Assembly: GCA_965644295.1 (NCBI GenBank)
Contig: CBFFRP010000423.1
Span: 124,001 to 188,000 of the forward strand
Source: Paraphysomonas bandaiensis
Taxonomy: Eukaryota; Protista; Chrysophyceae
DNA length: 64,000 bases
Direction: 5' to 3'
The position numbers were made by a program, and so were the translations under genes. The notes beneath the pieces were generated by a model. It had not been told where the DNA came from. It worked only from the letters and a program-made list of their open reading frames with translations, and made no database searches. Shown here in pieces: positions 1-64,000 of the stretch; position 1 is the stretch's first letter, and every line of letters starts with the position of its first letter.

Positions 1-593
1 AGTTGAACCGAAAAAGATCATATGCGGAAGTCACTCCCGAATCAGGTTTTATCGTGATTCATTTTTTATTATAGCAGTAAAATATGCACAGATTCCAGTG
101 AATTAACGAAACAGAAGAATAACACGTTACCGAAAAATATTGCAGCTGGCGTGATTATGTACCACGAAGACAAAATATTTATGGTGCAGGTATGTGTCAA
201 GTATTCCACCTGTGAAACGTAACTATTCCACAGCCAACTGGCGGACGTGGGTACGGGATCCCCAAAGGTCTAGTAGATCCGGGAGAATCTCTAGAAGATA
301 CGGCTCGTCGGGAATTTCAGGAAGAAACTGGTATATCTATCTCAGGCCCATTGGAGTATCTTGAGGGAAGCGGTGATATCCCAGGACGTAAGAGAATATA
401 TGCATTTTTGTATGCAGGAGATGGAACAGAGAAGTATGTGTCCAGTAATCTCATTACGGAAGGATATTGCGCAGGTTTACCTGAGAATGCGGGAGGAAGA
501 TATTTTGACCTGCGTGAGGCCTTACGAGTTGTACATAAAAACCAACAAAAGCTATTGCATTTATACTCCACTTTTATGAGTCGACAGAAATAG
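1..593 (+). CDS. NUDIX hydrolase (5' end probably outside window; intron 190-233)
   Basis: Splicing GT190..AG233 joins AAGVIMYHEDKIFMVQ to PTGGRGYGIPKGLVDPGESLEDTARREFQEETGI, a complete Nudix box (GX5EX7REUXEEXGU); stop at 591-593. Confidence 0.85.
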
Positions 594-1965
594 TCTAGTC
601 TATTGCTCTCTAAACCATGATTAAATTTTGTTACTGTATCCAGATTGTATACTGCTTCAGAATAATGTTTACGTGACAACCCTATTATAAAGGTACCTGC
701 AAAGATTACACAGGGTGTATCGTTAGTATCACCACCATGGTTTTAATGTTTTAATAGATATCGCCCTTACAATATGGCGATATAATTTAGAGTGCAGGAC
801 ACTTTGCAAATTGAATCCATACACAACGTTTTGAACAATAGCGATATAGTAACTATAATCATTATCGAACAGTAGTATGTTATCTACTTACACAAAAATA
901 CTAAGCAAGCAGACAACAAACGGAAGTCCAGGCCTTCCCATGGAAGCGACAGACGCTCTTCTTTAAATCAACAATGGGTATAGATATGAAGAGCTGATTT
1001 CGATTAGGGTTAGAAAAGCTTTAAAAGTATTAAGAGTCATTGATTCACGTATATCCCTTAACGCGTGAATACTAACACATGTATACAATGAAATACCAAA
1101 TAGACTGAATAATTACCAAACTATACATGAAACATGTGTGTGATGCTAAGAACGCTCTGCTCTAACGCATCTTGCTATTATACTATTAGGCCTTATCATT
1201 CAATCTTTATCTCTAATAATATCAAGTGTATCCTTACTAAATGCCAAGACTAACCTTATATCTTATTTAAAAGATCATGAGGATATGCAATATTTATATT
1301 CCCCAAACCCCCAAGGTCCATTAGGTACCTTGACATTTACTTAGTAATGTACCTATAGGCTATAGGTACTTATTTTGAGGCCCACCGATGGAGCTTCTGT
1401 AGAGTAGCTCCTTATTGTGCATAGCTCAGCCACTATGTCTATAGCTTATAGTAATATAATACAATACAAGTTACTATCAACTATCATAGGATCTGATCAC
1501 AACTATAAAATAGGCAACTCTTACGTAGTAGTAGAATTCGTGGAGCAGATCGCATACTTTACGATAAATATTGGGAAAATGGACTAGTATGAGTGCATGA
1601 ATAATTACATTTTCTCTACGACACTCTTCGTCGAGTTATCAAGAAAATATTTTGAAGAAATAAAAAACGTCGGAAAGATCTATGACATTTAACTGAGGTT
1701 AGTACAACATGTTGATACTATCCTGGCCTATCGTTTCTAACTGCCTTCAAAAGAGATGACGCAAATGCGGTCCTGAATAAAACATTATAAGACCATTAAA
1801 TACGACCACAGAAACGGTGTATACGTTTAACAACATCTCACCTCCCACAACTGATGGCTTCATCTAAAAATTTGTATACTAAATGCTCAGCGGGCTTAGC
1901 ATCACGCTTTCGCATATGCGTAATTACGAACGTTCCCAATTCAATTTTCTACCATATAATAAATA

Positions 1966-4702
1966 TTAGACCCTTACAGTGATATGATGACAGCACCTTA
2001 CCTCTGATGGAATCATTTCAAGAAGCTGCTCGCACATAGCGAGATATCTCGTTGTGTCTGTCATGTACATGTCATACAAAACGAAGTGATGCCGAAATTT
2101 ATCGGGTTGGTTGTTTCGTATGAGCCAGTGAAACCTATGAGTGATCGGACAGGCATCTGGGTTTCCCGAGGAATCAGAGTATATGTACTCTGGTCCATAT
2201 TGCTTTACCATAAGTCCGAAGCATTTCTCGGCCAGAGATTCCCAATTGTCTGAATTCTCTGGTCGTCGCCAGCCCATCAATAAGGCAAGGTAAACCGTTC
2301 GGTGTACATTCGTTTCAGGAGGATGGTCATGAACTTTCGACATCGCTACCAAGAGGCGGTAGGCGATATGCGCCTGACCAGTATTAATATATGCCCCTGT
2401 AACTGCTTCAATGCTACGTGGACCCATAATGTAACCTTGATACAGCATTATCTACATTGAACAGAAGAGTAAAAGCCCTATCAATAATCTGTTACGCTTT
2501 GTTATACCTTGGATATATCCTGTATAGCGGAGAACATACTTTGTTGAGCTAACAAAGCTATCAAATCGCTGAACATTGATTGTGGCAATACACGTAGGCG
2601 AGAAAGTTTTTGCACCCCCCACAGAGAGGCCGACACACAAGACGGGTGGGCAGTCTTCAGTAGTAGAGATACAGTCATCGTAAGGGTATGAATCGTACGC
2701 CATTCTGCATCGCTGTTACACAGGTCTCGACAACACTTATTCTCCAGTGCAATCGACGCATCGTCGTCAACCGGCTCCACATACCCCTTTTCTTCCAGGA
2801 AATTGTAGAAAGCAATAATCTCCTCTACAGCTGCCTCTGATATCGCTTTTCGGCGGCTATCGTCGATCTGATGCAAAATAGTTATTTCTCGTTTTCCAGT
2901 TTCAGGGTCCACCCCTATCGCTTCTGGGACGGGGTGTGATGCCACTTTCTGAAATGCCCTGTCGGATTTATCGCCAATGTGTACCAATACCAGCTGTATA
3001 GCACTCTCTGTAGATATATGCTCCGGATGGAGTGGACAACGGTGAAGGAAATCCAACGCTGCGGTAAAAGTGTGTTGATCATACACAGGAGAAAAAAAGC
3101 TTTTAGAGATTCGTGAAGGGTCAACTGGAACAGCATAGACTGAAAGCAATGCGCCCATCAAGGCGTGTCTTATACGCTTACTACACTTTATGTCTGCATT
3201 ACAGTCATTCAAATAAAATTACTTCAGAAAGGTACATATGGAACAGCATTACCGAGCTTTTGGAGATCACCAGCCAATGCAGTGACTAGGTCGAGGGTAT
3301 CCTGCCTCGCTGCTGCCTCGGTACGCGTAGCTAACGATCGAAATGTAGACGCGTAAAATATCTCCGAGACTCTATGAAAATATTTCTGCTTCTCCGCTGA
3401 ATCAATATCAGCAAACGTGAACACATCTCGAAAGTCTCGCATGACAGTCGTAAACCACTCCTGTATCTCCCCATAATCGCAACTCAGATTGGGAAAAGAA
3501 TTAACAGCAGCAGTACACACAGCTGCAACTTGGACAGAGTCTTTTTGTCTCCCACCCAGAGCATACCGCATTCCACGTGCGTAGACAGCTTGCAATGGTT
3601 GTAAGGCTTGTCCACGCCCACCTTTCCCAGATGTAAGTGCCTGCATAATGCCTGTCAAGTCGCGAGAATAGTGCCCTTTACGTCGCTTGGGAAGCAGAGT
3701 GGAAAAGTAAAAGTGAATCATATCGTTTATTCTGGAGGCATTCGAACTGCAGTCAACACTGAGTGAGGCAAGAAGATCAAAAAAAGGCTCAAGTGCACGG
3801 TGATTATTAACATGGACGACCACCTCACTCAATAGTTTAAACTGTGTAAGAGTAAGATATCGCTGAACCTCCGCATTATGTCCATACCACTGAAGACAAG
3901 ATATCATCTGTCCCAAAGTATCCTCTTGAAGTCTTACAATTTTATTTCTTTCAAATAATTTTAATAATTTTAATAATTTTCCTTTATTTTCTTTACCATC
4001 TTTTAATAAATATTGAACTAATATATCCAAACCTTCATGTATCATATCGAGATTAGATATCTCATATTCTACTAATGATTGATATATATCATCATCATGA
4101 ATCCAATTCATAATAGTTTTGACATCACCACATCTTGAAAATGCTATAATACAATGAAAGAAATGATAGAATTTCATTGGATCATTTCTAGTATATAATT
4201 CCATAGCAATCTGATAGGATAGAGTTGTATAATTTAATAATATAGATGTGGATAATAGTTTTTCTAGTATTATTATAGATGTGTTTTGTATTGTCATTTC
4301 ATTCACTGATTCTATTAATTTATTAGAATAACTTGTTTGTAACATGATTTGATTGTATTCATCTAGATCTCCATTCTCATTTAAATAATAGTTTTTATTA
4401 TTCATATGATGATGTGGAGACATCATGTTAATAACGATAGATAGATAACGTGAATTATATTGATAGATAGAATGTGTATGTGTTGAGAGATGTGTATAGA
4501 GACGTCTAGAGAGATGTGGAGAGAGATGTGGAGAGAGATGCGTATAAGTAGAGAGGCGTCTAGAGAGATGTGGAGAGAGATGTGGAGAGAGATGCGTATA
4601 AGTAGAGAGGCGTCTAGAGAGATGTGGAGAGAGGCGTGTGGAGAGATGTGTATGAGTAGAGAGGCGTCTATGAGTAGTGAGACGTGTTGTAAGATATGAC
4701 AT
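1966..4702 (-). CDS. Uncharacterised ~873 aa protein, 3 exons, with Arg/Ser/His-rich N-terminus (possible mitochondrial presequence)
   Basis: ORFs 3224-4801, 2502-3212 and 1966-2448 join in frame through GT-AG introns 3252-3194 (phase 1) and 2507-2452 (phase 0). The first ATG in the ORF is at 4702 (MSYLTTRLTTHRRLST...). No family recognised. Confidence 0.7.
4487..4660. repeat. 54-bp tandem repeat built from 12-bp (GAGATGTGGAGA) subunits, inside the N-terminal coding region
   Basis: gcgtctagagagatgtggagagagatgtggagagagatgcgtataagtagagag about 2.5 times; encodes (HLSPHLSPHLSRRLSTYT)n on the minus strand. Confidence 0.9.
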
Positions 4703-4922
4703 TAGATGATATGATGAAATGATTGTTAGATATGAAAATATACGTAAAGAAAGTAGAATTGAATGATGAATAGTGTCATTCTTTGAAGTGGATTGTAACA
4801 AGAAGTGTGCATGTTTATACCAATCAGATAAGAGATGGATGAAGTGGAGTGACTACAGCAGTGGAGGTCAGAATACGCATGGTATACTCTGTATTCTATA
4901 TAAGGGATGGATGAACTGCTAC

Positions 4923-5192
4923 ATGTATGTATGTACGTATGTATGTATGTAGGTAGGTAGGTAGGTAGGTAGGTAGGTATGTAGGAGGTAGGTAGGTAGG
5001 TAGGTAGGTAGGTATGTAGGTAGGTATATATGTAGGTATGTATGTATGTATGTATGTATGTATGTATGTATGTATGTATGTATGTATGTATGTATGTATG
5101 TATGTATGTATGTATGTATGTATGTATGTATGTATGTATGTATGTATGTATGTATGTATGTATGTATGTATGTATGTATGTATGTATGTATG
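4923..5192. repeat. Compound (TAGG)n/(TATG)n microsatellite, left part of retrotransposon target
   Basis: Read directly from the sequence; abuts the LTR at 5193. Confidence 0.98.
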
Positions 5193-5479
5193 CGCAGAGA
5201 AAAATACGGTACTCGGTCGAATGATACGGATGTTACTAATCAATAAACGGACGGAATACCCCCGTTGCTTTTACACAGTCTACACTACAGGTAGTCAAAG
5301 CAAGGTTCTCTTTATAGTTACTACAGAACTTCTCAGTAAGAGGAAATTATGCCTCTATTCTACAGCCGTACACTACACACTGCATAATATAACACCATAC
5401 ACCTCTATGTGCCCTATGCATATCTTATACAGTCACTTCAAGTACTAAACTGAAAAGAACATCCTCTCATTCCTCTACG
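5193..5479 (-). repeat. 3' LTR (287 bp)
   Basis: Identical by eye to 9891-10177; preceded on the element strand by a short purine run ACAGGGG-TG (putative PPT, 5480-5488). Confidence 0.95.
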
Positions 5480-5495
5480 CACCCCTGTGATGTGT

Positions 5496-8400
5496 CTACT
5501 CGTTCCCAACGATCAGACATATCAAATGACGAAACAATTTTCCTTGTAGGGGTTTAGTCAGCACATCAGCCAACATCTCTCCTGTAGGTAAGTACTGAAG
5601 CTTCACGTCTCCCCTATCATGGTGTTCTTCGACTAAAGCCTGCCTTACTCGTAGATATTTCGATCGGTATTTGCCTCCTCCTTTCGTTACGAGACTGAGA
5701 TTCGACAAGTTGTCCTGATAAATAACAGGTGGGTCAAGCGCATAGCCCTGCCCACACACAAACTCATGTAATCTCATTGCATTAGACATCATATCAGATA
5801 GGCCGACCAGCTCGGATTCGGTCGAGTCTTTCGTCACGATTCGTTGCTTAGTTGATCGGCATAGTACTGCGGCCCCTCCAAGCTGTACAACTACGCCTGT
5901 ATGCCCTTTTCCGTCATCGTGGGTGGCGAACGAAGCGTCGATGAAGCTTCTTACCCGCAGCTGCTCTCCAATCTTCAGCTGCAGATCTTGATCCCTTGTG
6001 TGCGCAAGGTATTTCAGCACTCGATTCAACTTCTGCTGATCTCCGATAGTCGGACCCTTCACTCTTGTTGTGAGGTACGCTATACTGAGCAGGATGTCTG
6101 GTCTAACTCTTATTGACAGATATAGCAATTTGGCCACCACTGAATGGAAATTGGCAGCCTCCTTCCTCCCCAATTTCTGTCCTGCGCCCTCTGCGAACAG
6201 TGATGATGTCGCTGGAGATGCTGCTCTGCCAGTGACCGCTGCCTCCTCCAGCACTCCGTCTAGGTAAGCCCTCATTGACACCACTGCCCTGTCATCTATC
6301 ATGCTCACATGCATACCTAAATACGACATGTCTTTGTCATCACAGTATTTTACCTCACCATATTGTTTCTTTAGTTGTTCCACCAACCACTCGGTGTCAC
6401 GCTTGTCTTGTGATAGCACTAGCAGATCGTCCACGTGTAGTGTTATAGTGCACTGCTTGCCGTTGACAGTCCTATTGAGAACACACTGATCCACCGGGTT
6501 AGCCACGAAACCAATGCTCTCCAGGTAAGCTCTTATCGTGTTGTACCAGAGCTTGGCGCTCTGCACGCATCCATATAACGCTTTGTCTAGGCGCACCAAT
6601 ATTTTGCCTCTTTCATCAACATACGGCTGGATTGTGGGGTCTAGTTTTCTGAGTATTGTGGCCAACATCGGCTCCAATTCCATTATTACCTCTTCGCCTG
6701 ACATCTCCGCATTGAGGTATGCACCACCTATATCAATTGTCGATACATGTCTCCCCTCTCTCGCTGCTATTGCTAGGCATGCAAATACTGACTGTATGTC
6801 CACAGTGGGTGACGACGTGTCTGGGTACAGTTTCCGATCCTGCTGTGCCCCGTTCGCAACCAGCCTCGCCTTGATTTTCTCGAACCTTCCGAGTCCGTCG
6901 TATTTCGTCTTCAAAAACATCAGCGATCGAATTGTTCGTTTGAGTTGAGTCTTTGATAGGTCACTCCGGTGTACTGGAACTATCGCCTTTTTTTCATGCA
7001 GCAGCTGCTTCAGCTCCCGTACTATCGCCAGGTAGGCTTCTTTGCCGTGTTCCTTTAAACCTTTGGTTACGCTTGTGTGATAGGCTCGATACATTACGGG
7101 CTTTCTTCTTGTGCCTGCCGCTATCCTTGCTCCGGCTGATGATGATGATAGTACTTCGCTTGTATTGTGTGTCATCCCTGCAGTTTCCACCCCTGTAATT
7201 TCCGGATTGTCGATGTCGTTGGGTGTTGCAGCGCCCGGTTCCTGTTCGCTCGGCCCATCAGCCCTGTCGCCATCATCGTCGACTAGTTCCGTGATTTTTG
7301 TTCTCTCTCTCTCTTCTGTGTGGGCGTGCACTTCGTCTGTGTCAACTGCTGTCATCTGCCCCTCCTCGTGAGGCTCCTTCGGCTTATCGATCTTGTCATT
7401 CTCAGCTGGTGGCGTGGTATCCTCGATCTCTCGACTCTCATTCTCACTGGTCGTGACAGGTGAGTGTGACTTGTTGTGCAATGACGATATTCTATTCACG
7501 GCGTCTATTACTATTTGCGTGGTCACCATCTTCACCCAGTTGGTCCTACTCACATATTTATTTGTTTTAAGGTTTAAAAATATCCAACTCCCGTTTGCGT
7601 TGCCGGATGGGTACAGCGCGATACATGGTTCTGTTCTGTCCTGCTCCGCGTTATTGCTCTTGACCTTCGGGTCATAGCATTCTACGTAGTCCCCGAAAGC
7701 CAGTGACAGTTCCTTTTTATAATTGGGTTTCCGACCAGTCAATGCCACTCGCGGTGCTACAGTTGTGCCATTGGTGGATGGCCTCCTCAAGTTCATGCGG
7801 CTGTTGGCGTATCTCACCAGGTCTCTGACGTTGGCATCTGGTAGGTTCCATGGTAGCCCTGAATGTACACTGCGTATTGTCTCTTTGAGTCGCCTAATCT
7901 TCGCGTCGATCTTGTCCAGGTGATCTCCAGCCCCTGCCACGTCAATCTCCATCCCTGTGATTTTGCCTCTCAGGGCCTTGAATCCCGGCTGAGGGTCCAG
8001 GTAGGTAACTGTCGGTATGTACCCGTAGCTTCTTAACAGGTTTACTTGTTCCTGTAGGGCCAATCCCAACTGATCCGTTGTTTCGTTTTCGAGTGAAGTA
8101 ACGATGGTTAGTCCCAATGGTTCCGCTAGTGTGAGCATGAACGATTGCTGTCTCACACTGAAGATGTCTGTGTACAGCCTTAGCTCCTTCTGCTGTTCTG
8201 CCTTCAGTTCCGGATCCGCGTGTTGCCGGCTGACTTTCTTATTCGTCTGCTTGCCTCTCACCGCTTCGAACGGTCTCCCATATATGTCAAAAGCTCTTCT
8301 GATATCACTCGGGGTAAGTCGCACCCCTGTAACGTTTCCGTCGCTCACTAGCTGCACAGCATCTCTCTCCGAGTCGAAGCCCGAGTTTCGGATCAGGTCT

Positions 8401-9878
8401 CGTGCTTCTCGCGCTCTCGCGACTTCTACTTTCGAATATTGGGCTTCGCGCTCCGCTACAGTCGTTACGTTGACTTTGGCCGTCGCCCAGTCGCGCATGT
8501 CGGCCACATACATCTTGTTCTTTCGATAGAAAGTCAAATCACTGTCAGGTAAGTGGACAGTGAAAGACTCTCCCTGCCTATATGTCACTTCATATATGTC
8601 TTCTACGTCCGCCTGACATAGCACGCTTGCCCTTAGCTCATCTGCTGTCTTACAGGTGAAGAATTGGTCTAGCTCGCCTACATTCGGTAGTTCCAGTGCG
8701 TGTCCCGATAATCCCGCCACGGTGCATCCTCTGGACGCCGGTCTTACATTGTTCAGTAGTCTTGGGTGTACTACCGAGACATCCGCCTGATTGTCGAGTA
8801 ATACTTCGTACCATTGGAATGGCTCGCTTCCTGACGTGAAGGCGTTCAACATTGTTGTCGTGCAGTGCTTGTTTTCTGATTCTTGGCTACTGTCTGGGCA
8901 TTCGTTCATTCTGTGGCCTGGCTCACCGCAGCCCCAACATATGAGCTGCCTTTTTTTCTGACCACGTTTGCTGTTGTGTGACTTCGTGTCGTTCCCTTGT
9001 TGCTGCTCTGGTGTATCATCGCTATCTGCTGATTTCTTGCCTTTTTCAGACTTCGATTTGCTCACGAATGCGGATCCGCCGCCTGCTCTCGTTGCTCTCT
9101 TCGGCGCTAGATATTTTGATGCTTTAGTATATATTTCATTCACATGCGTAGGTGCTGTTTGCGTTCCCATTGTTAGATCGTTGAGATAGCTAGTTTTGAA
9201 CTCGCCATATCTCGTGTCGTCCAGCCCTTCGAAGAAATCCATCGCGATGTCCTCTTCATTCATTTCCGCGTTGTTCATGTCTTTGTAGGCTTCTAATAGA
9301 TGATCAAACCTCTCCTTATAAGTAACTATACTCTCATATGCTCCCTGTTTAGCGTCTTTGTACCTTTTCCTCGCTTCTGCTCGTACCACTGTACTTACGC
9401 TGGAGTTAGTGGATACTTTGTGGGTTTGTTTGATAGCCAGCCATAGTAGTAGAGGATCCTTAGTCCAGTTCATGAGCTCGTATTCATCTAATAGCTTGAC
9501 TGCATCCATTGATTCGTGGCTCAGATGGTCTACCATGAATGAGTAGAATGCCGATCTATCGTTCCGCATCTTGTCTATTAATCTCCCTCTGGTCTTGGTC
9601 TTGTCCTTCATCAGGTCGAGGTTAACTCCATAGGGGTCGTCTTCCAAATCAAAATCCTCTGGGTTTATCGCATCGGGCTCATAATATTTGTCCAGCTCTA
9701 CTAGGCGTGCAAGATCACCGTACTTTTGCATGCCCACCACTACAAGCCTCTGTTTGAATGTGGCGAAGTTCGAGTTGGCACCGTATCTTAAAGTCGGTAC
9801 ATGTTCTGGTCTATCGGTGCTCGGTTTCTTGCCGAATCTTGCAAATCTTGTTGGCTTGTCGTTCGTTGTCTTCTTCAT
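5496..9878 (-). CDS. Gag-Pol polyprotein (Gag zinc knuckle, protease, integrase, RT, RNase H)
   Basis: CWGCGEPGHRMNEC (CX2CX4HX4C); LLDNQADVSV protease-like site; YTDIF/YLDPQ/KIDAK integrase; KARLVANG, IDIGGAYLNA, KALYGCVQSA, LHVDD (Copia RT); IDASFA, STESE, YQDN, ADVLTKPL (RNase H). No stops or frameshifts. Confidence 0.97.
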   Translation of the reverse strand: MKKTTNDKPTRFARFGKKPSTDRPEHVPTLRYGANSNFATFKQRLVVVGMQKYGDLARLVELDKYYEPDAINPEDFDLEDDPYGVNLDLMKDKTKTRGRLIDKMRNDRSAFYSFMVDHLSHESMDAVKLLDEYELMNWTKDPLLLWLAIKQTHKVSTNSSVSTVVRAEARKRYKDAKQGAYESIVTYKERFDHLLEAYKDMNNAEMNEEDIAMDFFEGLDDTRYGEFKTSYLNDLTMGTQTAPTHVNEIYTKASKYLAPKRATRAGGGSAFVSKSKSEKGKKSADSDDTPEQQQGNDTKSHNSKRGQKKRQLICWGCGEPGHRMNECPDSSQESENKHCTTTMLNAFTSGSEPFQWYEVLLDNQADVSVVHPRLLNNVRPASRGCTVAGLSGHALELPNVGELDQFFTCKTADELRASVLCQADVEDIYEVTYRQGESFTVHLPDSDLTFYRKNKMYVADMRDWATAKVNVTTVAEREAQYSKVEVARAREARDLIRNSGFDSERDAVQLVSDGNVTGVRLTPSDIRRAFDIYGRPFEAVRGKQTNKKVSRQHADPELKAEQQKELRLYTDIFSVRQQSFMLTLAEPLGLTIVTSLENETTDQLGLALQEQVNLLRSYGYIPTVTYLDPQPGFKALRGKITGMEIDVAGAGDHLDKIDAKIRRLKETIRSVHSGLPWNLPDANVRDLVRYANSRMNLRRPSTNGTTVAPRVALTGRKPNYKKELSLAFGDYVECYDPKVKSNNAEQDRTEPCIALYPSGNANGSWIFLNLKTNKYVSRTNWVKMVTTQIVIDAVNRISSLHNKSHSPVTTSENESREIEDTTPPAENDKIDKPKEPHEEGQMTAVDTDEVHAHTEERERTKITELVDDDGDRADGPSEQEPGAATPNDIDNPEITGVETAGMTHNTSEVLSSSSAGARIAAGTRRKPVMYRAYHTSVTKGLKEHGKEAYLAIVRELKQLLHEKKAIVPVHRSDLSKTQLKRTIRSLMFLKTKYDGLGRFEKIKARLVANGAQQDRKLYPDTSSPTVDIQSVFACLAIAAREGRHVSTIDIGGAYLNAEMSGEEVIMELEPMLATILRKLDPTIQPYVDERGKILVRLDKALYGCVQSAKLWYNTIRAYLESIGFVANPVDQCVLNRTVNGKQCTITLHVDDLLVLSQDKRDTEWLVEQLKKQYGEVKYCDDKDMSYLGMHVSMIDDRAVVSMRAYLDGVLEEAAVTGRAASPATSSLFAEGAGQKLGRKEAANFHSVVAKLLYLSIRVRPDILLSIAYLTTRVKGPTIGDQQKLNRVLKYLAHTRDQDLQLKIGEQLRVRSFIDASFATHDDGKGHTGVVVQLGGAAVLCRSTKQRIVTKDSTESELVGLSDMMSNAMRLHEFVCGQGYALDPPVIYQDNLSNLSLVTKGGGKYRSKYLRVRQALVEEHHDRGDVKLQYLPTGEMLADVLTKPLQGKLFRHLICLIVGNE

Positions 9879-9891
9879 AATTTCCTCTTAC
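9876..9891 (-). promoter_or_regulatory. Primer-binding-site position, complementary to the element's own LTR (10034-10049); overlaps the gag ATG
   Basis: + strand 9876-9891 cataatttcctcttac is the exact reverse complement of 10034-10049 gtaagaggaaattatg; no TGG tRNA-type PBS present. Confidence 0.75.
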
Positions 9892-10177
9892 GCAGAGAAA
9901 AATACGGTACTCGGTCGAATGATACGGATGTTACTAATCAATAAACGGACGGAATACCCCCGTTGCTTTTACACAGTCTACACTACAGGTAGTCAAAGCA
10001 AGGTTCTCTTTATAGTTACTACAGAACTTCTCAGTAAGAGGAAATTATGCCTCTATTCTACAGCCGTACACTACACACTGCATAATATAACACCATACAC
10101 CTCTATGTGCCCTATGCATATCTTATACAGTCACTTCAAGTACTAAACTGAAAAGAACATCCTCTCATTCCTCTACG
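9891..10177 (-). repeat. 5' LTR (287 bp)
   Basis: Identical to 5193-5479; element strand begins CGTAGAG and ends CTCTGCG (6/7 terminal inverted repeat). Confidence 0.95.
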
Positions 10178-10540
10178 GTATGTATGTATGTATGTATGTA
10201 TGTATGTATGTATGTATGTATGTATGTATGTATGTATGTAGGTATGTATGTATGTATGTATGTATGTATGTATGTATGTATGTATGTATGTATGTATGTA
10301 TGTATGTATGTATGTATGTATGTATGTATGTATGTATGTACGTATGTATGTATGTATGTATGTATGTATGTATGTATGTATGTATGTATGTATGTAGGTA
10401 TGTATGTATGTATGTATGTATGTATGTATGTATGTATGTATGTATGTATGTATGTATGTATGTATGTATGTATGTATGTATGTATGTATGTATGTATGTA
10501 TGTATGTATGTATGTATGTATGTATGTATGTATGTATGTA
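10178..10540. repeat. (TATG)n microsatellite, right part of retrotransposon target
   Basis: About 90 TATG units with rare TAGG/TACG variants. Confidence 0.98.
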
Positions 10541-10638
10541 TACATGTGTTTCTGTGTATATTATTGTTGTTATTTCCACATAATTATTTCCAACTCTCCT
10601 CTGCTTGCATATATTGTCTTGTATAACAAGGCACAATC

Positions 10639-13561
10639 ATGCTCGCATTATCAATCTTTCTCGCATCAACTGCTACTGCTGCAGTCAGCAGCCAAATAAA
10701 AATAGAGAAGAGTACTATCAATGTATTAAACTCAGAGACTCTACCGGGTAATCTCTTACCTAATTTCCTCTTCCAACAAGGATCTATTGAAGGTGGAAGT
10801 GTCGGGGTACATATTGGAGGTGGTAAGGGTGAACCACATCCATTTATTCCTGATGATACTTGTGGCGATGATATATTTGAGGGGGCTATGGAGGATATGC
10901 GGTATGTTTCATATGTTTGTTTGTATGTATATACGTATATACATATATGTGTGTATATATATTATTGTAATTTACTATTAATTACTATATTTTACTATTA
11001 GATACTGTTAGTTACTATTTTTTGTTTTTAATTTATTGCGATAATATATCACTCTGTTGGCATTCTTGTAGATCCCCCCAGCTTCCCTATCTAACTCAGG
11101 ACCTATGGACGTGCGATCGTACACCCGAGGATATTCCCGTTTGGACAATGGAGACCGATGAGCTCAAGGTGACCATCACTCCTCAGTTTGCTGGTAAGGT
11201 TTGGGCTATTTATGATAAGGTGCGAGAGCGCGATATCCTCTACAACAACCGTGCCCACCAGCCTGCCAATATTGGAGCTCTGAAGGCCTGGGCTGCCGGT
11301 GGTGCTGAGTGGAATTGGTGCGTTTTGCGCTTTATATATTATCTAGAGGATTTTTATTTGTGTATTCTGTTACTAGGTCACCTGGTCATGTTGGACACAG
11401 TGCATTTTCAGAGACGGAGGTGTATCTAACCAAAGTGGACACCTCCGCCGGACCTATGCTCCGTGTACACGAGTTCGACCGCTACAATGGAACCGTCTGG
11501 CAGGTGGATATGATAATCGCTAATGGGAGCTTCATTGCCCATCCACGCATTACCAATCCCACCCCACACGATCAACGTGGCTACTGGTGGACATGGTGAC
11601 AGAATATATGACTTTGTGTCTATACACCGTGACGTATTTTGCAGCGTTGCTGTTGAGGCGAAGACCTCTACTCGTATCTTAACCCCTGCCACACATGTTG
11701 CTGAGACATCGCGTGAGCCAATGAGAGATGCCCCATGGCCATACTTTGCAGAGGCTATCGAGAATAGCACTTTCAAAGTAGGTGTTTCTCTATTAATCGG
11801 AATGCATCTTTATGTAAATATTCTTTATTGCAGGGATATGATGGCGAGTGGCCCACTGACAACTCCTACCTCGGAAACCACCAGCTCGGCGACATGTTCC
11901 TTCGGATTCCAGACAGTGTATACACTCCGTACATTGCACACACCCAGGAGGATGGATATGTGTTGGTACACGGCCACCCGCTAAACGGTGAGAATACTAT
12001 TCACGCTTAACTTGTTTTGTGGTAGGTTACTTGTTTTGTTACAGGAACCAAATTCTTTACCTGGGGAGATGGCGGACCTGGAAGGTTTATGCAAGACTTC
12101 CTTGCAGGTGGAGGAAAGAGACAGGGTGATTACACTGAACTCCAGGTGGGACCCGCCCCGACACAAATGCAGAACTTCCCGGTGCCTAAGAATACTGTTT
12201 TGGAATGGACTGAGTGGTGAGATTGTAATCATGATGATTAGTTATGCGATTGTTAATGGTGTTAAGCTACTGATTCTGGGTGTCTCTTGTGTCCTTTGAG
12301 TAATAATATTTGTGAAGGTTCAAGGGATTTGATGGTGATGTAAGCGTTCTCCGTGGCGACGACTATCAGAAGGCTCTTGACGAAATTGATACATGGATGA
12401 AAAGCTCCGAGGGTATGACTCAGGAAACTGTGCATGACTGGGACGCTTTCTTTGAGAAATACGCCACTGTTGAGCCCAGCGAGGTGCTGTTTTTATCTAC
12501 GTGCATTTCAATGTTGTTGTTATCTAATAAACGCGTCCTGCTGTGCAGATTTTAGTACGTGGGCAGCCTTGGGGAGCTCTTGAGGAAAAGCTTTTGGGGC
12601 AGAGACTTGCACCTGGCCTCGTTTTCGACCTTCCCAGCAAGGGTGAGGAGGGGTACGAGGAGATGCTACCCTGGATGGAGCTATTGAGCGACGGAACTTT
12701 CTCGGATGCAACTCTTTCTCGCCTTCCACTTTCATATCAAACCACTGACAACTGGTTTAAGGTCATCAAAGAGTCTGCCGACCGGGGGATGACCTGGCTG
12801 CATGCTCTCCACATTGCTATCAATCTGATTGAGCGTGGTGATGTCGAGGAGCCAAGAAACATCCTCAAGCAGTCCATGGAGCTCAAGCCTAATCCCATTG
12901 CTGCACGCAATCTAGCTATCCTTTGTCAGACATACGAGGAAGCCTGGCCACATTTCATGGTGAGTTGCAGTTATCCTCAATTCACGCACCCTTACTTTCT
13001 GTCTGTACGATTATAGGCTGCATGGGAAATCTTGCAGCAGGGCGAATGGCGTAATGATCCCGCTTACGAGAGACTCACTCGCAATTTGGTAACTGAGATG
13101 AGTTTCTTGCTTCAGCAGGAGGGATGGTACTCTCGCATGGAGGAGTGGGTGAAGGTGGTTCCAGAGTTTGCCCGTGATCTGGATGCCTTCGTGACCCTCC
13201 AGAGCAAACTGGCAATTCACAATGGCCAGTTTTCTGAGGCTCTTGAAATTCTCGGTGCCAATTGCTTTCCAACATACGCAAGCGCCAGAGATGATCTCAT
13301 GGATATGTGGAACACAGCGCAGGTATGTATATCGGATGCGTTACGAATTAGTATATTGATGAATCTTTCGTTGTTAATAGGAGGGACTGGCTGCTCAGAA
13401 GAAAGGCTCTCCTCTGAGTTTCGTGGAAGCTCATCAAGTTCGTGTTGCTAACCCAGTCCCTGAGAATATCGGGTGCAAGTACGCTTCCGAGGTTTGTTGC
13501 TCAGAATTAGTAATAGTTACTTTTTAACGTGCATATGCAGTACTGCACAAACTACTGGTAA
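10639..13561 (+). CDS. Secreted DUF5107-domain protein with TPR-like C-terminal half (multi-exon)
   Basis: Signal peptide MLALSIFLASTATA. METDELKVTITPQFAGKVWAIYDK..DILYNN..QPANIGALKAWAAGGAEWNW resembles the DUF5107 signature (LPELGGRI..QPANL..AW.SGGIEWN). About 10 short introns; last exon YCTNYW* at 13541-13561. Confidence 0.75.
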
Positions 13562-14847
13562 ATGTTAAAGCCGATCCGCAATCTCCACTCCCCCTGGTTG
13601 AGTTGCAAGTATTGATTGGTCGTTAAACGAATGCGATGAAATGCCAAGTTTAATTGATGGTCTCTTTCCGTGACATACTTATGAATTGGATTTCTTCCTG
13701 TTATCATCCATAATAATAAGAAGTTATGTGCGCTTCATTGCACTTGTTTGGTTACTGCAGTTTTCTTGTAAGGTTATTGTGTGGTTCAGAATGAAAACAT
13801 GAGGTGTCCACGGAATACCTTGTACCTTGACAATAATTTTATAGGTAAGTTTATGATGTATTAGACTACGATATTTAACGCTTATAAGTAACTGGTAAGG
13901 AGCAAAAATAATGATGGATGTGCGATTCCATGTCTCGCAAGTTGAGATTGCTAAAATCGGTTTTAATCTGTCTACCAAGCTCGGCAGTAGGGCTGTGAAA
14001 CAATTAATTGGCGGAAGTTGTAGTCTATTAAAGTTACAACTACTGCTTACTGTCCCAATATCAAACTATGTACGGAAATAGCTCTTTATTTGCTACCAAC
14101 ATAGCTGGCTCAACTGTCATTTCATTGCTGGCGACCATCCATGCGTAAAACATAAGGTATTCTAAATGCCGAGAATTCAAACTCTTAGGCAAATCAGTCA
14201 TAACTATAATAGCTCTACTGAATAATATTTCAACTTTGTGTTTCACACTGTGGTATCGACTTTACTTGTTAAAACGTTATCGCTTCCGCCGCCTGATATC
14301 ATCAATCAAACACTGCGTTGTGTAGAAACTCTGAACTATTCCGTCACTGTTATTATCATCTTCTTCCTCATTGGGCGTTACCACTTTGTATCTTCATGAC
14401 TGCCTTTTTTCGAAAGGAGCGTTATCAATAATAGCAGACGCGGATTTGTATAACCCATCTCTCAGTTTCAGAATGAACACATTTGAATGGTCTAGATTAA
14501 GTTTGAACCTTTAAGTACCTATATAAGGCTTGTGTGCCTCGAACCGCTACTTAATTGAAGAAAATTTTTATCAATTTTAATTGCCATTATTACCTGTTAT
14601 CCCAATTTCATTTATTGCAATGTCAATAATTGATAATTAATACTATTCCTCTAGAGAATACATTGCGGCATCAAATTACGCAACATTGTACCTGTTGTTT
14701 ATAACTAATATGTTCCACAGTTTAGTTGGCAATACAGTACACTACAATATAATAATACGCAACATCAACACTCCTTTGAAGCAAAATAGTTCCATTACTG
14801 GACATATTGCTCACACACAAACGTACATGCAGCATCAAGTATATGTC

Positions 14848-16913
14848 TCAATCATCAATCAAATGCAGATTCCGACATCCGCACATACAGTATCTTCCAT
14901 GTGGACCAACTCGCTTCTGCAGCGAAGTGAACTCTAGCAGCCGTGACGACATTGCAGCGATCTTGCCTTTGCTCGGCCCAAAGCAGCAACAAAATTTCTT
15001 CGACTTTACTAGGGTTTCTAAAGCTGGTGGATGTTCTTGAATATCATCCGGTTGAGCACTAGCCTCGACTTCGTTGACTTGATAGTACCCACTTGTACCC
15101 CTGTTCAAAGGCCCTTTTCGAGTAACCTGCATACGGACAGGCCCATTCTCAGCAATTTCCTGCAGCAAAGCAAACGCCTCCAGTTTTCCCAATAAACCTG
15201 TTTTCGGCTTCCGCTTCGCAAGTTTACACATCAACATCGCAAACTCTGAGAATTCAATGGTTCCGTTATTATTTGTGTCAATGGAACGGAAAAATAGCTG
15301 TCTAGAAAGTTTGTCTCCCTTAGCAAACGATTACAACCATAAGGACGTATACAATACGGCACATACCCCTGCATCTACAGCATCCAGAAAAGTGTAGAAC
15401 TCAGACTCATCGATATTTCCTGTGCGCGATCTATTGATCTCCTCAAACTGAAGTTTTATCCTTTCCACCATGCCAAAATCGAAAGTATTATGAAGCTGTA
15501 TACATAGGTCACTACAATTACTAATGTGCTTTACATGGCTGACCTTATCCCACTCCGCATCAGAAAGGTGGAATTTGACTTGATTTGGCATGCACCATAA
15601 CACTTCAGACTCGTCGAGAGTGTGAACGTATTGCCATCGTTCAGCAAGTGGGTGCCACCTTACTATCCTGCAGAAAATAGAATATATAAGAATATAAAAA
15701 AGTTGTTGTAAATTTCCCACCAGTCCCCAACCATGAAGTCTTTCTTTTTGGTAAGCTTCTTTGGAAGTTGCTTCTCTTTGGTCTTATCAGAAAAATCAAT
15801 ATCGACATTGAACAACTTTTCGTTCATCTTTTCCCTCTTAATGTGTGCAGTTATATCCATGAATTTTTGGTAAGATTTAATCTCCAGCTCATCGTTTAGA
15901 TAATACTACAATTTTTCAGTGACGACAGTATTGAAACATGCAATCATGTCACTACAGCATTCTACACATACTGTGCCACATATATCTTGGTAACGCAAAA
16001 AAAAGTATATACACACTTCACATATTAGAACGCACCCTAAACAGAAACTGAATGTCTCTACGTTCAAATCTTTCTCCTATTTCGAAAAGTATCTCCTTGT
16101 AGCGCACAATTCCCACACTCTCAAAGTGCAATATTTCCTGAAAATGTCTACTGTCAACAAAGAACAAAAGATCAGAGTCATGTTGCACCTCGTCGTAAAG
16201 CTCTCTAAGGTGGTGTATCTCCCTGGCATGAAACAGTTCTGCTATAAATTCCTCTAAAAAGTATGGGTCTGCATCTGGTCGAGTGGTGAGTGTCTAACAT
16301 AAGCAGAAACTGAGGTCCCTCAAAAAATTTAGTTGGAAAACTACCTGGTTGAGATGACTATTGGTATAAACAAACTCCTTTGTACTTTCTTGTAGTACAC
16401 GTTTCCAACCAAAAGGAAGGTCTGCTTCAATGAGAACCGAATTGGAGCAGGGAGACTCACGGCTGTAGCCTTGTTTATTCCTCGCCTTAACTGAGAACCG
16501 ATACTATGCAGTATGTTATATCCACTGTGTTGTAATCGTTTGCTCACATAAGTGCTTACCTCTCTACCATTTGTCAATCCCTCAAATATAATCTGTTTAA
16601 TTTTCTTCAAAAACTTTACGGGCATTGATCCCTTATGTTTCCATGTATCACCAGTGAGATCCTTTCGATAGCGATGTACTTCCCATTCAATTATATCCGA
16701 ATCATCATCATAATGCCACCATACAGCAGCTGATTCATGACGACCTAATGCATATACAAGATTAGGTGGTTCAGGAAAACCAAATAATCGATCCATTTCT
16801 TCTTTCTTCTCTGGTGATAGTGTGGATACAGTAGAAGATGAACGAGCATCATCTAATAAAATCTTTTGATGATATTCCATACTTTTAACTTTTTTTGCAG
16901 CAAATAATTCCAT
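14848..16913 (-). CDS. Fibronectin type III + WW-like + EF-hand protein (multi-exon)
   Basis: PEPP..W..GLTNGREY|RFSVKARNKQGYSRES (FN3); LPFGWKRV..FVYTN (WW-like); NRSRTGNIDESEF and DTNNNGTIEFSEF (EF-hand loops). Confidence 0.75.
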
Positions 16914-17831
16914 TTTTTTTAATAATAAAAACCCCTAATAACTATTAAACTATTGATTTCTATATATATGAGTAGTTTCTAATAGATATATAGTGATATA
17001 TACTTAATAGTTATGTATGTCGTAGTTGTTCGAGTAGCTAGTTAGCTAGCTATATATATATATATAAAGTCTGTTGATATGGTATGTAATGCAATGAATG
17101 AAACATAAGGTTCTTAGATGGATATTGTGGTATCTTCTCCATGTGTAATTAGATCTTAATTTATTGCATGATTGTTATGAAATGATGGTGTATATGGTGG
17201 CTATATATATACAGATATCTATATGGGGTTAGCAGTATGAGTATGTTATATATACATACATGCGTATGTTATATAGAGACTACACACAGCATACATATAC
17301 ATATACATATACATGCTGTGTAAGGTATATCATTGGGATAAACGGGCTTACTGGGATAACTGATCTATACACAGCAGTACTGCTGCATGTATGGTGTACT
17401 GTAGTATTACGTACAGCAGTACGGTTCACTAGTACAGCAGCAGTGGGGTTAGTTATACATCTTACAGTACATTTATCTATCGAGCAGTACATGTATGTAT
17501 ATACTACTGTACACACGTACATATAGATGCATATATATCATCCTCATATATATATATACACACCTCTATAGACTCATTAAACTTTCAATTCACACTATAT
17601 CACACACTCTAATCACCTCACATCATCTTTTATTCTTCTATCACATTCTCTTATCTTTTACTGGTAATCTCTCACCTCAATCTACCTCATTTACACCCCT
17701 ATACATACATATATACATGTATCCATCATATCTCACAGTATACATACATAACTCCATCTAATTAATCATCATATGATCAGTACATCTCCTCCAACAAGAT
17801 ATCTTTTAATCTCACTTATCTGAAGGTTGAT

Positions 17832-20800
17832 ATGGAGGGTGTATCACGGCAGTTAAGTGCTGATACAGATACTGATGAATGGAGCAGTACATCGCCTGAT
17901 ATTGTTGTACATAGTCGTAGACGTGCTACACGTGTTAATATTCTTGAAGCTACTAGTGTGGCATTTATTTCTGAAGAACAAGTTCATAGAATTCGCTCTG
18001 TGTTAGCACGATTGATTGAATTAGCACCTGTTAAACGCACCGATCATATGCTAAAGGCAAGAGCGTTTATTTTATGGTCAGAGAAGCATCCCCTCTATCA
18101 AAAGTGTGATGAGCTGGCAAAACAACTACAAGAACGGGCACTAGCGTTAAAAACATTGAAAGAAGCGTATTTGAGGGATGTTGTGAGGTATTGAAAAAAT
18201 ATCAACCGTGTTATTTTATTCTGACGAAATACATAAGTGTGAAATTCCAGTTGGAGCGATATTATAAAGACCATAACATGGAGGTTGAGTCCAGGGAACT
18301 TACAAGTATTCCCAGTGCAGATCTTCGTTCCCTTGTTTATTCATCTCAGTCAGAGGATTCATCCAACCAGCTTCGGCACACGGTTATGAAAGCTCACTTG
18401 GTTTCACAGGAAGAGTCAAAGAAGTGGACAGCTAACCCATGGGAAAAGAGCAAGTCGTACAAGGCTTTCAAGAACATAGAAACCGACGGTAGATTCTCTA
18501 TGCCACCTGGAGGAAATTCTATCAACTTATACGCCCCTTCTCGACACCGTCTCTTTGTTCGTTACTGCAAGCAGTGCATTGGAATTATGACACTCGTAGA
18601 GGAGTGGAATCAGGACGTGGAGAAATCATTTTACAGGCGAATTGAGGGGAAAACGAATGAAGAATTGAGGCAAGTTATTCGCAATCTCAATGAATTTATT
18701 TTGGAACAATCAAAAGAAATTGAAAACCTTCAGAGAGACTTGGATGCAGTACGAAAGGGCTCGCATTGGTTTGACACATGGAAAGAAACCACACACTTTG
18801 ACGAAGATATGAAGCTGAAGGCTAATCGATTCAGGTGCATAAATATAGATTGGTTGGTGTAATATAATGTTCTGAGGTACTCTATATACAGAGAATTATA
18901 TATACGTTGGAATAACGAAGCGCAAATGTGTCATGAGGAGAAGGAGGAAATTCGGAGGCAACTGAAAGCAACCAAACTTAGACTCAAAGAATCTGAGGAA
19001 CAGTTTGAGAGTACAGTAGCATCCATGAAAGAGAATTACGAAAGTGCAAGAGAAGAGTGGGAGGCGGAGCGTAGTGCTCTTAAGAGAGATATATACGAAA
19101 GAGACAGCTTATTAGATGAGAAAGACGTTATGGTCGAGCGAATGACTACAGAGGTCAAAAAAGCAGTTGATGAAAAGGAGAGATTTGAGAGAATAAACAA
19201 GCAGCTACTAGCTTCGATTGATGAAAAAGATAAAATTCTCAGTGAGTATAGAGAAGAAGCAGTGAATCATATAGAGAGTCTTAACACTCAAGTTCATATG
19301 TTAAACCAAGATGTTGAAATGGCAGACGCTGAGAAAGACCGATTGCTTGAGGAGCTGGAGCGCCTGAAGTACGGGGACAATGGTGCTACTAGTAATGCGG
19401 AAGAGAAAGTCGAGGCGAGTGCAGAGATTGGTGAAAAAGTCTATGATGAAGCTTCTGCCCTAGGTGGCGTCACTAATACTAGTGCTACTCTCAGCGCTGA
19501 GGAGTCGATGAGAATTCGCAAGGAATACCTAATTAACAAAATGCGGGCAGTTATATCTGTCATTCCTCGAAGACTACGCAGTCACATTGCCACGAACATA
19601 GAACGATTTGCACCAGTGGTAGCTGATAATTTCACACAAGCCGAATCGAAGCGTTCTACTAGTAGTCGTGTAGCATCTCCAGAACAAGGGTATATGAGAA
19701 ACGAACTAGATCGGTTCAGTGAGGTGGATGACGAGGATTGTGATGAGGTGTCACTTCTAAGTGATGGTGCTCCGGATGCTAATCTGGGAAATCAAGAAGC
19801 TCTACTCACTTCACTTGAGGGGGAAAAGCCAGTTTCAGCTGGAATTTCAAGGACGGTCGAACAGCAACCTCAGCAAAAAGAATCTACGCCATCTAATGCA
19901 TGTGATTATCACACATCCGTACAAGACGAGAATGATGGCGAAGCACCCATTCGCTGGAGGGAGTCGTCACAAAGAAACCAGCGCAGAAGTATATCTTCAT
20001 CTCGGGCGCCGCCACGAACTGTGTCTCACAAGCAGAGTGCAACTGAATCAAGTAGTGATACTCATGTCGATGGACAGCGGTTTAGTCAGCCAATTGTATT
20101 GGATGAGAATAATAATATGCCGTCCCGTCCGAGGAGCGGTAGCAGTGTCAAATCAGTAGAGATTGATAGGGGAACGAAACCTAGTTCTCAGTCTACCGAT
20201 CATCCTGCAGAAGAAAACTCGAATTATCAGTCGATATCTCGACAGCACAGCGAGGATATTGTGTTTCCATCTGTAGAAGCTGCTGAAATTGATTGTAAAG
20301 TGCAGGCTGATACGAAGCCTAGTTCAGCGAGGCTTCGTTCATTGTCAAGGGCTAGAAGTAGCGGAACAATATCTTCTGTTGGAGACTCATGTGATGCTGA
20401 CGATGCATCTGACATGTCGCGCCCTATTCTGAATGTGAGACGTCATGCAAGCAAGACGAAATTAGCGGCAGATATCGCCCCGCTTATTAGGGTTGACACT
20501 ACGGATAGCTCAGATTCGTATTCCGCTGCGGGACGTGGGTCCAAGGCCGCGATTATTCCGACGCAGATTATTCGAGCTCGTAGTCAGATTATGCGACAGC
20601 TTTCATCTCTACAAGATTCTATTCCGGAGGAGTCCGACAGGGATAGGGAAATGAGTGTGTCCTGTGTTGAACCTGGTCAGTCCGCAGCATCTAGTTCGCA
20701 ATTAATAGCGGACTATCATGAGGGTGTTTCGGACTTACTAGGGTTGATAGCCCCGTATATTAGACCTCCTATGTCCTTGAAAATTGCAGCCATATGCGTT

Positions 20801-22720
20801 CGGTTTTGTGTAAAGTTCAGGCGAGCGCTAGACAAAAGAGACCCATCTCAGTTAGGATCATTTGGGCAACGAATCCTTATTAAACGACACGAAAAATGTA
20901 ATGATGAGCTGCATCGACGTCTCAGCGTAGTCACTGAAAGCAGTGCACATGTTGAACATTCAAAGCGTGAATTCATGCTGCAAAAAAATCAGATGGCAGC
21001 GCGTATAAAACAATTGGAGCAAGAGGTAATTGTGTATCGGAAGGAACAAAGGCATTTCAAAAAGGATATGTGGGAACTGAAGATAGATGTTCTGCGGCAG
21101 CACATAATGGGCCAATGGCAGCGAACAATGGCCCATGACCTAGCCGAGTTGGTGAAGCTAATGAGGATGAGGCTCTACGGGATGATTAACTCCAATTTTG
21201 AGACATCAGTGACGATGGGTTCAGATATGACCGAATCATCAGCAGAGGGAAAGATGCAACTGCATCATGTGCATGGAAAATTGCGTGCACTGGTTGCGGA
21301 AATGACTAAATGGAGCCGAGAGCATAAAGAAGAACATCCAGTTAGAGACTTGCAACTAGGATATTTCAATTCATTTCAGGGATATGGGTCGAAAATTCGA
21401 AATGAAGAACGCGCACTGAAGATACTCGCCCGTGCCGCAAAGTGTGATTTAATTCAAGTGGAGAAGAGGTGGAATGCTAAGGTTGAAAAGGTTCGGTCAG
21501 TTGAGGTAAAATACAAGGAGGTTGTGAAGTCGAAACAGTGCCCTACTTGTGTAGAATATGAGCGAGTGTTCCTCAGTCAGAACGGGAAATCGACGAAGGA
21601 TAGCATGAGTTGGTCTGAATTTGGACTTGTAGCAACCTTACAGTCGGGAGGCAGTGGGGGTAATACTGCAGAGCGAGTGAAGAAACTATTGCAATCTCTT
21701 CCAGCAGACCAGTTGAACGGGGTAAAAGAGTCTATTAAAGAGGCAATATTTCATGATGTTGTCGAAGAAGAACAAAAGAAAGCGGAGACTGTAATGCGTG
21801 AAAAGGTTTCTAAATACCTTGAGAAAGAGTACGACTTGCACAATCAGATAAATGATCTCAATGTGCAGATAATGGAAAAGGAGAAAGCTGCAGCAAGAAT
21901 AGAAGAATCGAAGGCACAGGATTTTTCTCGAATATTAACTGAGCGCGATGATTTGAGGGACACAGTTAGAGATCTGACTCGCCAGAATCTCGTCCTCCGT
22001 ACTGCTGTTCGAGATAGCTATAAGGTGACTCAGATGGAAGAGGAAGAACTAGCACGTACACAGGAGATTATGCGTGAAATGGAGAGAAAATCAAATCCTC
22101 CTAAATCTGATAAATCTACTCAAGTTGATGGGGACGACCAGTCATCACTTGGGGAGGAGTCAATAATGCTAGATCAGACCGACATCGTGCTTCAGGCAAA
22201 GGCACGTAATTTTTTTGCGCGTATGAGTGTTGTAGATCCTACAACTATTGGTGGGGAACAGCCCACTTGGGGATCTTCTAGAATATCTCATCCAGAGGAG
22301 CGTCCCTCTGTTACTGATGCTATGTCTACTGTTACCAATGCAAAGTCGAAATTCCGCCAACTGAAAAATATTCCTATTGGTGTCTCCAGAAAAGTCATCA
22401 GAGAAGCGACGGCTTACGGTGAAATGGATGACCGCAACACGTCTCGCATGGCAGCACACTTGCAGGCGGGGAGCATGAAATACGGGCGCTCAGATGCTCT
22501 CGCTCTTTCACGACAAAGTGAAAGTACTGAGGAACTCCATAAATTTGGCTCTACGCCAATGACTTCAGAATCAGGCAAACGTAGACCAGAATCTGCTCGT
22601 GAAGTCACATCTGTTATGAAAAGTGGCGTACCAATTCGTACTGGCATTGCCACTCACGGTTACAGGAAAAAATCTTTCCGACCAGAATCGGCTCCTAGCC
22701 ATCGAAAAAAGAGTACTTGA
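17832..22720 (+). CDS. Large (~1,590 aa) coiled-coil / low-complexity protein of unknown function, 3 exons
   Basis: ORFs 17832-18194, 18191-18862 and 18926-22720 can be linked by short introns near 18187-18237 and 18835-18891; long E/K/Q heptad stretches and Ser-rich disordered regions. Confidence 0.75.
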
Positions 22721-23154
22721 TGCCTTTCCTTATAGACTGGTAATTTGTGCTAAGTGAGTGATATTTATTGTATATGGCGAACATAGTCGTAAAAATATGT
22801 ATAGTAATACCAATTCTCCGAAAGGTGTTTGTTTTTATTAAGTATTAAGTATAATCTTATTCTTCTCATATCATGCGGCACTCCGTCGACTATTAGCAAG
22901 CAATAGTACTTGCAATTTATAGATGTCACAAAAGATACGTTAGATATTCTGTCCGCTTTATAAAGTAGTATATAGAATTGACAAATGTACGCATACTTAG
23001 TAGAAGTAGAAGTGCACTTTCGCTTGAAGTTAAATATGCAATATATCAAATCGGATTTTGATTAATAATAATATTATTAGTGTATATCCTGCATTGAATT
23101 GTATTTATAACAACTGTGGACGCCACTGCATGGAAACGGTACTCATAACCAACT

Positions 23155-24658
23155 CTACGCTGAGGAGTTCTCAGACGTAGAAATAATAGTTTTCTCGTCT
23201 ATTAACTTAGACGTTGACGCGTTCATTCCCTCCTCACTTTCGTCATCCTCCAGCTCCTCTATGAAATAGTAAGTAATAACCATCCCTACAACAGAGAGAC
23301 AAGCACAGAGAGTCATCACCGTAGGCAGAGAAGTAACGTCGACCACAGCACCAAAAATGTAGGCACCAGCAACTGCCCCAAGTTTACCAGAAGCTGCAGA
23401 CAAGCCGTTCATGGTGGACCTAACCTCCTTCGGATAGACAGTGGAAGGAATGACATATGTTGTGACATTGGGTCCAAACTGCAGAGCAAAAAGGAGGAAG
23501 CAGTACATAGCAAAGAGAACATCGGGGAAATGTTTTTTGAGAGGAAAGAAACAAACAGCCATTACTACAAATCCAATAGCTGTCAGAAAAAAACCAGCAA
23601 TCTGAAGATTTTTCAATGTCATGTACGGCATCAAGGATATGGTTAGTATCACCCCAGGGATGCCCATAGATAGTGCTACTAACTGCTTCCAGGATAGCTG
23701 AACGATGCTATGATCCGATGAAATGTCGTCTGACTCCCCTCCCATCGAGTCCAGTATCTCCCCTCCAAATAGACCCACACCATAATAGCAAACGTCAAAT
23801 ATAAACCACGACCCACCAGTGCCGATAAGTTTTAGCCAGACATCCTTATGCTCTATGGCCTCCGCGACTATGCTCTCCTTTCGATATATATCGTTGATGT
23901 CAAGACTGGGCTTATGGGTTCTCTCATACCGCTGTTCGTTCTCCAGCATTACACAGATGAGTACAATCGTGCCAGGAATCACACCAAGTCCAAGAAGAAG
24001 TCGCCAACGCATGTTAGTAGAAAGGTCCGAGGCGGTGAAAATAAGAGCCAAAATCCAAGGAGCCAGGGACCCAGGTGTCTGCCAGAAGAACGACTTAGCT
24101 GAAGCGGCTGGGTTTGTCCCACCCGAAGATGCATCTTCTGCGGCTTTGGTAGCAGCCAGTGGATAAACACCACCCAAACCAATGCCCAAAAAGAATCGGC
24201 AGATAATAATTGTCATATATTTCTGGGTGGCATCTCCCATTGGTAGAACAGCTGAAAATAGTGCAGAGATAATAGCAATGAATTGAGTTAATCCCATTGC
24301 ATTCGTTCTACCCATCACCTATATAATATTTCATTAATATATATATATATATGTATGTATATAGACTTACATCCCCTGCATAACCCATACATAATTGTCC
24401 AGCAATTGATCCAGCAAATACAACAGCAGTAGCTGAACTAAGTACCCATGTTTCTTGTTCACCATCTTTACAATCATCTTTATCTTTTGTACATACAGAT
24501 ACACTCATAACTATTAATGCCACTGATATTGCTTGATAATTCATTTGTACACCAAAATTACCAACTGTGGTAATAATTGTGGATAATACTGAAGCTTTCT
24601 TATCTTTAGCATGTGACATATATCGTGGTCGATGTAATGCTTTCGTTAATTCAGACAT
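23155..24658 (-). CDS. MFS inorganic phosphate:H+ symporter (PHO84/PHT1-like); intron 24370-24319
   Basis: GQLCMGYAGDVMGR, RFFLGIGLGGVYPLAA, WRLLLGLG, LIGTGGSWFIFDVCYYG, QFGPNVTTYVIPSTVYPKEVRSTMNGLSAASGKLGA are PHS-family motifs. Confidence 0.9.
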
Positions 24659-24756
24659 TATAATGGAATTAGATATAATAATATGTATACATTAATATGG
24701 ATATGTATGTATATATGAATCTATGGTTATATATATACATATGGACACTGCTAGAT

Positions 24757-24950
24757 GTATGGAGACTGCTGTATGGAGACTGCTGTATGGAGACTGCTGT
24801 ATGTATGTATGTATGTATGTATGTATGTATGTATGTATGTATGTATGTATGTATGTATGTATGTATGTATGTATGTATGTATGTATGTATGTATGTATGT
24901 ATGTATGTATGTATGTATGTATGTATGTATGTATGTATGTGTATGTATGT
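24757..24950. repeat. 3 x 14-bp (TGTATGGAGACTGC) repeat followed by (TATG)n microsatellite
   Basis: Read directly; lies in the divergent promoter of the phosphate transporter and the 25609 gene. A degenerate (TATG)n tract also occurs at ~25190-25285. Confidence 0.95.
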
Positions 24951-25608
24951 ATCGCTATCTTCCATCCTTTCAAACTTCGACTTTTATGTGGTGTTTTGTA
25001 CCTTATTCATATATACATACGTACTTTTCTATACATTAGTTTCGTAGTATATTATCATGTTGTAGTTTAATCATTTCACAGCCACTAAAAACCTCTTCAC
25101 AAGAAATTGTTGATATCAAAAACAGGTGGTTTTGATTTTTCCTAGAGATTTTTTCTTTGACAGTACGAGCAGCAGATTCAGGATTGGGATGTATGTATGT
25201 ATGTATGTATGTATGTACGTATGTATGTATGTACGTGTGTATGTATATGTACGTATGTAGGTATGTATGTATGTATGTACGTACGTACAGTGTGTACGAG
25301 ACTGTACATACAGTATAAAGCAGTACAGGAATTGGGGAATTTCAGGAATTCTTCCCACCCCATCCTAAAAATTACACTTTTTCTTCCTGAAATCCTGCTA
25401 TTTCCGATTTCTGGAAATTGGGATATCTTCTCTTCCTGCCCCTATCTTACACTATGGATACTGCTGTCTGTCTGTACATTTCTCGATATCCATAAAAGAG
25501 AAAGTGGTGCATGTATTGCATGTATTTCTGGATCTGCAGAAACAATATGCACTCCAAGATGAGTGATATCATCATAACATTATTGCATATATCTCATTTA
25601 TTAATAAC

Positions 25609-27650
25609 ATGTATACAAAACTATTCACTCTTGCAATTCTTCTAACAATCCTTGTTGCTTTGGTATACTGGGATTCTGACTTGGATACCAACGACAGTGC
25701 TAATAATGCACACAGGACCACACCTCAACAGTCTCAACTACGACGTAAAGCTAAAGGGAAAAATGGAAAGGGTAAAGGCGGAAAAGGCGGAAAAAGCGGA
25801 AAAAGCGGAAAAGGTGGGAAGAGTGGCAATAATCAAATGATTGGAGATCTTCCTCAAGAGACAGTTGAATATATTGACAGCACAATGTCCATACTTGAAG
25901 GGGATTTCTTTCAACAACCAACAGCTGTTCAATCAGCGTATCTTGGAGCTGCTGCTACACTTAGTCTAAGTAATTTAATCAAGTCTGGGAATGCAACTGC
26001 CATAGACATGGCCAATGCGGAAGATTTCAAATTGCGAACAGTTGAATGCATGCATCACTTATCTGGTAAGTGGACAATGCGCTACAACCCATCAATATGG
26101 GATTCCATGATAATAATCTTAGTACAGGTGGAAACATCAGCGAAATATCGATTCTGATGAGTATCGCGGATGCTGCTACAATTTTTACCGATGAGGATGC
26201 CTTGGCATTTTTCGATCAAACCCATTTCGCTAACAATAGCTTTGAGCTGTATGTGAGAAAGGAGTCAGAGTGGGGGATCTCCTGTGATCTCGTGATGGAA
26301 CATGAACAAGAAGATGGTCAACAGCAGTCTGTTTTCGGTTCTCACGTTAGTGATGCTTCTTCGATAGATCTTTCATCCCCCTCGGAATCCAAGATATCGT
26401 TGACACAAAAGCATCCACCGAGAGTGTCGCAGGCAGAGGCCGATGACGGATGTGATATATCAGGCACAGTGCATGTATTTCATGTCAATGGTATAAACAA
26501 CGAGCCGTCTGATAGGCAAGCTAGTGCTGTTGCACTACGTAAACTGCTGGCAAATATTGAGGACATTTCTGTATCGTACATCCCTAATCCCACAGATGGT
26601 ATGTTGTCAGATCTATTCGAGGTGTTTAAATTGAAGCAAAAAGAGTATAATCTCGAACATGAAGACGACCCGGATGAGGAAGAGATCACTTTGGCTACAG
26701 TTGGTCGGTTCCTTGCGCTCAGGGCAGTGGCGGAAGTTTCCAAGATACTCCCAATTCGTTTGCATCCTCTTTATGGTGTGGCTTATTTGGCTGCAGTAAT
26801 AGAAGCCTGGGCGCATGTTGAATCTCAGCGTGCTGTTGAACGCAGCGATCGAGTCATTGCCCAAATCCAATCCAAACTTGACTACAGTATTAAAGTTGGA
26901 CGGGGTGTTGTGCTGGTGCCCCATTCCCAGGGGTGTTTACTGTCCAATGAAGCATGGCAAGGTTTGACCTCTCAAAATCAAGCTTATGTCTCCATTGTTG
27001 CAGTGGGTACACCCGCAGCTTATGTAGGGAATCCTTCCAATCCTTTTGATTATGTGCAACGTAATGATGATAGAGTAGTTAAATATCTTCCTAACGTGCT
27101 ACCGGGAAATGTGGAAGGCTTCGATGCAAACGTTTTGTATATCTGGCGTAAAAATCATGACTTCGTCAGTTCATATATTCAGGACCGAAACGTAGGAGCG
27201 GTAATGCGATCAAAAATACTTTATGCCATCGAAAACGTGGGCATTCCTTCTGATGCCAACTTCGGTGCAGGAGTTATATCCGCCACCTTGACATGGGGGG
27301 AGCAGCCAGATTTGGATTTGCATGTATATGAACCCATGGGGACGCATGTGTATTTTGGTAATAAAGTTGGACAGTCAGGCGCTCTAGATATTGATCATAC
27401 GACAGGCCATGGACCGGAAAATTATGTTGTTCATTGCTCAACACTACAAACTGGATCTTATGTGATTGGTGTACACTATTATCATGGCTTTGGGGATGAA
27501 GAAGGAGAACTGCGTCTATTTGCGGGTGGTCAGGTTCGAGAGCTAACTGTGCCAATGTACCTGGCTGATGAGAGTGGACCCGTTAAAATTGTTGCCACCG
27601 TGGAGGTAACTGCGGCTGAACCTCCTACGTTTGAAATAACCGTAAACTGA
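25609..27650 (+). CDS. Secreted/membrane-anchored 659-aa protein: K/G-rich tract + alpha/beta-hydrolase-like domain + DUF2135/YfaP-like C-terminal domain; intron 26066-26127
   Basis: Hydrophobic N-terminus; GKGGKSGK repeats; HVNGINN, VPHSQG (nucleophile elbow), NDDRV, NHDFVSSY; LTWGEQPDLDLHVYEP..LDIDHTTGHGPENY..GSYVIGVHYY. The phase-1 GT-AG intron joins the two ORFs. Confidence 0.75.
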
Positions 27651-28573
27651 GTTTAGTATTACATATTTTAAGGTATAAGTACTAGGCTAACAAATTTTTG
27701 ATTCTCTCTTACTCACTTACTAATACTAATGTCATGGGAACTATATTGTGCAACGCTGGAAAAGACCAAGATATTGTTTCGATTATATATATATACCAAT
27801 GTATAATAAATATTACTGGCAGTACATTACATATAGTGAATCAGTGATCTAATACACAAAATTCACTTATATCGTATGAAAAACAATATATGCTATAATT
27901 ATAGGAGGTAGTCTCGGTAAACATCAAAATAGTTATTATATTAATTTCCCAATCATACAGTGTAGCCATAGTAGAGGCTCGCATGCACACCACTCAAGAG
28001 AGGTGTTGCCCTATTCTGAGGGCGTGCTCTCTAGAATAGTGCTAGTGTTAACTAAACAAAGCAATGCATAGATCCTGTGTGTACTTTGTATATGAATGCT
28101 CTAAAAATTAATTCTAACATTCTATTAAAGCTTTCTTTGGAGTTCTATAACAACTGGACGCTACTAGTTCTGCTTCCTGATTGGTATGTATTGTCTTATG
28201 ATGTAAATGATGATATATGATATATATATGTATGTATGTACTAGAAGTGAGGGGTATCAATGTATCCACGTATTTTAATAATACTTTCACGTTGCAAGTC
28301 TTCAATGTTGTATTCCATGTGTTTGTTTTTTATAAATAACCGAGTAATATTTAAGCATCATGAGTATTGTATTCAATTAAAATCAAAAGTACAATCTCCG
28401 TGTCTCGAATGTAGATGGTGTCATAATATATATTGCACTTTACTTCCAAATGTCATAATATATATTATTTATTATTACCTACACTATACTTGCATAGCCT
28501 ATATGAGATTACGATAAACCCCGCGCATTCTAGGGGAGGAGGGGGCTCAGCCAATATCACGCTAGACTTATAC

Positions 28574-28760
28574 TAAGTCATGCATGGTCACGAGTAGCTC
28601 CGCGTAATCTTTGTTAGGTGTGGGAAGGTAAACATGGTCCTTCTAGAATCTGCGCGAATTACATGCATAAGTCATGCAAACCTATGAGAAATCCCGCATA
28701 ATCTTAGCGAAGGTGAACACGTATGGGGCAGCAACAGAATCTGCGCGTGATCTATGCGGT
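28574..28760. repeat. Degenerate ~92-bp direct repeat (2 copies) in a GC-elevated intergenic patch
   Basis: taagtcatgca at 28574 and 28668; ccgc(g/a)taatct in both units; agaatctgcgcg at 28645 and 28736. Confidence 0.6.
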
Positions 28761-30166
28761 CAACTACGTTGGTACACGAGTAGGCGGGTGGTAGAATCAG
28801 TGCTATATCTCGATGTGATAGCTAGGTGGTGTACCAGCGAGCCTACACTATGAACACACTGTCGGAATAATGGGTCACTTGCAATTATAATTGACTACAA
28901 CCTGCGTCAATTAATTGACAGTTCATTGATACGCTACCCTGTTGCATACTAGTTGTTCTAGTCATATGTATATATCATTGATAGGATCCACACACATGTT
29001 CTCTATTCATATGATACTTATATTCTTAGTATGTTTGCTTGTTTATGTTACACTGGATATCAGATATATCCTTTGAACAGTTTAGTTGGAGTGACCCTGG
29101 CAAATAAGAGTATGAACCATTTGATAGTGACACCATAGCCTCTCCTGTGGACAATATCATAGAGTGGGGGGTGCGTATCGGCAGTCAGCATCTTAGTTTT
29201 CGGAAATAAATTGAAGCAAATACTCTCTATATTACTGAACTACAACTACGGCTGGAATACAGATAATTGTTGACTCAATATTAGAGGCATCTTGGAACAA
29301 AAGTACACAAAGGATGCCTGTATGCATTGTCCTCTGCACAATAAAAATACTTATAATTCAGAATTCTGCGTATAAATATCCTGGTTTTATTGTGAATACT
29401 GGTTTTTTCTGGTCGATATATTCACAGTATACGATAAAACTAAAAATCCTGGATTTGTTTGCCAGATCATGTCTCCTCCCATGCAGAGAGGGATATTTCA
29501 AGCGTCTAAAAATCCAGGTTTTTTAGTTGTATGTTGTTTTTTGTTGTATGATGTCCTGAGATGTCCAGAACATACCCATGTGAGGATACGGTATGTGTGT
29601 ACATATATGAGAGTGTGTACATATACATATAAATATATTATTAATAGAGATGTGCAGCTATACTTCTATTAAGATCTAAAGATCTATCAAGAGGGGTGAT
29701 CTCAATGCAATGAAGGGGTATGTTCAAAGGGGTGATATACAAGGTGAGAAAATGTTGACCAGACAAAAAAAATCTAGAAATTACCCTTTTTCGTTTTTGA
29801 CAGTATATAAAAAAAGGATATAGCTAGAAACCTGCGGTTTTTCCCACCCACGGATATATGATAGTTGTACGTCTTGTGTACACATGTACACATTGTTGGT
29901 GTATGTATCGTATCATATAGTGGACAATGAAGTAAGAAGTCTAAGAAGTTGAAGTAAAGAAATGAAGTGTTCAAGTAGAGTATGTGAATATATATATATA
30001 TGAGTATGTGAATATTAAGAAGAATATATTGGGTCAGTTCATATATAAATGTATGTATATATAAATAGTATGAGTCATCTCATACATTACACATACATCA
30101 TAAGCAGTCTCATTATATCATCATTCATCATCTCATATATTACAAAACACATAATATTCATACATA

Positions 30167-32238
30167 ATGCCAGTAGAAACACGTCATTGTGAAAAAGAAT
30201 TAATCAATCATACAGGAGAATTTAATGATAGTGCATTAGAGCATGTGAAAGGTTAGATATATGTATCTATGGTGATCTATGATATAATCTCATATATATA
30301 CAGATTGTTTACAAGGATATAAATTCTTATTAGCTGGAATTACTTCTTGTATATCACGTGCTGATTTGGAATCATTTATTCATCATTGTGGAGCGGATGT
30401 ACACAGACGTGTGCTGTCCGATACAACACATCTAATCAGGCATATACACACATACATATATACGTATATATGCACTTAGACATATATACATACATACAGT
30501 ACATACACACACATACATATATACACATATATATATATACATATATATTGCAGAGTAGATACATACATATGTACTCACACTCATACAGATATGTACATAT
30601 GCACTTACGCATATGTACTTAACATATATAATGTACTACATCTATACTTACATACACACACACAGCTAATATTGTTATTCACCAATCACAGAGGCGACAA
30701 AGTCGGAGATCATATTCACTTCCATGACGAAAAGTATGTCACTCCTTTCTGCTCCTCACAACGTGTTATAGTTTGAATACAGCACTAAGGTTGAGGACGA
30801 GAATATATATAAGGAGGCTGTGGAAAGAGGAGGCGTCACAATTATCTCCATTCAACAATTCTTTGAGCTTGTGGCGGAGAAGTAAATGACATGAAAACGC
30901 TATACTTATGTGACAGTATATTTACAGATGTCCCGGGATGAGCATAAATCGTGTTTTACACCCAGAGAAGGACATGGTTTTTACTTATCACCCTGACTCC
31001 AAGCCCCGCCACCATAAATATTCTCTTGAAATCGCCAAGTCTGACAGATCCAAGTATGTGTGATATTCATATCATTTCATACTAAGTTTCGTGAGTATAG
31101 GTGCCACGGCCATTGCCAAATGCTTATTCCGAAGGGTAATCAATATCGTGCACAAAAAGAGGACTTTCAATAAACGATTTCGTTGTCCGCAGGGGTGGTG
31201 CGTCTACGTGCCTGTTTTCAGCCTCCAGATGAGTGGATATACTTTCGTTGTCTTGGGTGTATTACCCCTACCATTCTCCATCATATTGAGAATGAATGGA
31301 GTCGTGCAGGTGACATCTATATAATTATATCCATTGCTCTTGTATTCTTGCACTAACTAAATACTTATGTCTTTATCGTACAACGCGATACATAGGCGGT
31401 CTGAAGGGCTTTGTGTCAGCCCAGCCTGAGGGGGTCTTATCTATATTTGATCCTTCACTCCCAACAAACGCTCACCCGTCTCTCACATCGTCGCAATGTA
31501 GAGGTCTTGTCACCTCTACGGGTATGCATGAAGATTCCCCGCAGGCAGCATTGTTAAATCTCCTTCGGCTCAATGCCGAGAGAGAGCGTGAGCGCAGAAT
31601 GCTAGAAAAGGAAGAAAGACACAAACTAAGGCAACAAGCTAAAGCCGGACATAATAGTGGCGAGGCAGCTGTTTTAGAAACTGCGGTGGAGAATGATAGT
31701 GGAGGGGCAGATTCAGGAGCCAAGCGCCCAATTGCAGATGTAACTCCCGAGGAAGAATCAAAGGAAACAGATGTAGATGTGCCGAATAGGTAAATGGTGA
31801 CTAATTAAAATAGTGTAATGTCTTGAATGTGAGTTGGAATAACGATTGTTACTGTGGTAGCGAAGTTCTGACTTGAATTCGTTTGAGTAACCTCATCAAT
31901 TACTATACTAGTGCCCCGCTAGGTGTCCAGCGCGAGATTCGTGATTTTCTTGATAACGTGCTTCACCGAGACATTGCAGAATCCGGAGGGCTAGTGCCTA
32001 CTTCTGACCTCGTTATGGGCCTCGGGAATGAAGAGGGTTCCGTGACGGTAACGGAAACAGTCTCGACTGAAGCCCGCACAGAAACACCGAACGAGGTTCG
32101 CGTGGAGGGGCATGTTCGGAAGAAGCGAGTATCTGTAGCTACAGAAAAGTCCCTCCCTCCACAATCTCTTCCTACGTATGTATAAATATATACCACTACA
32201 AATATAATGCTTACACATAACATGTATGCAGGAAATAG
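30167..32238 (+). CDS. BRCT domain + PARP-type zinc-finger protein (many small exons)
   Basis: Manual splicing gives CLQGYKFLLAGITSCISRADLESFIHHCGADVHRRVLSDTTHLIRG...YKEAVERGGVTIISIQQFFELV (RFC1/ligase-type BRCT) and SLEIAKSDRSKCHGHCQMLIPKGVVRL...WIYFRCLGC (zf-PARP-like); stop ~32236-32238. Confidence 0.65.
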
Positions 32239-32825
32239 TGGTCCATTCGCGTATTACGAGTATGGATGCCACGACCATTTCCCTCACTTACGCATGGGAG
32301 TATGTTGCGGAACTACTATCGGGTCTTTTCGGTAATTTGTATTTGAAGTCACGAAAGTCTCGTTTCATACGATTACTAATTCTAATTTTGAGCTAGTTTT
32401 AGCGTAACGAAATATTCGTTTGATTTTGACGAAACAATTTGAATTCTATGTGAAAATATAAATGGTTCCGATCTTGATGTAGGTATTACTTCTATTAGTT
32501 TATTGATATATATAATTAACGATACTTGGATTACAACACCACGGTTTCGATAACAGTCCCTACTACTTGATATCACAAATATATTATTATCGGTGTTTTC
32601 AATACTATATATTACATTAATAATTTGCAAATGCTAAGCCGATATACACTTCACCAGTTGTATATCAAGAGAACAATGGTTAACTATGCTACAACTATTC
32701 CTATGTTGAGAAAGGAGGATAAGTAGTGATCAACACACGTACAAATTGCCCGAACAGCAGCATGAACATATGTACCTTGTTCGAAATGTAATGAGTACTT
32801 GAACACATAAAAACTAATAGCAAAA

Positions 32826-35800
32826 TTATTTTCGCTCTCGTTGTCTATACATTCTCAGTTCCCGCATGAGCTCACCATTCCTCTTCTCCAGCAATTCCCT
32901 TCGTTGTCTTTCACCTTCCCACTTCCGTAGAGCATCTGCGACTTCATTATCGTGATCATCATTTCCACTTTTATGAACGGTTGTTCTACTGGGGCTTCCC
33001 ACATGTGGCCTAGTTAGAGATTGAGTTGTTCGAGGTCGTAGAAACATCGACCCAGTGCTTTGGGGTCCCACCGTGTCGTGGGAGGAATCACCGCCGCCAT
33101 CCAATGACTTTCTGAGCATCAATGAGCTCTCGTGAATCTTAAGCTCCGCCCCCCGCAATTGCTGTATTAAGAAAGCAATTTTGTCTTCATACTCCTTTTG
33201 TTGTTTCTCTAACTTTCGTGTCAGATCACTGCGTGTTCTGTGCAAAACTAATGCGAGTTGCTCGAACTCTGCGTTCTTGTCATCCAATTGTAGTTTGACC
33301 TGCTGTGCATCTTGTGTCGTTTTCTGGCTTCTGCTCACCAGAGAGAAAGACATCAACAACGCGCATATGCCAGGTACTTTTATACCCCTACCTTAACTTT
33401 TCTTCAATGGCTTCTCGTGTAAGATAAGAAAGAAACCCCGTAACTGCCGGCGTTGGAGAATACTTTGACTGCGAGGGAGGTATCGATAGGTCGCCCTCAA
33501 GCTTGCTCTGCATCTCGCTAATGAGTGCATCTTCCAACTCCCGAACTGAGGGTGGAACACCGCCATCAGACAACTCGGTACTCGTCTGATAAGCAGCCTT
33601 AGTCCTAGTAGCTGGAACTGTCTTATTCAGTGTGGATTGATGCAACTACATCACATATATATTAGACGAAGCTGCCGATTAGGACACCTACATAATACCT
33701 CATTGAGCTGTATCTCAGCATCAATTGTTTCTAACTCATCCTGTGTAACGCAGTGTGATTATATAGATATAGCAATGATATAAGACTACATTGAGCTCTT
33801 GTAGTCTATGGATCTCTTTCTCAGGTAGTGCGCCACTATCGATACGAGTCGTCAATTCCGCAAGGTGCTCCTATCACAGCAGCATAGCATGAAAGTGTTA
33901 TAGTGCTTCCGAGGAAATCAAGCACCTGATAACTACGAAGCATCTTATCTGCATCCGCGATCTCTGTTAGCATAGATGCCTCCTCTTTACTGCCCACGAA
34001 TTCTCTGTCATTTTCTTGAGCAAGTTTTAACGCTTTCTTTTTCGTCGCCAAGACTTGGACCTGAGACTGAATACGTCCCTCCACCTAACAGCACAACATG
34101 ACAACACAAATAAAATCACCACCAGGAGTTGACAAAATAATACAGATGTAAAAAAATACCTCCTTGCATTGCTTGCTGAGAGCAGCTTCTCCATGCTGCT
34201 GCTGCTTGATGAGCGCACGTCTTTCCTTTTCAATCTTCTCTTTCTCACACGTGAGATTATCCAAGACGCTCTGCAGATGGGAGTTCTCGTCACTAAAACA
34301 TATATATCGTTAACTGCCGCTCCAATGTTTACTATTAGCTGCGTACTTCGCTGCTTTCACTGAAAATATTTTCTGGATTTTCCCCTTGATCCACTCTTGT
34401 GCTTCCTTTTCCAGAGCAATATCCGCGGCACTGGGGGACTTCTTTGCGGCACCTAAGAGCACATCTAAGGTGATTTTTCTTACCATTAAGCCATAGTGAT
34501 ATACCTCGAGGTGTTTTTTGACCTTTCCCACCATCCCCAGAGTGTCTACGTAGATAACCCCCAGTACCATCCGCTGCGCCTTGTCTAGGTGGAGGGGGAA
34601 GCATGCATCCTTTTGCCTGGCTCGCCAAACTTTCCTGCAGTTCAGCATTTCTAGCTTCCAAGCTCCTGATTTGTTTCTGGGACTCTGAGGCACGTTTTTT
34701 GTATGATTCCACCTTGTGAACACCAGTCAGACATATATACATAATGTGCTGAAAACAAACCTGCTTCGAAAGCGAATCAACTTTCTGCTTTTGCTTGGAC
34801 TCATCCTGTAGTACATCACCGTTTTTCTCAATAAATTGTGAACATACCGCTTCCATTAGGGTCCTTAATCTTGTATGTTCCTTCTTCATAGCCTGCAACT
34901 CCTGGAAATAAAAATATCAGTATTTATATGTACACTGGTTTCATCATCAGTAGTCCTCACATGCAGGAGGCCAGTAGATGGGTCCGCACCATCATCCCGT
35001 ATGCTAGCAGTCATTTCCATACTTGCATTTAGCTGCTGCTGTTCTCGTTTCCACTGCTTCCGCATTGCCGCAATCTCCTCCTGATACACGACAATGACAT
35101 GCAGAATACACAAAATATAATTTGCACACCTGAGCTTGGCGGATTTTGAGCTCATAGTCCTTTTGCTTTCCCTTTATGACTTCGTCAGTAGTACTGGTTT
35201 CTTTGGCTAGATCGCTGAGCTTGGATTTTAGTTCTGCACTCTCTTTCTCCATTTCCTCGATGCGAGAAGCAAACAGTTCTACCACATAGTGGCATCATTC
35301 GGATAAAATGTAAAATACAAGGTAATTCACCAGCTCTATCGGATGTTTGCTTTTGCTCCTTGGCCATTGTAGAAATCACCTCCTGTAGATAAATAAGATT
35401 CATATAGTTCAATAATAAAAATATAAGAACCTGCTTCATTTTAATTCCAATCTCTAGTTCCTTCAGACGTCTTTTCAGTTGACTGCGACTGCTATCAAAG
35501 TCTTCCTATATATCAAGTGGAACAAATCATAATCTCAGCTTCTCAAAAGCAGGTGTTACCTTCTGTTTCTCAGCCAACGCGGTAGCCAGAGCGCATTTCT
35601 TATCCGCTACATCTCGTTCAGCACTGAGCTTCTCCTTCTCCCTTGATATTGCTTCAAGATCTTCCAGTAACTGTGATACGTGCGGCTCTGAGTGTACACA
35701 CATGACACAATAAATGACAATGACAAACACTACTTACCGGAATTAGCTACTGCCATGCTGATATCCATGTTATCGGGGTTATATTCATCGCTGTGCGAGG

Positions 35801-38063
35801 ACTGCGCAGCAAGCTTCTCTTCTAAACGCCGTAAGTCCTCTCTTAGTGAAGAGATCTCATCCTGAGCCTTTCGAAGCTAGGACAGTTTTCTATAAAAATA
35901 AGTAAATTTGCAAATGGAATATCCTACCGAACGACGGGTTTGTTTCAGCTCAAGGACTTTATCGGCGAAAATCTCTTCATCACGCTTGAGATCCTCCCGA
36001 CACTCGGCTGCACGATAACGACACAAGGTCATGTAAATTGTCCAACAATGCAAACAATTGATATCTCAACTACCTAGTTCAATGCGTAGCTTCTGAATAG
36101 TCTTTGCAGCGGCGGCCGTGGTAGAAGTACTTCCCTGAACAACCGTCATGATAGCACGGAATAAACCACAAAGCAAATGCACCTCTATGGCCTCGGCATC
36201 AGATGCCACGCTACTACTACTACTTTCTCGGACAAGAGACGCCACATCTTCCAGTATTGAGGAACAATTATGTAGACTACAGACCGTGTCTTCCCATGCC
36301 TCTCCATGGCATGAGTCCATCTGAAAAGCTCCAGAGTCAACCCCGCCATCGAAATACTTCACTGCTTTCTGCAACACATGCTGCACTCCCACAAGCCTAT
36401 CGATGATGATTCCTCGTTTTTGGGCCCCTATTATATCTGCAATCTGTGGGACACCCGTCCTTCCCTTGGCACTCTCAAGGGCCATCATTTCACGCTCTTT
36501 GAGTTGCGCCTGGGCCTGAGAGAGTTGTAGTCGCAGGGCCTCAACAATCCCATCCTCCACAGCAACTTGCGCGACAGTTACATTGGCCTTGACCTATACA
36601 CAGTATCTATTAGTGTATATTACCTTGAAACACAAATATATGCGAATATAAAATACATTAACATTCGTCACCTTATTCTGAACAGCCCTGGCGCGGCTGG
36701 CATATTGTAGTGTTGTAAGGGTTTCGTGCATATCACCTTCAGCCGGAGAAACACAAGCTATCATGGCAGTTCTACTGTTCCCACCTACGTCTATCATCAG
36801 TATAGCAATACTAGATTTCTATTACAGACACAACACCTAGAGAGTCTTGCAGGAATCTTGTCAGCTTTGACTCCCGATAAGGTACATGCTGAGAAGTTAT
36901 CCCAGAGGTCTAACGGCACATTCGTAAATAAAGATATCTACTCGTGATGCACCCAAAATACATCAAAAGGTACGTACTTTGCTAGCTGGAGTGGTCAGGG
37001 CACGTATAACTTTCCCTAATGAGAGCAGGCCCTGATTAATTCCAACACTCTCCTTCAATCGTACCCCAACTGCTCCTGTGCGTTTGGCTCGCTCAGATCC
37101 TATCAACATGAGACGTTAGCTGTTCACAACTATAGAATGCAAAATATTACCGGCTAAGTCGACTAGGTGTAACTTTGAGTGAATATAAGAGCTGATTTCA
37201 GTCTTTTTGCCACCATCTATATCCTGCTCCTTCCCATCTTCCTCTTCCATTACCTGCCGACTGTGATCCTACATTCACAGATATTTCTAAAAGAAAACCT
37301 TGCATTCATATATCTCCATTGACAAAGTGAATATGGCGTGAGAACGACTGCTGGCATCGTTCATCAGTGTCTCTCCAGTAGTTCTATTAAGGGCCCCCTG
37401 CTCCAAAAACCTGAGAAAATATGTTACAAGCGGGCGTGAAATATAATTATATTACTTAAAAACATCCTCTGCGCAGGTAATAACTTCCTCTCTTGCACCG
37501 GTGAAGAATATACGACCCATGTTATCCTCGCGAATGGCTATATCTCTAGGTGGAACATCGGGGTGTATTAAATCACGTATCTCTTCATTATATATCTCCA
37601 AGAAACTGATCCGTTGGTTGATCACTTTGTTCGAATGTTCAGTAGACATGAGATGGTAAAGAAGTCGGACCGCTCGTGGAATAATCCCCTCATCTTCAGT
37701 TGATAAAAGCTCCACCGAAGAACCCATTGTATACGTTTTCCCTAATAGATAATCATTTTACAATACAATTTCCTTTCAATATTAACATTAACCTGATCCA
37801 GTTTGACCATATGCTAATACAGTTGCATTATATCCTAAAAAACATCCTTCTACAAGTTGTTGTACACAATTTTTAAATATAATATCTTGATTTGTATTCT
37901 CATCAAATATTTGATCAAATAAAAATTCTTTACCATTTCCTACAATAATTTTTCTTTTATCACTTGAATATGTTACACATTTTTGATGTATATGTTGTAT
38001 AATTTCTTTTGATATTAATGGTCTACATCGTACAAAAACTTGAAATCTTTCAATATCTGACAT
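32826..38063 (-). CDS. Kinesin-4 family (KIF4/KIF21/KIF27-like) motor protein, multi-exon
   Basis: AYGQTGSG|KTYTMG P-loop, [62 protein letters not shown], followed by a long coiled-coil stalk. Confidence 0.92.
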
Positions 38064-38505
38064 ATGTATCAGTTATGAATTGAATATGATACTATGGATG
38101 GATGTATGGATGGATGTATGTATGTGTGTAGATGGATGTGTGGATATGGATAGAGGGATATCTTAATAGACAATAGATTGTGATGTAAAAGAATAGAATA
38201 GATAGATAGAGGACAATAAGCTTATCCACAATGAGTTTGAATGATATTATATCATGTTATATTAATGATATAAGAGTATATTGAGATGTTGATATATGTG
38301 TATATTTGAAATATAAAATAGAGACTTTAACGCATATAAACATGTATATAAATAGGGAAAATTGGGATATATAGAGGGTGGGAATTTAAAAAATAGGGGA
38401 TTTTTTTGGTGGAGTGTGTATATTTTGAGGTGTTGGAATGATAAGTTGAATAAAATGGTGTATGTAGGTGTGTAAAATGGTAGATGGGTGTATAAAAATG
38501 GGGGG

Positions 38506-38710
38506 CTCTATTCTCATAATGCCGGTTCTCGCATCGGATCCAAAGGACCCGCCGATCTTCAATAAATGACAGCCCGAAGGCAGATCATTATCAACTTCCC
38601 GCTCAAGCGAGACCGACTTTATACGATCATCAAATAGAGATTGGGTGTCTATTTTGAATTGATAGACGTGGAGAAAATACTATACAAAGATTCTGTACAA
38701 GTATGATCTT
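38506..38710 (-). ncRNA. U3: U3 snoRNA
   Basis: Minus strand begins AAGATCATACTTGTACAGAATCTTTGTATAG (boxes A'/A), then TTGATGA (C'), GAGCGGGAAG (box B), a cUUCGg hairpin, TTGAAGATCG (box C variant), a central stem GTCGGTCTCGC/GCGAGAACCGGC and terminal stem CTCTATT/AATAGAG. About 205 nt, with a TATA ~25-33 nt upstream. Confidence 0.88.
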
Positions 38711-39400
38711 GATTCAGTTGGTGCTGTCATTGCTATTTATATAGTTTATATTATTCCCAAAATATAAATTATGTAAAATGTATTAACCTATATAGGAGTA
38801 TACCATGGTATACACTGTATATCTCTTGTATACTATGGGTTGGTTTGTATATATATCGGTAGTAGGTATGTAGAGTGTATGTATGTATGTATGTATGTAC
38901 AGTATGTATGTATGTACAGTATGTATGTATGTACAGTATGTATGTATGTAGAAGTATGTAGGTACAAAGGTAGGAAGGTACAGAGTATATGTACTGTATA
39001 TAGCGAGCATATATACAGTCCCGTATAGGGTAAGATCACGTCCTCTCTATTGACCTGATCATATGTATATATATCCACACTCTGATCATATATACATATA
39101 TGCACACATAAAAGACATTCAATACAATCTATTCAATGTAATCATATCTATTCATGATATTCATATACATTGATAAGACTATCTAATAGTAATTAAGTAG
39201 TATACAACAGCTGTTACACATCCCTTTCAACATACAGTAAGATACATACATATACACACTTATATGAATCATTTACTCATTCAATCACTGTAAGATATTA
39301 CTGTATTCAACTATTATACATTACTGTATATTGTTACCTATTCAACATCATATTCATTATTGAATATCTATATATCATTTGTGTATAGTTTGAGACTACT

Positions 39401-41459
39401 ATGCTCAGAAGGTTTAGTGCTTATAGAAGCAAAGGTGAAGAACAATCACGTGGTTACTTAAAAGTTCTCTTTCATGTGGATGGTATATACTAGTTTTTAC
39501 ACTGTAGATTGTCTGATATTATGTTCTAGTGAGCTCTGTGCATGTTCAAGCTTCAGATATAGTTACAGACGACAGTGTTCTCAGTGCATGTTTTGTGAGC
39601 GGTGGTAAAATGGCAGCAACATCGGACCAGGAACTGACTACTGTAGAGAGTGGTGATTTTCTGGCTAATTTCGACGAGAGATTATCTCTAGTTGTAAATG
39701 TAACATCTGAGGGTGAAGGGAAATATCAGGTACTGTGTTTTATTCGTCATAAATCGTCGTCATAGTGTTTCTATAGTCGAAGAGAGGAAAGATCGTCATT
39801 CGACAAAGAAAAAAGAACTCTACTGGCCCAGAGTACTCGTATGATGGTGTAGGCAGCATTCCTATTCCCCTGGACGATATGATATCTGCCGACACACGTG
39901 ACCCTGTCTCTCCTGCACAGAACATTAGCCTTTTCGTCACACAGGCTGGGGACAGTAAAAAGGGCGCAACAATAAGTATCACCGTCACATCGAAAATTCT
40001 CTCTGTGGTAGGTTGTTTAGTACAAAATCTTTGGGTAGTGATATCTCATATTCCTGTAGGGAGAAAACTTGGGCGATGAGGGTGAGCTCTCAGGATCAGA
40101 CCAGGAGGATGAGGACTTTATGTCCATCGCTGCAGATTTCACCCGATCCGAGAACAATGCCATTGTACCGTCAGTAGAAAACGGTGGGGGAACTGATAAG
40201 TCCAAAGAATCTGTCTCCATCGGTGAAGGCAATGACTCTCAGGCTGAATCATCAAGACATGATGAGGATGATGAGGATACCGTTCACAAGCGTAGAGGGA
40301 GTCGGAAGCATCGTAGAGGATCTCGCCGTTCTGATGAGGAGAATGCATATCGCGAGCTCTTGGCTCAGTACTGGGAACTTCAGCAGCATACTGCATTAAA
40401 AGAAGAGAGAATCGCTCGACTTGAAACAGAGATGGTGGAACTTATTGAAGGGCTTAATATGCGCAAAGGCAGTGCGGCATCCTCTGGTGGCACTGTTGTG
40501 GAATTCTCTGCCCTTAAGGACCTAACTGTTACCCTCAAAAAGAACATGTGGAAGGAACAAACCGCCAATGAAGCTATTCGAAAAGCAAACTCGCGGGCAG
40601 ATGAGCGCATGGCAGCGGCATTGGCAGAGGAGAAAGAACGAGCAGAAAAGCTTCAGGAAGAATACGTAGAGGCATGCTTGCAGATTAAGCAACTAGAGGA
40701 AGAAAACAGGTCAGATGAGTGTCTAGTATTTCCCACTTTTTGTAGAGTGATGTGCCCGTATGTTCGTTGCTTGCCTTTCGTCTTGTTTTGATAGATGCAT
40801 ACAGTGCGTTGCAGAGTCAGATAGATGCGAATGCTGCCATTCTCTCCACACCAGGAAGGGAACATCTACAAAGGCATCTTGATTCTCTGGACTTCTCCTC
40901 ACCGTCATTACGTGCATCCATGTCGCTCTCACCTCCTGCGACTCCGGTATCTTCCCCGCTTCCTACATATGGCAAGGCTGCTGAATCGGAGGTTTCAGGA
41001 AGTGTGCGAGAAGAAGGCACAGACAGCGAGAAACGTGTTCAGACACAAGACAGTGTTGGGAGCGTCACGAAGGAGGCTGTAGTTCAAGATCTCGTTACCA
41101 GCAAAATGCTTCTGGCGAGTATGGCAACAGAGCTACAAGAGGAGAAACATATGGTTGCTGTTCTCTCCCGTCAGAATCAGAAATACGCAGAACGGGTATG
41201 GTATATTTATTAGTGCTCCCTTGTGTGTTCTCATGTACCTTAGCTCGCCAGTCTAGAGGTAGCTGCAGTTGTTCAGGCGGAAGCTATCGAGGAGCTTGAA
41301 CGCGACCACTCTCAACCCGCCCAAAGTTCACGTGGATTGTTTAGGCGGCGAACAAGCAGTCATGACCACTCGTCTAGCACGACACCTCCTACAAGGGGGT
41401 CTTTAGCGACCCCTCCAGCCTCTACCGGAAATATGAAGCGCCGAAGTTCGATTATATGA
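39401..41459 (+). CDS. NT-type C2 domain (EEIG1/EHBP1-like) + coiled-coil protein, multi-exon
   Basis: Beta-rich N-terminus (SGGKMAATS..ANFDERLSLVV..GKYQ|SKRGKIVIRQRK) resembles NT-C2; C-terminal heptads; last exon ends KRRSSII* at 41459. Confidence 0.6.
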
Positions 41460-41859
41460 TGTGTTGGATAGTTTATAGTCATACGCGTTTATTTTGATGA
41501 GTTATGGTTAGTTTTGGATTACATTTTAGGCTGTAGATCGTCTTACTGAATTCTGACGAGTGTCGAATAAATATATTTTACTTAGTTATTCGTGCGATAT
41601 GTCCTACTCATTTTACAAAGGTATGATGAATTATAACAGTAGAATATTTTCTGTGATAAGGAGTGCATTTTAAACTCGTATAATTAGATAACAGATAATG
41701 CCTAAAAAATGAATTCGCCCTACTATACAACGCTGCGAAAGCTGCACCAAGGTGCAACCACTTTTGCTCTATCACTCAAATCAAATGTAGTGATCAAACA
41801 GAACGTTGATATACAAGACATCTGCTGGTGACTTCCATCGGTGGGACTCGCGCTGAGTA

Positions 41860-42120
41860 CGCACCTATAGTACTTTTCTAATGAAAATCGAGGGTACCTA
41901 TGTACCTATTAGGTACCTCTGCTACAGTCTACCTACTACCTATAAATAATAGGTACATTTTGAGCAGTAGGTAGTAGGTGGTACCTATAGGTTTTCGAAT
42001 AGGTGCCACCAATAGCTATCCATTATACTTAAAGGTACTCCCTAATACACGTACCTAATAGTCTCCCTATTGGTGGTACCTATGACCTCTAAATTTTCTT
42101 ACTGATAGGTATCCCTAGTT
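41860..42120. repeat. Cluster of short (T)AGGTACC(TA)-like motifs in both orientations
   Basis: More than 10 taggtac/gtaccta variants in 260 bp; a smaller similar cluster is at ~1315-1372. Confidence 0.55.
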
Positions 42121-42410
42121 ATATTAAAATATATATCATTGGAGGAATGTAATGAAGAATATTCAATAATTGTCGTGTAATTTGAAGACCAAGATTAGAT
42201 ACTATCCCGCCAAGTTGTTTTCCAAACAGTCTTTGTAGATGACTGTATCATTTGGACGGGAATCAGCTGAAGCATGGAAGAATGGTAAGTATTTATTATT
42301 GCGACAATTTATGTCATATTCTGTTGAAAAGGTATCAGTCCATGACAGCATCAAGTTGACAACGAGGGGTCGTATATGCAGACTGCCATTGAGGCAGTAT
42401 GCATCATGAT

Positions 42411-42599
42411 TGGAGCTTACGACTTCGACGAAAACGAAGATCCTGGGGCCTTTATGTACCGGAGACGAGCACAATGGTTGAGTCAACGCGTTCTCGTGGA
42501 GGACCTAAAAGCATTTGTTGAGTCGTTGACTCAACCATTGTGCTCGTCTCCGGTCCATAAGGCCTCTCATCTTCATTTTCATCGAAATCGTAAGCTCCA
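42411..42599. repeat. Imperfect inverted repeat, ~78-bp arms (42411-42488 / 42524-42599), 35-nt loop
   Basis: Inner 31 bp perfect (accggagacgagcacaatggttgagtcaacg / cgttgactcaaccattgtgctcgtctccggt); outer part diverged. Confidence 0.9.
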
Positions 42600-42618
42600 G
42601 TTCTCACAGTTTTTAGAC

Positions 42619-42974
42619 ACAGTTCTCACAGCGAATGAGCTCAGCATTGGACGCCAGAGCGCCGAATAACTCTCCACTCTTCCAGGCTTCCGTTTTTATG
42701 CGCCTGGACAGTATCGTCTGCCCACTGGTGGATACTTATAGTTGGGTTTAGGTCGTAGACAAGAGATACAACTTTTCATAGTGCACTTGCACTTCCCGCA
42801 ACGCAAGTGCACTATGAAAAGTTGTATCTCTTGTCTACGACCTAAACCCAACTATAAGTATCCACCAGTGGGCAGACGATACTGTCCAGGCGCATAAAAA
42901 CGGAAGCCTGGAAGAGTGGAGAGTTATTCGGCGCTCTGGCGTCCAATGCTGAGCTCATTCGCTGTGAGAACTGT
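42619..42974. repeat. Perfect inverted repeat, 172-bp arms (42619-42790 / 42803-42974), 12-nt loop
   Basis: Arms read as exact reverse complements around the spacer acttcccgcaac. Confidence 0.95.
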
Positions 42975-43459
42975 ATCCAATGTCCTGGACTGGATATTTT
43001 TGTGCCTGAAAGTCGAGTTGGACGAAGAGTTATATGGAGGCATCCTGGCTTATCGAGGTGAATCATCTGACTGTTTGGCGCGGAAGTTGTTATCCATTGC
43101 TGTGTTGACAAGGCTGTTTCTGCGCCTTTGCAGGTGTGAATTGTGATATTGAGTCACGATGACATCACATGTGTGAAATTCATATTCACATACTCTCCAA
43201 TTCATAGAATATACATACTTCCTCGCACTTCACGTACTTCTTTGCTTTCATTGCTTGGATTGATATATCCTGTGTACGGTAGTACACAGTAGAGGGGTAC
43301 ACAGGTACAGTGGTATACAGTAGTGTACTGTATATTGTATATATATGGCATATATTCTCCAATTTTAGAGTTACCAGATCCAATGATGCCTAAATATAGG
43401 CATACTTCTGTCAAAAAAACACAGTATTTTATACTTTCATGCAGAGTTCAGTAAAAAAA

Positions 43460-43506
43460 GACTTCCGCGAGCGGAACGAGAGCGGGTGCGGTGTATGACC
43501 GTCCAT
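43460..43506 (-). pseudogene. Possible truncated 5S rRNA-like fragment (5' ~50 nt)
   Basis: ATGGACGGTCATAC-ACC-GCACCCGCTCTCGTTCCGCTCGCGGAAG resembles the eukaryotic 5S 5' half (..ACGGCCATACC..GCGCCCGATCTCGTCTGATCTCGGAAG); TATA upstream and T7 downstream. Confidence 0.35.
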
Positions 43507-43754
43507 ACTGAGTCCACTCAATTTTATATATAGAAAACCATTAAATAAGGGGTTTTATATAGAAACTCTATTTGGTCATTCTTTTTTTTAGAAACTTTTC
43601 CAAGTTTTTTCTTGAAATCTATATTAAAAAGTAGTGTTTGGTTCCTATGCATTCATCCACACAATCATCGAATACATACACTATCATCTAGATGTATATA
43701 TAAACGGAGGTCATTGTTCATTATTTAAGGATTATATTAAGAAATAAAGACATT

Positions 43755-46700
43755 ATGACAAGTGATAGTGATAGTGATAATGAAGAGTTTCTTATGTCCC
43801 CTGGTAGTGTACCAGGTGTTATCATAGATGATAGCCCTACAGTGATACCGTATAAGTATAAGCCAATCCATCATTTTCAGATTGAATTCATACGTAAAGA
43901 TTATGAAGGAATACAAAACTTTACTGTATCTCAAATTGATGAAAATATCAAACAAATGGCATTAAATATTATACATGGACAGTATATAGATGTCATCTTA
44001 TCTGATACAACATTAAACTATACACAACTTTGTTCTATATGTTCATCTTCTAATAATGTACCTGAAGATATTCGTAAAGTTGTATCTACTTTTATTCATA
44101 GTAAAGAAAATATTGAGTGGGCTACAATGGAGTGTATGCTTTATGCATATACCTGCTTTGAACTCTACTGTCAGATGAACTACACAGGCCCTGAATTGAC
44201 AATGAAAGAGTTGGATAAACTAGGCTGTGGTGAGCACAGCAGTATTTCACACTCGAATGTGTTAATGAATCTGGAATGTGATGGGAATTACCCTTTCAAG
44301 GGCTGTGAGCTTGTCCACATGCTCCTCATAGCTCGGTCTATACTACAATTTTTAGCTGACCCCACGAGAGCTCCATGGCAGCAGGGCATTACACTTGACT
44401 GTTCTGGTGCAGTTATCACCCCACGCATATCTGACACTCTGGATATTTCCGTTGCTCGTGCGTGCAGGGCACTCTGCATCCGCACCTGGCTAAGTGCCAG
44501 GGTGTGTCTTGTGCACCTTCGGCTGCTGCAGAAACAAATATACACAGAGAATCCGACACTCTTTCACGAATGTGAGAACATGTTCAATACAGCAGAGGCG
44601 GATTTAGATGGGGTATTCAGCAGTTTACCACCCACTGAAAAACCCCAATGGCGAAAGGGTGAGACTGCTCCTGTACCAGTTGAAGCTCTGAAGGCGCAAC
44701 TTCTCCTCGAGCGTGGCATTTCTTATCATTTCTTCGATTACAAAGATAAGGTAAGATCACGTTTTATCCCAAGCTGATGTTACAGCACGTACTATTTTCT
44801 TACTCAGGGTAAGAATTACTTCAACTTGGCCAGAGAGCAAGTTCGCCTGTCAGTGAAACTTACTGCAGCACTTGGAAAGCGTACTAAGTATCAACAACAA
44901 GATCACGCTCAGCTTTTGCTGGTGTGCCGTTCATCCCTAGCTGGAGAAATTCCTGCTCCTCCTTCTATTCCATCTACAGCAACTAATGTGGAAGAAATTG
45001 AGAAGTCAGCGGAAGATGGGCCTGAGACTGATAGTCACTCTGCTGAGGGCTGGGAGCATGGGAAATTCGAAATGGGTCGACGTGTGGTGACCGAGGGAGA
45101 TGGCGGGGAAGAGGTGGCTATCCGGTCGGTTAGACTAGATGACGTTGACGGAGGCGCTGCGGAGAATATTCTGCTCGAGCAAGGGATTGCGTTTTCTCAG
45201 GACCTTAAGAAAGGGGGCGAGAATGGAGATGTTTTGGAGTCCACCCTGCTACACCCTATTGACCAAGCTATTGTGCTCGCGTTGTGCTTAGATGTCGGCA
45301 ACAGCAATCCGGCGGTAAGTTTTTACATATGCTGAGGAGAGTTAGCTTATGTTGATGTAGGATGGGCTCACGACTGAGGAAATGCACCCGTATGTACGCC
45401 TAGTTTTGAATCAATACCACACACACCAAGCGCATTTAGAGGAGATCGAAAAGGCCAAAAATAAGGCAAGTTGGATTCATATTCATAAACCTGGTGCATC
45501 AGCAAGTGATGTGCCAATACCTGAGTACGACGGTGATGTCGTGGAGCCCCACCTGAGTTGGATGACGTACTCTACTGCTCTACTGGAGAGGTCTTATTTG
45601 GAGTTCGAGAAAAGACGCACTATGGAACGTGCTGTACTACAGGTAAAACTGATAATATGGCGCATTGAGTCCCAATTAAGCGATTGTATGCTATATATGA
45701 TGTAATGACCAGTAGAATGGCGTAATGTCTTCGTCATATTTTCACCCCTTTCGTTCAGATTCAGGCTTTACTGGATCAACATACCACTCGCTTGACAGCA
45801 TTCCAACCTGATCAGAGCATGATCAAAGCTGCTGCCCCTGCGCATGAGAGAATCAAGTATCTTCCTTGTCTTATTTACCCTGCACAGTATGAAATTAAAA
45901 GAGACCTAGCGCAGCGATACCTGAGGTATTCGGTACAATGTGTCATTAACGTCTTCAACATATTGTGCTTCAGATGCCAAGTGTTTAACAGTGCGTTGAA
46001 TTTGTTCAAGGAGCTAGAGATGTGGGACGAAGTGGTCACTTGCTTTCAGCTGCTACAAAAACCGCACCGAGCAGAGTTGCTTGTAAGAGAACGTTTGGCT
46101 GCCGGTGAAGAGACTCCCTACATGATATGTGCACTGGCGGATCTAACGCAGGTAATTTGCTAAGGCGTGAGCTTATGCGTACTCATATATATGTAGAACG
46201 AAGAGTTGTACGAAAAGTCGTGGGTGATTAGCAAGGGTAGGTACGGGAGGGCCAAACGCACTCTTGCCCGGATCTGCTTTGACAGGTATCTTATGTTATT
46301 TGTCGAGACATTGCTATCACAGGGAATTCTGAATGTTTTTGTAGCGGTAGATATGAAGAGTGTTGCGCCCACCTTGATGCTGCACTTAAAGTCCATCCTC
46401 TTGTTCCTACGGCATGGTATCTGAAGGGAATTGCGTGTATGCGGCTAGAGAATTGGGCTGAAGCTATTCTCGCCTTTACTCGCTGTGTACAACAGGATAT
46501 AGAGATTGGTGAGGCTTGGGCTAATATCGGTGCTGTACATATGCGACTCACTAACTGGGCAAGAGCACTGGAAGCTCTTCTTGAGGCACAGAAGCATAAG
46601 CCCAGAGAGTGGAGGATCATCGAGAATTTAATGATGACCACTTTAGAGATGGGAAGGTGAGACTCTTGACATATCCGGTTACGGTGTGTATGAAAACAGT

Positions 46701-47620
46701 CCATGTTGTACAATGGTTATTACTACTGTCGAATCTAATATTCTGCTTACTTTGTAGACTTCGAGAATGCGTGGTGCACATGAATGCACTCTTAGACCTT
46801 CGTATGACTTCGAATCGCCCAGTACACATGTATGAACTCAGAAAGCTCATTTGTGTTGTGGCACTACATACGACTCAACATGTCCGTGCTAATATGAGAG
46901 AAGCGCCTGTGCCTACACCATGTAGTGAGCAGGACCTCTCACAACAATTACCACCCCTTTCGCAGGACGTTGAGAAACTTCTAGTTCGTATTATCAACAC
47001 TCTGAAGAGTGACCCAGATATGTGGGATACTGTGGCGCGCTATCATAGTATCATATCCACCGGAGGCGAGGGAATTAGTAGTGATCCATCAGAATCCGAT
47101 ATTAATCCCCCCAGCTCCCCTGTCAGTAATTTTGACGCTGAGTTGAGAAGAAGAAGCCGAGCGGCGGAGCGAGATGTCCGAGTAAAGCATGTATGTGGAC
47201 TACGTATGCTTTGTACGTTCCTCACTATCTTTATCCTTAAAGCTCCGTTGTATGATTCAATACCCAAGCTGGGAGAAGGATGACAAGAAGGTAAAGCGGT
47301 CATGCTTGTTGGGTTTTATATCTTACGTCACGGGTTTATTAGATCAAGGAAATCATTCGCGTTGCAAAAATATCCCGGGAATGCTTCCAAACGGACGAGG
47401 TAGTATTGCCCATCTATTAGTCGTCCAATATAATAGTTTACCATGATGAATATTACAGGCATCCAAGGCAGACATCTACGCACTGAAGTCTTTACTAGGT
47501 TCTGCAATGGGTACCCTGATAACGTATTACCAACAGAGCTCCTACACAGGAGATAAAAGTGCGATAGGTGATATTGGAGAGATAGTTGACAGTTTAAACC
47601 AACAGTATGACCAAATGTAA
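43755..47620 (+). CDS. TTC27: Tetratricopeptide repeat protein 27 (Emw1 orthologue), multi-exon
   Basis: QMNYTGP, LTAALGKRTKYQQ, NSNP|DGLTTEEM, WMTYSTALLERSYLEFE..TMERAVLQ, EAWANIGAVHM..WRIIEN TPRs; stop at 47618-47620. Confidence 0.88.
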
Positions 47621-48611
47621 AGAGTGTCTATCTAAACGAAACAGTTAGTATTTCTTTAGTGTCTAGAACTCAATACGGACTGAACAAGCATGAAATATTA
47701 TGATGAAAACTTAAACTCAATGAAATTCTAAATACTTTTAGTAGGCTCAACTACAAAATTTTATACGTTCAATTACTATTTTTAGCTTAGTAGGAACAAA
47801 GGGAAAATTTAGTAGGTTTAAAATGGCACCTCGCTATTGCAACAAGAAAACATTTAGTCTGACCTTGCGAATTGTGAGTTCATTTTCGAGTCAAAAGAAA
47901 CATATTGGAAGAACTTTTTTTATTCACGCAAAGAGGAGCACCAGGGTGGTGTATGTGAGAAGCCTTGTACATTGCGTTAGTTTTTGGATGGAAGTGAATC
48001 GTCTGGATGAATTCGACCATCATTGGAAGTTTAGTGGTGAGAGTAAATATTGGAATAAGCGACGAACAATTGATGAATCAGAAGTAGTCAAATTGGCAAG
48101 TAGGGTGTTTTTTCAAGAAAAAAGGTAAAAAGACTGCTCCAGTAATAATAGAGCGATTCTTATTCGTTTGATTGACAAAAATGTTCCTTCAGGATAATAT
48201 TCGCTTGTTTTTTACGAGTGCAGAGGATTAGTTTAAACTATCCAAACATTCTATAGGAAAAGATGAGTTCGGAGCTATCCATATTGACATCACGGAGACT
48301 CCTGGAACTTTCAGGTCTTGAAGAGTATGAATCATGAGATCCCAATAAAACTACAGCGATTTAGAATTTATGAAACTAGATTAACAAATAGACCACTGCT
48401 GATTAACATCTGACAGATTTTAAAGTAATCATACATGACTAACAATAGATTAGACTTATAACTATTGAGATCCTCGTCATCATATACTACACACATAGGA
48501 GTTATATCTTTCTAAGAGACAGATTAGTGATACTTTGTATTGTCAAAAACACTGATATTATATCGAAATTCCTCTTAGAATATATACGTAGACATCTCTC
48601 TGCTCTCTCTG

Positions 48612-48644
<33 letters not shown>

Positions 48645-49499
48645 CTAGTGTATGTGTATATATATCAGTAGACATCTATCTATATATACACTGACAGTGT
48701 ATATGGATCAGTGTGTGAATATCTTCCATTTACATATATCTATAATCATAGGGACAAACCCTTATAATATCTGGATATGTGTTTAATGGACTCTCTATGA
48801 GACACTCTGCATATATCGATGGAGCGGATAGATGCCTATATATCTATATATCTACAGTATATATCTATATCATATACAGTACATACAAGTACAGAGTACA
48901 TGGAGCAGACCCGAGGTTTTGAGTGGCGTCATTTGAAAAAAGTAGGTTTTTTCGAGGTATTTTTGTAGGTTTGGAAAAAGGTAGGAAATCCAAGGTTTTT
49001 TAGTAGGTTTTTTAAGAACATGTTGTATGAGATCAATACTTCATTGTTGGGAATAACAGAGTTCCAGCGTTCTATTACAATGTGTGTACGAAACATATGT
49101 ATATGGAATTCTAGAAGTGAAATACAGGTGTGTATAGATCATCCTACCATGTAATTTCAATATATCTACCAGACCGTACATCCAGTGAAGTGAAAGTCTA
49201 AAAAGTCTTATAAATCACTCTCACCCAATCACTACATTTTCTTTTTTTCTTATCAAAGTATTTGAAATTACTATATAAAACTTATCGAGATATTAGTATA
49301 ATCTCATAATTTATTAGTATTAATACATAGTTAAGTAGGAATTCCAAGTAGTAATATAGAGATATTGGGATGTTAATGTAAGTATTGGAGTCTATCATTC
49401 TCATCTGTTTTCAAACAACAACTATTCCATACATTGAAATAATAGAGTAAATTGAGTTTTGTTTATATAGATTTCTATATAAAACTGTGTGATATATAG

Positions 49500-52400
49500 A
49501 TGAATATATCAACTACATATCATGGAATTAATACAAGAGTATATGCTCTTGCTTTATTAGGTTTTATGACACCATTAGCTGTTGTTGCAGCAATTGATAT
49601 CATGTCAAGTTGGAAACTATTCCGTGGAAGGTCTCGACGACGTTCATTTGTTAAGAAGTACTCTATATTAGAAGAAGAGGATAGTCAAGCGTCTGTTGAT
49701 ATACCAGAATCTGAAGATAACAGTAATATTGGAACATGGAATGCAATTGGTCTTCAACGACCATTAGTTATTGCAATGGTTGGTCTTCCCGCCCGGGGGA
49801 AATCCTATATTGTGAAAATGATTATTCGATACTTGCGGTGGATTGGATTTGAGAGTGAAGTTTTTAATGTTGGTTCCTACAGACGTCTTCATGGAAAAGC
49901 AGGGATTGGTGCCAATTTTTTCTCTGGGGATGATAAAGAGGCATCAAAGTCTCGTGAAGAGATGGCTATGGCGGTCCAGGAAATGATGTATGAGTGGTTG
50001 CGGAAAGGAGATGTGTGAGTTACTGGTGTTTGGTTATGCTATCCATATTGTGGGTAATATCTGTATATATATCAAGCGATCTTCAAATAGTAGTGATAAA
50101 ATCGCTTTCATCTACATACGTCTTATGAAATGTGTTGGTATGGTTACATTATATGTATGCTTCGATGAAGTGGCTGTTGGAAGGGACATTACGTATTATA
50201 TAGTATCGTGTGACACTTTATTGGTGCTATGAATTTATTTTTGTATGCACGGCAGGAAGGGGAGGGTTGCTATATTCGATGCCACCAACACTACAGTGGA
50301 CCGTCGACATGCCCTATGCCTTCGAGCAAGGCGGGAACAAGTTAGTCTACTTTTTGTGGAGTCAATATGTGATGATAAGGTATAGAAAGTATTGATATAT
50401 ACCGAAGTATAATAACATAACGTTGTTACAGAGTATACTTGAGCGTAATTACTCACTAAAGCTCCAAAACGACGACTATAAAGATCAAGACCCATCCGAG
50501 GTTCCAACAACGCTGACATAATGTGCATGCAGTATTTTATGTGTGTTGCTTTCTATTGTCATTATATTGCAGTTGCCATTATCAGTGTAGTATGTGATAT
50601 TTGTTTTGTGTAGGCCAGGAAAGATTTTTTACGAAGAGTAGATGCCTATGAGAAACGATACCACACTATAGAGGATGATGAGGACAGTCATCAGATAAGG
50701 TGTGACCCTCCATATACTAGAATTTGCATAACATTTGAATAAATCTTTATGTCTGCCCAACCATGCTAATGTGAACTCCTATATGACAGTTATATCAAGC
50801 TCATCAATGTGGGCCAGAAAGTGATATCTAGGAACTGTTTCGGATATTTGCCATCTCAGGTGAGTATCTCCATCTGTGATCCGATAAGGGTTTATTTCCA
50901 CTGATTGCACACGGAATGACTACTTAGCTAACATTATGCTGACATAGGTTGCGTTCTATCTCCAAAACATTCACATTGTCCCGAGAAGGTAGGTTGCCTG
51001 CTATACTGGTACCGCTCTTTTTAATTGTATCTACTTTTGCCTATCGGTGCAGTATATATTTGACACTTCCAGCCGAAAACTCGGATTCAGTTGCCAGTAA
51101 GTATATCGGCTCCTTCTTTTGCAACTTGTTCCAGTAGGCTTGTATGTACTAACCTTTCGGCGATAGGTATACTGGGTGGAGATTCGCCTAAAATGACCGC
51201 TAGTGGAAGGCAATATACATTGGACCTGGCGAAGTTCGTCCAGGTACACCAAAAGTTGTATTGTTTCTTATAGATCTCGCCACACATCCCTGTAATTATG
51301 TGATTTGGCCCCCTGTATTTGTTTTCCGTGGCCCTACGTAATCTCGTGATATGTGAAGATGCAGAACAACAAAGAGGACATGCTAGTACTAACTGGAACC
51401 GCAAAGGTACGCTTACTTCTGCTGTTGTACTACACTGCATTGTGTTCTTCCCTGGAACCGTGCGAATTATGTATTATCTTTACGCTGTATCACGCACAGT
51501 TGTATATCCTTATGCTGTGTCTTAAACTAGTATTCTTCACGCGCAGATACATGCCTTGACTTCTCTACACTTGAGAATGCAAGTTCCTGTATATACAACC
51601 AATCTTCTCAATGAGCTCAGGGGTGGAGACTTTCACCTGATGAAGAGAGAAGAGATCAAGGTGTGAATGTAATGTCATAGGCCCAATGTCAAAATAGAGT
51701 AGCATGACTACCATGTATATGATGTTAAGGAATTACTATGTGTTCCCTTATAACATTTCGAGTGCATAACATCCTGCTGTAGGTCAAGCATCGTGCTGTG
51801 TACGAAGCTCGTCAGAAAAATAAGCTCCACTATCGCTATCCAGGTTTCATCAGTGTTGATGTCTCTATTTTGTAGAGTAGCAATTGATATGATGTTGTAG
51901 GTGTTGGCGGAGAGTCCTATATGGATGTCATCGAACGTGTTCGCCCAATAATAATCGGTAGATCATTTCATACATTACACAACTGTTATAATCTTACGGT
52001 GTTGTATTTTGGGAAAAGAACTGGAACGTCAACGTCAGCCGGTGTTAGTTGTTTGCCACTTAGCCGTTATGAGGTGAGGTTGAAGTGTAGCATCTGTTGT
52101 GCTGCACAATTTGAACATATAAAACATCGCGTCATAGTGGAAAAGAGAACCTTGTATGAAAACATACATATGTGTTGAAGTATGTACGGCATGTGGTTAT
52201 GACGACATTGGCGAGAAAGACACTATGCGTATTAACACAATGGTTATTGCCGCTTCAATTGGTCATGCTAATCCGAACCACCACCACACATACGAAATTC
52301 ACACTCGTACTTTATTTGTCCACAGCAGCATAAGTGACCAATTATATGACGATTATTTCTTTTCTTCTACATGTAGTGTGGACTGATTTGGTATTGTTCA

Positions 52401-52645
52401 GATGTATATACGGATACTTTACTGGCGCTTGCATGGAGGAGATCCCTAGTCTACCCTTTAAGATGCACCATGTGTATCAGTTGTCTCCAGGTGTGTATGG
52501 TGGTGTCATCATTACTTTCTGCTTGTGATAATCGTGGTGGATGATTTGTTATATTGAATATCGTGCACTAATTTTTCCTTGGGTAGGACCATTTGGGTGT
52601 GAAACTAGACGACTGGAATTGGCCACAGAGGTTATGGATATGTAG
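49500..52645 (+). CDS. PFKFB: 6-phosphofructo-2-kinase/fructose-2,6-bisphosphatase family protein (phosphatase RHG motif lost), multi-exon
   Basis: MVGLPARGKSY, FNVGSYRR, IFDATNTT, FVESICDD, YIKLINVG, LNELRGG, YRYPG|GESYMDV, VCHLAVMRC motifs across about 14 exons. Confidence 0.9.
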
Positions 52646-54518
52646 TATAGCCGATGCCTCCCAGATTCATCAAAACCTAAATGATACATGTGTCTCTCTT
52701 TTGTCGTTCCTTTGACAATTGTTTTGCTTGTATATACCTCATAGCTGATTGTTGGAATAAGTGTTGTGTTCACACACGTCTATCTACCAGCCAGTTTTGT
52801 AACTTTTTGATACTGATTTTGACTTTGAATAAACTTTGATTAGGGCAAAGAGCTGTTCTGTGCTGTGAAAATGTTGTAGTCTTGTTGATACTTTCATCAT
52901 GTGTGTACTTTAAAATGCATTATGTTTGTTTGCAAGGATAGTTTTTGTATTTGCTCTCCTTTTCAGCTACTGCCCAAACAACCCCATCCTGTCCAGAGGT
53001 GGACTTTCATTGCACCACATTCACCTACGGCAACTTTGCTAAATAAGTTTATACTCAGTTATATACTTTTCGTTCTGTTGATTTCGACCGGCTGTTGATT
53101 CAATAGAACATAGAACACTTATATCACAATCGGGAGAAAACAGAGAACAATAAACAGTAAGCCACCACAATATGACAGCACATCAACTCCAAAACAAGAA
53201 CTTTCGATTTAATAAACTTTACCAACTTTTGACATGTTTGGGTGTTAAAATATCTTAAGCAACTGAACTTGAACTAACAGAATAGTCAATTAGTAAATAT
53301 TTTATAGTCAGCATGCATGTCTTGTCATTCATTGATATTCGCTATGTAACGAAATTATCAGATCTTAGATAGATACGAGCTTGTACTGACAAAGCATTTC
53401 AGTTTCTCTAACGCAATTCTTATAATATCATTGATTCATGTACAACAGTTTTCAACTGCAATATTCTTAAACTAACGGTAATTATTCGAACACCTTAAAA
53501 TGCAGATTTTAATGCTTACTAATAAGCAAAAATCCACAAATTTGGCATCAGTAGTTCATGGATATTAGGTACACCTTAACTTTTAAATCAGGGTTATCTT
53601 TCTCAGTGTTTTCTAAAATTTTATTGGGAGCAATATGACCTCCTTATATGCACCATGGTAAATGGTTGTATTCTTTTGCATGTCTCACGTTACATGTATA
53701 TGATTTTTACTTTCTAAGTGAATAACATCTTCATAGGCAGCCACTAACTCTCAAGCACTTTTGACTAAGCCAAAGGTAGTGGCTTTGCAGAGTAGTATGA
53801 GAAAGCAAGACTGAAAAGAGTTCAAATGGCTATATTTATACCATGTAAGCTATCTCTTGGAAATAGAAATGCAATATAATATATGTTAAGATTTTACACG
53901 CACATGAGATCCAAGGCAGAACTCTTGGCTAGGTTTTGAATTTAAAAAATATATAGTTGTTATAATAATAGTTTTACTACAGCTAAACTTTACAAGGACC
54001 CTGCCAGCCCTGCCAGACCTTGATTTCGCCTTCAGGAAGAATTACTTTGTTTTATGTACTCATTCTTTTTTTGTTAGAATGCTAAAAACTATTGATATCA
54101 TGCTACTCCTTCTCAAAGTTACAATATCAATAATTCATTTCATTAACGATATAGAGAAATCAGTTTGGGATACCCCTCTTAAAGCCTCCTCATCACTACT
54201 ACTCTATGGAAGAGCGATATCTTAATTTTCTCTCTTATGAGTATTATAATTTCTAATGTATTTTTAGAATATTTGTCAGATATACAAACGTAAACATAAT
54301 TTGATTAGACGCATGGTGTTTATAGAAAGTATCAGAGGCTAAATGCTGCAAACACCAACACAGAGGAAATAAAAAACTACAATTATATGAAATTAATTCG
54401 TAACTGTCGTTCAGGTGCATATACAGATATGAAATAAAACGAAATGATGCTACAAGACCTTCTAATAAAACTATAGCGCCCTACCGCATACCCTACTACG
54501 TAAAGCGCACGACACAAA

Positions 54519-57500
54519 CTAAATGATATCAAAAGGGGGCAGCACATGTCTTGTGGTGTCCCTCTGTGGTGGTTCATAATGATAGGTACCATCTATTCGA
54601 AGAAATTCCGGTCGGATGGTCCCCGCCTCTGATTCAAGTTATGTCAGCTAATGATGCTTACCATTAGAGGGTTCACCATGGGGTAGATCCGTGCTTGAAG
54701 CGTCTCTCTCAGGATGCGGAGAACTTACGCTCGGTGCGGTTTGATAAGGGTAGCAAGAATAAGGTGACATATGCATTCCATATCCAGCATATCCAGGTGG
54801 GAACCTGTATGATGGGGGCGGTGATGGCATGAGAGGAGAATATGGGGGGTAGTGGACGGTTGCAGGGTCGTTTGGGCACGGAAGTGGATGTGTTGCAGGC
54901 TCAGAACTACTAGATGCACTTTCGTTATGTGTACTATTCTACAAGCAAACGCGTTATGGAAATATATATGGCTATCAGTAAAATATCCATTGGAAGCTAA
55001 GCCAAACTCAAGATGCTCAATAAGTAAATTACCTGTGGGTCTCTCTTCTGGTCTAAGTAAGGTGGCATCGGCCAACCTCCTGGAAAGCCCATAAATGGCA
55101 CTCGGGGATCATATGGCACAGGAATAGGGATGAACATAGGCTGCGGTGCGTGTCCTCCGGCGGGCTTCCCCACACCTAGAGGTACGGACATGGGCATCCC
55201 GTATGGTAAACACATGTAGGGGTTAACCGGGGGAGAGTACTGAGTACTATCTGTTCCTGAATTGGCAGTTGGAATAGATGAATATAATGTTCCAGTTGGC
55301 AAACTCATGAACGGTGAATGAAAAATATTGGGGTATTCAGTTGGTGGGCCAGCGTGGGAACTGCCGTCGGGATTATTTGAAGAAGTCGATGAGTTGTCTT
55401 GCGTGGATTCATAACGCGGCTGCTTTTCAGGAGGTCCATTTTCGTCACTGTTAGATTTTCCCGGACGAGTGGTCAATGCAGCTGGAGGTTCTGTCTGTGA
55501 TCCTTGCAGATTGCATCTCATGATATCACTACGACGGTGTTCCTCTGATGGAAAATGACTTGAACTAAGATGTGTTGGAGGGGTTGCCACAGTTGATTGA
55601 TGCAGATTAAAGGGCACACCCATTTGATTTGTCTGACCCATCTGCATAGGGTGATAAGCCATAATATGTACTTGTGAACCTCCAGAATGCTCCGCGTTGT
55701 AAGGGTGACCAGCCAATGTTCCCCCACCCCGTAACGCGAGATGATGTTGATGAAGCCGTTCAATATTATCTAAACCCATACCAATTGACCCCACACGACG
55801 CATTTTACGCTCTAGACTATGCCATTGCACCTGATGTACACAGCAAATAAGAGTCCTCAATACCAAATGAATACATAATAAAACGAACTTAACAGAGGGA
55901 AGTTTCACCGTACAAGTATGCATGGCATGTATGCAATCGTTGAGTGAGCCTACCTTGAGAGAGGTTGGTGTGCGTCTCTTGTTTGGGTCCTTTACGGGCA
56001 ACATTTCCGCTATTTCCTATATATCAAGACAGATGACAAATAACATACTACCGATATTCCACTATACCTTCCATTTGTTGCCTAGACGAGCCTGCGCTCT
56101 CAGAATTATTACATCTTCGTCGAGAGTAAAAGGGGAATTGTCAATAGTGGGACTCAAATATTCATTCCAGCGTTCTCTACATTGTTTTGCACTACACGCG
56201 CATGTGAAACACATGCAATTTCTCATATCATGGACAGTATATACCTCCGGTTGTCGAACTTGGATGCAATCGAGGCCCAATCAATGTTTTGTCCCGCCGA
56301 TTCAACTAGATCTGTTAACTTTTTGTCTTCATCAGGATACCAGTATCCCTATAAATATGAATAGTAAGCATAAAAGTTTAAAATTAATGAGATCTATATA
56401 CTTTTTTAGGGGCGGATATACTTCTAGTCGCTTCACTCTTAGGAGCAGTAGAGGTGGAACTAGAACTTGCAGTGACACCTATACTGTCAGTGGAACTGTC
56501 TGTGGCACTAGTGTTCTGAGTCTATAAATAATTGCGTTACACATTATATAAAACAATACTAATACAAAACATATACCTCTTCACAATAAATAACAATATA
56601 TACTTATATTATATATACATGTATATATATTACATGTACCTCTATATAACAACACATGTAACATATGCATGTATACGTATCATTTGAACATATCTATATA
56701 ACAATATATGGTTATAACATATGCAGGTATATCTATTATATGCTCCTCTATATAGCAATTCATACATACATATATTACATATACATTAACTATAACATAT
56801 GTATGTATGTATGTATGTATGTATAATACATGTACCTCTATATAACAATATATGCACATATAACATACGCATGTATATGTATTACATACACCTCTAATAA
56901 CAATATATGCTGACATAACATATGCATGTATATATACTATATGTACCTCTATATAACAATATCTATAGATGACATATGCATGTATAGACACTACATTACC
57001 TCTATAAAACAATGCATACATACATATGCAGGAATAGATATTGCATGTATCTCTCTACATCAATGCATACATACAAACATACATATCAACATATGCATGA
57101 ATATGAATTACATGTACCTCACATACATATGTTATACCTCTATATAACAACATATACATAACTATCATATGTATGTATATGAATTACATGTATCTCTATA
57201 CAACAATGCATACATACATATGCCTGTATAGATATTACATGTATCTCTCTACAACAACAAAAACACCGATGAACATATGCATGTATATGAATTACATATA
57301 CCTCTATATAACAATACATTAACTATAATATATGTATGTATAGATACTACATGTACCTCTATATAGCAATATATGCTTACATGACATATGCATGGATATG
57401 AATTACATGTACCTCTCTATAACAACACATACATATCTAACATATGTATGCATACATACTACATGTGCCTCGATAACAATGCATACATACATATGCATGG

Positions 57501-58950
57501 ATATGAAATACATGTACCTCTATATAACAATATATGCACATCTATCATATGTATGAAACGATATTACATGTACCTCTCAATAACATTACATGCATACATA
57601 TGCATGGTTATGAATTACATGTACCTCTATATAACAATATATGCTTACATGACATATGCATGAATATGAATTACATGTACCTCTCTATAACAACACATAC
57701 ATATCTAACATATGTATGCATACATACTACATGTGCCTCGATAACAATGCATACATACATATGCATGGATATGAAATACATGTACCTCTCTATAACAACA
57801 CATACATATCTATCATATGTATGAATCGATATTACATGTACCTCTCAATAACATTACATGCATACATATGCATGGTTATGAATTACATGTGCCTCTATAT
57901 AACAATATATGCTTACATGACATATGCATGAATATGAATTACATGTACCTCTCTATAACAACACATACATATCTAACATATGTATGCATACATACTACAT
58001 GTGCCTCGATAACAATGCATACATACATATGCATGGATATGAAATACATGTACCTCTCTATAACAACACATACATATCTATCATATGTATGAATCGATAT
58101 TACATGTACCTCTCAGTAACATTACATGCATACATATGCATGGTTATGAATTACATGTACCTCTATATAACAATATATGCTTACATGACATATGCATGAA
58201 TATGAAATATGTGTACCTCTCTATAAAACAACGCATATATATCTAACATATGTATGTATAGTTATTACATGTGTCTTTAAATAGCATTGCATACATACCT
58301 ATACATGTATAGATACTACATGTATTAATGTATAACGGAATTACATGTACCTCTATATAACAATACACACATATCTAACATATGGATGTATATGAACAAC
58401 ACACATACATACATATGCATGTATATGAATTACATATATCTCTAAATAACAATACACATATACATACGTACATATGCATGGATATGAATTACATGTACCT
58501 CTATATAACAATACACACACATATGAACATATGCATGGATATGAATTACATGTACCTCTATAAACAACACATACATATCTAATATATGCATGTATATGAA
58601 TTACATGTATCTCTATAAAACAATGCATACTTGCATATGCATGAATATGAATTACATGTACCTCTATATAACAATACATACATACACACATACATACAAA
58701 CATACATATCTAACAGTACATTAAACTATATACAGTATAATACACTTACACTTAATATAGATTCATCACTTCTTTGTTCATTTCCTTTCTCTATCCCCAA
58801 TGTATCATATGATGGTTGATCTGTTGAAATTGGATTAGTTTTCTTCTCATCAATTGATAAATTCTCATGATATCCTTCTATTGATGTAATCTCTGATTTA
58901 TTTAAATGAATTGTATTTGAATTATTGATTTGATCTTTCTCATTATTCAT
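54519..58950 (-). CDS. R2R3 Myb-type transcription factor with Pro-rich C-terminus; first intron 58749-56522 is satellite-filled
   Basis: KGYWYPDEDKKL..DWASIASKFDNRR|SAKQCRERWNEYLSPTIDNSPFTLDEDVIILRAQARLGNKWK|EIAEMLP; exon phases match across introns; the 3' end is tentative. Confidence 0.8.
56600..58700. repeat. Intronic satellite: ~49-56-bp monomer with a 268-bp pentameric higher-order repeat (about 3 copies, ~57340-58200)
   Basis: Monomer core catatgcatggatatgaattacatgtacctctatataaca; near-identical spurious ORFs start at 57388, 57656 and 57924 (268-bp period). Confidence 0.92.
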
Positions 58951-59532
58951 TTTAAATAAATAAAACACTATGAAAATATCTATCAGAAGGACACGATATT
59001 ATATAGATATGGTCATCTACCTGACACCAAATTGTATGACTAGAAATATCAAGAGACACTATGACGGTATACCGCCGGACCAAATTGAATAGATGGGAAT
59101 ATGAGATTTTCACCGCCCCTCTCCGGTCATGTATGATGAAGTCAAAAATATTCCACTACGAAATGTCCTAATAACGTATCTTGAACCGTCACGACACACA
59201 GGAAACTGTATTTTAAAGAGACACTTGAATTCTATGCTTCAACTCTAAATCCATCTTCCTATATATATCTGGGTATTATATATAAATATATGGGTATTTT
59301 ATAAATATCTGTGTATTTTTGAAAACATATGTCAAAAATATGCCAAGAAATCTCATACAATGGAATTTCTACATATGTCCGTACAGACTGACTATATATA
59401 TACACATACACATATATATATACACATATATATATATACAAGATGCTATTCATAGGAAATAATCAACTATATTCAACTAAATGATATAATCAATTGATTA
59501 TCTTGAATATCAATCAAGTTTTCAATAAAGAA

Positions 59533-62500
59533 ATGAATGAAAATGTTGATTATGATGATATAGACGCATTATTATCAACAACAAACGATGAGATTCATAC
59601 AACACATACAACAATAATATCAGATGATATAGTCAATAATATGAATGATAATCAATTTAATATGAAAGAAAATGATCAGCAATCATTATCATTTGATTTT
59701 GATGATTTGTTATCATCTGATAATGTAAAACAGACGGATCCTATACAAGATATGGAGTTTACTGTTGGAAATGAGATGAATGTGAGTCCAACTGATATAA
59801 ATGATCAAACAAGTATACATTCTGAGATTGTAAAATCTGATACTGATGGTATAAAGACTGATGAAGTACTTGATGTTGCCCAAGTTAATAATTGTAAGCC
59901 TGTTGTTGATGATATGGACTTTCTCGAGTGGTTGGATACTGAGAACTCTACATCTTCTCCTGCTGTGGACAATGAGAAAACGCCATCTGATGTGAATGTG
60001 GACCCTGTGGATGACTTTTTTGAGGATATTTTTGGAAGTTCGCCAGAGAAGGCCACTTCAACGACTAGTGTCGTATCTGGATCCTCCGCTCCGAAGACTG
60101 TCTCTTCAGGCTATGAATCCCAGGTTCGCTTGGAGGCGTTATCTGGCTTTCCAGATATCAGTAAACTACGGGAAATGATTCTTAGTGCTGGCTATATACC
60201 GCAGAGTTGTAGGGGGAGTGTTTGGTGCGTTCTTCTAACGGGCGAATCTTGTGTCGAAGACCAGGAGGCAGAGTTTTGGCGTCCGCATGGAGCTGCCGGA
60301 GAAAATATTGACCAGAAAGATGTTTTGGAGTCTGATTGTGCTGCTGCAATAGCCAATGTTAAAGGAACTACCCATGCACCAGGAGACTTGAACCAATGCC
60401 AAGAGGACCTTCATGACATATTGCTCCTTTACTGTATGCGTCGCAAAATTGCCTATCGTCCCCTATTCTGCGACATGCTGAGCCCATTGCTATTGCTCCC
60501 TTCCCCGTTGCAACCTACACCTCGGGCAATTGCATCATCCTGCTTTTATTCTTTAGCTTCTTCGTTTGTTCCGCTGATTAATCTTCCGGTATGCACTGTC
60601 TTATGTTTATGTCCTGCTCTGTACACCGCCTCCAGTAACGCATGTTTATGTAGACACCAGCGTACACCCGAGCCGCCCGCACACTACACAATTGGTTGCA
60701 CCTATTGTTGTCTTACCACGCTCCCTTACTGGTACAGCACTTGGACCGTGTCTGTCCGGGATGGGAGCAGGCAGCACAAGAAACATCTCATGCAGAGGTA
60801 ATTCAGTGCTTATAGGCATCTTCTATTGCGAACTCTAGTCCGTTATGGCTCTTCCTTCGTTTGCCTATTCTTATTGCTGCTTGGTGTGTGTAATTTAGGT
60901 ACTCAGCCAGAAGTCGTATGACATGAAAAGTGCAGACCTCGACCAATTAGAACGCGAATTAGGTCTTATTGAGGAGCCAGATTCGGTATCCGGAGGTGTC
61001 GAGACAACAAATGCTGGACCGATATCTTCTGTCAATCCAACTGAGCGCCGAGTAGTTGGGGGATGCATACCTACGACATGGCTATGTGGATTATTTGGAG
61101 GTAGCGTGCCAGCTCTGCAGGCCTGTTGGCTGGGAGACTGGGCTATTGTTCATGCAGAGAGATATGCTGGTAGGCCATGTATTATGTATTGTATGTCATG
61201 TATTAACTTAATGTCACCACTGAAAATGCAAATTATGAGGAAATGTAAATTTATGGTGTGATATGTCTGCAAGTATATTGCTTTCTTGTGTTTGACAGTT
61301 TTGGTCGACAGGCTTATATGTAACCGCTGCATTGTTGGTGATGTACTCGTCATCCTTACGCCAGTTGGACGGTGCACAGTTTCGACAGTGGATAGGAAAG
61401 GTTGTATCAGGTGCAACTAATTGGTACACATTGATACCCATGCCCATTGGAAAGGGAGATGAAGGAAGCGAGACTTGTACGTCATGGGAAGATTTCACTA
61501 GGGGATGGATCCATGCGTCAGCAGGTATCAAAGTAGATGCGTATTCTGATGAATTCATTAGGATATGTTGCTTTGTTTTTTAAGTGAGAACTGTTAATTG
61601 CGGAATCAGTCTACGTGCATTATTATGGTTGACGTTTTTTGTACAACATTTAGCTGTTCGTCATACTACTCCTAGTGGATTCAAGGAATCTCTGCTTGAC
61701 ATGGAACCGTGGGCCACAGCGGCTGCTGAGAATGGTGTTGATGATGAAATCGACGACTACCCGATTTTCCACCCCTCTGTAGCGGAAGAGATGGAATCTC
61801 GGCACGTGGAAGGCGAGCGTCGTGTTAGTCGAATCATTCAGGAAAAAGGTACGTTGCTGGGCACATTATTTATGGCTTCTGCTTTACTGTTGCATGGTTT
61901 GTATGTACTTATTGTATATGAATAGTGGGTGAGAAGGGCAAGAAGCTTGTTTCATCAGTGAGGCGACTTAGAGGCAAGTTGCGGAGAGGATCAGAGTCGA
62001 ACATATCTCCCGATGCGATGTCTGCGAATGAAGAATGGGTCCAATGGCCGCAGGAGTCAAAACGGTTCTATCGTTGTGTATGGGCTACGCCAGCGGAGGT
62101 ACGGACAGATCAACATTGCTCTGATATGTGCTATGGAAAAGTGTAAAGTGCATCAAATACCATACACAATATGTTTTGTTGTGTACTATACGTGTATGAA
62201 GTAATGCTATAGGAACTTAATTTCAGTCTATATTACGTGTGTTTGAAGATGTTCACTTAAATTCAGGTCATTCCGTGTATCTGCTCTAATCAACGCCGGA
62301 CAACCTCCTCGCGGGATGTAGTGTCCGTATTCTGTGAAGGTGCAGACTGGACACCAGGATCCACAGTTTTAGGTGTTGATGTCAAAGGTGGAGAGGGTAT
62401 GAGTCTTCCTCGAGCAGATGAGACCTTTTCTCTCCCTTTCTTTTTCGGTATCGACATTAGATCGGAAGAAGAAATGAAACTGGGGAAGTTTCCTAAGGTA

Positions 62501-64000
62501 CTGAGACATTTATTTTTCTTTTGTGTAACATGTAATTGCTTTCTTGACTTTTTCGCTGCTGCCAACTTAGCCATACTAATAATGCATACAGGCGTTTGAG
62601 TTTGATCCTAGCGCTCTCACTGACCCAGAGCGCTTGTCAACTTACTTGGTTACCCTGGAGCCGATGACTGAAATTGCTCATTTGTGCATTATCGGTATGT
62701 TGTTTGGGGAATGTGTGTAAGATCTGTTTACTGTATTGGATGCTTGTTTTGTATTTATTACGCGAAATAAATATTTATTGATGGCTAAAACTTATTACTT
62801 CTTATGTCATTTCTCTTGCAGGTGCTGGGGAGGAGTATATTCGCCGCGCAATGGCAACGAGCACACAGAGTGATGATCCTCTTTCAAACACAACATCGTC
62901 AGAGGTGGATGCTGCTATAGCGGAGTACGTCACAGTACTAAACAACGTAGCCGTATTTTTCATGAAAAAAGGTTTCCAGCACGTCAGGTAAGAAATAAGA
63001 ATACCGAATACAGAAAGTAGTTTGTGGTGCACGTGCCGTTCTGTTAAATGTATGCTATATTTCTTCGTGTATGGATTTAAGTTTTGAGTAGTATTCTAGA
63101 CGGAGGGTTTTCAGCAGCTGCGCGCTACTTAATTCGCGGTGGATCTTCTTTCACTTTGGGAACGGCACTTGTGGATGTCGACGTTCCTTCTCTTGACCAA
63201 CTACTGGGATCTGGAACGTGCGAAAAACATCTTGGCGCACGGAAGGCTATCAAAACACAAGGTAGAATATATATATTTTTTCATGATTTGACTGGAATCG
63301 CATTGTGATATATGTTCGGATATCTCTTATGGTGTGCGCGGATGATGTAATAGGGGAAGAGTTTAGTAGAAGTCTATCGAGGGAAGAAGGGGGAACTGGT
63401 CTCACGGCCGCTGCGGGCCTGATGAACTATGCTGGCTCTTTCGTGGCAACTCTTGGCAAACAGGGTGTTGCCAGTCAGGCCTCGTCAGCATCTGCGGCCC
63501 AGTCGCGAGGTTCGGACGGTGAGTTGGGCACGAAGCAAGTATTTGAGGACCTGGGGAAGAAGTTTTCTATGTTTAGTACGTCTACTTTTGCTAATCTGAG
63601 GAAGGGTGTTGCTACTACCGCTACAACTGACTCAGCCACAGATGACACAGCAGATCCAGATGTGGATAAAAAGGCCCACGGGGGAGATACGTGGCGGTCA
63701 TCTGGTGGTGCGGCGGAAGATGGAAAAGGATACGGAAGTTCTTTGACGTTTGTGATCGATGAAGATGAGGAAGAGTTAGACGGAAGTGAGGGGGCGAACG
63801 AGGTTGAGAAGAAGGCCATTGTAGAATCTATTCCTGACACAGACCGGATATTCATATCAAAGACTGACGCAGAGCGTTCCCAGGCACTTGCAATGCACAA
63901 GTTATCTGGAGTGACTAAAGGGGATCATATCGTAATATCCCGTGAAGCACTTCCTGGGGCATTGCTGTTTCCTTGTATGAAGGAAAAGGAGGTCAGAGAC
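59533..64000 (+). CDS. TBC (Rab-GAP-like) + rhodanese-like domain protein, TBC1D23-like; runs off window end
   Basis: GYIPQSCRGSVWCVLL, LHDILLLYC, LHLLLSYHAPLLVQHLD (TBC); FFGIDIRSEEEMKLGKFPKA and AVFFMKKGFQHV|SILDGGFSA (rhodanese-like). Confidence 0.78.

Follow-up and report, generated by a model that had tools for sequence, protein, structure and literature searches.

The window, a stretch of 64,000 nucleotides from Paraphysomonas bandaiensis (GCA_965644295.1 CBFFRP010000423.1:124001-188000), contains an LTR retrotransposon encoded on the minus strand. Its two LTRs, the 3' LTR at 5193..5479 and the 5' LTR at 9891..10177, are each 287 bp long and 100% identical to one another, and the identity breaks off immediately outside the repeats (left G vs A, right C vs G). 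Between them lies a single gag-pol ORF of 1460 amino acids (5496..9878, minus strand) with the domain order of Copia elements. It encodes a CCHC knuckle with the spacing CX2CX4HX4C (residues 314-328), a protease-like LD-N motif, an integrase region with the fold of the retroviral integrase core (residues 470-800; 7479..8471, minus strand), a reverse transcriptase (RT) of the RVT_2 type with an HVDD motif (residues 983-1218), and an RNase H. The Pfam match of the RT to RVT_2 (E 1e-26) exceeds the curated cut-off, and the location of the integrase ahead of RVT_2 gives the order gag-PR-IN-RT-RH of the Ty1/Copia elements (Pseudoviridae). A short polypurine tract (PPT), AGGGG, which probably acts as the plus-strand primer, adjoins the 3' LTR together with a 2-nt TG spacer (5480..5486, minus strand). 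The 5' LTR is adjoined by a 15-nt primer-binding site (PBS; 9876..9890, minus strand), which spans the ATG of the ORF. The element is flanked on the plus strand by two copies of GTATG, of which the left one (5188..5192) terminates a (TATG)n array (4923-5192) and the right one (10178..10182) opens a (GTAT)n array (10178-10541).

Identical LTRs, the intact ORF, the Copia-type RT, and the integrase fold identify the element as an intact, young Ty1/Copia retrotransposon. The LTR pair and the PPT correspond to this group, as does a target site duplication (TSD) of 4-6 bp, for which 5 bp is the best fit inside the repeat. Traits that are typical of Ty1/Copia elements without defining them, namely TG...CA ends, a DDE triad, an HHCC finger, and a tRNA-type PBS, are absent. 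Words of the element's sequence are present in marine sequencing runs, and some RNA runs contain part of the element. A search of IMG/VR returned no relative. A host gene gave named matches in ochrophytes, chrysophytes among them, and the host may be marine.

LTR termini and target site

On the element strand, the LTR starts with CGTAGAG and ends with CTCTGCG, which form a terminal inverted repeat with six of seven positions matching. The junctions to the internal region read GGGG-TG|CG at the PPT side and CG|TA at the PBS side. If the ends are placed at CG, the TATG array becomes continuous again after a deletion of 5 bp, but not after a deletion of 3, 4, or 6 bp. In a single copy, the length of the TSD is nevertheless ambiguous, as any length of 1 mod 4 fits a target made of a 4-bp repeat, and other placements of the ends can also yield matching flanks in such a target. 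By itself, the left LTR reads TG...CA on the plus strand, with the TG supplied by the target.

The ends were examined in further insertions by aligning assembled contigs of four public runs to positions 5400-9970. Positions 5480-5481 are CA on the plus strand, so that copies with TG...CA ends would match the reference up to 5481. Among the loose ends listed (24 of 44), four contigs of run X3 and two of run X6, with mixed flanks, diverged at 5479, directly after CG. At the other junction, again among the 24 of 44 listed, two X6 contigs diverged at 9891 and one X3 contig at 9890, where its flank (...ACA|CG) contained no TG; in one X1 contig, the divergence at 9892 showed the terminal C to be replaced or missing. 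Insertions at other sites thus leave the element sequence at CG, which removes the ambiguity of the single copy; a minority of different ends may be present among the other 20 loose ends. We regard it as nearly certain that the LTRs end in CG...CG, and the TSD is likely 5 bp long, which is the best fit in one copy within a 4-bp repeat. A strict preference for microsatellite targets was not supported, as other insertions show non-repetitive flanks.

These results agree with an earlier note on this DNA, which had proposed CG...CG instead of TG...CA termini, described the 6/7 inverted repeat and the GTATG flanks with their shifted TATG phase, and asked for the ends of other copies. The dinucleotides that it placed at the inner LTR borders (PPT-TG|LTR and LTR|TA) are present as described; the TA is not a spacer but represents the first bases of the PBS.

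Complementarity between the PBS and the LTR

The 15-nt PBS together with the last base of the LTR is an exact complement of LTR positions 129-144. This 16-nt candidate self-primer is located at 10034..10049 (minus strand) in the 5' LTR, with a second copy at 5336-5351 in the 3' LTR, and pairs perfectly with the terminal G of the LTR and the PBS. The PBS lacks a TGG start, and tRNA genes were not found within the window. The RNA of the window element is predicted to fold with the LTR-PBS helix (z -3.1) and an adjoining R-U5 helix.

Scanning JGI metagenomes yielded 78 loci of relatives. Of 50 loci that include a Gag start, 41 contain an inverted repeat (10-28 nt) at the end of the LTR; the duplex typically comprised 11-17 nt. 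The other nine loci, five with a short upstream sequence and four with a late Gag hit, gave no repeat in the automatic search. The sequence of the repeat differs between families, and a start with TGG was found in none of the 41 PBSs. At least 10 nt were reached by 53 of 8200 shuffled controls and 12 of 1640 cross-family pairs, a comparison anchored at an LTR end whose position had in turn been set partly by means of the repeat. Pairing includes the last LTR base in 38 of the 41 loci (20 G:C, 17 A:T, 1 T:A) and the next-to-last base in four. The pair at the last base is G:C in the CG families and A:T in the CA families. At the 5' end of the putative primer, a pyrimidine-CA initiator-like motif was present in 30 of 41 loci.

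Perfect complementarity of the PBS to the element's own LTR, the feature by which Tf1-type priming is recognized, was thus found over 16 nt in the window and in 41 of 50 loci. Judged from these sequences, the element probably primes reverse transcription with the 5' end of its own RNA in a Tf1-like manner, and LTR positions 129-144 likely constitute the 5' end of the transcript. The pairing of the last LTR base, either G:C or A:T depending on the family, suggests a route by which the terminal base of U5 could be written from the primer.

The CG-ended clade and its integrase

Of the 32 rows in the branch of the window element, 25 show the pattern purine-run-NG|CG at the PPT junction, and a clear TG start was not seen in this branch; seven of the 25 were labelled only after the tree was built, one of which (L062) is ambiguous. 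Among the 34 rows outside the branch, 27 show |TG, one CG (L076), one AG (L059), and five no clear pattern. At the PBS junction, the LTR ends in CG in 19 of 21 loci of the CG group and in CA in 19 of the 20 others. Ten loci distributed over the clade, the window among them, show CG at each of the two inner junctions. Real flanks, where available, place the start of L074 at CG, and likewise the end of L017 and of the 3' copy of L004. Exceptions are L076 (CG start, CA end, and Glu in the integrase), L003 and L012 (ending in AG and TG, respectively), one copy of L004 ending in CA, and L059, which starts with AG or at an outer TG. As read from the junction sequences, the CG ends are a property of the whole family and the whole clade. 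The integrase must therefore join G-ended DNA, as the earlier note had concluded, and its warning that TG..CA-based LTR finders would miss or mis-bound this family applies to the clade.

Phylogenetic trees were calculated as quick trees from RT-RNase H, excluding the integrase and the LTRs. The CG elements are located on one side of a branch with an SH-aLRT support of 99 (23 CG vs 30 TG rows), and a further tree united 18 CG rows with the same support (SH-aLRT 99). The CG and TG sister groups are approximately 35-45% identical in protein. For the rooted trees, five distant conventional Copia elements from contigs filed in bacterial MAGs served as the outgroup, and L009, which has a long branch, was excluded along with near-duplicate rows. 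The CG branch then grouped with the TG elements L010 and L021 (support 94). A single clade of all TG elements was not rejected in the AU test (p-AU 0.46), and the designation of the CG ends as derived consequently leans on TG...CA ends and a DDE triad as the general state. In the TG...CA relatives, the purine run is likewise followed by a TG spacer without any change in register (GGGGTG|TGTTG compared to GGGGTG|CGTTG), and in either group, AG, CG, or TA may replace TG as the 2-nt spacer. The common spacer and register show that the terminal base pair was substituted from A:T to G:C at both ends with no shift in register, and TG...CA ancestors likely gave rise to the CG branch through point changes.

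The integrase was recognized by its fold alone; sequence searches against Pfam and the PDB did not identify it. The structure model (pLDDT 92) gave the PFV intasome as the best Foldseek match (E 1.8e-10) and a VIA match to the RSV integrase (Z 17.7, rmsd 2.4, 147 aligned). An HHCC zinc finger is absent, with one His and no Cys in residues 471-565. Residues D571 and D628 are invariant. Position 658 (codon 7905..7907, minus strand) is the integrase column that best discriminates the two groups: it is D in 22 and N in one of 23 CG loci, and E in all 26 TG loci. Further columns separating the groups are A507, E723, D652, and Q609. Among 79 proteins of the integrase search, 77 have D at position 658, and the two most distant ones have E. 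A tally of the triad by regular expression in 82 proteins gave 28 D, 13 E, and 41 without a call, and carries no weight in the conclusions.

In the model, D658 is situated in the helix following the fifth core strand. The surrounding motif is HVxxxER in the TG relatives and PxQNGxxER, with Glu, in the distant conventional Copia outgroup. From this register and the topology, we infer that D658 corresponds to the catalytic Glu of the D,DX35E motif, which predicts a triad D571/D628/D658. The invariant K665 and R662 presumably correspond in register to those lysines of HIV that contact the terminal CA. Identical LTRs, the intact ORF, and several insertion sites imply that such a DDD enzyme would be functional. 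In the PFV intasome, the catalytic Glu coordinates metal B, to which the terminal nucleotide is also bound through its 3' oxygen (PMC3395085). The CG ends and Asp658 fall on one branch, so that their correlation counts as a single event, and the chance that Asp658 takes a causal part in the adaptation to the terminal guanine appears to us close to even, if slightly below it.

Proposed pathway, alternatives, and comparison with known systems

In the pathway proposed here, transcription would start near LTR position 129-130. The first ~15 nt of the RNA would pair with the PBS and the last LTR base and, by analogy with Tf1, would be cut off to serve as primer. The plus strand would begin at the AGGGG tract. 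The integrase would trim the 2-nt TG spacer, as presumed for the same spacer in the TG-ended relatives, and both G-3' ends would be joined to the target, likely with a 5-bp stagger. Four changes would have taken place on the same branch: T to C at the first base of U3, A to G at the last base of U5, U to C at the paired base of the self-primer, and Glu to Asp in the integrase. The account as a whole, i.e., a young Copia element of a CG branch derived from TG...CA ancestors, self-primed, and equipped with a G-joining integrase with a predicted Asp as third residue, is in our judgment probable. More tentatively, the catalytic Glu might have been exchanged for Asp to accept the terminal guanine, and the new end might have been fixed via the pairing of the self-primer with the LTR terminus.

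Two alternative explanations concern the ends. It is hardly conceivable that the window copy is an ordinary TG...CA element with mutated or wrongly placed ends and that the TATG target is misleading. The ambiguity of the TSD within the repeat and the plus-strand reading of the left LTR would permit this, and the contig test covers 24 of 44 loose ends; however, the LTRs are identical, the six contigs from two runs diverge at CG and not after CA, and CG recurs at both inner junctions across the clade. The earlier note had supposed that the ancestral TG/CA moved outward and became the dinucleotides trimmed by 3' processing. Such a register shift is very improbable, although TG is located directly outside the U3 end and an outer TG...CA reading is possible in L028 and L059: in the TG-ended relatives, the same TG spacer precedes a TG that belongs to the LTR itself, and the real flanks of L037 and L050 begin at this inner TG. 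Moreover, an outer CA is missing on the U5 side, where TA, TT, TC, or CT are paired bases of the PBS, and the spacers AG, CG, or TA occur in both groups. A substitution of the terminal base pair is thus retained for both ends.

Two others concern the duplex and the integrase. The LTR-PBS duplex might be structural, with a function in translation control at the ATG, packaging, or dimerization, and priming might be carried out by a tRNA fragment or another RNA. The PBS of the window element does cover the start ATG; in most relatives, however, the duplex lies upstream of the ATG, and it always abuts the LTR end. The PBS also varies freely between families and yet remains complementary to the respective LTR, which a fixed host tRNA would forbid. 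We therefore consider this explanation unlikely and retain self-priming. A considerably stronger contender, albeit one with less than an even chance, is that the CG ends are real and the exchange of Glu for Asp is an unrelated hitchhiker, the terminal G being recognized by other residues or tolerated by a relaxed specificity. The single evolutionary event is compatible with this, as are the several further discriminating columns and L076, which combines a CG start with Glu; in addition, the Glu of PFV is described as coordinating metal B and not as contacting a base in the part of that report consulted (PMC3395085). On the other hand, position 658 separates the groups best and is a normally invariant catalytic residue, and a shorter side chain could plausibly re-seat the terminal G, as metal B binds the terminal 3' oxygen.

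The near-universal CA ends of LTR elements are usually ascribed to a constraint of the integrase. To our knowledge, natural switches of the end with close controls are rare. Here, the terminal base pair and one catalytic residue that is normally invariant distinguish two sister groups, which makes a direct two-by-two test possible. If the catalytic Glu was indeed exchanged for Asp to accept the terminal guanine, the element would possess a naturally occurring DDD integrase whose end specificity has switched, for which the DDE/TG...CA sister families are ready controls, and the contact most conserved in the integration of LTR elements would have been rewired in a widespread protist Copia clade. 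Finders that demand TG...CA ends or a PBS of the tRNA type will overlook this clade, which occurs commonly in marine and freshwater metagenomes.

A literature search for CG-ended Copia elements or a DDD LTR integrase returned none, but the same search also missed Troyka. The Copia elements CoDi3.2, CoDi4.2, and CoDi4.3 of diatoms were reported to lack TG/CA (Maumus 2009, PMC2806351). Like the element described here, they belong to the Copia elements of stramenopile plankton, and the Chaetoceros protein P0037 is a member of the DDD group; unlike it, they are not described with CG ends, a DDD triad, or self-priming in the available text of the reports (PMC2806351, PMC2774666, PMC8147415), a comparison made by description. 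The protein searches for relatives returned no named CoDi sequence. As far as their available text goes, Llorens 2009 (PMC2774666), Filloramo 2021 (PMC8147415), and PMC7017206 add nothing on LTR ends.

The view of the earlier note that the terminal CA is almost invariant was overstated, as Troyka, Zam-clade elements, and non-TGCA Copia elements of plants contradict it. Zam-clade elements have the ends AGT...ATT/ACT (PMC3601003). Non-TGCA Copia elements of plants resemble the present element in their short LTRs (about 270-320 bp) and non-canonical ends, but their first base is always T (Ou and Jiang, 10.1101/137141; lotus, PMC9804982), their last base is A or T in lotus (PMC9804982), and CG...CG is not among the motifs described in the sections of these two reports consulted (10.1101/137141, PMC9804982).

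Self-priming also has precedents. In Tf1, Tf2, and sushi, the PBS can pair with the LTR or the RNA 5' end of the same element and does not match a tRNA, and the RNase H of Tf1 cleaves after base 11 (PMC7175516). Tf1 is a Ty3/Gypsy element, whereas the duplex found here is part of a Copia element and takes in the last LTR base, whose identity varies together with the terminus. Plant TAR elements share with the present element the Copia affiliation and a PBS complementary to their own sequence; their self-priming is a prediction for a plant lineage (Neumann 2019, PMC6317226). Fungal GalEa Copia elements have a hairpin in place of the PBS (PMC5445492).

The closest parallel to the CG ends is Troyka, which combines CG...CG termini with a Gypsy-like order RT-RH-IN and 3-bp TSDs (Kojima 2025, PMC12440569). 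Both groups have short LTRs (100-400 bp in Troyka) and aquatic hosts (PMC12440569). Troyka is found in animals, has a knuckle of the type CX2CX8-10HX4C, and is phylogenetically apart from Copia (PMC12440569); in contrast, the integrase precedes the RT in the element described here, the RT belongs to RVT_2, the knuckle is CX2CX4HX4C, and the TSD likely comprises 5 bp, a removal of 3 bp failing to restore the array. The CG ends of Troyka and of the Copia clade are therefore convergent, and CG...CG, having a second, independent origin beside Troyka, is by itself no classifier. While CG...CG termini and self-priming are each known from other elements, the convergent CG end in a Copia clade, the extension of the PBS pairing by exactly one base into the LTR, and the correlate of the CG end, an Asp in the integrase, appear to be new.

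LTR termini departing from the group pattern

In the CG clade, the branch of Copia elements with CG...CG LTR ends and mostly Asp as the third integrase carboxylate, three related metagenomic loci (L004, L012, and L009) carry CA or TG at one terminus, in each case in a single copy. These dinucleotides are the products expected from CpG deamination, and, speculatively, the CG ends might be methylation targets decaying toward TG/CA. Mixed termini were also found at L076, which starts with CG, ends with CA, and encodes a DDE integrase; its sister L061 is bounded by TG...CA. The start of L059 is AG or, if placed further out, TG. It is possible that L076 and L059 represent intermediates, or that their ends reflect mutations of single copies.

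Integrase, ORF overlap, and copy arrangement

The HHCC zinc finger is absent from the N-terminal region of the integrase (integrase at window 7479–8471), as in the whole lineage, and the integrase core was recognized by a Pfam search in none of 44 members of the lineage. In many CG-clade elements, the pol ORF extends across the polypurine tract into the beginning of the 3' LTR before reaching its stop codon (L001, L004, L006, L012, L013, L029, L065, L074, and others). The element copies on the contigs of L003 and L049 appear tandem or overlapping, which reflects either real tandems or assembly loops.

When contigs of the public sequencing run X3 were aligned to the element, the depth over window 5400–5705 (LTR and adjoining 3' internal part) far exceeded that of the remaining element, contig depth not being copy number. 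Variant contigs occurred around 5600–5690. The excess may stem from solo LTRs or short non-autonomous derivatives.

Other repeats and contigs from bacterial MAGs

Elsewhere in the window, a near-perfect palindrome (42613–42980; 178-bp arms, 99% complementarity, 12-nt spacer) might have arisen when a segment was duplicated locally in inverted orientation, or it might be a fold-back artefact of the assembly. The satellite at 56557–58725 is AT-rich, and its repeat periods, approximately 56, 161, and 268 bp, are nested.

Copia retrotransposon contigs were also assigned to bacterial MAGs (L079–L090), which is likely due to eukaryotic contamination. Among these, L079 and L080/L082 combine a DDE integrase and TG...CA ends with a self-complementary primer-binding site.

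Follow-up and report, generated by a model that had tools for sequence, protein, structure and literature searches.

The 64-kb window (the whole stretch of DNA that was analysed) contains, on its minus strand, a retrotransposon bounded by two LTRs of 287 nt each, 100% identical to one another, which enclose a single long open reading frame. LTR boundaries were set by the target-site duplication (TSD) together with the phase of the flanking microsatellite. Listed from the 5' to the 3' side of the element, its features are:

10178-10182, minus strand: TSD CATAC on the 5' side, inside a (TACA)n microsatellite
9891-10177, minus strand: 5' LTR, 287 nt, termini 5'-CG...CG-3', a direct repeat of 5193-5479
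5496-9878, minus strand: single gag-pol ORF of 1460 aa, defined by the reading frame and domain matches
8895-8939, minus strand: NC zinc knuckle, aa 314-328 of the gag-pol ORF
6225-6932, minus strand: RVT_2 reverse transcriptase, aa 983-1218 of 1460 (Pfam)
5480-5486, minus strand: polypurine-tract core AGGGGTG, abutting the 3' LTR on its upstream side
5193-5479, minus strand: 3' LTR, 287 nt, identical to 9891-10177
5188-5192, minus strand: TSD CATAC on the 3' side, read from the sequence

By reverse transcriptase type the element is Ty1/Copia (Pseudoviridae), in agreement with the first-pass annotation: the gag-pol ORF matches RVT_2 at E=1e-26 (94.5 bits, with the cutoff at 31.6; Pfam), and its match to the Gypsy-type reverse transcriptase, RVT_1, reaches only E=0.12, which places it outside the Tf1/sushi group as recognized by RVT_1 and the order PR-RT-RH-IN. 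PF07727 is present in all homologues, and the AGGGGTG motif also precedes the 3' LTR in relatives. Neither an integrase (rve) nor a protease match was found in the ORF (Pfam at E<=10; profile search against PDB sequences). Since the approximately 600 aa between NC and RT hold invariant D/D/E-type columns, and since the ~240 aa that remain C-terminal of RVT_2 leave no room after RT-RH, the integrase probably lies upstream of RT. The protease and integrase of this clade are too divergent for Pfam, which suggests a distant lineage. Searches with blastn and tblastn revealed no further copies or fragments of the element within the 64-kb window, and an Rfam scan of the element returned sub-threshold miRNA-model matches on the microsatellite and nothing else. 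With its identical LTRs, its intact ORF, and an ORF of 99% identity on a Tara Oceans contig, the window copy is a good candidate for experiments.

Pairing between the LTR and the leader

The 5' LTR ends in ...TTTTTCTCTGCG and is followed by TAAGAGGAAATTATG. The first-pass annotation had reported that the segment at this junction is a 16-nt perfect complement of a segment inside the LTR itself, and that TGG is absent after the 5' LTR; both statements are exact, on the minus strand. The parts of this pairing are:

9876-9891, minus strand: PBS arm GTAAGAGGAAATTATG, exact complement of 10034-10049
10034-10049, minus strand: LTR-internal arm CATAATTTCCTCTTAC, 16/16 reverse complement of 9876-9891, the proposed self-primer and start of R
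5336-5351, minus strand: 3'-LTR copy of the LTR-internal arm, where the 3' R would begin, exact match
9892-10033, minus strand: R-U5 segment of 142 nt, closed by the duplex according to geometry and fold, and a putative strong-stop template

The PBS arm opens with the last base of the LTR (G, 9891) and closes with the three bases of the gag ATG, and with this overlap there is no space for an alternative PBS between LTR and ATG. Beyond 10049-10034 and 5351-5336, the window holds no exact copy of the arm complement. One match with two mismatches, at 10759-10774, was considered as an element remnant and rejected as a chance match, because blastn and tblastn show no other copy of the element in the window. 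In folding predictions, the arm duplex is present in both the MFE and the centroid structure of the window element (z=-4.4), as well as in those of eight relatives. The window fold contains an additional 6-bp helix beside the duplex, an equivalent of which is not consistent among the eight relatives.

The arms are 84% A+T, and an inverted repeat arising by chance in such A+T-rich DNA had to be weighed. Nominal probabilities overstate significance at this composition, and it is the empirical swap control that answers the A+T bias. Among shuffled leaders (n=100) the longest complement averaged 7.4 nt and never exceeded 11, as against the 16 observed in the window element, and real leaders of unrelated elements compared with real LTRs never gave more than 12. 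When leaders were swapped between elements, the median longest match was 14 for a leader against its own LTR and 8 against the LTRs of other elements, with only 10 of 870 cross-pairs reaching at least 13, all of them between near-identical families. The shuffle and swap controls thus refute a chance match, which has next to no probability in our estimation; the recurrence of the same anatomical position in ~30 families and the statistic at the arm edge (both below) likewise speak against it. A chance origin of the arm complementarity is excluded.

Covariation of the arms across relatives

Relatives of the window element come from marine and lake plankton metagenomes and span 30-99% protein identity. 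They comprise approximately 30 distinct arm families, in each of which the junction segment has a perfect complement of 12-17 nt in its own LTR. At 31 loci the arms are at least 12 nt long and exceed every shuffle; these loci were grouped by reading into 26 distinct arm families, to which four further families were added later. Arms complementary to the element's own LTR were found in each major branch of the protein tree that was sampled, including relatives only 30% identical to the window element.

A MAFFT alignment of R-U5-PBS from 20 loci had 26% column identity and placed the arms out of register, and anchored pair counts were used instead; in these counts pairs are Watson-Crick by construction, and significance rests on the shuffle and swap controls. 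Every pair position is occupied by three to four different Watson-Crick pair types, and the PBS arm sequence differs in every family, with a mean pairwise identity of 0.42. The compensatory co-variation among related elements that the first-pass annotation had proposed as a test is found throughout the ~30 arm families, and can also be seen between the sister elements L019 and L021, which differ at four adjacent positions, all four of them compensated. A few loci depart from the pattern: L002 has an arm of 14+1 with a mismatch at the outermost position, L011, L012 and L014 have arms of only 10-11 nt, and the arm is absent at a few others, mostly from an incomplete LTR or a misplaced gag start; at L081, a 14-nt arm was found after the true ATG was used.

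These differing sequences bear on the usual mode of priming, in which the 3' end of a host tRNA or a half-tRNA would serve as primer, as in copia, Ty5 and FunCo1, and the complement in the LTR would be incidental. Most Copia elements do use tRNA-iMet or half-tRNA primers (PMC6317226), and the TAAGAG of the window PBS also occurs within the half-tRNA-Lys PBS of the fungal element FunCo1. A tRNA fragment able to pair with the PBS arm would end in ...CCUCUUAC-3'. Neither the window nor the element contains a tRNA gene or a tRNA-like RNA, the junction lacks TGG, and a shared tRNA primer would keep the PBS of relatives alike, whereas here the PBS varies from family to family while matching its own LTR. 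We therefore regard tRNA priming of this element as very improbable.

The position of the arms is as consistent as their pairing. At the five loci where the 3' LTR end is fixed by flanking DNA (the window element, L004, L073, L082 and L086), the PBS arm begins 0-2 nt before the LTR end, or up to 3 nt at the ambiguous end of L073. A gap of 1-30 nt separates the end of the arm from the gag start in most relatives, and the spacing between the LTR partner and the PBS arm ranges from 46 to 200 nt. A duplex that abuts or overlaps the gag AUG, and that would lie close to the cap if the RNA starts with the arm, can be expected to affect translation, and could accordingly be a 5' panhandle with a regulatory or packaging function (gag translation, RNA circularization, dimerization), priming being achieved by other means; Ty1 is described as employing long-range 5' pairings during reverse transcription (PMC3592414). 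Translation control, however, does not require an arm at the LTR end, and at all five defined loci the 3' arm occupies the position that defines a PBS. In addition, no other PBS candidate fits between LTR and ATG, and the pairing has the polarity needed for priming, with the 5' arm's 3' end facing the U5 boundary. A panhandle that plays no part in priming is, on this evidence, unlikely.

Transcription start and a proposed priming mechanism

In 22 of the 26 families (background 0.16, P=3.5e-14), and also in the four further families, the LTR arm has a CA dinucleotide at its outer edge, and complementarity falls to chance level just past both edges of the duplex. The CA resembles an initiator and fits a transcript with +1 at the A that would pair from its first base; for the window element, we infer a transcription start site (TSS) at A 10048 or C 10049. 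The two TATA motifs noted in the first-pass annotation are both present:

10083-10089, minus strand: TATA-like TATATTA, 40 nt upstream of the LTR arm
10009-10014, minus strand: TATAAA, downstream of the LTR arm

From the TATAAA at 10014-10009, transcription might in principle begin downstream of the arm. No conserved TATA box was seen upstream of the arm in relatives. Poly(A) tails were absent from the related contigs (contigs of ten homologues fetched, all loci checked for such tails and for 5' ends at the arm), which are all DNA, either LTR-collapsed or genomic, many of them circularly permuted with k-mer overlaps, and uninformative on RNA 5' ends.

A start further upstream would place the arm in the interior of the RNA, in which case the element would still be self-primed, by a longer 5' fragment or by the copy of the arm in the 3' R acting in trans. 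The TATA-like box lies rather far upstream of the arm, and an arm copy does occur near the RNA 3' end, both of which agree with such an arrangement. On the other side, complementarity halts sharply at a conserved CA, as expected for the end of an RNA, and the RNA of Tf1 begins with the arm itself. We think an internal arm improbable, and favor pairing from the first transcribed bases.

Given the anatomy, the complementarity, the position at the LTR junction, the covariation within the clade and the CA edge, the window most likely holds a recently active Ty1/Copia-type element of a marine stramenopile alga that uses its own RNA to prime reverse transcription, in a Tf1-like manner. The tRNA-independent self-priming proposed in the first-pass annotation is supported by a pairing that is kept, with differing sequences, across a deep clade and always at the junction of LTR and leader. 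Transcription would begin at the CA (10049/10048) within the LTR, and the leading 15-16 nt of the transcript would fold back on the PBS (9891-9876), closing the R-U5 loop of 142 nt. The element's RNase H would then cut the RNA where the 5' arm ends on its 3' side, and the freed 3'-OH would be extended through U5-R to yield minus-strand strong-stop DNA, the later cycle being as in other LTR elements. The standard model has part of the progeny PBS templated by the primer. We propose that such templating would let the arms convert each other, and that this is why they could be perfectly complementary and yet drift in sequence.

Relation to known systems

We found no report in the literature of self-priming in a diatom or stramenopile Copia element. 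To our knowledge, the Tf1 group of Ty3/Gypsy is the only one with experimentally demonstrated self-priming, and the Copia case is an in silico one from a single plant lineage. What is new here is a whole deep Copia clade, recovered from plankton metagenomes, with ~30 independent sequence versions of one pairing. If self-primed, this clade would escape defences directed at tRNA primers (e.g. 3'-tRF targeting of the PBS), and its PBS would be missed by LTR annotation tools that seek tRNA complements. Hairpin- or self-priming has been suggested before to be ancient, or to have recurred, in the evolution of LTR retrotransposons (PMC3601003), and this suggestion can now be tested in a second superfamily.

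The closest mechanistic precedents are Tf1 and Tj1 (PMC7175516, PMC4600332). Pairing in Tf1 involves the first 11 bases, and the RNase H cleavage site lies between base 11 and base 12 (PMC7175516, PMC4600332). As in our element, the PBS of Tf1/Tf2, Tj1 and the Tf1/sushi group adjoins the 5' LTR and pairs with the start of the element's own R, no tRNA being involved; in the Tf1 group the polarity likewise primes into U5, and the duplex closes R-U5 into a loop. The window element differs from Tf1 in superfamily, having a Copia-type RVT_2 reverse transcriptase near the C-terminus, and in that the last LTR base opens its duplex and the gag AUG abuts or overlaps its PBS. The duplex in this clade is 12-17 bp long, as opposed to 11 in Tf1, and is predicted here from sequence, and the U5-IR stem of Tf1 has no conserved counterpart helix across relatives of the window element.

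Within Copia, the novelty implied by the first-pass annotation was overstated, self-priming having been proposed earlier for the plant elements Houba and Osr-1 and predicted in silico for the whole TAR lineage (PMC6317226, citing Capy 2005). The TAR lineage resembles the present clade in being Copia without a tRNA-type PBS and with predicted self-priming; its hosts are land plants, whereas those of this clade are marine and freshwater protists.

The CoDi elements, which are the Copia elements of diatoms (Maumus et al. 2009, PMC2806351), share with the window element a single Copia-like ORF, a length of ~5 kb, short LTRs and stramenopile algal hosts. A relative of the window element is present in a Chaetoceros transcriptome. 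Some CoDi families likewise lack TG/CA termini, and the published LTR primer for the CoDi element Blackbeard implies a similar U5 end, ...TTTTCTAGTTTATC (PMC2806351); PBS and priming are not discussed in that paper. As a wider and distinctly speculative reading, which we hold possible but would not bet on, self-priming may be the ancestral and universal mode of a deep, global CoDi-like Copia clade of stramenopile algae, with an origin separate from those of Tf1/sushi and plant TAR, with the duplex, by its place at the gag AUG, acting also as a switch between translation of the RNA and its reverse transcription, and with arms that are kept matched by primer-to-PBS copying in each cycle.

Finally, fungal GalEa elements, which are also Copia without a tRNA PBS at the expected place, carry a 'Conserved Hairpin Site' in its stead (PMC5445492). 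That site is a local palindrome with no complementary sequence in the LTR according to its authors (PMC5445492), whereas in the present clade the partner lies in the LTR.

Anatomy and surroundings of the element

The minus-strand Copia-type LTR retrotransposon at window positions 5193-10177 carries the following features.

Features of the element (window coordinates; domains as residues of the ORF)
10177-9891, minus strand: 5' LTR, 287 nt, 100% identical to the 3' LTR
9878-5496, minus strand: single, uninterrupted gag-pol ORF between the LTRs, 1460 aa
5479-5193, minus strand: 3' LTR, 287 nt, 100% identical to the 5' LTR
aa 314-328 of the 1460-aa ORF: CCHC zinc knuckle
aa 983-1218 of the ORF: RVT_2 (Pfam; Copia-type reverse transcriptase), E=1e-26

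An integrase was not recognized in the element by Pfam and PDB sequence searches, and since only ~240 aa are left C-terminal of the RVT_2 match, it probably falls in the ~600 aa ahead of the reverse transcriptase. The element sits in a (TACA)n microsatellite between 5-bp target duplications (CATAC); taking out the element and one of these duplicates brings the repeat back into phase. A Tara Oceans metagenome contig (L001) has an ORF 99% identical in nucleotides to that of the element, of which no further copies or fragments were found in the window. On sequence grounds, the identical LTRs, intact ORF and clean duplication indicate recent activity. The LTR termini (5193-5479, 9891-10177) are 5'-CG...CG-3' rather than the canonical TG...CA, as listed also for the related loci L002, L014, L086 and L087. 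Several close relatives likewise have an LTR beginning CG after an AGGGGTG polypurine core, which in the window element lies immediately upstream of the 3' LTR, and more distant relatives have LTRs that begin TG and finish CA; the CG ends suggest an integrase that tolerates or prefers them. Identity to L002 is 87% in the LTR, rising to 93-100% in its central 200 nt, and only 72% (nucleotides) and 75% (protein) in the ORF, so that either the LTR is more constrained than the coding sequence or LTRs have been swapped by recombination.

The microsatellite is long (4910-5192 and 10178-~10500) and is matched by Rfam miRNA models only below threshold. Just beyond the element's 3' side, GAGAGATGTG-type tandem repeats with units of 12 and 54 nt occupy 4482-4670, within a mechanical ORF at 3224-4801 (-). 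A neighboring gene fragment at 23155-24318 (-) encodes a PHS-family inorganic phosphate transporter (MFS), whose named relatives are from ochrophyte algae (Ectocarpus, Ochromonadaceae, chrysophytes, Chrysophaeum), the best match being only 68% identical. This points to a poorly sampled marine stramenopile alga as host, and no part of the window has a human look. A 1264-aa ORF at 18926-22720 (+), coiled-coil-rich in appearance, has no Pfam domain, matched none of the 5.8 billion proteins searched (E<=0.001), and may be a lineage-specific host gene. GC drops to 0.29-0.31 at 56557-58686, where an A+T-rich satellite array shows periodicities of ~107 and ~268 nt, one nested in the other, with units up to 98% identical.

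Pairing between LTR and primer-binding site across relatives

Past the LTR end, ...TCTCTGCG, the sequence continues with TAAGAGGAAATTATG. The 16-mer at 9891-9876, starting on the last LTR base, has its exact reverse complement at 10049-10034 in the 5' LTR, bearing out the 16-nt perfect complement described in the first-pass annotation, and its partner is present in the 3' LTR as well (5351-5336). Because the ATG closing the 16-mer is the gag-pol start codon, nothing else lies between LTR and ORF. Shuffling the leader 100 times gave longest LTR complements of 7.4 nt on average and 11 at most.

By protein search, 168 homologues were found, each with PF07727 and mostly from marine and freshwater metagenomes, plus one Chaetoceros transcriptome. 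Ninety-five related loci were fetched, many of them LTR-collapsed, circularly permuted contigs in which, for that reason, one LTR and leader could be read. When ~100 nt upstream of the gag start was compared with the non-coding sequence of full-length relatives, a perfect complement of 12-17 nt appeared in almost every one, with a sequence that varied between families (e.g. L003, L005, L008, L013, L019, L021, L068, L082). Anchoring the gag start by tblastn added further families (L015, L026, L031, L035, L053, L054). Arms of at least 12 nt that beat every shuffle were present in 31 loci, representing 22 distinct families by strict deduplication or 26 when grouped by reading, and later look-ups brought four more families (L086, L087, L088, L094). 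The pairing apparently missing at first from L081 was found as a 14-nt arm with the true ATG, and the few remaining loci without an arm have an incomplete LTR or an unresolved gag start. In the 10.8-kb contig L043, the PBS arm occurs three times (115, 5376 and 10637; spacing 5261 nt), reflecting either a tandem array of LTR-sharing elements or an assembly circling a circular or collapsed form.

As the arms are 84% A+T, an empirical null matters; every leader was tested against the LTRs of all 30 elements. The median longest match was 14 with the own LTR and 8 with another, and the cross-pairs reaching at least 13 (10/870) were all between near-identical families (window/L001/L002; L003/L084/L085). 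At each of the first 12 positions from the junction, the Watson-Crick pairs are of three or four types, and in the sister loci L019 and L021 all four adjacent PBS differences are compensated in the LTR arm (4/4), amounting to the compensatory covariation that the first-pass annotation had proposed looking for. Immediately past both duplex edges, complementarity is at chance level. The pairing was found in every major branch of the protein tree, including the most basal (L039, L068/L073). Priming by a tRNA or half-tRNA is essentially excluded, since the PBS differs in every family and, as noted on first reading, lacks TGG, and no tRNA-like RNA was found in the window or the element.

Arm position, probable transcription start and proposed priming

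In the five loci where flanking DNA sets the true LTR 3' end (window, L004, L073, L082, L086), the PBS arm starts 0-2 nt before it (<=3 at the ambiguous L073 end); in other loci a conserved U5-end motif, TTTTCTAYC/AAC/ACA, precedes the arm, which in most families ends 1-30 nt upstream of the gag ATG. Judged by these boundaries, the arm occupies the place by which a primer-binding site is defined, with no space for a second one. If the panhandle were purely regulatory, this anchoring at the LTR end would be left unexplained.

At its outer (5') edge, the LTR arm has a CA dinucleotide in 22/26 families (starting from the A in 12, just past it in 8, and from the C in 2), against a background of 0.16 in the same LTRs (P=3.5e-14), and the four later families share this edge. 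Given that Pol II generally initiates at a pyrimidine-A step, the first base to pair seems to be +1 or +2 of the predicted transcript, as in S. pombe Tf1. For the window element we infer a start at 10048/10049, in which case the G of the ATG would supply an extra C:G pair. No transcript contigs were found among the related loci checked. The TATATTA and TATAAA motifs lie where first annotated, and no TATA box upstream of the arm is conserved among relatives; the TATAAA downstream of the arm is a possible promoter, but its use would leave the conserved CA edge without explanation. It is also possible that the primer arm is internal rather than 5'-terminal in the RNA. On folding, RNA 10049-9870 (-51.1 kcal/mol, z=-4.4) forms the terminal 16-bp duplex in the MFE as well as the centroid structure, and eight relatives likewise fold with a terminal duplex; with segments chosen to begin at the arm, these folds show feasibility, not independent proof. 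An additional 6-bp helix adjoining the window duplex is not conserved among relatives.

Tf1-like self-priming is the best reading, and the comparative signal across families supports the earlier interpretation of a tRNA-independent, self-primed Copia lineage. Because the LTR arm has its 3'-terminal C (10034) opposite the last LTR base, extension from there would copy the 142 nt of U5-R. The standard model has the PBS regenerated as plus-strand strong-stop DNA copies the primer; through such copying, the arms could convert each other at each cycle, which would account for perfect pairing alongside free sequence drift. More speculatively, the one-base LTR overlap might reflect a primer nucleotide kept on the cDNA, by analogy with retroviral primer removal.

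Relation to known self-primed elements

The idea that Copia elements self-prime is not itself new. In fungal GalEa Copia elements, a local hairpin stands in place of a PBS (PMC5445492), without an LTR partner, whereas the PBS arm of the window element has one. The CoDi-defining paper on diatom Copia elements leaves PBS and priming unmentioned (PMC2806351), and the literature searched held no report of diatom or stramenopile Copia elements that self-prime. From the reverse primer given in the methods of the CoDi paper for the Blackbeard LTR of P. tricornutum, this LTR should finish in ...GCAGTTTTCTAGTTTATC, a sequence similar to the conserved U5 end (TTTTCTAYC) found in the clade described here, so the self-priming anatomy may extend to published CoDi1 elements. 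The reverse transcriptase type and domain order are those of Copia and thus place the window element outside the Tf1/sushi group, although it is predicted from its sequence to work alike. Comparative support is strong and comes from a large clade, but the mechanism has precedent; the element is best described as a well-supported addition, with priming predicted, to the established class of self-primed LTR retrotransposons, which it would extend to a deep algal Copia clade.
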